This document shows, one piece after another, positions 1 to 34,713 of a stretch of DNA of 34,713 bases. The DNA is from a candidate division WOR-3 bacterium (GTDB lineage Bacteria; Hydrothermota; Hydrothermia; JBDRYB01), in contig JBMFOM010000009.1 of NCBI GenBank assembly GCA_049969615.1, forward strand, positions 1 to 34,713. Direction: 5' to 3'. The stretch's first letter is position 1. Each line of letters opens with the position of its first letter. Made by a program: the position numbers and the translations under genes. The notes under the pieces are model-generated. The model saw nothing but the letters and a program-made list of their open reading frames with translations, searched no databases and was not told the origin of the DNA.

Positions 1-77
1 ATCCTGGGGCATCCAGGCTTTGGCGTTCTGGTGAACTCCTGAGTCTCCCCAGGATAAATCCTGGGGCATCCAGGCTT
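1..77. repeat. REP-like palindromic tandem repeat (period 57 bp), cut by the window edge
   Basis: ATCCTGGGGCATCCAGGCTT occurs at 1-20 and 58-77. The perfect hairpin CCCCAGGAT-AA-ATCCTGGGG lies at 47-66, just downstream of the kinase stop codon. Confidence 0.6.
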
Positions 78-95
78 GGAGCTGGCAACCTAAAA

Positions 96-1352
96 CTATT
101 TCTTCTTCTCCTCCACCCTCGCGTATATCGCGGCTATTGCCCGGAACAGCACTGGTTCCCTGAGCACGGGTTGGCCGCTCCTGTATATTTGAAGCTCAAA
201 TTCTCCGATGGAGTTCTCGTCTGGTGCCTTGACCTGCCACAAGGCCTTTTGGGTCTCCTCACGGCCAAGGGAGATGTCGCGGAAAGGCCCGTCTATGACA
301 GTGAATTCCTTTGAGCGGGACCTCATGACGCACTGGAACTCGCCGTGGCCGGAGAGGGTTATCTCAACAGGGAACACCGCGCCCGGAGAAACCACGAGGG
401 GATACCTCATCGCCTTCATCTCCAGTATGGCGTCATCCCTTATCTCCAGACAGAGGGTCATCCTCGCCCTCCTGACCAATGGAAGGTCCATGTCGCAGAC
501 AAGGGCTTTTGATAAATAGAAGACCTCCTCGCCGCTCTCCTCAAATTCGGAGAGGAACTCGTCCGCAGAGCCGTAGCGTTGCTTTGGGTCCGTGGCCATG
601 GCCTTCTCGGCTATCTTGGCGAGCTCTTCTGGGACGCCGGGCGCAAGCTCCCTTATGGGGGTGAACTTGCCCAGGAATTTCATGGAATAGACGGTCTTTA
701 TGTCGCCCTTGAAAGGCGGCTCGCCCGTGAGCATCTCGTACATGACTGCTCCAAGGGCGTATATGTCAGATGTGGCATCTATGGCTTTCGGGTTCCTTAT
801 GTGCTCTGGCGAGAGATAAGCGGGACTTGGTAGCAATTGCGTTATTTTCAGCTTCTGAACGGCCTCCCTCGCGAGCTCGCCTATGCCGAAATCCGCCAGG
901 ACAGCGACGCCGTCCTCCTTGAACATGATGTTCTGGGGCTTGATGTCCTTATGGAGGATCCTGTTGGAGTGCGCGAACTTGAGCGCCTGGAGGATCTGAT
1001 ATGTGACCCTAACCGTATCCTCAGGGGTGAGTTTTCCGGCCTCAGTTAGCATCTGCTTCAGGCTGTAGGGATAGAAATCCATCACATAGTATATCCAGCG
1101 GCCGTCCTTGTCCAGGTCAAGAACCCAGGCCACATTTGGATGGGCCTCAAGCGCGGCGACTGCCTCCACCTCAGACACAAACCTGCGCAGGAGGCCGCGA
1201 TCCGCGGCAATATGCGGAAAAAGAACCTTTATGACGACATTCTTAGAGAGTGCCTTATGATATGCGAGATAAACCTCGGTTATGGTTCCCTTGCCAATAG
1301 GTTTCTTTATCTCGTATTTGCCAGAAAGAACACAGCCGGGTTCAATTGGCAA
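96..1352 (-). CDS. Hanks-type Ser/Thr protein kinase (non-RD, cytoplasmic) with a C-terminal beta-rich domain
   Basis: Motifs IGKG, VVIK, HKDIKPQN, DFG, YLSPE and DIYALG. No TM segment. TTG start. Confidence 0.93.
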   Translation of the reverse strand: MPIEPGCVLSGKYEIKKPIGKGTITEVYLAYHKALSKNVVIKVLFPHIAADRGLLRRFVSEVEAVAALEAHPNVAWVLDLDKDGRWIYYVMDFYPYSLKQMLTEAGKLTPEDTVRVTYQILQALKFAHSNRILHKDIKPQNIMFKEDGVAVLADFGIGELAREAVQKLKITQLLPSPAYLSPEHIRNPKAIDATSDIYALGAVMYEMLTGEPPFKGDIKTVYSMKFLGKFTPIRELAPGVPEELAKIAEKAMATDPKQRYGSADEFLSEFEESGEEVFYLSKALVCDMDLPLVRRARMTLCLEIRDDAILEMKAMRYPLVVSPGAVFPVEITLSGHGEFQCVMRSRSKEFTVIDGPFRDISLGREETQKALWQVKAPDENSIGEFELQIYRSGQPVLREPVLFRAIAAIYARVEEKKK

Positions 1353-1358
1353 CTTGTC

Positions 1359-2483
1359 TTACCTCCCCAAAATGAGCCAGAGGCCAATGGCCAGGATGGC
1401 TAGGACGAGAGCGATTATCAGGATGAGGATCATGATGCCGACCCAGGGTTTCCTGCCCTCAGGGGGGACGCTCCACTCCTCCTCGTATTCGGCGTCAGCC
1501 ACGGGGACGAACTGGGTTATTGTGAGGTCCATGTCCTCCTGCGGCTCGTATGTCTCCGGCTCAGGCTCAAATCCCAGCTCATCCTCCTTTTCGGTCGCGG
1601 ATTCGGGCTTTTTGAGTATGGGGACCTGAACTGGTGCTTCCACCTCAATCCAGCTCGGAGGATTGACTATGCCCAGGGAAGAGAGAACACGGAAGAGGTC
1701 ATAGGCGCTCTGGTAGCGGTCAGAAGGCAGTTTGGAAAGGCACTTGAGCACAACCTTCTCAAGGCTTCCAGGTATGCTTATCCCGAACGATGAGGGCAGC
1801 GGCGGTGGATCCTTGATTATTTTGAGCTGAAGGTTCAGTATGCTCTCGTCTTTGAACGGAACCCTACCAGTGAGCATCTCGTAGAGGACAACACCAACTG
1901 AGTAAATGTCAGAGCGAACATCGGCCCTTCCCCTCAGTTGTTCTGGCGACATGTAGTCCGGTGTGCCTGGCGTCACGGTAGCCTTTTGCTGGCGAACCGC
2001 CTCGCCCAGAACCGCTATGCCGAAATCAAACAGATATGCCTTTCCGTCGTCAGTGCAAAGAAGGTTGGATGGTTTTACATCACGGTGTATGACCCCTTTG
2101 TTGTGAGCGTATGCGAGCGCGGAAAGCAGTTGATATGCGTATAGGAGCGTTTCCGGCGGGGAGAGCCGGCCTCTCTCCCTGAGGATCTTGTCAAGGGTTA
2201 CCCCTGGTATGAACTGCATGACAATGAAAAGAAGCCCGTTCTCGTTTCCGAAGTCAAATATCTTTACTATGTTGGGATGATCTAGCTGGGCTGAGGTCTC
2301 GGCCTCCCGGAGGAACAGTTTCACGAAGGCCGGGTCATCGGAGAACTGCTTGGGCAAAACCTTTATGGCAACGGGCTTTCTAAGGAACGCGTGTTCCGCC
2401 CTATAGACAACGGCCATGCCTCCGCTTGAGAGCCTCTCAAGAACCCTGTATTTTCCAGCGAATATTCTCTCGGTCTCCTTCAT
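1359..2483 (-). CDS. Hanks-type Ser/Thr protein kinase (PknB-like catalytic domain) with a C-terminal TM anchor
   Basis: SGGMAVVY, VAIK, HRDVKPSN, DFG and GTPDYMSPE, then an acidic linker and a hydrophobic C-terminal helix (VGIMILILIIALVLAILAIGLWLIL). Confidence 0.95.
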   Translation of the reverse strand: MKETERIFAGKYRVLERLSSGGMAVVYRAEHAFLRKPVAIKVLPKQFSDDPAFVKLFLREAETSAQLDHPNIVKIFDFGNENGLLFIVMQFIPGVTLDKILRERGRLSPPETLLYAYQLLSALAYAHNKGVIHRDVKPSNLLCTDDGKAYLFDFGIAVLGEAVRQQKATVTPGTPDYMSPEQLRGRADVRSDIYSVGVVLYEMLTGRVPFKDESILNLQLKIIKDPPPLPSSFGISIPGSLEKVVLKCLSKLPSDRYQSAYDLFRVLSSLGIVNPPSWIEVEAPVQVPILKKPESATEKEDELGFEPEPETYEPQEDMDLTITQFVPVADAEYEEEWSVPPEGRKPWVGIMILILIIALVLAILAIGLWLILGR

Positions 2484-3259
2484 TTCACGAATATCCTGTC
2501 AAGCGAATAGACCAGCCTTGTGATGAAATTGCCTCCGGGGTCATCAACGCTGACTATCACGCCGGTTATGTTGTCGTCGCCCCCGCGTTCGTTTGCCAAC
2601 CTGATGAACTCCTCCATGGCCGCCCGTGGAGAGTTTTCCGAGAGGATTTTCCTGATCTCATCGTCGGTGAAGGAGCTGTAAAGCCCGTCGGTAACCAGGA
2701 GGAATATGTCGCCCCTCTTTACCCATCCGGTGTAAAAGCTAGGCTTTGGGTTTGGTCTGGAGCCGAGAGCCTTGGTCAGGATGTTCCGGGACTTATGGGT
2801 CCTGGCCTGTTCCTGAGTCAAATAGCCCTGCTTTACAAATATCTGGGCCTGGGTGTCGTCCGCGGTCAGCTGTCTGAGGGTGTGGCCCCTGAGCAGATAG
2901 ACCCTGGTGTCGCCAACATGAACTATATAATATCTGCCGCCCTTGAGGAGCAGGACTGTGAGGGTGGTCATCGCGCCCTGGGTCGCTGGCTTTGAGTGAG
3001 ACAGCTTATAGACATATAAGGCCGCTGTTCTGTATGCTCTGAGGAGGGTTCTTTCCACCGAAGAATTGGCCACGGATTGTTCCCTTATGAACCTGGAGAC
3101 TATCTCTATCGCGCCGCGGCTGGCCGCGTCTCCGGCCTTTCTCCCTCCGAGGCCATCAGCCACCACAAAGAGACCCAGGTTCGTATCAACGAGAAACGCG
3201 TCCTCGTTTTTGTTTCTCACCTTGCCAATATCGGATGAGCCAAAGGCCTTGCCCTTCAT
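2480..3259 (-). CDS. PP2C/PPM-family Ser/Thr phosphatase (Stp1/PrpC-like)
   Basis: RNKNED, VADGLGG, VGDTR, TDGL and GGDDNIT motifs. ATGA overlaps with both neighbours. Confidence 0.95.
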   Translation of the reverse strand: MKGKAFGSSDIGKVRNKNEDAFLVDTNLGLFVVADGLGGRKAGDAASRGAIEIVSRFIREQSVANSSVERTLLRAYRTAALYVYKLSHSKPATQGAMTTLTVLLLKGGRYYIVHVGDTRVYLLRGHTLRQLTADDTQAQIFVKQGYLTQEQARTHKSRNILTKALGSRPNPKPSFYTGWVKRGDIFLLVTDGLYSSFTDDEIRKILSENSPRAAMEEFIRLANERGGDDNITGVIVSVDDPGGNFITRLVYSLDRIFVK

Positions 3260-4833
3260 TTCACCCTCTTTCTCGCGAGGGGATTTGTCGGTTCAATCCT
3301 CGCTATGCGTTGCCAGAGCTCAGTGGCCTCATCCGAGCGGCCCTCTTTTTCTGCCTTAAGGGCCGCCAGCTCCATCTCCGCTAATGACTTGTAGTACAGA
3401 GCGGCCGGATCATCCGGATTTGATGAGAGTATTTTTTGTGCAATATCAAGCGTAGCCTGGGGATCAGCGTCACGGTAGTGTTTCTTGCGGATCTGTTCAA
3501 GGAGTACAGCTTCGCCCGAAGGGGATTTCTTGGCCGCGGAGGAGAGCGCGCTCAAGCATGAGTCCTTCATGGAAATCAGCTCCTGGTCCCACGGGAAAAC
3601 GGACAGAGCCATCTCGGCGAAGACCAGGGCCGAGGCCGGATCGCCAGCCGAAAGGGACGATCTAGCTCTTTCCTCGTATGTGAGGGAGAAGAGCCTGGCC
3701 GTCGCGTCATCCTTGATCCTGATTGCCTGCGGGTTGTCCGGAGACTCCGCGAGGGCCGCGTCTGCCTCGTGGATCGCGGCCCTATAGTCTCCGGCCTTCA
3801 GGTTATCCTCCGCGCTCAAGATATGTGTCCAGAGCCTCTGGTTCAGGGACGCTATTCTGAGGCCCTCCGCGATCTCCGGATCGTTCGGCGCCCTCTTTGA
3901 GGCTTCTTCAAGAAGCGAGGCCGACCTGGCATAAAGCCTGGCCTTGTCCTGTGGTTTCTGGGCCGCCTCGGCCTGAACTATGAGGAAGTGGGCCTTTTCC
4001 TTGTTTGTTCTGACCGAGTTGCCCGAGATGACAATCCAGGATACAACTGCCACGACGATCAGCAGGAGGGCACCTCCAACAACAGCCCACGCCCAGGGAC
4101 TCATCTTGATTTTTTTGGGTTTTCCCTCGTCCTCGGGAAACCCCTGGGTCTCGTAGATGAACAGTAGCTCGGTCTTGCCAACCCTGAGAACATCGCCGTG
4201 GGCCAAGGTTTTCTTTGGCATCACCCTGCCGTTTATCAATATGGGATTCTTTCCGCCGATGTCCTCAGCGATCACGGAGCCGTCTTCCCCCAAGTAGAAC
4301 TTTATGTGGTGCCTGGATACGAACTTGTCCGGCACGGAAAAATCCGCGGAGGGATCCCTTCCCAACACAGCGGTTCCGAGTATCTCAAAAGTCTTTCCCT
4401 GAGCTGGCCCGCCGGTTACCTGGAGGCGTGGAATTATCTCCGGTGGCAGTTCAAGGAACTCGGTGGGCGTTGTGTCAACATCAGGCTGAATGTCTTGTTT
4501 GATCGCCGACGTTTCTTCGGCGGGTTTTGTTTCCGGTTCCGGGACAGCATCCGTTGCCTCTGTTTCAAGCCTGATAATATAGCTCCCAACCTCTATGTCA
4601 TCTGAGGGTGAAATTATTCTGGGAAGGAGAACTCGCTGGTCGCCCATATAGACCCTTGCGTTCTCAGCTGGTTGAATCAAGAACCTGTCCCCGCGCCTCC
4701 TTATGATCGCTTCAAGGGGTTGTAGCCCCGGAAGGGACAACTCAACATCGTTACCCGTTCCTATGCGGATGAAATCACCGTTGAGCTCGTGTTCCTTAAC
4801 GGTTCCATCAGGTGAGGTAACGACCAGTCGCAT
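3256..4833 (-). CDS. FHA-domain membrane protein (degenerate FHA + FHA + TM + TPR-like repeats)
   Basis: The second FHA has LGRD...VSRHH...KNPILING...GDVLRVG. The N-terminal region is FHA-like but lacks the GR/SxxH residues. One TM helix (WAWAVVGGALLLIVVAVVSWIVI) precedes Ala-rich helical repeats ending in PxN/PxD. Confidence 0.85.
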   Translation of the reverse strand: MRLVVTSPDGTVKEHELNGDFIRIGTGNDVELSLPGLQPLEAIIRRRGDRFLIQPAENARVYMGDQRVLLPRIISPSDDIEVGSYIIRLETEATDAVPEPETKPAEETSAIKQDIQPDVDTTPTEFLELPPEIIPRLQVTGGPAQGKTFEILGTAVLGRDPSADFSVPDKFVSRHHIKFYLGEDGSVIAEDIGGKNPILINGRVMPKKTLAHGDVLRVGKTELLFIYETQGFPEDEGKPKKIKMSPWAWAVVGGALLLIVVAVVSWIVISGNSVRTNKEKAHFLIVQAEAAQKPQDKARLYARSASLLEEASKRAPNDPEIAEGLRIASLNQRLWTHILSAEDNLKAGDYRAAIHEADAALAESPDNPQAIRIKDDATARLFSLTYEERARSSLSAGDPASALVFAEMALSVFPWDQELISMKDSCLSALSSAAKKSPSGEAVLLEQIRKKHYRDADPQATLDIAQKILSSNPDDPAALYYKSLAEMELAALKAEKEGRSDEATELWQRIARIEPTNPLARKRVK

Positions 4834-4952
4834 CAGAAGTCCTCATCAGGGCCGGTGAGCCTCGTGTTGAAACGATACCGGCGAAACTCACACGGCCAGG
4901 AAAAGGCTTTCCTGGGTTCCGTGTGTATCTGTGCCTTTTTCAGGAGGTTCAT
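4833..4952 (-). CDS. Possible 39-aa small ORF spanning the intergenic gap (MNLLKKAQIHTEPRKAFSWPCEFRRYRFNTRLTGPDEDF)
   Basis: Its ATG (4952-4950) directly follows the TGA of the upstream gene, and its TGA (4835-4833) overlaps the next ATG as TGATG. No homology recognised. Confidence 0.3.
   Translation of the reverse strand: MNLLKKAQIHTEPRKAFSWPCEFRRYRFNTRLTGPDEDF
4889..4925. other. Strong RNA hairpin between the GTPase/two-component and kinase modules
   Basis: CACACGG-CCAGGAAA-aggc-TTTCCTGG-gtt-CCGTGTG forms a 15-bp stem with a 3-nt bulge and no clear U-tract. Confidence 0.55.
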
Positions 4953-5342
4953 TCAGGCAGACTGCCACTGGGTGAGGGCCTCGGAAAGGAGACGGTTGTA
5001 TTTCTTCAGGTATGCGAACAGAAGCCCAAGAGTCCCCTTTTCCTTATTGAGGACCACATGCAGATAGAATGGGGTGCCGTTTATCGGCGCGGTGAAAAAG
5101 TAAAACCTGGGCGTGATCCCCAGTATCTCAGCGTCGGATTCCGGCTCCCCCAAAGCGGCGATGGCCCTTTCCTGTGCCCTCATCAGTTCAACCGAATAGG
5201 CGGATGTTATGGCTATGTCGTAGTCGGGATCCAGCCTTGCCTCAGCGACGGTTAGCCCCTCTTCCCTCTCAACCAAGGCGGAGGCCACGAAACCCGGCAT
5301 TTCATTCTTCATGGCTTCAAGAAGCTCTTTTACCTTTTCCAT
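4953..5342 (-). CDS. Roadblock/LC7 (MglB-like, profilin-like fold) protein
   Basis: 129 aa with the pattern MPGFVASALVEREEGLTVA...LHVVLNKEKGTLGLL typical of Roadblock-fold proteins. In an operon with mglA. Confidence 0.7.
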   Translation of the reverse strand: MEKVKELLEAMKNEMPGFVASALVEREEGLTVAEARLDPDYDIAITSAYSVELMRAQERAIAALGEPESDAEILGITPRFYFFTAPINGTPFYLHVVLNKEKGTLGLLFAYLKKYNRLLSEALTQWQSA

Positions 5343-5345
5343 ACA

Positions 5346-6455
5346 TTAAACCTCCAGGAGCAGTTTTTCCATCTTGACGACAGATTTGACGAGTTCCACC
5401 CTGAGAAGCCCAGGGTTAACCCTAGAATCAGCCACCAGGGCCACGGTGAATTGCCCTCCCTTGAGCTGGCGCATGACGAAATTTGCCTTCTGGCTCGTGA
5501 AGAGCGCCTCCGATAGGTCACCCTTTCCGATTGAGTCCGAGGCCTGGTTGGCAGAGTTGATGGCACCCGAAAGCAGGGAAACGGCTCCGGGGCTGATCTC
5601 GCCAACACTAACCACTAGCCTACCGTCCGAATCCCAGATACAGACGCAATCAACCCCTTCGGTCATCAATGCCTTGAGCTCGGCCTCAAGCCCAACCCTT
5701 ATCTCATTGGGTATGACCCTTATCTCTTCCTTTAGGCCAACTGCCTCGGAGAAGCTCCAGGAATCCAGGTCAAACCCCTCTGTTTCGGCCGATTCGTCCT
5801 TTGCCGCGACTACTGACAGGAGAAGGTTATCAAGCGTCTTGTTTATGGTTCTGGCTGTGGTGGTCACACCTCTCCTCAGGCTAAAACTGCCTCCCTCCAT
5901 CTCAACTATGGCGCGGAAGGCCTCCTCACCAGAAAGCTTTCCCAGCTCCGCGTGCACGACATCGCCATCGGCAAAATAAATGCTACCGGAGCCGGCAGAG
6001 CCGGAAACCGCCACTGCCGCGGTTGACCTTTCCAGGGAAAGTATCTGTAGGACATCAACCAGCTTGAGGTCGCGGACAACACCCCTGAACCCCTCCTCCC
6101 TGGCCTTGGCCACAATGCTTATGAAAGCATCAAGATCAAAGGGTTTCTCTATGTATTCAACCGCGCCGCGCTCCGCGGTCTCCCTCATCAACTCCTCCGA
6201 GCCCCTGGCTGTCATCACAACTGCCTTCAGGTTGGGATATTTGCGTTTTGCTTCAACAATAAGGTCAAGCCCGCTCATGCCGGGCATCTTTATGTCCGTT
6301 ATGAGTATGTCAACGGGCTGGGTCTGGAGGGTTGATAGGGCGTTCTCGCCCGAAAGGGCCGTGAGCACATCGTATCCGGCTTTGATCAGGGTTCTGGAAA
6401 GACCCCAGATTATGTCCTCTTCGTCATCAACGAGCAAGACTTTAGGTGCGGCCAT
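5346..6455 (-). CDS. Response regulator: receiver + DUF4388 (PatA-N-like) + C-terminal Roadblock/LC7 domain
   Basis: Receiver motifs VDDEE, ITDIKMP, TARG and KPF. DUF4388-like FRGVVRDLKLVDVLQIL...GSIYFADGDVVHA...GEEAF. C-terminal IWDSDGRLV...VNPGLLRVEL resembles MglB. Confidence 0.85.
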   Translation of the reverse strand: MAAPKVLLVDDEEDIIWGLSRTLIKAGYDVLTALSGENALSTLQTQPVDILITDIKMPGMSGLDLIVEAKRKYPNLKAVVMTARGSEELMRETAERGAVEYIEKPFDLDAFISIVAKAREEGFRGVVRDLKLVDVLQILSLERSTAAVAVSGSAGSGSIYFADGDVVHAELGKLSGEEAFRAIVEMEGGSFSLRRGVTTTARTINKTLDNLLLSVVAAKDESAETEGFDLDSWSFSEAVGLKEEIRVIPNEIRVGLEAELKALMTEGVDCVCIWDSDGRLVVSVGEISPGAVSLLSGAINSANQASDSIGKGDLSEALFTSQKANFVMRQLKGGQFTVALVADSRVNPGLLRVELVKSVVKMEKLLLEV

Positions 6456-7785
6456 AACTACCCCCTTTGGCTGGTTTCAGATAGACTATGAATTCGGTTC
6501 CCTTCCCCGGTTCGGATTGAACCTCAACCATCCCACCATTCTCTTTTACAAGCTGGTATACCACGAACAGCCCCAGGCCGGTGCCCCCTTCCTTCGTAGT
6601 GTAAAAGGGATAAAAGACCTTCTGCTGGGCCTCGTGCGGAATCCCTGGCCCGTTATCCCTAACCTTCAGAAATATGTAAGGTTTACCCAGGTCAGGGTTG
6701 ACAATAGTGCTCTCTCCAGCCTCTATGCTTATTATGCCGCCGGTTTTCTCCATTACCTCTATTGAATTCAGTATGAGGTTCATTATTACCTGTTGTATCT
6801 GCGCTGGGTCAGCCGTGACCACAATCGCGGGGTTGATTGAAAGGTTTATTTTTATGCCGCTTCGCTCCGCGCGTCCCCGGAGGACAGCCACGACCTCCTC
6901 CACGACCGAGTGAAGGTTGAAGGGGACCGGCTGTGGCGCCTTGGGTTTCGCGTATGATAGCAATTTCTTTATCATGCTGTCAATTTTGTCTATTTGTTTC
7001 ATTATACGGGCCGCGTATTCCCTTTTCTCGGGCTCAAGCTCCTTGTAAAGCGTCTGCGCCATTATCCTCACCCCCGCGAGCGGATTTTTTACCTCATGGG
7101 CTATGGACGCGGCGATTATACCGAGAGAGGAGAGTCTGTCCACCATGGTCATCATCTGATGCATCTTCTTGATCTCGGTGATGTCCTTGAAAAGAACAGT
7201 CCAGCCCACCATGCCCGGCTCGTGCTTGAATGGTTTAGCGGACATGGTGTAGACCCTGTCGTCAACCCTGATCTCCTCGTCAGAGCCGGAGGATTTCTTC
7301 GCGGCCTCAAGTAGCCTTGGGATAGCCGATAGGTGTTGTTGGGCATAGCGATTCGCATAAAGCACGCGTCCCCGCTTGTCCAGGAGGACGACCCCTGTGT
7401 CAAGCCCCTCAAGTATCTCCTCGGCGAGATATGACTTGTGCCGTGGGACCAGGCTGGCCCTGAATCCCCTCCCGTATCCGGGAAGCTCAACGGGTATGAC
7501 CTTGAGGTGGCCGCCTATGATAACGCCCTCCCTGGTCAAGAGGGGAACCTTTATTGAAAGGATTCCGCCAGCCCTGAACGCGGCCTCAAGCGCGGAGGAT
7601 ATAGCCTGGCGGTTCTGCTCCGGAAATAGCGTGAGAAAGCTCTTTCCCCTCACTTCCGACGCCTCCCATCCGCAAACATCGGCTATCTTTCTGTTCACGA
7701 ATATAACAGTGAAATCAGGCCCTATTTCAAAAAGGGCCTCGGATGTTATATCCAGAAGGTCAACCAGTTCCTCCTTCACATTCAA
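6442..7785 (-). CDS. Cytoplasmic PAS-PAS sensor histidine kinase
   Basis: Two PAS-like segments. H-box AHEVKNPL, N-box NLILNS, DNGPGI, PFYTTK and GTGLGL. No TM. Confidence 0.93.
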   Translation of the reverse strand: MNVKEELVDLLDITSEALFEIGPDFTVIFVNRKIADVCGWEASEVRGKSFLTLFPEQNRQAISSALEAAFRAGGILSIKVPLLTREGVIIGGHLKVIPVELPGYGRGFRASLVPRHKSYLAEEILEGLDTGVVLLDKRGRVLYANRYAQQHLSAIPRLLEAAKKSSGSDEEIRVDDRVYTMSAKPFKHEPGMVGWTVLFKDITEIKKMHQMMTMVDRLSSLGIIAASIAHEVKNPLAGVRIMAQTLYKELEPEKREYAARIMKQIDKIDSMIKKLLSYAKPKAPQPVPFNLHSVVEEVVAVLRGRAERSGIKINLSINPAIVVTADPAQIQQVIMNLILNSIEVMEKTGGIISIEAGESTIVNPDLGKPYIFLKVRDNGPGIPHEAQQKVFYPFYTTKEGGTGLGLFVVYQLVKENGGMVEVQSEPGKGTEFIVYLKPAKGGSYGRT

Positions 7786-7786
7786 T

Positions 7787-8380
7787 TTACTTTACCCCCG
7801 CTTTCTCTTTTATGTCCTTTAGGACCGTTTTTGTTATGAGATCAAGGGTCTGGAACACGCCCACGCCATTGATAGCTATGGATTCAACATGCGGAACGTT
7901 CCACTTGTTCAGCTTGGCCTCCAGTTCGGAAACCGGCAGGGCGTCCGAAGCATCGCGCTTGTTATACTGCATTACCAGGGGCAAACGGTCAATGGGATTG
8001 TTGTAGTCCCTGAGCGTCTGAACCATCTCCACGAGTATCTGTAGGTTGGATTCCATTCTTGAGGCGGATGAATCCGCGACATAAACCAGGCCATCAGCGC
8101 CCCGGAGAACCAGACGCCTTGAGGCCTTGTAGAAAAACTGGCCCGGGACCGTATATAGGTGGAAGCGAACCTTGAATCCACCAGGAAGTTTTATTTCCAC
8201 AGGCAAAAAATCAAAGAACAGCGTTCGCTCACCCTTTGTGTCCACCGAAACGAGCTCACCCCTGTGGTTTGGGTTGAGCTTGTCAAAGATGTATTTCAGG
8301 TTGGTGGTTTTGCCGGAAAGGGCCGGGCCATAGTAGACTATCTTGCAGTTTATTTCCTTTTTAACGCTATCTATTAACAT
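7787..8380 (-). CDS. mglA: MglA-family small Ras-like GTPase
   Basis: KIVYYGPALSGKTTN P-loop, ERTLFFDFL switch I (intrinsic Arg finger), YTVPGQ switch II and NKRD G4. Confidence 0.93.
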   Translation of the reverse strand: MLIDSVKKEINCKIVYYGPALSGKTTNLKYIFDKLNPNHRGELVSVDTKGERTLFFDFLPVEIKLPGGFKVRFHLYTVPGQFFYKASRRLVLRGADGLVYVADSSASRMESNLQILVEMVQTLRDYNNPIDRLPLVMQYNKRDASDALPVSELEAKLNKWNVPHVESIAINGVGVFQTLDLITKTVLKDIKEKAGVK

Positions 8381-8471
8381 TTTGCCCTACCCGGGAACTC
8401 CACAGAGGATCTCTCGGAAGCCGCACGATAACAGCGAGAGGTTTTGGCTCTCGTTATATTCGGGACAATCT

Positions 8472-8930
8472 TCATTTCTCCGTCCCCTCTTCGCCGATGA
8501 GGTCTGTGAACGAGAAACCCTCCAGGAGTGAGAGATCGGTGCCAAAGATCTCTGAGACATCAACATGAGTGGATATTACCTTGGATATCTCAGTTGCGGC
8601 CTTGCGAACCTCAACCAGGATGAGGCCGAGGGGCGCCTCTGACATGACCGAGACCGCCAGGACTCCTTCTTGGCCGGCCCCCGCTATGACGACCATCTTG
8701 TCCTCGCCCTTTATGTATATCTCGCGTAGGATCCCGCCCTTTATCTCTTCCAGGACATTTTCGCCTAGGCCCAGCAGGGCGGCCGCCATCGCACCGAAAG
8801 ACTCCTCGTTCGTGCCCTGTTCCAGGGCCGAGGCCAGGGAGATTCCCTCAACATTTATGACGGCCGCGGCCTTTATGTGCGGTGTCTTCCTGATCAGGTT
8901 TTTCAGGATGGTTTCTACCTGCGATTCCAT
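8472..8930 (-). CDS. mglB: Roadblock/LC7 domain protein (MglB-like)
   Basis: AAVINVEGISLAS...GAMAAALLGLGE...APLGLILVEVR matches the Roadblock/LC7 pattern. Directly upstream of mglA, with a GGAGGT RBS. Confidence 0.8.
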   Translation of the reverse strand: MESQVETILKNLIRKTPHIKAAAVINVEGISLASALEQGTNEESFGAMAAALLGLGENVLEEIKGGILREIYIKGEDKMVVIAGAGQEGVLAVSVMSEAPLGLILVEVRKAATEISKVISTHVDVSEIFGTDLSLLEGFSFTDLIGEEGTEK

Positions 8931-8955
8931 ATTATACCTCCATCTCTAGGTATAA

Positions 8956-8984
8956 ATAATACAGGAAAACGCCTGGCGTGTCAA
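8956..8984 (-). promoter_or_regulatory. Sigma70-type promoter of the mglBA signalling operon
   Basis: Minus strand TTGACA-17 nt-TATTAT. Confidence 0.65.
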
Positions 8985-9139
8985 GCACTTTCCCAAAAGA
9001 TATAACTACCACCGCGATATTATAAACCCCACGAGCGGCCCTGCTCCACCATTTTTCTGGGATGGCAATCGGCGAACCCTGAAAGATGGATGCTTCCGGG
9101 GTGATCGCAGGACAACAATTTTGGACTCGCTTATTACAA

Positions 9140-9213
9140 TCGGGGCGCCCGGACTTGAACCGGGGGCCTCATGGTCCCGAACCATGCGCGCTACCAATCT
9201 GCGCTACGCCCCG
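9140..9213 (-). tRNA. tRNA-Pro(CGG), CCA not encoded
   Basis: Reverse complement is CGGGGCGTAGCGCAGATTGGTAGCGCGCATGGTTCGGGACCATGAGGCCCCCGGTTCAAGTCCGGGCGCCCCGA. Acceptor stem CGGGGCG/CGCCCCG, anticodon arm CATGG-TTCGGGA-CCATG, T-loop GGTTCAAGTCC. Confidence 0.97.
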
Positions 9214-9222
9214 AAAGGATAA

Positions 9223-9251
9223 ATTATAACCCACTTCCTGCGCGGGATCAA
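9223..9251 (-). promoter_or_regulatory. Promoter of tRNA-Pro (TTGATC cassette copy 1)
   Basis: TTGATC-CCGCGCAGGAAGTGGGT-TATAAT, with 9 nt between the -10 box and the tRNA 5' end. Confidence 0.75.
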
Positions 9252-9317
9252 ATTTTTGTAGTTGGGAAGACCGGACAGATCTGAGGCAATGGTTATAAGT
9301 CCTTATGGGGCCTGTCC

Positions 9318-9656
9318 CTATTTTACCTCTATGAAGGGCTTTATTGCCTCCAGTTTCTTCTCGTTCATACCCTTTACTTCAAGGAGCTCGTCCATTGTGT
9401 TAAACCCGCTTCTTTCCTGCCTGAGTTGGATTATATTCTCGGCCGTCTTTGGCCCTATTCCCGGAAGGTTCTCCAGCTCCGCGGCCGTCGCGGTGTTCAG
9501 GTTGACCTTCTTGATGTAGGTCTCCTCTGTCCTGGGGAAGTTATCCGGACTTATTGGCCTTGAGTGTAGACCCAGTCTTGCCAGGAACAAGATTAGAGTT
9601 CCGAGTAGAAACGAACCGAGCGCGAACACAAGCGCCCTTTTCTCGCCAGGGTTCAC
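9318..9656 (-). CDS. comEA: ComEA-family helix-hairpin-helix DNA-binding protein
   Basis: N-terminal TM, then KVNLNTATAAELENLPGIGPKTAENII...LLEVKGM. Start placed at GTG 9656 (6 nt after TATAAT) rather than 9692. Confidence 0.85.
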   Translation of the reverse strand: MNPGEKRALVFALGSFLLGTLILFLARLGLHSRPISPDNFPRTEETYIKKVNLNTATAAELENLPGIGPKTAENIIQLRQERSGFNTMDELLEVKGMNEKKLEAIKPFIEVK

Positions 9657-9780
9657 GCTTAGATTATAAGGAAACCGTGGAGCCGGGTTCACTTGAAATT
9701 CCCATGAACCCTACCCTATGATCCTTGTTCTCTTTCTGCATGGGGTAATTTATACGCCCAAAGCTTTATAATAATCAGGC

Positions 9781-10239
9781 TTGAAGACTATTGTCCTCTG
9801 TCTCGGAAACGACATCATGGCCGACGACGCGGTTGGCATCCGGGTTGCGGAGGCCTTAGAGAAGAAGCTTAACGGCCTGGCTGACCTGAAGACCACCTCG
9901 GTCTCAGGGCTTTACCTCCTGGACTACCTGGATGGCTATGACAGGGCTGTTATCGTTGATGCGTTTACGCCTTCCGATCCGGTCCCCGGGCGGATAAGGG
10001 TCTTTGACATGGTTCCATCGGATAAACCCCCCGTTGGGCCCTCTCCTCACTACATAAGCCTTTCGGACGCGCTCACGGTGGGCAAGAGGCTCGGATTGAC
10101 ATTGCCAGCAAGGATAACGGTCGTGGGAATAGAGGTTTTTGACCCGTTCACCATAGGCGGCCAGATGCATCCCGATGTCTGGGCCTCGGTTCCCCTGGCG
10201 GCCGAAACTGTTCTGGAGCTCCTCAGATGCATGAAGTGA
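9781..10239 (+). CDS. Hydrogenase maturation protease (HycI/HyaD family)
   Basis: LGNDIMADDAVG, VIVDA and a conserved His (SPH). Adjacent to hypA/hypB. Confidence 0.9.
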   Translation: MKTIVLCLGNDIMADDAVGIRVAEALEKKLNGLADLKTTSVSGLYLLDYLDGYDRAVIVDAFTPSDPVPGRIRVFDMVPSDKPPVGPSPHYISLSDALTVGKRLGLTLPARITVVGIEVFDPFTIGGQMHPDVWASVPLAAETVLELLRCMK

Positions 10240-10574
10240 CCGTCTGCGATAGCCTCCTTGATCTCGTTGAGGAAACAGCAAAAAAGCACCACGCCCGGCG
10301 GGTTTCGGTTGTTAGGGTCAGGATAGGGGAGATCTCCGGGGTTGTTCCGGAATTGCTCCAGCACGCTTTTGAGGTCCTGGCGCCGGAGAGGCAGTTGACT
10401 ATGGGCGCCTCCTTGATACTGGAAAAGGTGAGGCCCCTCGCGCACTGCGAGGCCTGCGGCCAGGATTTTGAGCCAACGGAATATGTGTTTATATGCCCGG
10501 CCTGCGGTTCCGGAAGGACAAGGCTCCTGGCCGGGGACGAGTTGAGCCTGGATAGGATTGAAATGGAGGTATGA
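10227..10574 (+). CDS. hypA: Hydrogenase nickel metallochaperone HypA
   Basis: N-terminal MHE, CEAC and CPAC zinc motifs, GDEL. Confidence 0.95.
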   Translation: MHEVTVCDSLLDLVEETAKKHHARRVSVVRVRIGEISGVVPELLQHAFEVLAPERQLTMGASLILEKVRPLAHCEACGQDFEPTEYVFICPACGSGRTRLLAGDELSLDRIEMEV

Positions 10575-10575
10575 C

Positions 10576-11250
10576 ATGTGCGAGGAATGCGGATGCGAAG
10601 AGGGAAACCAGGTGGTTGATGTTGGCGAGGATATACTCAAGGAAAACCTGAGATACGCGGCCCATAACCGGGAACACCTTGATGAGCACGGAGTCTTTTC
10701 GGTGGAGCTCATCTCCGCGCCCGGCTCCGGCAAGACATCCCTAATAGAGGCCCTCTCTGATCACTTGAAAGACATCGGTATGGCTGTGATTGAGGGGGAC
10801 ATAGAGACCGCGAGGGATGCTGAACGCATTAGGGCAAAAGGAATCCCCGCTTTCCAGCTGACCACTGGCGGCGCTTGCCACCTTGACGCGAGGCTCGTCC
10901 ACGGCGCTTTCCACCACCTTCCCTTGGACGGCGTAAAGCTCCTTTTCATTGAGAATGTCGGGAACCTGGTCTGCCCCGCGGCCTTCCGGCTAGGAGCGCA
11001 CCAGCGCTGGGTCATTCTCTCGGTCCCGGAAGGAGACGACAAACCGGCCAAATATCCCCGCGCTTTCCGTGAGGCCTCGGTTTTCATCATCAACAAAACA
11101 GACCTCCTCCCACACATGGAATTTGACCTTGAGCGGGTTAAGAACGAGGCGCTTTCCCTGAACCCGTATCTCAGGTTCTTCGCGGTTTCTGCCAGGACAG
11201 GGGAGGGTATGCCGGATCTCGCGGCATACCTGAGAGATCATATTCGTTAG
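10576..11250 (+). CDS. hypB: Hydrogenase nickel incorporation GTPase HypB
   Basis: MCEECGC N-terminal metal site, PGSGKT, IEGD, ACHLDA, ENVGNLVCPA and NKTD. GGAGGT RBS at 10565-10570 supports the 10576 start. Confidence 0.95.
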   Translation: MCEECGCEEGNQVVDVGEDILKENLRYAAHNREHLDEHGVFSVELISAPGSGKTSLIEALSDHLKDIGMAVIEGDIETARDAERIRAKGIPAFQLTTGGACHLDARLVHGAFHHLPLDGVKLLFIENVGNLVCPAAFRLGAHQRWVILSVPEGDDKPAKYPRAFREASVFIINKTDLLPHMEFDLERVKNEALSLNPYLRFFAVSARTGEGMPDLAAYLRDHIR

Positions 11251-11258
11251 CTAGCCAT

Positions 11259-11284
11259 AAAAAAGGGGCCGAGAGGCCCCCTTT
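11259..11284 (-). terminator. Rho-independent terminator, probably bidirectional
   Basis: AAAAAA-GGGGCC-GAGA-GGCCCC-CTTT lies between convergent hypB and the CTD gene and gives a U6 tract on the minus strand. Confidence 0.85.
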
Positions 11285-11306
11285 GGTTTTCCAGGGAACT
11301 ATCCCC

Positions 11307-12971
11307 TTACCTCGTTACGACAACCTTGCCGGTTGTGGTGAACTTGCCGGCGTCCACCTTGAACAGATATGTCCCTGTGGCAAGACCGGACATGTCCAGC
11401 CTGAGCGAGCCAGTGCCTTCGCCAGACATCAGCTGACGGCCGACCACATCATAGACGGTCGCGCTGGCCTTCACATTGGTTGGGAGTCCGCTGAGGACCA
11501 GGTTCTTCCCGACCATCCTGTAGGAGAATGTCTGGTCCGGGTGAGAGTTCTCGGAGACGCCAATGTTTTCCAGGCGAACCACATAGAGATAGAAGGGCAT
11601 GCCGTGGAGGGGCGGGTCCTGGCCTGTCTCAGCATCCCACCAGGCGTCCGTGTTGTCGTGTATCTCAAGGCCATAGGCGAGCCAGATCCTTCCGTTCCAG
11701 TAGTGCTCGGGCACCTTGGGGCAGAAGTGGGCCTTCTTGGGGTTCTCCTGAGAGAGGTTCACAGGGGTTGACCATGTAGCGCCGTTGTCCTGTGAGACGG
11801 TGTAGTATATGTCGTAATTTGCCCACCCGTAGGTTTGGTCAGAGCGCCACTCGTTGACCTGCGCCCAGAAAGAGACCAGGTGGCCCGTGTTTGGCTCAGA
11901 GGTTATCTGGTGTCCTTCGGGGAGGATGTTCTGGAGGGTGTCGCCGTATGAGTATACAGTGGGAAGGATTACCTGATTTACGCCGTCGCCGTAGTAGATG
12001 TATTTGGCGAATTCGGCATCAGCGCTCGCGGAAGCCGTCACCTGCACTGAGGGCCTGGGGGTTGTGCCGCCATTGGGATAGTTGAGGGTCCAGTCCCCAC
12101 GCCAGATAACGTTCGCACCGGGATCAACGGGTATATCAACCACTGTTGGGGTCATGTTGACATTCAGACTGCTTCCATCCCAGGTCGCGGTGAAATACTC
12201 AAACTCCACCGAAGAGGAGTTCAAGGTGCCGAGGTATATGGTGTTGGAGTAGCGGTCAAACATGACGGAGTTCAAGATGTGGCCGGTGATGTATATCTGG
12301 GGTGCGGAGGCCCAGAGGCCAGTGACCGGGTCATAGACCGACAGCCATATATCCGGAGTGCCGTCGTTCTCCGCGATGAGCACCTTGCCATCCTGCAGGA
12401 CCCTGCCAGGCGCTGAGGACACGCCTATGTTGTCGCTGGCGACGCCATAGGCACCGTTGTCCTTGTCAACCGTCGCACCGCAGAGGAAGCCCCACGCTGG
12501 ACCCGATACCAGGCCAGGGAATGTGGATATGGGCCAATTGGGCACAGCATCCGGAGACCAATGCGAGCAGGGATACCGGCTCCCAGCCTGATAGAGGCCG
12601 GCGTCCACATCAAACTTCTCGTAGTTGTCCCAGGTTGGCGAACCCGCCATGCCATCGTATGTCCAGTGCATCTTGAGGTAGCCGGTTGACGCGGGGTCCC
12701 ACATTCTATGGACGAAGGCCACATATTCCTTGGAGTTGACCCACTTAACAGCCAGGGGCTCAGGCGACGGATAGAGTATTCCGAACTGGTTCCTGGACGA
12801 ATCGGTGAGCACGGGCGCGGGGAGCGCGGTTGTGCGGACTATGTCGCCGGGCTCGGTCTGCGCGGGGGCATAGTTGCCCTCGTCCACGATGAGCCTCATG
12901 GCCTTTGGGTGGATGTTCATGTTGGCGGCCCACAGGCCTCCCAACATCAGAGCTATGGCTGTATACCTCAT
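11307..12971 (-). CDS. Secreted beta-propeller-like protein (Asp-box/BNR) with a T9SS type A-like C-terminal sorting domain
   Basis: Signal peptide MRYTAIALMLGGLWAA, Asp-box SQDNGATW, and CTD VYDVVGRQL...LATGTYLFKV...GKVVV. Confidence 0.75.
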   Translation of the reverse strand: MRYTAIALMLGGLWAANMNIHPKAMRLIVDEGNYAPAQTEPGDIVRTTALPAPVLTDSSRNQFGILYPSPEPLAVKWVNSKEYVAFVHRMWDPASTGYLKMHWTYDGMAGSPTWDNYEKFDVDAGLYQAGSRYPCSHWSPDAVPNWPISTFPGLVSGPAWGFLCGATVDKDNGAYGVASDNIGVSSAPGRVLQDGKVLIAENDGTPDIWLSVYDPVTGLWASAPQIYITGHILNSVMFDRYSNTIYLGTLNSSSVEFEYFTATWDGSSLNVNMTPTVVDIPVDPGANVIWRGDWTLNYPNGGTTPRPSVQVTASASADAEFAKYIYYGDGVNQVILPTVYSYGDTLQNILPEGHQITSEPNTGHLVSFWAQVNEWRSDQTYGWANYDIYYTVSQDNGATWSTPVNLSQENPKKAHFCPKVPEHYWNGRIWLAYGLEIHDNTDAWWDAETGQDPPLHGMPFYLYVVRLENIGVSENSHPDQTFSYRMVGKNLVLSGLPTNVKASATVYDVVGRQLMSGEGTGSLRLDMSGLATGTYLFKVDAGKFTTTGKVVVTR

Positions 12972-13011
12972 CTTTTTTACCTCCTATGGTATAAGGTTAT
13001 GTTCGCATATT

Positions 13012-13950
13012 TTAAAGTCCGCCCTCTATCTTGTTCAAGATCAGGGGGGTGTTGTCCGGGTCAAAGCACCAGGTGAAGTCGGTCCGGTTGGTAAAGGTCC
13101 AGCCACCGTATGGGAACGTCGGATCAACCTGATTCAGCATGTCAACAGCGTTTGCATACCATCCCTGTCTGTAGTACAGATAAGCGAGGATGTACGCTAG
13201 CTTTGTGTTATCCAGCTGGAGGCTGGTCCTTACCCTGTCTGGAACCGGATCAACCAGGTTAGCGTTGCCCAGGTAGCCAGCCAGGCCGTAGCAGATTCCC
13301 CTGGTGTAGTTCCCGCGCTCCGCCAGATATGTGAGTGCCTCGCCAGCGAAGCCATACCAGAGAACCTCCTGCAGTTCTTCGGGATGGAAGTAAGCGTAGG
13401 AGTAAGAGACAATACTCGTATCAGGCGTGGTGGTTATCGGCAGGTCTTGCTTGATATAGATCTTCGTGCCTTTTACGCCTATCACATTCGCGGGCTTGTA
13501 TTGCACATCAAAGCTGAACAACGATAGCAGGGTATCTGGAGGCAGGTTGAAGATCCATATTCTTGACGCGCCATACCAGGATGTGTCCACGTAGCCTGAA
13601 TCCACCCAGTTCTCATCCGTGAGGTCCACGCCGCCCAGGGTATCCTTGACTATGGTGGAGGCCTCCAGGATGCTTATGAGCGCGAGCGCTCCGTGGGCAT
13701 CGGAGTAGCTTGAGAGCTGGGAAGATGAGAAGCCCTGGCCGAGCCTGGCCTCGGAGTTGAACGCGTCCACCACGACCACGGAGTCAAAAGTGGCCAGGGA
13801 GGATTCGTAGTTTCCGGCCCTGTAGCGGGCCCATGCCGTGTCCAGGAGCTCCTCTATCTCGGCCGGTTCGTCTGGTTTCGGACCCTCGCCGCATCCAAAG
13901 AACATGCTCACTATGAGGGCAAGGGGAAGGAGGAAGGTTATCTTTTTCAT
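13012..13950 (-). CDS. Lipoprotein with TPR-like helices
   Basis: MKK + hydrophobic core + FFGC lipobox. TPR-like AWARYRAGNYESSLATF...ARLGQGFS and a second TPR-like helix pair near the C-terminus. Confidence 0.75.
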   Translation of the reverse strand: MKKITFLLPLALIVSMFFGCGEGPKPDEPAEIEELLDTAWARYRAGNYESSLATFDSVVVVDAFNSEARLGQGFSSSQLSSYSDAHGALALISILEASTIVKDTLGGVDLTDENWVDSGYVDTSWYGASRIWIFNLPPDTLLSLFSFDVQYKPANVIGVKGTKIYIKQDLPITTTPDTSIVSYSYAYFHPEELQEVLWYGFAGEALTYLAERGNYTRGICYGLAGYLGNANLVDPVPDRVRTSLQLDNTKLAYILAYLYYRQGWYANAVDMLNQVDPTFPYGGWTFTNRTDFTWCFDPDNTPLILNKIEGGL

Positions 13951-13953
13951 TTG

Positions 13954-16311
13954 CTACCTCCCTATGAAGGCCACCTTCCTGAGGTGGGTTTCATCGTTGA
14001 CCGCTATACGGTAGAAATAGATTCCTGAGGGCGTATTGGCTGTGTTCCATGTTAGGACATAGCTCCCCTGATCAAGGGTTCCATCATATGGCTGGGCAAC
14101 GCGCTTTCCTGAGACATCATAGACGCTCCAGGAGACCTTGCTCGCTGATGGCAGAGACAGGTATATCCTTGCCTCTCCCTCGCGGATGGCCGTGGGTGCC
14201 CAGAGCTCCGGCACCGTGACCTTCGGCGCGCCGGGCCTGCCCATGAGGTATGTCCCCATTTTGTCCAGATGCGCCACGAGGTATGAGTTGTCGGGACTCA
14301 TATATGTCTGGACAGGTTCCCACTGGTCCCCGTTCTTGTAATAGAGACCGGTCGGGCCATCGGTCGCCAGCCTGAGCATGAAGGGTTTCATCACGGGTAT
14401 TGACCTGGTGCCTATCTGGAAGGCTGTTCCCTCGGAGCCATCGGCCAGGGCAAGCCCCGCGTCAGCCCTGTCAACCAGAACCAGGGTTCCGTTGGCCAAA
14501 GCGCCCTGCGGTATGTCCAGGATGACATTCCCGCCTATGAGGCTATAGGTCCCAGCCCCATAGATGTGGATGAGGCCGAGGGTGTCGGTCTGGGGGTTGG
14601 ACACCTCCATTCCGAGCCTGTTCATGGCCCTGTATAGCTTCACATAGACATCGCCCGAGAAGACGTTCCCGAACTGGTCCTTGAGCTCAAGGGAAACCCC
14701 GCCAGTATACAAGCGCTTTAGGGTTGTACCGTGGTATACCGTATCGTTTGTCAGGAAGGTTGAGAGCTTGTATATTGCTGATTTGTACTTCGGGTCAGAT
14801 GGTTCCAGGACTATTTTCGGAGTGGTGTCGCCAGGAGACGCGTCCGAATAGAGCAGGTCTTTGGAGGCCAGATATATGTCCGCTGTCTTCAGGAAAGCAG
14901 GGTTCTGGATTGAGTAGAGGCCGATGATCTGAGGCGCGGGATCGTTCACGCCGGGACCCATCCAGAAGTAATAAGTAGAGGAGTTGATGTTCACCACATA
15001 GATGTTGTGCTTTCCTGAGATCTGAGGCAGTATAACCCTGTTTATGCTATCCAACTCGCCGGTGTAATCAGTAATGCTTTTGTTTGTGGTGTCAAAGACA
15101 AAGACCCTGAAACCGGGAACCGTGTCTCCGGATATAACCATCTTGTTCCCTTCCTGGCCCTTGAAATAGGTGTCAAGGGCCAGAGCGCCCGCCTTTTTGA
15201 AGGGCACATAGATTACCTGGCCGTTTTCCTTTATCCGCTGTGGTGAGGAAACGGATTTTTGTCCCGTGAAGATCTTGTAGCCCGGCAGTGAAGAAAAGGT
15301 ATATCCTGAGACATTATAGTTGTTAAGAGCGCATGTGAGGCCAAAGAGGGTAAGCGCGTCGGGCATGTTCAGGCCAAGGTCAGCCGCGAGCTTCTCCGTT
15401 ATCTGGTAACGGGCAAGAAAGTCATCGTTGAAGGCTATCTCTTTTATGAACTCCTCGCCGTCGGGCACTTTCTCTGAAACCCACAGGAACCACAGGAGCG
15501 ACCTCTCCCTGTCCTGTTCCCTCGCGACTGGGGAATTGGTGTAGTAGTAGGTATAGCTGTAGAGAGACCTGTTCGTGTTGTCCTCAAGCCCTCCGTAGCA
15601 CCTGCCAGCGACGAAGCCATCCACGACACCATAGCCGGCCTTAAACGCGTTATACATCGCCAGGCCCGTTATTGAGATCGGCTCTTCTTTGGTATCCAGA
15701 GACCACATGATATACCTGGAATAGAGATAGGCCGTGAGTGCCTCGTAGCCTGGAGCGGGTATGCCGCCAGGGCTTATGTCAAGTACGATCATCTCCTTCC
15801 TGTTTGAAAGGCCAGTAGTGTCTGTGGTGTCCTCGTTGAAGGGGTCAAAGTAGCCGAAGAAAGGATAGAGGCCGGGGTCAGAGTTGTAGTTGTCCGCGGC
15901 CCCCTGTTTCCCGGGATACACGGGCGCTAGGATTATGAAGACCCTGGGGTCCCCATCTACATCAACGAGATCAGAGGGTTCTACCCCCATGACTGCGAGG
16001 AGTTTGTTTTTGCCTCCTCCGGTCTGAAAATCGTTGAAGACTGCCTGGGCTACCGAATCAGCGAACGCTGTGTCAGCAACAGTGTTAGCGCTGTCTATGA
16101 GGCCGGTTTTCTTGCTCACATACCGGTTGATGTAGCACACGGCCACATAGCAGTCAGCGCCCTTGTAGAGGACCGTAGCGGTGTCTATTACGGTATCCTT
16201 TTCCAGGATTATGCCGAAGTGATCCAGGACAACTGGCACCCTGTCCCCCACATTATACTCCGCGGCCGCGAAGCCCACAGCCGCAAGGAGAAGGGTTATT
16301 AGCCTTTTCAT
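13954..16311 (-). CDS. Secreted protein with a degenerate M30-like (HExxH-lacking) metallopeptidase domain and a T9SS/FlgD-like CTD
   Basis: Signal peptide, DVDGDPRVFII...GYFDP...SNRKEMIVLD, and CTD VYDVSGKRV...LTWN...PSGIYFYRI...KVAFI. Confidence 0.7.
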   Translation of the reverse strand: MKRLITLLLAAVGFAAAEYNVGDRVPVVLDHFGIILEKDTVIDTATVLYKGADCYVAVCYINRYVSKKTGLIDSANTVADTAFADSVAQAVFNDFQTGGGKNKLLAVMGVEPSDLVDVDGDPRVFIILAPVYPGKQGAADNYNSDPGLYPFFGYFDPFNEDTTDTTGLSNRKEMIVLDISPGGIPAPGYEALTAYLYSRYIMWSLDTKEEPISITGLAMYNAFKAGYGVVDGFVAGRCYGGLEDNTNRSLYSYTYYYTNSPVAREQDRERSLLWFLWVSEKVPDGEEFIKEIAFNDDFLARYQITEKLAADLGLNMPDALTLFGLTCALNNYNVSGYTFSSLPGYKIFTGQKSVSSPQRIKENGQVIYVPFKKAGALALDTYFKGQEGNKMVISGDTVPGFRVFVFDTTNKSITDYTGELDSINRVILPQISGKHNIYVVNINSSTYYFWMGPGVNDPAPQIIGLYSIQNPAFLKTADIYLASKDLLYSDASPGDTTPKIVLEPSDPKYKSAIYKLSTFLTNDTVYHGTTLKRLYTGGVSLELKDQFGNVFSGDVYVKLYRAMNRLGMEVSNPQTDTLGLIHIYGAGTYSLIGGNVILDIPQGALANGTLVLVDRADAGLALADGSEGTAFQIGTRSIPVMKPFMLRLATDGPTGLYYKNGDQWEPVQTYMSPDNSYLVAHLDKMGTYLMGRPGAPKVTVPELWAPTAIREGEARIYLSLPSASKVSWSVYDVSGKRVAQPYDGTLDQGSYVLTWNTANTPSGIYFYRIAVNDETHLRKVAFIGR

Positions 16312-16323
16312 GTTTTTACCTCC

Positions 16324-17313
16324 TTAGAAGCTGAAGGAAAGCCCTATCCTGTGCAAGTCAGGAAGGGAACCCATGTCCGAGAAGGAGTAATCAACTTGGC
16401 CCCTGAAGAACGAGAGGCCGAGGCCCCCAGAGAAGCCTCCGAACAGGGGGGCGTTCTCGGTTTCCTGGAACATGAACTTGTTCCCAGCCCGCAGGTAGAG
16501 CATGTTGAAGAGGTTATACTCCATGCCTATGGCGTAGCTCTCCACATTGTCGTTGGGGTGGGTTATCTCCGCGGCCACCAGGAGGCCCTGATACTCGGTC
16601 TTCCACAGGCTCATTGACATTCCAGCCCTGAACAGCAGTGGCAGTGGATAGGTGCTGAACTCAGCGGAGTCGCCCCTGACCGCGCCCTGCTCGTATGTCC
16701 AGCGGATGTAGGTGCCTGATGGTTTGAGGTCAGGGCCAAAGTTCTGCATGGACACGGATATTGTCAGGTCGCGGAAACCGGTTCTGTAATATGTGCCGAC
16801 ATCCGTCGCAAAAGTCCAGGCAGATGCATAGGGGCCGTAGCCCTCATAGACGCCTTTCAGGTTGATTCCCATGGAGAATTTATCCGTGAAATACTGGGCG
16901 TAGCTGACACCCATCTGCATGGCCGTGTAGGAGAAGGTTGAACCCTCGGTTATATCACCGTTTTCATCCAGGGTGTATTCCTGGAAGCCTGTTGACATTA
17001 GTCCTCCGAGGAACACGCCATAGTTGCCGCCCTTTCCAGGGGAGACGAAGGCCAGGCCGCCAACATAGGTGTCCACCCAGTAGGGAAGCATGGAGGTGGC
17101 GACGGCCCTGGTCTTCACATTAGCTAGGCCCGCCGGGTTGATGAAAACCGTGTATGGGTCGTTGGCCACCGAGACAAAGGTCTCGCCCATGCCCACCGCC
17201 CTTGGCGATAGTGGTATGGAGAGAAACTTGGCGCCTGCCTGGGCCACCTTCGCGAACTGCTGTGCCGCGAGGACCCCTGAAAGGATGAGGATGGCGGAAA
17301 TTGCCTTTTTCAT
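16324..17313 (-). CDS. PorV/PorQ-family (UPF0164-like) outer membrane beta-barrel
   Basis: AGAKFLSIPLSPRAVGMGE...INPAGL, QNFG and YLRAG motifs, with a terminal aromatic beta-signal HRIGLSFSF. Confidence 0.85.
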   Translation of the reverse strand: MKKAISAILILSGVLAAQQFAKVAQAGAKFLSIPLSPRAVGMGETFVSVANDPYTVFINPAGLANVKTRAVATSMLPYWVDTYVGGLAFVSPGKGGNYGVFLGGLMSTGFQEYTLDENGDITEGSTFSYTAMQMGVSYAQYFTDKFSMGINLKGVYEGYGPYASAWTFATDVGTYYRTGFRDLTISVSMQNFGPDLKPSGTYIRWTYEQGAVRGDSAEFSTYPLPLLFRAGMSMSLWKTEYQGLLVAAEITHPNDNVESYAIGMEYNLFNMLYLRAGNKFMFQETENAPLFGGFSGGLGLSFFRGQVDYSFSDMGSLPDLHRIGLSFSF

Positions 17314-17325
17314 GTTTGGCCTCCT

Positions 17326-19581
17326 TTATCTGAGCACCATCATCTTGCCCATCATGTAGTCGCCGCTGGGCACGGTTATCTTGTAGAAGTAGATGCCCGA
17401 GACAACCCTCTGTCCGTTGCGGGTCAGAAGGTCCCATGGCTCTGTTCCGGAGCCGACTCCGCCCTCGTCAACGCCTGACCTGTGCTCAAGGGTCTGGACC
17501 CAGTCGCCGGACATAGTGTAGATGTCAATCCGGCATGAAGGCGGCAGGAACTGGAACTCAACCTTCTGAACCACTTCTGTCGCTGTCCAGACGGCCGAGC
17601 CGAGGAACGGGTTGGGAACGACCCTTACCTTGTCCTTCCAGTCGTCGCCGGAGGACTGGGTGATCATGTTCGTCGGCAGGGGCGCGCCATCAGATGACTT
17701 AAGATAGTTGTCCTTTGCGCTCTCCAGGCTCACCAGCTTCTCGTCGTCCCAGTCAAAAGCGGTGACCGCGTAATAGTAAGGAAAGCCTGGCTTCGGGCCC
17801 TTTGGATCAGAGGCGTAATCCGTGAACTGATGGGGGGTGGTGTCCACATAGAAGGTTATCTGGTCCTTTGTGTTGGGCCAGAGGTCGTTCTTTATCTCCT
17901 CCCTGATGCTGTCGGGTATGCCCGGCTTGAAGAACACCGCGATGGGCGGGTCCCTGAACTGGGGCGAGTAGATTGACCTGTAAACCGCATAGCCAGCGAA
18001 ATCTAGCTTTCCGGAGACCGGATCAGGGGTTATCTCCGCCCTCTTGTCCCAGACAAGCTTTATGCCGTCTGGGTTCGCAGTGTAAGACAGGAATGGCGAT
18101 ATGGGAGGCACGGGTATCTGCCAGTGCGGGGACTCGTTGGGGCCCGATGGGTGCGCTGGATCATATCCCGAACCGGTATAGTAAGCGATGAGCCCTATAT
18201 CCACAAGGTTCCTCAGCCCGGGCATCCATTCGCCACCACGCCAGTAGTTGTCATTTCCGCCGGAGAGGCCCATGCCAACAGCCCCTATCCAGACGATTGA
18301 TATGGTGTCTCCGCTTGCTATGGTGAACGGGCCATAGGAGTTGACGAACCTGTAGTCAAATTCCTTCGCGCCCAGGTCATAGGGCATGGGAGCGAACCTG
18401 TAGTTGCCTGTGGAGTTATGATGGCCTGTCAGATACTGATACCGGGATTCATCCGTTGGTGGGTCAGACTCCCAGTTCCACCACTGGTGCGCGAAGGCCC
18501 TGCTTATCCTGAAGCTTGGGTCTCCGGGGTCAGTGCTGTCCGTGGGGGTTCCGCTGGTGTAAATAGCGGCCTTGCCGATGTAGCCAGCGCATGCGCCATT
18601 CTCACCTATGTCCGGGTTAGGGTCAGCCGGGTTCTCGGAGTCCCATATGTATGAAAGGTTCCTGGGCAGGAGATAATAGTAGTAGTATGTTCCGGAGCCA
18701 TCAGGCCTTTCATAGGAGAACGAATCGGGCATCACGCCGCCGTTGTGCGCGTCGGCCCAAGCCTTGGTTATAGCTTTCTCGGCGTCCTCGTCCCCCCAGA
18801 TGATATAGCCATCGGGTATGCCATCCGCGCCCTCAAGGGTTGTGTCAGAGAGGATGCAGAATGAGTCCTGCTCGGATGGGTTGTAGCTGAGGTTGTCCCA
18901 CTCGTGGAAAGTGTAGCCATCAAACGCGACCAGGTCGTCTATGTGCGGGTCAGTTGGGTCGGCGCCGCAGTTATCAGCATCATATACCCAGGCAACATAG
19001 ACATTCTTAAGCGGATCTGGCGAACCAGCATCGTTCTGGCTTGCGTCGTAGGTTATCAGGTACTCAGAGGCAAAGAGGTCCCCATATGGCTTATGCGGCC
19101 AGGAAAGGACACGCTCAATCACCTTGAGGCCAAGGTGCCGGCCCGATGCGTTATGCTCGTTGTCCAGGAAGTCGTGGTATATGGCGACCACATCCAGGGC
19201 TGATTTTCCAGGGCCAACGAAAAAGAAGCCGCCGACCGTGTTTTCCGGGGATGGACACCACTCCCACTCGCCGTATTCGGTCTGGGTGACGAAGGTGTCC
19301 GGGTCATCCGTGCCGACCCAGAACTTGCCCTGCCACAGGTAATAGACATTCACGCCAGGCGCTGAACCAGGCCAGGAATAGGATGCTTTTAGCTCGTTGG
19401 GAGCGTCCCCGTTTTCGCCTCGGTTCCACACGGTGTTCCAGAGGTCACCCTTGTCCATCACGTATTGGGCCGCGTCTATGCAAGCCTTGCAGAAGGGGAC
19501 ATAGCCTCCATCAGACTGGCCAATAGTTCTGGCCAGCGCTAGGCCGGAGACCAACAGAAGAGCCATTAAAGCCTTTTTCAT
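17326..19581 (-). CDS. Secreted TBDR-associated protein with an FN3-like domain and a T9SS-like CTD
   Basis: Signal peptide, FN3-like IKLVWD...DFAGYAVYRS...YYYAVTAFD, and CTD VRVVPNPF...IDIYTMSG...WDLLTRNG..VVSGIYFY...GKMMVLR. Confidence 0.8.
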   Translation of the reverse strand: MKKALMALLLVSGLALARTIGQSDGGYVPFCKACIDAAQYVMDKGDLWNTVWNRGENGDAPNELKASYSWPGSAPGVNVYYLWQGKFWVGTDDPDTFVTQTEYGEWEWCPSPENTVGGFFFVGPGKSALDVVAIYHDFLDNEHNASGRHLGLKVIERVLSWPHKPYGDLFASEYLITYDASQNDAGSPDPLKNVYVAWVYDADNCGADPTDPHIDDLVAFDGYTFHEWDNLSYNPSEQDSFCILSDTTLEGADGIPDGYIIWGDEDAEKAITKAWADAHNGGVMPDSFSYERPDGSGTYYYYYLLPRNLSYIWDSENPADPNPDIGENGACAGYIGKAAIYTSGTPTDSTDPGDPSFRISRAFAHQWWNWESDPPTDESRYQYLTGHHNSTGNYRFAPMPYDLGAKEFDYRFVNSYGPFTIASGDTISIVWIGAVGMGLSGGNDNYWRGGEWMPGLRNLVDIGLIAYYTGSGYDPAHPSGPNESPHWQIPVPPISPFLSYTANPDGIKLVWDKRAEITPDPVSGKLDFAGYAVYRSIYSPQFRDPPIAVFFKPGIPDSIREEIKNDLWPNTKDQITFYVDTTPHQFTDYASDPKGPKPGFPYYYAVTAFDWDDEKLVSLESAKDNYLKSSDGAPLPTNMITQSSGDDWKDKVRVVPNPFLGSAVWTATEVVQKVEFQFLPPSCRIDIYTMSGDWVQTLEHRSGVDEGGVGSGTEPWDLLTRNGQRVVSGIYFYKITVPSGDYMMGKMMVLR

Positions 19582-19596
19582 GAAAAACCTCCTCGT

Positions 19597-22500
19597 CTAT
19601 GGTTTCCAGAAGAACTGGATGCCCACCCTGGTTACCCTTCGGGCGTTATAAACTGTCGGGTCCCTGACCTCACCCTCTGGGTCACCGAAGTAGTAGAAAT
19701 ACTGGGAGTCGTTGAAACCGGTTATGTAGTGCTGGTTCCAGATGTTGTAGATGTCAGTGAAAACCCGGGCGTCCAGGTTCTTGAACCCGAAGTCCTTGTA
19801 AAGCCTCATATCCCAGTTGGAGTGAGGGGTCATGCGCAGTGTGTTCATGAGTTCCAACGCGTCTCGGATGTCCCTTATGGGCGGTGACCACGGAGTGCCA
19901 CTGCCATAGGTGTATATAGCTGAGATACCGTAGCCAGAGGTCAGCATGTTGGCCTCAAGCGGAACCGCCCATGTGAAGATCATGCTCAGGCTGTGGCGCT
20001 CGTCCCAGTCCAGGTAGTGCTCCTCGGAGTAGGAAAGCGGCAGTCTCGCCCAGGAGTAGGAGTAGGAGCTGAACGGGGATGAGAAAGAACCCCTCGCGAG
20101 CTGGAAGGTGTAGTTCAGGTCATAGGAGAAGTACGGGAGGAACCCTCCGGGCATCTTTGAGAACTGGAGCTCAAATCCCCTTATGGACGAGAAGTCCTGA
20201 TTCACGAAGGTCGTGTAGTTGCGGCCGGTCTCCAGGTCATATCGGACTGTCTGGACCAGGTCGAATATGTCCTTGTAGAAAGCGGTGAAGTCAACCACCA
20301 TCTCTCCGGTGAACGCGTGCTTTACGCCCACCTCATAGGAGATGGTCTTCTCGGGTTTGAGTCCGGGGTTGCCCATCAGCGGGAACGCGCCGTTCCACAT
20401 GTAATACTGGTTTGTGTAGAGATACCTGAGCGTGGGCTCTTGGAAGTAGTGACCATAGGTGAAATGCAGGACATCGCGCTCTGTTATGGGGTGGGATATG
20501 CCGACCCTGGGGCTTATATACGAGTGAGATGGCGCGCGCTCCGGCGCCAGGAGGAGATAGGTATCCCTGACCTCAGGGTTGTTGACCCAGACGGAATCGG
20601 TCGCGGAAATTGTCTGGGTGGTTTTTACGGGGTGCCATGGGTCCTTCGGAACCCACGCGTTGGGGTTGAAGTAGTCAAACCTGAACCCCACATTGGCTAT
20701 CATGCCCTGGAACTCCATCTTGTCCCTGGCATACAGGGCCATCTTGTATGGCTTGGCGTTGACCTCGTCGGTGTATATGTTGCCGCCAGAGGCATAGTCT
20801 ATTGAGTGGCGGTCAATGTGGTGCCTGACGAACTCAAACCCCAGTTTCATCTCGTGACCCTTCAGGTTCGCGAAGTCCTGGGAGACCAGGTCAGACCTGA
20901 AGTTCCATGTAGTATAATTGGCGTTAAAATACACACTCCGGTTCCAGGTGTACATGTTCGGGGTGTATATGTTGCCTATTCTCTGTAGGGTGTCAACGGT
21001 TATGCTGTCCAGAACCGGGTCAGACACATCAAAGGTCATCGTGTCCCCTATCCAGTCAGCATAGGCGGAATCGCCGCCGGTCACTACGCACACAATGTAG
21101 TCGGAGTTGTAGCGCCCCACCGAGAGCGAGGGGTGGAGCCCGGTCATCTGGGACTCCCACCAGTACATGTTCAGCTCAACCCACTGGGAGTCCGGATCCC
21201 ACTCCCTTATCCACGAGGGATCAACATACTTGCCTATGAGCGCGAGGGCCTTTGGATCAACCTCGGGATAGCCGTCGTTGTCCCTATCCGCGAAGTCGTC
21301 CATCCCATCCATGTCCATGTCCTCATAGGTATCCACGTGGGTGTTGAGCTTGTATAGGCTACCCCTCGCCTCCAAGTATGTCTTGGAAGAGAACAAGTAG
21401 TTTATTCCCCCGACATATTGTCTGCTCTTGTTGGAACTGACGGAGAGGTGGCTCAGGGCAATCCTCCAGCCGGCATCGTATTCACCTTGGAGTTGCTGGC
21501 TTCCGACGGTTGAGAAGAACAGCTTCAGGGAATTGGTTGGGGTGAAAGTAACCTTCGTCTGGTCAGAGAGCTGCTTGTTGCTGTTGCCGGGGAAATGAGT
21601 CCCGTCCCATGTCCAGTCCCAGGAGGTGAAGACCTTGAGCTTGTTCTTGCTCATGGGAATGGGTGTGCCCAGGCTGAACTGGTAACGGGTCATGTTCTCT
21701 TTGTGGTCAATGGGCAGGGTGTATTCGCCGTCCTTCCAGTACTGATTGTAATAGAACGAGGGTATCTCCGTGTTCTTGATACCAATTGAGTCGTAGGCCT
21801 TCCACCTGGCGTTCTCGTATGCGAATAGCGAGTCATAGGAATAGGGGCCGTCAGAGCGCATGTAGTCCTTGGTGAACCACTTCATATATGGGTCGCCCTT
21901 GTTGGAGTTGAATATGTCTCCTGGCAGGGCAGAGGTTCTGGCGGTGAAGTTGAACTCCGGCTTGTTGCCGCCCTCCTTGGTGCTCACCGAGACGACGCCT
22001 GAGGCCGCTGAGCCGTACTCAGCGCCAAATCCTCCCTTGGACACCGAGGTTTCCTGTATTGCGTCAAGGGGAAGCCGTGTGGCCTGGTAGCCAGTGTATG
22101 GGTTGCGTATCTCAGCCCCGTCAACCACGAATGCAACCTCGCCGGGGCGGCCGCCGCGAACCTGGAGATAGGCGCCATACTGCTTCACGCCTGTCTGAAG
22201 CAGGATGGCTTGTTCCACATTGGACACGGGCATGGCGGCTACCTTCTCCGCGCGGATGTTGGTCACGGAAGCAGTGACATCCTTCTTTATGATGGGTTCT
22301 TTGGCTATCACTTCTATTACCCTCATGGTTACCGCGCCGGGCTCAAGCTTGAAGTTCAGCTCAACGGTCCTGTCCGCGTCCACCTTGACATTCTTGTATG
22401 TCATGGCACCATAACCGACCATCTGTGCTGTGATGGTGTAGGTGCCCGGCGAAACGCGCAGGATCACGAAATAGCCGTTCTCGTCAGCAGCCGTGCCCTG

Positions 22501-22650
22501 TCCTGTTTCCGTTATCTTGACGCTCGCGCCAGCGAGGGGGTCGCCGGTCTCGGAGTCGGTTATACGGCCAGCTATCTTGCCGTATTCACCGGCCCAGGCC
22601 AGGCCGCCCAGCACTGACATGAGCGCCAATATCCTGGATAGTTCTTTCAT
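19597..22650 (-). CDS. TonB-dependent receptor with an N-terminal carboxypeptidase-regulatory-like domain
   Basis: GKIAGRITDSETGDPLAGA N-terminal domain, plug QVRGGRPGEVAFVVDG...GGFGAEYG, barrel SPRVG and GNPGLKPEKT, and C-terminal DIYNIWN...RVGIQFFW. GGAGG spacing favours ATG 22650. Confidence 0.93.
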   Translation of the reverse strand: MKELSRILALMSVLGGLAWAGEYGKIAGRITDSETGDPLAGASVKITETGQGTAADENGYFVILRVSPGTYTITAQMVGYGAMTYKNVKVDADRTVELNFKLEPGAVTMRVIEVIAKEPIIKKDVTASVTNIRAEKVAAMPVSNVEQAILLQTGVKQYGAYLQVRGGRPGEVAFVVDGAEIRNPYTGYQATRLPLDAIQETSVSKGGFGAEYGSAASGVVSVSTKEGGNKPEFNFTARTSALPGDIFNSNKGDPYMKWFTKDYMRSDGPYSYDSLFAYENARWKAYDSIGIKNTEIPSFYYNQYWKDGEYTLPIDHKENMTRYQFSLGTPIPMSKNKLKVFTSWDWTWDGTHFPGNSNKQLSDQTKVTFTPTNSLKLFFSTVGSQQLQGEYDAGWRIALSHLSVSSNKSRQYVGGINYLFSSKTYLEARGSLYKLNTHVDTYEDMDMDGMDDFADRDNDGYPEVDPKALALIGKYVDPSWIREWDPDSQWVELNMYWWESQMTGLHPSLSVGRYNSDYIVCVVTGGDSAYADWIGDTMTFDVSDPVLDSITVDTLQRIGNIYTPNMYTWNRSVYFNANYTTWNFRSDLVSQDFANLKGHEMKLGFEFVRHHIDRHSIDYASGGNIYTDEVNAKPYKMALYARDKMEFQGMIANVGFRFDYFNPNAWVPKDPWHPVKTTQTISATDSVWVNNPEVRDTYLLLAPERAPSHSYISPRVGISHPITERDVLHFTYGHYFQEPTLRYLYTNQYYMWNGAFPLMGNPGLKPEKTISYEVGVKHAFTGEMVVDFTAFYKDIFDLVQTVRYDLETGRNYTTFVNQDFSSIRGFELQFSKMPGGFLPYFSYDLNYTFQLARGSFSSPFSSYSYSWARLPLSYSEEHYLDWDERHSLSMIFTWAVPLEANMLTSGYGISAIYTYGSGTPWSPPIRDIRDALELMNTLRMTPHSNWDMRLYKDFGFKNLDARVFTDIYNIWNQHYITGFNDSQYFYYFGDPEGEVRDPTVYNARRVTRVGIQFFWKP

Positions 22651-22690
22651 CAGCACAACCTCCTTTCTTTATGCTACATTTGTTTTTGGT

Positions 22691-23353
22691 TTATTTCAGT
22701 TTGAAAGCAAAGGGTATGTTGACCCTTACCCTCACCTTCCTGTCCCCCATCTGTCCTGGAGTGAACCTGCATTTTTTCGCGGCCTCAAGCGCTGGGCCGT
22801 TGAAAACTTCGTTTGTTGACTGGAGTATTCGCTCTGTGCCGGGGATAACCTGTCCGTTCTCATCAACTATGACCTGAACGGTCACCCTGCCCTCTATGCC
22901 GGCGTTCCTAGCTATCTCCGGATACTCGGGCTGGCTGAACGAGGTCATCTCAGGCGGACGCTCCACCGCGTAAAACTCATAGACCTCTTCTACCTTCGGG
23001 GGCGGAGGTGTTTCAAACTCGGAGAACTCTACGGTTGTCTGTATGTCCACTTCCTCTTGCTGGGTTTCCTCCTCTCCGGCCTCGGCTACCTCAACCTGGA
23101 CCTGTGGTTTTGGCGGAGGCGGAGGGGGTTCCTCTATGTTCTCCAGTTCGGCCATCTCCTCTATCCTGGTCACATTCTCCACATTCTTTTGATATGGGCT
23201 TATCTGCAGGCCCTTCACGAACATAAACATCAGGATGAAAGCGACCAAGGACACCGTCAGAGCCAGCTGGACATTGCGGGGGTAATCATCCTCAAGCTCC
23301 AACCCCTTCCGAACTGACAGCAGGCTCATGAGCTCATCTTTCTTTTCCTCCAT
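22691..23353 (-). CDS. tonB: Energy transducer TonB
   Basis: One TM, a Pro/Glu-rich linker, and TonB_C PEYPEIARNAGIEGRVTVQVIVDENG...FTPG...IPFAF. RBS GGAGGTG favours ATG 23353. Confidence 0.92.
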   Translation of the reverse strand: MEEKKDELMSLLSVRKGLELEDDYPRNVQLALTVSLVAFILMFMFVKGLQISPYQKNVENVTRIEEMAELENIEEPPPPPPKPQVQVEVAEAGEEETQQEEVDIQTTVEFSEFETPPPPKVEEVYEFYAVERPPEMTSFSQPEYPEIARNAGIEGRVTVQVIVDENGQVIPGTERILQSTNEVFNGPALEAAKKCRFTPGQMGDRKVRVRVNIPFAFKLK

Positions 23354-23385
23354 AAAAATCACCTCCCGGGTTCAGGGGTTTGCAT

Positions 23386-23415
23386 ATGATAATTGCAAAG
23401 CGAGCGGCGAGTCAA
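23386..23415 (-). promoter_or_regulatory. Possible internal promoter for tonB-TBDR
   Basis: Minus strand TTGACT-18 nt-TATCAT. Confidence 0.4.
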
Positions 23416-23434
23416 GTAGCTAGGAGGAACCATC

Positions 23435-23851
23435 CTATTCTCCTATCTCCGGCAGGGTGGCGAAGACCACCCGCAGGGCGCCCGCATCCCTGAGGGATTC
23501 TATGGCGTCGTTGACGCTCTTGTAGCGCACATTCGCGTCGGCCTTTATCACAGTGATGAGGCCAGGGTTCTCGGCTATCTTGGTCTTGAATATTAGCGTC
23601 AGCTTTCCGTGGTCGGGTATCACATTGTCGTCCACGGCAATCTTGCCGTCCTTGTTTATCCAGAGGAAGCTGAGGTCCCTCTGTTTGCCCAGACGTTCTG
23701 TTGCGCGCGCTGTGGGGAATATGACCCTGAGGCCACCTGACCTTCGGAAGACCGTGGTGACCATAAAGAAGATCAGGAGTAGGAAAGCGATATCTGACAT
23801 GGACGCGGTCGGGATACTGACGCGCACTTCCTTCTTGCGCTTTATCTTCAT
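23435..23851 (-). CDS. exbD: ExbD/TolR biopolymer transport protein
   Basis: IPTASMSDIAFLLLIFFMVTT with the conserved TM Asp; IKAD..V.Y. Confidence 0.92.
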   Translation of the reverse strand: MKIKRKKEVRVSIPTASMSDIAFLLLIFFMVTTVFRRSGGLRVIFPTARATERLGKQRDLSFLWINKDGKIAVDDNVIPDHGKLTLIFKTKIAENPGLITVIKADANVRYKSVNDAIESLRDAGALRVVFATLPEIGE

Positions 23852-24270
23852 GGTCCGGCCTCCTGTTTTATCACCCCAAGGGAGACGGCCTTTGCCCCGG
23901 TCAACTTGACCTCGTCAAACACATCTATCATGCGCTTGTATGGGGCAAGCTCGTGAGTCCTTATGAGTATGACTGCCTTGGGGTTTTCCTCCAGCTTCTT
24001 CTTGACCTCTGTCTGGACCTCCTGGAGGGTTATCTTTTTGTCGCCCGCGAACACCTCGCCTTTGGGATTGATTGATATGACGAGCATCTTCTCCCCGCTG
24101 AGCTTGACGGTCTGGGCCTGGCGCTCTGGCAAGAGCAGTTTCAGGCCCTTTTCGCGGGCAAACACGGTGGTGACCATGAAGAAAATTATTAGAAGGAACG
24201 CGATGTCAGCCATAGAGGCGGTAGGGATCTCCGCCTCTTCCTCTCTCTCGCGCTTTCTGAAGCCAACCAT
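23848..24270 (-). CDS. exbD: ExbD/TolR biopolymer transport protein (second paralog)
   Basis: IPTASMADIAFLLIIFFMVTT. Confidence 0.92.
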   Translation of the reverse strand: MVGFRKREREEEAEIPTASMADIAFLLIIFFMVTTVFAREKGLKLLLPERQAQTVKLSGEKMLVISINPKGEVFAGDKKITLQEVQTEVKKKLEENPKAVILIRTHELAPYKRMIDVFDEVKLTGAKAVSLGVIKQEAGP

Positions 24271-24271
24271 A

Positions 24272-24907
24272 TCACATGTATTCCTTGACCACGCCCTTCT
24301 CTGTCAGATACTCAATGAGGGCGTTGGAGGCTTCTTCTATCTTGCGCTGGTAAGAGTTGGTTTTAGTGGCGAAGATGCTGTAGAAAAGCGAAACCGGCGC
24401 CGCGATTATCAGACCCGTGGCAGTTGTTATCAGCGCTTCCGAGATACCGGATGCCACCAATGTGGGTTCAACCTCTCCAGCAAGGGCTATTGCCTGGAAG
24501 GCGCGGATCATCCCGGTGACCGTTCCGAGGAACCCAAGGATGGGGCCGAGCGTAGCGCAGGCGGCCAGGTATATCATTCCCCTGTCCAGGAAAGCGAGTT
24601 CGGAGAGGGCCTTGCGGACCATGGCCTCCTCAACAACAACCCTGCCCCTTTGGGTCTTTTCAAGGCCAGCGGCCAGGACCTTGGCCACCGGACTTTTGTT
24701 CTGGTAGAGGTATTCAAGGGCCTCCTTGATTCCCTTCTCCTCTATGATCTCAATGACTTCCTTTACCATCTTTTCTGGGTTTGCCCGCGCGGATATGTAG
24801 AGGGAGAACAGCCTTTCTAGTATGAACACGAGGCCTATTATGGCAATGGCCAGGAGGGGCCACATCATTGGCCCACCCTTCACGAAGTAGTCTATCAGAC
24901 CCGTCAT
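24272..24907 (-). CDS. exbB: MotA/TolQ/ExbB proton channel protein
   Basis: GGPMMWPL, GPILGFLGTVTGMI and GISEALITTATGLIIA. Confidence 0.93.
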   Translation of the reverse strand: MTGLIDYFVKGGPMMWPLLAIAIIGLVFILERLFSLYISARANPEKMVKEVIEIIEEKGIKEALEYLYQNKSPVAKVLAAGLEKTQRGRVVVEEAMVRKALSELAFLDRGMIYLAACATLGPILGFLGTVTGMIRAFQAIALAGEVEPTLVASGISEALITTATGLIIAAPVSLFYSIFATKTNSYQRKIEEASNALIEYLTEKGVVKEYM

Positions 24908-25006
24908 CTTTTCTTGCCTCCTAACAGCTTTTGTCCGGCCGAAATTTTACTCCAGATCCACCGGTTGTTGCAAGTTGTCAATCTCTGGTTAGGGGTACTC
25001 CAGGAG

Positions 25007-25063
25007 TGGACAAAGTGCCCATAGTTCAAACCAGTAGGTTATTACTACTTTATCAGAGATCTC
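25007..25063. repeat. Dispersed ~57-bp repeat A, copy 1 (possible MITE/IS end)
   Basis: TGGACAAA...CAGTAGGTTATTACTACTTTATCAGAGATCTC aligns colinearly with 33294-33349. Confidence 0.7.
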
Positions 25064-25088
25064 GGAGTCTCAACTGTTGCCAGAATGT

Positions 25089-25117
25089 TTGATCCTGTGC
25101 GGGCAGTAGGTTATAAT
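25089..25117 (+). promoter_or_regulatory. Promoter (TTGATC cassette copy 2) of the OmpA-family gene, probably leaderless
   Basis: TTGATC-CTGTGCGGGCAGTAGGT-TATAAT with the ATG 6 nt downstream. Confidence 0.7.
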
Positions 25118-25123
25118 TAAACG

Positions 25124-27112
25124 ATGTTCCTGGGTATTGCGCTTGTCCTTTCCCTTGAGCCAAAAGGACCTTTGGGCAAGGATACCCTCCGTGGGTTTGA
25201 GAGCTTTGAGGCTGAGCTCAGAAGGGGAAAACTGGACAGGGCACTGGATAGGGCCCAGAAGTGGAAAACCAAGGCACCGGAATCCTTCTTCTCCTATTAT
25301 AACTTGGCTCTCGTTTATCAGGCTATGGGCGAATGGGAAACGGCTATTGTCTTATATGACTCCGCTTTCTGGCGAGCGCCCGACAACAAGTCCGCGGCCT
25401 TTGTCCGATTCAATCAGGCCTTCTGCTATGAGAGCGTCTATGAATACGGGAAGGCAACCGATGGTTTCAACGAATACCTGGCGCTTCTAGCACGGATGGG
25501 GGTTTCGGCCCCAGATAAGTCCGAGGTCATGGCCAGGTTGGAGGAAGATGATGACCTCGCCAGGGTCATCAGGAGAGCACCCACCGACATAAGGGTTATG
25601 CCTGTTCCCGGCCTCACGGAGCCAAACATTTCATACGCGATTTTATCTGATGGTAGGGGAGGGGATTATAGCCCCGTGATAACCGTTGACGGCCGCAGGA
25701 TGTATTTCACCTCCACCAGGAAGTCCGGCAAGGGTAGGGAGGACATCTGGACAGCGGAGCTCGGCCCCGATGGTCGGTGGACTGGCGCCAGGGATATTTG
25801 GGGACTGAACACCCCGGAGTCAGAGGGCGTATCCGGCGTATCCGGCGATGGGTCTGAGATATATGTGGTTTATTACACGGAACGTTTTCCAAAGGACAAG
25901 GGGGTCAGGGAGGGCATGGGAAACATGGACATATTCTCCGTCAAGAGAATACCCGGCGGATGGAGCCAGCCAGAGAACCTCGGGCACGCTGTGAACAGCA
26001 AGTCCTGGGAAAGCCACGCTTCGGTTTCGGCTGATGGCTCTGAGATATACTTTGCCTCAACCAGGTCAGGCGGACTGGGCGGTTCTGACATATGGGTCTC
26101 TCGGAGAAAGCCGGACGGGACATGGTCCGAGGCAGAGAACCTCGGTTCCCCTGTGAATACCCCCGGCGACGAGCTCTCGCCCTTCATCCACTGCGATGGC
26201 AGGACCCTCTATTTTTCATCCAACGGCCACAGGGGATTCGGTGGTTATGACATTTTTGTTGCCAAGAAGGAGTTTGGCGGATGGACGAGGCCGAAGAACC
26301 TTGGCCCGCCATATAATACCCATGATAATGACCTTTTCTTTACCATACCTGCGTCCGGTCGCCTCATTTACTTTGCCAGGGCCGATTCCGCGGACGAGAA
26401 ACGAAACCCAATTTATCACATATACCAGGCAGACCTTCCTCCGAGAACCACTGAGACCGCTGATGTTCTTCCTGAACCGGTGACCTTGATAAAGGGCAAG
26501 GTCTTTGATAGGCTCACGGGCGCGCCCGTTCCAGCGAGGGTGGGCATAGAGGACTTGAAGGAGGCCAAGAGGGTTTTCGGGACCCAGACAGACAGTGTGG
26601 GCGAGTTCTACACCGTATTGCCTTCAAAGAGGCTCTACGGCATAACAGCGGAGGCTCTCGTCGGCAACTATGCATTCTACTCCGCGAACTTTGACCTAAG
26701 GTCCATGTCCGACTACCAGGAATACCGACTTAATGTTCCCTTGACCCCCCTGGCTCAGGGCGCCACATTCGTGATAAACAACATATTCTTTGAGTTTGAC
26801 AAGGCCGACCTTTTGCCCGAATCAAGGCCAGAGCTGGACAGGCTCGTCAGGTTGATGAACACTTATCCCGCGATGAAAATCTCAGTTGAAGGCCACACGG
26901 ACAGCGTTGGCACATACGAATACAACATGAAGCTCTCGTCCCAAAGGGCCGAGGCCGTGGTTAATTACCTGCTGGCCTCCGGAATATCTAAGGAAAGAAT
27001 CAGCTCAGAGGGTTTCGGCTACACCAGGCCCATCGCCTCAAATGACACGCCGGAGGGAAGAGCCCTGAACCGCCGGGTTGAGATAAAGATAACGGAGTTC
27101 CCCACGAGATAA
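25124..27112 (+). CDS. PorE-like TPR + PD40 (WD40-like) propeller + carboxypeptidase-regulatory-like + OmpA peptidoglycan-binding protein
   Basis: TPRs (YYNLALVYQAMGEW), repeats DGR.MYFTSTR / ENLG..VN / GG.DIW, KGKVFDRLTGAPV, and OmpA_C IFFEFDKA...EGHTDSVG..YNMKLS.QRA...NRRVE. Confidence 0.88.
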   Translation: MFLGIALVLSLEPKGPLGKDTLRGFESFEAELRRGKLDRALDRAQKWKTKAPESFFSYYNLALVYQAMGEWETAIVLYDSAFWRAPDNKSAAFVRFNQAFCYESVYEYGKATDGFNEYLALLARMGVSAPDKSEVMARLEEDDDLARVIRRAPTDIRVMPVPGLTEPNISYAILSDGRGGDYSPVITVDGRRMYFTSTRKSGKGREDIWTAELGPDGRWTGARDIWGLNTPESEGVSGVSGDGSEIYVVYYTERFPKDKGVREGMGNMDIFSVKRIPGGWSQPENLGHAVNSKSWESHASVSADGSEIYFASTRSGGLGGSDIWVSRRKPDGTWSEAENLGSPVNTPGDELSPFIHCDGRTLYFSSNGHRGFGGYDIFVAKKEFGGWTRPKNLGPPYNTHDNDLFFTIPASGRLIYFARADSADEKRNPIYHIYQADLPPRTTETADVLPEPVTLIKGKVFDRLTGAPVPARVGIEDLKEAKRVFGTQTDSVGEFYTVLPSKRLYGITAEALVGNYAFYSANFDLRSMSDYQEYRLNVPLTPLAQGATFVINNIFFEFDKADLLPESRPELDRLVRLMNTYPAMKISVEGHTDSVGTYEYNMKLSSQRAEAVVNYLLASGISKERISSEGFGYTRPIASNDTPEGRALNRRVEIKITEFPTR

Positions 27113-27159
27113 TGGCGAGCCTTTTATTCCCTGCCTTTTTATCCCTTTTTGAGACCTCT

Positions 27160-27343
27160 TGTCCTGCCTCAGAATTAGTGAGACAACTTGAAGCTCAGTA
27201 TCCCGGAGCTGGATCATGGAGACAACATGGCCAGAAGAAGATGGACAAAGGAAGAGAAGATCCAGATAGTCCTCACAGGATTGAAGGATGGCGTATCAGT
27301 GGCAGACCTCTGCCGCAGGCACGGCATATCCCAGGCCCTTTAG
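27160..27343 (+). mobile_element. Truncated IS3-family element: left end plus OrfA HTH fragment
   Basis: A TG-initiated candidate IR, TGTCCTGCCTCAGAATTAGTGAGACA, is followed by ORF 27227-27343, MARRRWTKEEKIQIVLTGLKDGVSVADLCRRHGISQAL*, which matches the IS3 OrfA HTH pattern and stops early. Confidence 0.8.
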
Positions 27344-27440
27344 CGATTTCCTGTTCCTGTTTTGGAAAAGGATTTCCGCAGGCGATGCAGAAAAGAGCCT
27401 CGTCCTCGTTGGGTTTTCCGCATTTTATGCAGTGCTTCAT
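27273..27440 (-). pseudogene. Zinc-ribbon protein N-terminus, truncated and running into the antisense IS remnant
   Basis: MKHCIKCGKPNEDEALFCIACGNPF (CxxC-x10-CxxCG). Not in the ORF track (55 aa). Its 3' part is the reverse strand of the IS3 fragment. Confidence 0.7.
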
Positions 27441-27464
27441 GGGTCAGATCCCTTTCTTGTAAGC

Positions 27465-28202
27465 TCATTCCCCGCCGGGTGGTCCCCTACGCTTAAACTT
27501 ATAGTCAATAATTGAACCATCCTCCACACTGATGTATATCTCGTATGAGCCATCCAACGCTATAATTTCTCCATATTCATCCATGATGTAATAAAAGCCT
27601 TCCGCTTTCCAACACGAAACTCCGCCCCTTTTCACTGGGCCCTTTATCTCCCCGCCCAATCCTTCCCCTTCGAGATCCAAACTACAGTATTTGGATCTGG
27701 CGAATTCTATCGCTATTTTTCGGGCCTGTTCCTTGGAAATCCTGTAGTTCACAGACTTTACCTCCGTATCCACCTCCCTTGTGATCTTCCATGACTTGCC
27801 AAACTTTTTCAGTCCCAGCTCGGAAACCACATGAACTTCCTTGCCTTTCCAGTAGCCGTATTTCTCGTAGTTGACCGTGGCTTCATCTCCATTGAACTCC
27901 CACTGAGGATCTATTACCTCAATCCGGAAGTCTGAGCCAGGCCTAAAGGCCTCGGACTTATCCTTTATCAGGTTCCTCTTCTTGAAATTCTTGGAGTAGT
28001 AGAATACCTCGTCCGCGTAAAGAGTGTCCAATGCCGATAGCTTGTGGTCGTTATGGGCCTCCACCCAAGCCTTGAAAACCTCCTGAGCCCGTTCCTTATC
28101 TTCTTTGTCCCCATCTTTGGTCTGTTTCTTGCCCAGAGGGTTGCAACTAGAGAGACCCACAGCCAGGATTACGGCTAAAAGCAAAACAGATTCTCTTTTC
28201 AT
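27465..28202 (-). CDS. Lipoprotein with an NTF2/SnoaL-like domain and a possible PepSY-like C-terminus
   Basis: MKRES..LSSC lipobox with a GGAGG RBS, WVEAHN....ALDTLYADEV.Y...GKSWKITRE, and ISKEQARKIA...YISVEDGSII. Confidence 0.65.
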   Translation of the reverse strand: MKRESVLLLAVILAVGLSSCNPLGKKQTKDGDKEDKERAQEVFKAWVEAHNDHKLSALDTLYADEVFYYSKNFKKRNLIKDKSEAFRPGSDFRIEVIDPQWEFNGDEATVNYEKYGYWKGKEVHVVSELGLKKFGKSWKITREVDTEVKSVNYRISKEQARKIAIEFARSKYCSLDLEGEGLGGEIKGPVKRGGVSCWKAEGFYYIMDEYGEIIALDGSYEIYISVEDGSIIDYKFKRRGPPGGE

Positions 28203-28269
28203 AAACAACATCCTCCCCATATGGGGAATTATACCACACAATCTCAATCCGAAGCAAGTTGATCCACCC

Positions 28270-29619
28270 CTACAGAAACTTCCCCGGATTCATTATCCCA
28301 AGGGGATCAAAAATGCCCTTGAGTTTCCTCTGCAATTCCAGCGATGGCCCCGGCAACTCCCAGGAGATGTAATCTTTCTTGAGTAGACCGACACCGTGCT
28401 CGCCAGTTAGGGAGCCGCCGAGATCAAGGGCTATCCTGTAAATTGCCTCCCTGGTGAGCCTGAGTTTCTCCGGGTCATCCTGTTTTATCTTGAAGTGAAG
28501 GTTGCCGTCCCCCGCGTGGCCGAAAATGACTAGCTCTGAGCCGAGCTTTCCGGCCTCGTCCCTTGCCCTGGCAACGGCATCCGGTATCCCTGAGCGGGGA
28601 ACGCATATGTCGTCGTCCGCGGAACCGGGCCAGACCTCGTCCATGGTATCAGCCAAGGAACGCCTCGCGGACCACAGTTCCCGCGCGCGTTTTTCCTCAT
28701 GGGCAATGAGAACCTGGTTCGCGCCGTGGCTCTCCGCGAACTCAGCGACTCGTCCCATCTCGGCCCACGCGCCATCCTCATGGCCATCTGTTTCCAGAAG
28801 GAGCATTGTTCCCTCAGGAAGGGCGAAATCAACCCTGTCTCTGATAGCCGAGGCCCCATCCTTGTCAACTAGCTCCATAACCCTGGGCAGTATCCCCTCC
28901 CTTATCATCTGGCCAACTGCCCTGCAAGCATCCTGCTCCTGAGGGAAGAAGGCCATCGCGGTCACCACAGATGGCGGCAGAGGGATGAGCCTCAGCGCGG
29001 CTTGCGTTATAATGCCGAGCGTTCCCTCAGAGCCAACAATTGCCACGGCTAACTCGTAACCTGTGACGCCCTTCTTGGTTTTCCTACCGAGCCATATTGT
29101 TTCACCCCCCGGCAGAACGAGTTCAAGGCCCAGGACATAATGAAGGGTGAGACCGTATTTCAAGGCGCGTGGCCCGCCGGCGTTTTCCGCCAGGTTGCCG
29201 CCCAGGGTGCATGTTTCAAGGCTCGCCGGGTCAGGGGGATAGAAGAGATTGAGCGCCTCAGCCTCACTCTGAAGCTGGCCGGTTATCACGCCTGGCTCAA
29301 CAACCGCAATAAGGTTTTCTGGGTCAATCTCCAGGATACGGTTCATCCTGCTTGTGTCAACGCATATCCCGCCCCTGACCGGGAGGGCGCCGCCGGTGAG
29401 GCCCGTTCCCGCTCCCCTGGGATAAACGGGAATCCGGTTATCCTGAGCTATTTTCAGCGTGGCCGAAACATCCTTCGCGTTCCGAGGAAGGATCACAGCC
29501 TCAGGTAAAAAAGGACCCAGGCCGCTCTCGTCCCTTGAGCGGGATTCAAGCGCCTCGGGGTTTGTCCTCAAGACCTCATCGCCGAGCTCACGCAGGAGCT
29601 TTTCAATCCAGGGCTTCAA
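28270..29619 (-). CDS. FAD-linked oxidase, GlcD / D-lactate dehydrogenase family
   Basis: PRGAGTGLTGGA, YPPDPAS, GGNLAENAGG, GSEGTLG, GHAGDGNLH, GEHGVG and MNPGK. Confidence 0.92.
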   Translation of the reverse strand: MKPWIEKLLRELGDEVLRTNPEALESRSRDESGLGPFLPEAVILPRNAKDVSATLKIAQDNRIPVYPRGAGTGLTGGALPVRGGICVDTSRMNRILEIDPENLIAVVEPGVITGQLQSEAEALNLFYPPDPASLETCTLGGNLAENAGGPRALKYGLTLHYVLGLELVLPGGETIWLGRKTKKGVTGYELAVAIVGSEGTLGIITQAALRLIPLPPSVVTAMAFFPQEQDACRAVGQMIREGILPRVMELVDKDGASAIRDRVDFALPEGTMLLLETDGHEDGAWAEMGRVAEFAESHGANQVLIAHEEKRARELWSARRSLADTMDEVWPGSADDDICVPRSGIPDAVARARDEAGKLGSELVIFGHAGDGNLHFKIKQDDPEKLRLTREAIYRIALDLGGSLTGEHGVGLLKKDYISWELPGPSLELQRKLKGIFDPLGIMNPGKFL

Positions 29620-29773
29620 TGGGCAAATTATATCGTATGGGCAAGTCCCTGTGCCTGTCCTAGTATCTGTTCCTGTTCACCTTTCGGCTCTATGACCCAG
29701 ATTTACGGCAGGTTGTAAGCCTTGAATGATCAGAAATCAGCCCATTTGATGTTTTCGGCCGCTTTTTGGAACC

Positions 29774-29814
29774 CGGACGCGGACCAAGGACAAACCGGGA
29801 TTTTCAGGGGTTTC
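29774..29814. repeat. Dispersed ~41-bp repeat B, copy 1
   Basis: CGGACGCGGACCAAGGACAAACCGGGATTTTCAGGGGTTTC matches the reverse complement of 33164-33205. Confidence 0.7.
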
Positions 29815-29820
29815 AAATGT

Positions 29821-29849
29821 TTGATCCCGCGCGGGAAGTGGGTTATAAT
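29821..29849 (+). promoter_or_regulatory. Promoter (TTGATC cassette copy 3) of folE, probably leaderless
   Basis: TTGATC-CCGCGCGGGAAGTGGGT-TATAAT, 28/29 identical to the tRNA promoter, with GTG 6 nt downstream. Confidence 0.75.
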
Positions 29850-29855
29850 GTAATA

Positions 29856-30422
29856 GTGAACGAGAAGATAATTGAGTCCACTTTCAGGGAATTAATAAAA
29901 GCCATTGGCGAGGATCCGGACAGGGAGGGACTCGTCAGGACACCAGAACGCATAGCAGACCTTTACAAGCACATATTCTCCGGGGTAGGTCGCGACCCTA
30001 TGGAGGTCTTCAGGATCTACACGGTTGAGAATTACGATGAGATGGTCGTGGTCAAGGACATAGACTTTTTCTCTGTGTGTGAACATCATTTCCTTCCCTT
30101 TTTCGGCAAGGCCCACATCGCATACATTCCCAACGATGGCCGGATAACCGGCGCGATGAACCTCATAGATGTCCTTGAGGTCTTCAGCCACCGGCCAACC
30201 ATACAGGAACGCCTTACGACCGAGGTGGCGGACTTCCTTTACAAGAACCTGAAGCCCATGGGTGTCCTCGTGGTGACCGAGGCCAGACACCTTTGCCTTG
30301 AGATGACGGGAAAGGAGAGGCCGGGAACCAAGATCGTCGCCTCAGCCATGAGGGGCTATTTGCGAAAGGCTGCTTCCCGCGCAGAGGCCCTCCGGCTCAT
30401 CGGCAAGCTGAGCCTGGAATAG
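29856..30422 (+). CDS. folE: GTP cyclohydrolase I family protein with an atypical active site
   Basis: IGEDPDREGL.RTPERI, SVCEHHFLPFFG, AYIP, QERLT and ARHLC. Start placed at GTG 29856. Confidence 0.85.
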   Translation: MNEKIIESTFRELIKAIGEDPDREGLVRTPERIADLYKHIFSGVGRDPMEVFRIYTVENYDEMVVVKDIDFFSVCEHHFLPFFGKAHIAYIPNDGRITGAMNLIDVLEVFSHRPTIQERLTTEVADFLYKNLKPMGVLVVTEARHLCLEMTGKERPGTKIVASAMRGYLRKAASRAEALRLIGKLSLE

Positions 30423-30430
30423 GAAAGTCC

Positions 30431-31038
30431 CTACCGGATAGCCACCTTTCCATGATATTCTCCGGTTTTCCAGAAATAAATTCCTCGGCCCAGCCCTATC
30501 CTGTTCTGACCATTCTCAAGTTGCCCGGAATAAGCCAACCTTCCGTCCGGCGAGTAAATTTGGATGGCCATTGCCGCAGGGAAAACAAAGAGCGCGCCGC
30601 CATGGATGGGAGAACAGGTCACCCCGAGCTCGTGGGAGGCGTTGGTTTCCGTGATTTCCCCATAAGGGAGCGCGCAGATACCTGTCACCGTGGGGTTTGC
30701 TGTTCCAGTGGATGAGGCCTGGTTCGTGACCGCAGGACTCCAGCTTATCCCCACGGATGGTGAGGATGTGGTTGGGGAACGTGAGACCACGGAGGGCGAG
30801 CGCGAACCCCCCATCTGAGGTCGGGATCATAGAGAAGCATATATCCTAGCTTGTTCCTCCAGAGGTTTTGGCTCAGCTGATTGTTCCGGTTGGGGTTAGT
30901 TTTATGAGCAGGCAATCAATACCCGTTCCAAAATTTTCAATGTCACCGGTGACAACGAACCCGCCGTCAGAGGTCTGGGCAATCGTAGGCGCTTGCAAAG
31001 AGCTGTCCAATTACGAAGCCAATAAAAATTCCTGTCAT
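30431..31038 (-). pseudogene. Decayed secreted beta-propeller (TSDGG-repeat) protein with a T9SS-like CTD
   Basis: GGGAGG + ATG 31038 (MTGIFIGFVIGQLFASAY), then a frameshift into AQTSDGGFVVTG...LIKL...GTIS*AKTSGGTS*D...PTSDGGF with in-frame stops at 30873-30875 and 30846-30848. A further frameshift leads to the CTD IYSPDGRL...GRGIYFW...GKVAIR. Confidence 0.8.
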
Positions 31039-31376
31039 CTCAGCCTCCCGTAAAGCGCTTGCGCTATCTTCATAATCAAGCTCAAATTATAGCTGTTTTT
31101 GGGGAACTTCAAGCTGGCACTTTCGCCGAACTCATTGACGGTCAAGGACTTAGAATGGATCGAAGGTGGGCCTGGTGAGAATTTTGTGTGGGTGATCCTT
31201 TCCCCGGCTGTCCTTTCTCGGCCCTATCCAAGTTGGGGCAAGGGTTTGGCGGTTTCGGGGCCAAAATTGGGCTTCCTGAGTTATGACAAGTGCCGCGGCA
31301 TTCTAAGGCCATCCGGGGGATTAGGGAGAACCCAACCTGTTTGTCCCAGCATAAAGCCAGGCATTACAATATGCAG

Positions 31377-33050
31377 GTGAAATTCCGCTGGAAATTCAAA
31401 GAAGACAAAATATATTGGCGCGATATACTTGAAACATTCGGCATAAACGGCGTAATAGCGAGGGTCCTCGCGACCAGGTTCTCTTCTATAGATGAGGTCA
31501 GAGTATTCCTTGACAAGGATTTCAACGACATAATCCCACCGGAGGAACTCCCTGGCGTTTTGGACGCGGGCGAACGCCTGGCGAGGGCCATAAGGAACGA
31601 TGAACCAATACTCGTCCACGGCGATTATGATACAGACGGGGTGACCAGCCTCGCTCTGTTATACAGAAACCTAAAACGTCTCGGTGCGACAAGGGTTGTG
31701 CCATATATACCGGATCGGTTTTCCGAGGGCTACGGCTTATCTTCCGCTGGTGTGAAAAAGGCCGCTGAGGAGGGAATCTCGCTCATAGTAACTGTTGACT
31801 GCGGCATAACAGCAATTGAGGAGGCCAGCTTGGCCAGGAGCCTAGGGATTGATCTCGTGGTCACGGATCACCACGAACCCCTTAAGGAACTGCCGGAGGC
31901 CTTGGCCCTTGTCAACCCCAGGCTTGGGGATTATCCTTTCAGGGAACTTGCCGGCGTTGGAGTCGTGTTCAAGCTCTTCCTTTATCTCTATCAGATCCTG
32001 CGCGTTGACCCAAAGCCCCTCCTGTGGGACCTTGATCTAGTCGCGCTGGGAACCATCGCTGATGTGGCTCCCATAGTGGGCGAGAACCGCATACTAGCCG
32101 AATACGGCATAAAGGTTCTCTCAAACACCCTAAAGGCTGGACTCAAGGCCCTGGCCCATACCGCGAGGGTGAACGGAGAGGTCAAACCCTGGCACATATC
32201 GTATGTTCTGGCCCCGCGGCTCAACGCGGCAGGCAGGCTGACCAGCGCATACAAATCCTTTGAGCTGCTTATAACGACATCCGGAGCAGAGGCGTTGTCC
32301 CTGGCCCAGTTCCTTGAGAGCGAGAACCAGCGCAGGCAGTCCATAGAGCGCGGCATACTCACCGAGGCCAGGGAGATACTCGCTTCTCAGGGGGACAGAA
32401 TGTTCATGGTCGCGGACTCAGAGGGTTGGCACGAGGGCGTCATAGGCATAGTCGCTTCCAGGCTCTCGGAACAATATAACAGGCCAATAGCCCTCATTGC
32501 CCGGAGCAGGAACGGCAGCTCGCGAGGCTCTGCCAGGTCAATCCCCGGCTTCCATATCCAGGAGGCGCTTGAGGAGCTCTCATACCTGTTTGAGGATTTC
32601 GGTGGCCACCCCATGGCCGCTGGGTTCACCATTCCCAATGATGCCATAGAAGAGTTCAAGGCCAGAATAGAGGAGATAGCCGCCAAGAGGATGACGGAGA
32701 TTGATATGGTCCCTTCTGTTGAGATAGACACCTCCGTAACATTTGAGGAGATGAGCATAACATTTTACAGGGACTATAATAGACTCACCCCCTTCGCTTT
32801 CGGTAACCGTGCCCCCATATTCCTTACACGGGGCGCAAGGGTGAGGTCAGTGAGCCAGGAGGGGACTGCTTTGAACATATACGCTGACCAGGGGGGCGTG
32901 GAGGCCCTCATCACATTTTCCAACCCTCATCCTGCGTGGGCCTCGCTCAACCCAGGAGACCTGATTGACATTGTTTTCAAGGTTGAGGCTGATACCCCCA
33001 TAAGGAGAGGAACATTGCTACTCAGGGGCCTGGATTTGATGCCGGGATAA
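31377..33050 (+). CDS. recJ: Single-stranded-DNA-specific exonuclease RecJ
   Basis: GDYDTDG, PDRFSEGYG, TVDCG, TDHH, GTIADV, APRLNAAGR, RGSARS and GGHPMAAG. Start is either ATG 31371 or leaderless GTG 31377. Confidence 0.95.
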   Translation: MKFRWKFKEDKIYWRDILETFGINGVIARVLATRFSSIDEVRVFLDKDFNDIIPPEELPGVLDAGERLARAIRNDEPILVHGDYDTDGVTSLALLYRNLKRLGATRVVPYIPDRFSEGYGLSSAGVKKAAEEGISLIVTVDCGITAIEEASLARSLGIDLVVTDHHEPLKELPEALALVNPRLGDYPFRELAGVGVVFKLFLYLYQILRVDPKPLLWDLDLVALGTIADVAPIVGENRILAEYGIKVLSNTLKAGLKALAHTARVNGEVKPWHISYVLAPRLNAAGRLTSAYKSFELLITTSGAEALSLAQFLESENQRRQSIERGILTEAREILASQGDRMFMVADSEGWHEGVIGIVASRLSEQYNRPIALIARSRNGSSRGSARSIPGFHIQEALEELSYLFEDFGGHPMAAGFTIPNDAIEEFKARIEEIAAKRMTEIDMVPSVEIDTSVTFEEMSITFYRDYNRLTPFAFGNRAPIFLTRGARVRSVSQEGTALNIYADQGGVEALITFSNPHPAWASLNPGDLIDIVFKVEADTPIRRGTLLLRGLDLMPG

Positions 33051-33163
33051 TATAAACCCAACTGCGACGCCTCATTTTTCTCGATTCGTTTATTGATAAG
33101 GGATCCCAGGGATCGTGTGGCAAAATTTCGGCACTAGGTTACTTGTGCCGGGTCTATGAACAC

Positions 33164-33205
33164 GAAACCCCTAAAAAATCCCGGTTTGCCCCTGGTCCCC
33201 ATCCG
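33164..33205. repeat. Dispersed repeat B, copy 2 (inverted)
   Basis: Reverse complement CGGATGGGGACCAGGGGCAAACCGGGATTTTTTAGGGGTTTC. Confidence 0.7.
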
Positions 33206-33293
33206 AAAGCCTCATCATAACTAGAAGAGAACCCTGAGGAAATGCCCTCGTGGCGGGATTTTTCAAGAGGCCCCTCTTAGAAACCTGTTCACT

Positions 33294-33349
33294 TGGACAA
33301 AACGTTCCTGGCTCAGATCAGTAAGTTATTACTACTTTACAGAGGTCTC
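33294..33349. repeat. Dispersed repeat A, copy 2
   Basis: TGGACAAA...CAGTAAGTTATTACTACTTTACAGAGGTCTC. It ends exactly at the stop codon of the adjacent minus-strand gene. Confidence 0.7.
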
Positions 33350-34567
33350 TTATCTTATTACAGCCTTTGCTAATGCCCTGAAGGCCTCTGTTCTCAGGAT
33401 GATGTAGTATATGCCTGGTCCAAGGGATTTAAGGCTCCAGCGTCCGGATTCCAGGTTACCCCACGCTAGGGTTTTTATGCGCTGTCCGGTCGGGGAATAG
33501 ACCTCCAGCTCGCCCCACATGGGGAAAGGCAGGCTCATGATGACATCGGCACCATTGATGAGGAGGGGTGGTTTATCAACCCAACCCTCCTCAACCTCCA
33601 GGGCCTGGCAGTCAAATGTTTCGGAGTTCGTTGAGCTGACCATGAGTATTTGGCCAATGGCAGTAACGCAGTCAACACAACCCGAACAGCCGGATTCGTC
33701 CCACTTTACCTCAAAGTAATTGCTCGCGGACGAGGAGCCGCCGGGTATCAGGGATATCGCGTTCTCAACATGGACAGCATCATACAGGTTCCCATTTCCG
33801 CCGGGCAGGCCGGTTGAACCCTGCCTGAGGGTCTGGCCGTTGAACTGGACTATCTCTTGACCGCATGTCCCGTTCCAGTAATCCTGGCCGTCAGCAAAGA
33901 GAACTGTCAGCTTGGCCGAGCTAACAGGGTTGGTCGCGTTGAAGTTCGTCGTGGTCCACTGGAGGGTGTCCAGGTCAGTAACATCTCCCCATGTATCGCA
34001 TTCCTCGCCATCGGTGAGGCTATAAGCGCCCAGATATATCACCACATCCTTGGGAGGGGTTCCGCCGTAGTTTGGTTCGCAATAGATAGCGACCAGGGTC
34101 GCGCCCTCGGTTCCGCCTGGAGGCGGGTTGCCGGGAGGATTATAGTAGCCTGATAGGGTATATGTCCCGTCCCCCAGGGCCCTGACAATGCTGGTCACAT
34201 CTGCTATGTATGTGTATATGTTCGGATCAGACCAGCAGGGCGAGGGCGCGGTGCCTCTGAGCTCTCCGGTCACGGGCGTGCCGTTCAATTGCATGGCCGG
34301 CATGGATGAGGAAGCTATAACTGAGTATATCAGATAAGCCTTTGCCACATAGGCTCCAGACCCCCCTGGAAGGCCAGTGAGGTTGATTGAGCCGGATGGG
34401 GTGAACCTAAGGCCGGTTGAAGCCTGGATATAGTTGCCCCTGAGGGTTATCCTGGTGTAAAAGGCCGGTCTCGCACCCCCGCTCATGTAGCCCTTATCAC
34501 CACAGCATCCAGATATGCCATCGGGCGACATGGTTGTCCAAGCGCCCAATATCAGCGACAATAACAT
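33350..34567 (-). CDS. Secreted Cys-rich protein (DUF3344-like beta domain) with a T9SS-like CTD
   Basis: VAKAYLIYS...LNG...YIADVTSIV...GATLVAIY pattern, CTD EVYSPTGQRI...GPGIYYIIL...KAVIR, and RBS GAGGAGG. Confidence 0.7.
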   Translation of the reverse strand: MLLSLILGAWTTMSPDGISGCCGDKGYMSGGARPAFYTRITLRGNYIQASTGLRFTPSGSINLTGLPGGSGAYVAKAYLIYSVIASSSMPAMQLNGTPVTGELRGTAPSPCWSDPNIYTYIADVTSIVRALGDGTYTLSGYYNPPGNPPPGGTEGATLVAIYCEPNYGGTPPKDVVIYLGAYSLTDGEECDTWGDVTDLDTLQWTTTNFNATNPVSSAKLTVLFADGQDYWNGTCGQEIVQFNGQTLRQGSTGLPGGNGNLYDAVHVENAISLIPGGSSSASNYFEVKWDESGCSGCVDCVTAIGQILMVSSTNSETFDCQALEVEEGWVDKPPLLINGADVIMSLPFPMWGELEVYSPTGQRIKTLAWGNLESGRWSLKSLGPGIYYIILRTEAFRALAKAVIR

Positions 34568-34592
34568 ATTACACCTCCTCGTTCACAACTAT

Positions 34593-34621
34593 ATTATAGC
34601 ATACTCCCTGGCCTGGATCAA
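34593..34621 (-). promoter_or_regulatory. Promoter (TTGATC cassette copy 4, more diverged)
   Basis: Minus strand TTGATC-CAGGCCAGGGAGTATGC-TATAAT. Confidence 0.7.
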
Positions 34622-34713
34622 GTATCACAGGTCTTAGTGATCCTTTCCCCGGATGTGCTCATTTTTGATTCTCAGCATACCCCCCTGGTTTGAGAAAGCC
34701 CGGATGGGTCAGC

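Follow-up and report, generated by a model that had tools for sequence, protein, structure and literature searches.

A composite signalling operon in a WOR-3 bacterium, proposed to have been assembled stepwise around a small Roadblock adaptor

We propose that nine co-directional minus-strand genes (positions 96-8930) of a candidate division WOR-3 bacterium form a composite signalling operon that was assembled stepwise, to judge from its relatives, around a small adaptor. In order, the genes encode a Roadblock protein (g1), a group-1 MglA (g2), a soluble PAS histidine kinase (g3), a REC-PATAN-Roadblock protein (g4), a 129-aa Roadblock protein (g5), an FHA-TM-TPR protein (g6), a PP2C phosphatase (g7), a tail-anchored Hanks kinase (g8) and a soluble Hanks kinase (g9). 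The window (the whole 34,713-nt stretch analysed) begins at a contig end, 95 nt past g9. Linkage of these genes exceeds chance. The explanation that we favour, at about even chances, is an MglA switch under two-component control, with a Ser/Thr module grafted on through g5.

Table 1. Genes and other features of the operon region (coordinates within the window).
Feature	Position	Strand	Description	Basis or remark
Promoter	8956..8984	-	Sigma-70-like, TTGACA-17-TATTAT	Upstream of g1; 11/12 positions match
g1	8472..8930	-	Roadblock/LC7 protein, 152 aa; MglB-position gene	Pfam Robl_LC7 1.9e-13
g1-g2 spacer	8381..8471	-	91 nt	Shared by G000 and G001 but not by G002; unique in genome
g2	7787..8380	-	Group-1 MglA small GTPase, 197 aa	Pfam Arf/Ras weak; structure match
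g3	6442..7785	-	PAS-PAS-HisKA-HATPase histidine kinase, soluble, 447 aa	Pfam: PAS x2, HisKA, HATPase
g4	5346..6455	-	REC-PATAN (DUF4388)-acidic linker-MglB-like Roadblock, 369 aa	Pfam REC 1.2e-25, DUF4388 7.7e-16
g5	4953..5342	-	Divergent Roadblock protein, 129 aa	Profile and fold
g5-g6 spacer	4834..4952	-	119 nt, structured	Single copy in genome
g6	3256..4833	-	FHA-like-FHA-TM-TPR protein, 525 aa	Pfam FHA and TPR
g7	2480..3259	-	PP2C phosphatase, 259 aa	Pfam PP2C_2
g8	1359..2483	-	Hanks-type Ser/Thr kinase, C-terminal membrane anchor, 374 aa	Pkinase 6.6e-50
g9	96..1352	-	Soluble Hanks-type kinase, non-RD (HKD), 418 aa	Pkinase 4.8e-47
Terminator-like hairpin	60..74	-	22 nt past g9 stop	Weak

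Each ORF lies where a preliminary description of this DNA had placed it, and the gene content and order given there were borne out by ORFs, Pfam, hhalign and fold matches. The genes were said to be mostly overlapping or nearly abutting, and the intergenic junctions indeed measure -14 to +6 nt, except at g1/g2 (91 nt) and g5/g6 (119 nt). All three Roadblock domains claimed were recovered, in g1 by Pfam and in the g4 C terminus and g5 by hhalign and structure matches. The promoter described before the first gene was also found, being joint best (three sites tied at 11/12) among 14 promoter-like sites, compared with 6.2 +/- 2.2 in shuffles. Its -35 and -10 elements are kept in two congeneric genomes, G001 (TTGACA/TATCAT) and G002 (TTGACC/TATTAT), with differing sequence further upstream. 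Motif inspection of the operon proteins showed all phosphoacceptor and catalytic motifs to be present.

The GTPase g2 is the sole MglA of the genome and matches M. xanthus MglA (5ymx; E 6e-62, residues 5-195). Its motifs GPxxxGKT, E51-R52-T53, T77-V-P-G-Q81 and N140-K-R-D are conserved in a 25-sequence alignment (V78 in 23/25). Published criteria for group 1 are an intrinsic Arg and TVPGQ (PMC4316618); with an Arg beside the switch-I Thr and TVPGQ, g2 is assigned to this group on its motifs. The best solved-structure matches of g1 are the Roadblock proteins 7f8m (8e-22) and 9jue, and its acidic C-terminal tail is conserved across 8 sequences; it scores only 18.3 bits against the NCBIfam MglB equivalog (cut-off 200).

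The histidine kinase g3 has an H-box (HEVKNP at 230) and G boxes, and a hydropathy scan found no TM segment in it. In g4, the receiver residues D10, D11, D54, T82 and K104 are present, and the C-terminal ~120 aa, missed by Pfam, are Roadblock-like (hhalign 96.9%, E 2e-10), with M. xanthus MglB as the best solved match (E 1.7e-8); in the AF2 model three parts are folded and residues 220-246 are disordered. PATAN genes are known as neighbours of mglA and mglB (PMC4316618; 10.1101/2021.06.11.447907), and five REC...MglB-like fusions are recorded in the former account. In relatives the unit has a tenth gene, FIST, which is displaced in the window's genome; it stands directly upstream of the core in families f4, f8, f9 and f12 and in G001.

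The small protein g5 had no match in Pfam or NCBIfam. Compared with the g1 family by hhalign, it gave 90% probability (E 1.7e-6), and its AF2 model (pLDDT 92.4) matched Thermus and Myxococcus MglB (TM 0.83-0.84, E about 1e-7), by which g5 has an MglB/Roadblock fold. A PP2C gene adjoins g5 in every genome locus that holds a g5 orthologue (19 loci) and in 36/37 metagenome loci, the last contig stopping after g5. Three positions in g5, T31, T/S46 and S50, are candidate phosphosites: they do not vary in 19/19 triad-linked copies (triad: small Roadblock protein, PP2C and kinase) and are P, P and L/F in g5-like proteins of triad-less families, a contrast drawn from related, non-independent sequences with only 4 in the second group.

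The remaining genes encode a Ser/Thr set. A single TM (251-269, hydropathy scan) lies in g6, in which GR158, SRHH173 and NG201 are present; beyond what had been described, its N terminus is a second, degenerate FHA-like domain (E 0.004), and a paralogue (601 aa, 28% identity) is encoded on contig C31. The phosphatase g7 contains DGLGG35 and GGDDN226 and scores 213 bits against the NCBIfam Stp1/IreP model (cut-off 230). The kinase g8 has VAIK38, HRDVKPSN133, DFG153 and SPE179 and a TM at 348-366 of its 374 residues (hydropathy scan), and g9 has VVIK39, HKDIKPQN134 and DFG154; the same scan found no TM segment in g9, and its C-terminal domain of ~130 aa gave no Pfam match and no Atlas score >0.80.

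The distribution of these genes in relatives falls into three layers. The first is a class-wide core of FIST, histidine kinase, REC-PATAN-MglB-like fusion and MglA; genes for the last three are adjacent in 16/20 loci around g4 relatives (spanning f1, f4, f5, f6, f8, f9 and f12), and one further contig, the 17th, ends before any MglA. The second layer, the triad of small Roadblock protein, PP2C and kinase, occurs in three families only (22/22 genomes): g5 orthologues (E<1e-30) are limited to f1 (3/3), f2 (12/12) and f8 (7/7), and both g7-type PP2C and FHA-TM-TPR relatives follow the same distribution (22/22 genomes each). The third layer, the FHA-TM-TPR protein and second kinase, is located in the operon only in the window's genus. 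The nine-gene block is intact and in the same order in 3/3 genomes of the genus, with both flanks differing among them; it is complete in three metagenome contigs (two with FIST upstream), and two more contigs, cut by their ends, are consistent with it. In f8 a shorter single operon was found in 7/7 genomes (FIST-Roadblock-MglA-HK-REC/PATAN/Roadblock-Roadblock-PP2C, with or without a kinase). The module tree groups f1 with f8 (92% support), whereas sequence identity places the g5 and kinase of f1 nearer to f2. The preliminary description had made its one-module claim depend on the GTPase and kinase blocks staying linked in related genomes; they do so in the genus (3/3) and, with PP2C and with or without a kinase, in f8 (7/7), but are unlinked in every f2 locus fetched, so that the claim is supported in part. 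Its term "eukaryote-like three-tier module" overstates the case; three modules, each of an ordinary bacterial kind, have accreted here.

The analysis shows which genes are present and in what order, their folds and catalytic motifs, and how they are distributed among relatives; the interactions, direction of signalling and phosphosites set out below, as well as co-transcription, are inferences. In the first layer, g3, which in relatives would partner the FIST sensor protein encoded just upstream, would phosphorylate the receiver domain of g4, the output of which is predicted to be PATAN and then the MglB-like Roadblock domain. Phosphorylation would alter how this Roadblock domain engages MglA, with dimerisation, or pairing with g5 or g1, as the possible means; the effect would be either to set the rate of GAP activity or to sequester MglA-GTP. 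As for g1, it would be a free-standing MglB-type partner. In the second layer, which has the phosphatase g7 and the membrane-anchored kinase g8, g5 would be both substrate and adaptor, its phosphorylation state at T31, T/S46 or S50 deciding whether it enters the Roadblock platform; by this route a Ser/Thr signal from the membrane side would reach the GTPase switch. The third layer would add g6, a copy of an FHA-TM-TPR reader of phosphothreonine, and g9, a second kinase, which is soluble.

A possible but clearly less probable explanation is that two independent systems are neighbours, one of MglA, histidine kinase and REC-PATAN-Roadblock protein and the other a general Stk/Stp-type set (g5, PP2C and kinase, with FHA) that, as in Firmicutes and Actinobacteria, would act on many substrates and not be tied to MglA in particular; that the two lie side by side in f1 and f8 would then be a historical accident kept by inertia. 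Consistent with this, f2 holds all the parts unlinked in each locus fetched: the Roadblock-PP2C-kinase triad stands alone in 10/10 loci, the FIST-Roadblock-MglA-HK block in 4/4 (in one of which gene picking missed the Roadblock) and the REC-PATAN-Roadblock gene in 3/3, which indicates that operon linkage is not required. Part of f8 lacks the adjacent kinase after PP2C (G020 and 7 metagenome contigs that extend 2 kb or more beyond it), and FHA-TM-TPR relatives are encoded away from the operon in f2 and f8. Within NCBIfam the closest models are Stp1/IreP and the kinase domain of Stk1/PknB. The genome has no PP2C_2 match other than g7 and, besides g8 and g9, one further Hanks kinase, so that g7, g8 and g9 may serve many targets. 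No kinase or PP2C fusion was found among 61 longer proteins with a g5-profile C terminus. Independence is, however, at odds with the Roadblock/MglB fold of g5 and with the company kept by its kin. Of the same 61 longer proteins, 38 are fused to PATAN (9 of these also to REC) and 3 more to REC alone; distant g5-like genes adjoin mglA in f4 and f9, and yet g5 itself always stays with PP2C. Furthermore, g4 and g5 lie 1-3 nt apart in f1 and f8 alike, and the nine-gene block is unbroken despite three different flank rearrangements.

We consider it unlikely that the operon is a classical motility and polarity module of the Myxococcus or Thermus kind, in which MglA-MglB would sort type IV pilus or gliding machinery between poles, with the histidine kinase, response regulator and kinases feeding into reversals. 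Links to pili exist among relatives: f3, of the same class, has the order Roadblock-mglA-cinA-pilB-pilB-pilT, and the gene for a PilT-like ATPase is two genes away from mglA in f4. PATAN regulators are reported to bind the pilus motor of Synechocystis (10.1101/2021.06.11.447907), and genes for a PATAN-TPR protein and an 806-aa TPR protein adjoin the FIST gene. Nevertheless, a search for the T2SSE family (PilB/PilT/GspE) returned 0 matches in the window's genome (98% complete) and was positive in 13/14 control genomes; given no PilB/PilT-type ATPase, type IV pili are excluded as the output in this genome, a result that bears on pili and not on a type-IX-linked form of motility. An anti-phage defence island is highly improbable: g8 and g9 match PADLOC PD-T4-6 models (E 1e-90 and 1e-70), but these matches span the generic kinase domain only, 6/9 proteins have no PADLOC match, base composition is not unusual, and conservation is vertical over three families, in fixed order and with core signalling genes.

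The closest known systems are M. xanthus MglA/MglB (with RomR, RomX, MglC and RomY) and Thermus thermophilus MglAB, which share the group-1 MglA features (intrinsic Arg finger, TVPGQ) and a Roadblock gene directly upstream of mglA. Also shared are extra Roadblock paralogues (compare MglC) and a receiver-domain protein tied to the switch (compare RomR). Unlike in M. xanthus, receiver, PATAN and MglB-like Roadblock domains are here joined in one polypeptide, the input is an adjacently encoded histidine kinase rather than the Frz chemosensory system, and the operon includes PP2C, Hanks kinase and FHA genes in a genome without PilB/PilT. The masK gene of M. xanthus encodes a Hanks-type protein kinase. 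It is the last gene of the masABK operon, which adjoins the mgl operon, and its mutation suppresses an mgl allele; as far as is described, MasK comes without a paired PP2C, FHA reader or Roadblock protein (PMC3546991). RomR is reported to bind MglC through its C-terminal helix (PMC12719032).

Actinobacterial conservons (CvnA-D), as described, likewise combine a histidine kinase, a Roadblock protein and an MglA-family GTPase in one operon (PMC4316618). Their GTPases are of group 2 (GTPGQ, no Arg finger) and g2 is assigned to group 1, the kinase CvnA is membrane-bound with HAMP and g3 is soluble with PAS, a CvnC-type protein is absent here, and conservons are without the receiver domain, PATAN, PP2C and Hanks kinase that all occur in this operon. 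The masABK-mgl neighbourhood and the conservons are partial precedents.

A PATAN domain coupled to a receiver, in a setting of cell polarity, is likewise found in cyanobacterial PatA, PixG and PixE; here the order is REC-PATAN rather than PATAN-REC (as the name PatA implies), a Roadblock domain is added, and the known partner of PatA-type regulators, the pilus motor, is absent from the window's genome. The Ser/Thr set resembles Stk1/Stp1 (PknB/PstP) in that its PP2C and Hanks kinase genes overlap side by side and are accompanied by one for an FHA-TM protein, and in its best NCBIfam matches, both under equivalog cut-offs, and differs in having no PASTA domain and a tail-anchored g8 with almost no outside part. 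The proposed logic, a small adaptor with phosphorylation set by a kinase and a PP2C, would be that of RsbU/V/W partner switching, although the adaptor is Roadblock rather than STAS and the kinase Hanks-type rather than GHKL.

Further promoter-like sites lie inside g3 and g6, by which separate transcripts are possible. The regional count of terminator-like sites was not above shuffles. The g5-g6 spacer is an insertion private to the window's genome (absent in G001 and G002) and is predicted to fold at -42.9 kcal/mol (z -3.39), with 0/200 shuffles folding equally well.

The nine open reading frames of the operon (g1–g9, numbered in transcription order) lie head to tail, confirming the co-directional run reported in the preliminary description; neighbouring genes overlap by 4–14 nt or are separated by 1–6 nt, with the exception of g1/g2 (91 nt) and g5/g6 (119 nt). 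The promoter that had been read ahead of them (TTGACA-17-TATTAT) is likewise present, 26 nt ahead of the g1 start. It matches the motif at 11 of 12 positions and ranks top in the region jointly with two other 11-of-12 sites, and promoter-like sites also occur within the operon (at 7142, 6983 and 4601). A tRNA-Pro(CGG) gene just upstream of the operon was the sole match in an Rfam scan of positions 1–12000. The host assembly comprises 2.06 Mb and is 98% complete; its contig, whose first 34.7 kb form the window, begins 95 nt past the g9 stop codon. The g5/g6 spacer is present in this genome (G000) and absent from the two congeneric genomes (G001 and G002), and has a predicted fold of −42.9 kcal/mol (z −3.39), with no T run after it and no Rfam match; checked as a potential repeat or mobile element, the spacer proved to be single copy. 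The g1/g2 spacer is missing from G002.

Features of the operon and its surroundings (TM, transmembrane segment).
Feature	Position	Strand	Description
g1	8472–8930	minus	Roadblock, 152 aa
g2	7787–8380	minus	small GTPase, 197 aa
g3	6442–7785	minus	PAS-PAS-HisKA-HATPase kinase, 447 aa
g4	5346–6455	minus	REC-DUF4388 and ~145 further residues, 369 aa
g5	4953–5342	minus	129 aa, without Pfam or NCBIfam match
g6	3256–4833	minus	FHA-TPR, 525 aa
g7	2480–3259	minus	PP2C, 259 aa
g8	1359–2483	minus	Pkinase, 374 aa
g9	96–1352	minus	Pkinase, 418 aa
Whole operon	96–8930	minus	g1–g9
g5/g6 spacer	4834–4952		119 nt
g1 C-terminal motif	8472–8570	minus	acidic, past the Roadblock fold
Promoter site	8984..8956	minus	TTGACA-17-TATTAT
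Synteny break	9057–9700		G000 against G001
tRNA-Pro(CGG)	9139–9214	minus	tRNA gene
ComEA-like gene	9318–9692	minus	helix-hairpin-helix
HycI-like gene	9781–10239	plus	hydrogenase maturation protease
GTPase gene	10558–11250	plus	CobW/HypB/UreG-type
Co-directional run	11307–24907	minus	ExbB to weakly type-IX-sorting-domain proteins

Both congeneric genomes contain all nine genes in identical order, but the flanks differ. In G001, a 16S rRNA gene follows g9, and g1 is preceded by genes for a FIST protein, OsmC, a PATAN-TPR protein, an 806-aa TPR protein and a single-domain receiver. G000 carries this row on contig C2 (C2:38001–49656), where it ends in 16S at the contig end; the contig break therefore sits at the rRNA gene, and in G000 FIST no longer adjoins g1. 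The G002 flanks correspond to still other contigs, and among their genes is one for a phage terminase large subunit (locus L023, 13258–14547) approximately 850 nt upstream of the operon, which suggests a prophage or prophage remnant at this flank. Upstream of g1, similarity between G000 and G001 ends near window position 9056, and the promoter block lies within the conserved stretch in all three genomes. The same nine genes and promoter have thus been kept as one unit through three rearrangements. Immediately beyond the break, G000 has the tRNA-Pro gene and the ComEA-like gene at the place of FIST in G001. The genes of the C2 row, contiguous with the operon in G001, may encode partners or effectors of the MglA module; among them, the PATAN-TPR and TPR neighbours of FIST are candidate effectors purely by analogy.

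MglA/MglB is the reference model for bacterial Ras-like switches, and what is known of its inputs comes almost entirely from Myxococcus. By its sequence, g2 is a true MglA of group 1: it matches MglA of M. xanthus at E 6e-62 and that of T. thermophilus at 1.5e-59, the next best match being Rab27B (1.9e-6). The P-loop (G18-P-x-x-x-G-K-T25) and N140-K-R-D143 are invariant across 25 aligned sequences, as are E51-R52-T53, T77, P79, G80 and Q81, and V78 is present in 23 of the 25. An Arg adjoining the switch-I Thr and TVPGQ in G3 are among the group-1 marks given by Wuichet and Sogaard-Andersen 2014 (PMC4316618). By contrast, the GTPase of the actinobacterial conservons (CvnABCD) belongs to group 2, with GTPGQ and a Thr for the Arg finger, where g2 has TVPGQ and R52; neither the CvnC-type protein nor the membrane HAMP histidine kinase of conservons is among the nine proteins, the histidine kinase g3 having no transmembrane segment. 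Coupling of MglA to Roadblock domains is found within four genes, g1 lying directly upstream of g2 and two further Roadblock domains two and three genes downstream.

These two further domains, in g5 and the C terminus of g4, had been proposed for regions devoid of Pfam matches, and are now borne out by hhalign, fold models and structure matches. The Roadblock assignment of g1 follows from its Robl_LC7 Pfam match (1.9e-13); against the curated MglB equivalog of NCBIfam (NF052242), g1 reached 18.3 bits (cut-off, 200) and g5 gave no match. An alignment of g5 relatives matched the g1 family from end to end (90% probability, E 1.7e-6). Modelled with AF2 (pLDDT 92.4), g5 consists of a helix, two strands, a helix, three strands and a helix, and this model matches MglB of Thermus and Myxococcus (TM 0.83–0.84, E ~1e-7); a profile search of the PDB with only g5 found Roadblock entries weakly (E 0.3), and the assignment was settled by the fold search. 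The last ~120 residues of g4, aligned with 17 relatives, matched the g1 family (96.9%, E 2e-10) and the g5 family (96.2%), and their best match among solved structures is M. xanthus MglB (E 1.7e-8). The g4 model comprises a receiver (REC), PATAN, a disordered acidic stretch (220–246) and a Roadblock-like domain (250–366). In other families of the class, the PATAN–Roadblock linker is a Glu-rich low-complexity stretch of ~100–300 residues (alignment A3, columns ~230–590); it is short in f1 (the family of this genus), f2 and f8. All eight g1-type proteins carry an acidic C-terminal motif past the Roadblock fold, with G130, D132, E137, S140, L144 and E147 invariant, which is reminiscent of the regulatory C-terminal helix of MglB.

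The two-component pair g3/g4, whose genes overlap by 14 nt, has the expected residues: HEVKNP (at 230), DNGPG (377) and GTGLG (401) in the histidine kinase, and D10, D11, D54, T82 and K104 in the receiver of g4. DUF4388 (PATAN; 7.7e-16, residues 125–222) stands between the receiver (6–115) and the Roadblock domain, whereas in PatA-type regulators PATAN is N-terminal to the receiver. The source names of close g4 homologues go no further than 'response regulator' or 'CheY-like chemotaxis protein'; two of these homologues come from 'candidate division WOR-3'. On the Ser/Thr side, the two kinases (170 and 161 bits), PP2C_2 (68.8 bits) and FHA (62.1 bits) all passed the Pfam gathering scores. The kinases g8 and g9 contain VAIK/VVIK, HRD (g8) or HKD (g9), DFG and SPE, the phosphatase g7 contains DGLGG and GGDDN, and the FHA domain of g6 contains GR, SRHH and NG—motifs that we take to define catalysis or pThr binding. 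One transmembrane segment each was predicted for g6 (251–269) and, at its very end, for g8 (348–366 of 374), and none for g3 and g9. Unlike Stk1/PknB, g8 (325 bits; cut-off, 450) has no PASTA domain and only about eight residues past the membrane segment, and g7 remains below the cut-off for Stp1/IreP (213 against 230). A second FHA-like match, a weak one (E 0.004), lies in the N-terminal 91 residues of g6; for the C-terminal domain of g9, Pfam gave no match and Atlas feature scores (≤0.80) are at chance level. A 601-aa FHA-TM-TPR paralogue with 28% identity to g6 is encoded elsewhere in the genome and such proteins also occur in relatives, which makes g6 look like a copy that the operon has recruited. 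Besides g8 and g9, the genome encodes one more Hanks kinase (902 aa; contig C1, L146:2604–5312), which is fused to a UvrD-type helicase.

We compared the locus across the 64 genomes and 12 families (f1–f12) of the class, fetching the DNA of 20 loci around g4 relatives, 13 around g5 relatives and 9 around mglA and annotating them with the window's proteins and Pfam. MglA was found in 49 of the 64 genomes, and with this query in none of families f7 and f11. Families f3 and f10 have a plain Roadblock–mglA pair, followed in f3 by cinA and three pilus ATPase genes. One such f3 locus (G004, L140 9060–16156; Roadblock, mglA, cinA, two PilB-like genes and one PilT-like gene) is a classical Mgl–pilus neighbourhood within the same class. 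The order in f4, f5, f9 and f12 is FIST-HK-[REC-PATAN-long acidic linker-Roadblock]-MglA with no g1-type gene, and in f4 and f9 a distant g5-like gene adjoins mglA on the opposite strand; f6 has HK-g4-g1-MglA. All seven f8 genomes have FIST-g1-MglA-HK-g4-g5-PP2C, with a tail-anchored kinase gene next in five, not in G020 and at a position hidden by a contig end in G025. The f1 operon has the f8 order plus two genes: that for FHA-TM-TPR, which separates g5 from PP2C, and a further kinase gene at the end. In f2 there are three separate loci: g5-PP2C-kinase (10 of 10 fetched), FIST-g1-MglA-HK (4 of 4, g1 having escaped gene calling in one) and g4 alone (3 of 3). The linkage of the kinase block with the mglA/HK block that had been claimed is thus seen in f8 and f1 and is absent from the f2 loci fetched.

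Orthologues of g5 (E<1e-30), PP2C proteins of the g7 type (E≤1e-63) and FHA-TM-TPR proteins of 570–608 aa each occur in exactly the same genomes (f1, 3/3; f2, 12/12; f8, 7/7), the other families having distant 500-aa PP2C proteins or none, and three f3 genomes a small FHA protein. Judged from these sequence matches, g5 is the centre of a Ser/Thr set that forms a unit specific to this clade. An exhaustive g5 profile search of 1.84 billion representatives returned one cluster at E<1e-30 (the family itself), 23 at E<1e-10 and 491 at E<1e-3. The 61 proteins longer than 180 aa among the best 150 matches were scanned for domains; PATAN stands ahead of the g5-like domain in 38 of them, nine of which also have REC, and the remainder have REC alone (3), no Pfam domain (17) or other domains (3). 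From the 38 PATAN fusions it follows that g5 belongs to a Roadblock subfamily normally following PATAN, as in g4; even so, g5 orthologues are always found with PP2C. A Rosetta-stone test found a kinase or PP2C domain fused to none of the 61. Three g5 positions (T31, T/S46 and S50) set the triad-linked copies apart (the triad being the small Roadblock gene, PP2C and kinase): all 19 of these copies have Ser/Thr there, where four g5-like proteins of triad-less families show P, P and L/F. The model places the three positions where strand 2 begins and in the opening turns of helix 2. Given that these sequences are related, the count is suggestive only.

Metagenomic contigs scanned with 19 close g5 sequences yielded 37 loci that fall into the genome groups. 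Five are f1-like (three complete, two of these with FIST directly upstream, and two cut by contig ends), one is intermediate (72% identity; its sequence stops past g5), 15 contain just the triad and are f2-like (three stop within the PP2C gene) and 16 are f8-like, with the kinase gene present in five, lacking in seven with at least 2 kb of downstream sequence and undetermined in four. A contig profile scan with the full g4 alignment (receiver-domain patterns only, outside the window's own class) gave 80 loci, mostly unrelated response regulators. Three contain full-length matches (Calditrichaceae, a delta-proteobacterial MAG and Desulfobulbales) and four more match REC-PATAN only; none of these seven loci has mglA within its flank.

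A tree of the module (MglA, HK and REC-PATAN; 852 columns, LG+G4), which was rooted on f6 by choice and is not a species tree, joins f1 and f8 (92%) and leaves f2, on a long branch, outside this pair (100%). Sequence identity, unlike this tree, sets g5, g1 and the kinase of f1 nearer to their f2 than to their f8 counterparts. Two histories remain: one ancestral fusion followed by break-up in f2, or fusion after f2 had split off. HK/g4 adjacency is broken in f2 yet intact in every other g4-bearing family, so f2 fragmented at least part of the locus. The three-tier module of the preliminary description is real and was described accurately; the block is a conserved signalling operon built stepwise across families rather than one ancient machine of three tiers.

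How these parts might work together can be stated as a model that combines a two-component MglA switch with a Ser/Thr module bridged by g5; taken as a whole, we give it an even chance, the two-component-controlled MglA core being much more secure than the g5 bridge. The soluble PAS kinase g3, probably informed by the FIST protein, would phosphorylate D54 of g4, and phosphorylation would alter the state of the MglB-like domain of g4 towards MglA, in the simplest version through receiver dimerization that brings two Roadblock domains together. In families without g1, the g4 fusion and the g5-like protein would be the only Roadblock partners near mglA. In f1, f2 and f8, the kinase and PP2C would set the phosphorylation state of g5 and thereby decide its entry into the Roadblock platform; in this genus, the FHA-TM-TPR reader and the soluble kinase would add a membrane scaffold and a second writer. 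A complex prediction of MglA, the g4 Roadblock domain and g5 scored 0.27 for g5 as a partner, against a mark of 0.32, a value that speaks neither for nor against this pairing.

Instead, the Ser/Thr genes may constitute a general kinase–phosphatase system with no special tie to MglA, which we regard as somewhat unlikely: g7 is the sole PP2C_2 match of the genome, g8 and g9 are two of its three Hanks kinases, and linkage to mglA is dispensable in f2. More speculative still, and on balance unlikely, is the narrower proposal of a new partner-switching unit, made up of g5, PP2C and the tail-anchored Hanks kinase, in which a Roadblock-fold protein takes the place of STAS. Reversible phosphorylation of T31, T/S46 or S50, close to where helix 2 of g5 begins, would then govern the completion of a heteromeric Roadblock platform, with the MglB-like domain of the REC-PATAN regulator as the partner of g5. 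A Myxococcus-like motility module would fit the neighbours of mglA in f3 and f4, but seems improbable here as the window's genome lacks pilus ATPases: this 98%-complete genome with a group-1 MglA gave no match to T2SSE-family ATPases (PilB/PilT/GspE), for which 13 of 14 control genomes were positive, so type IV pili are out as an output. A defence island, for which only PD-T4-6 matches to a generic kinase domain speak, is highly improbable.

If the partner-switching proposal is correct, one bacterial Ras-like GTPase would integrate His-Asp and Ser/Thr signals at its GAP; no earlier case would be known of a prokaryotic small-GTPase regulator controlled by Ser/Thr phosphorylation, and a lineage without type IV pili would point to an unrecognized output of MglA. 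The locus offers a compact switch whose input is hard-wired through a sensor, a histidine kinase and the fusion of a receiver to an MglB-like domain, and a phosphorylation-controlled GAP would be directly testable with four small soluble proteins. The conserved Roadblock–PP2C–kinase triad is a candidate route from Hanks kinases to the GTPase, and the presence of MglA where pilus ATPases are lacking raises the question of what else MglA controls. Its stepwise assembly provides natural with/without comparisons, the parts being separate in some families, merged in others and extended here.

Elements of this architecture have precedents. PMC4316618 describes group-1 and group-5 mglA genes occasionally near PATAN genes, mglB near PATAN (citing Makarova 2006) and five proteins with a receiver and an MglB-like C terminus, none of them studied; the PATAN–Mgl neighbourhood is repeated in a Synechocystis preprint. 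In M. xanthus, masK, the last gene of the masABK operon, lies next to mgl (PMC3546991), and RomR binds the Roadblock protein MglC (PMC12719032). We found no publication that connects PP2C and Hanks kinases with either MglA or Roadblock proteins, the MasK work excepted (the supplementary neighbourhood tables of PMC4316618 may hold similar loci), and none on a Roadblock–PP2C–Hanks kinase unit, FIST with MglA, or MglA in WOR-3. Compared with the published work that could be found, two points are new: the use across the class of FIST-HK-[REC-PATAN-MglB-like] as a unit that gives MglA a hard-wired input, and the Roadblock–PP2C–kinase triad joining the MglA core.

Next to the operon, the HycI-like and CobW/HypB/UreG-type genes point to hydrogenase maturation functions. 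The co-directional run beyond them encodes ExbB, two ExbD proteins, TonB, a 1019-aa TonB-dependent receptor (CarboxypepD_reg) and an unknown 751-aa protein, and continues with a protein that resembles PorV weakly (below the cut-off) and two whose matches to type-IX secretion C-terminal sorting domains are weak, a TPR protein being encoded between these two. The type-IX sorting tails, PorV-like match and TonB-type receptors fit an organism of the FCB superphylum.
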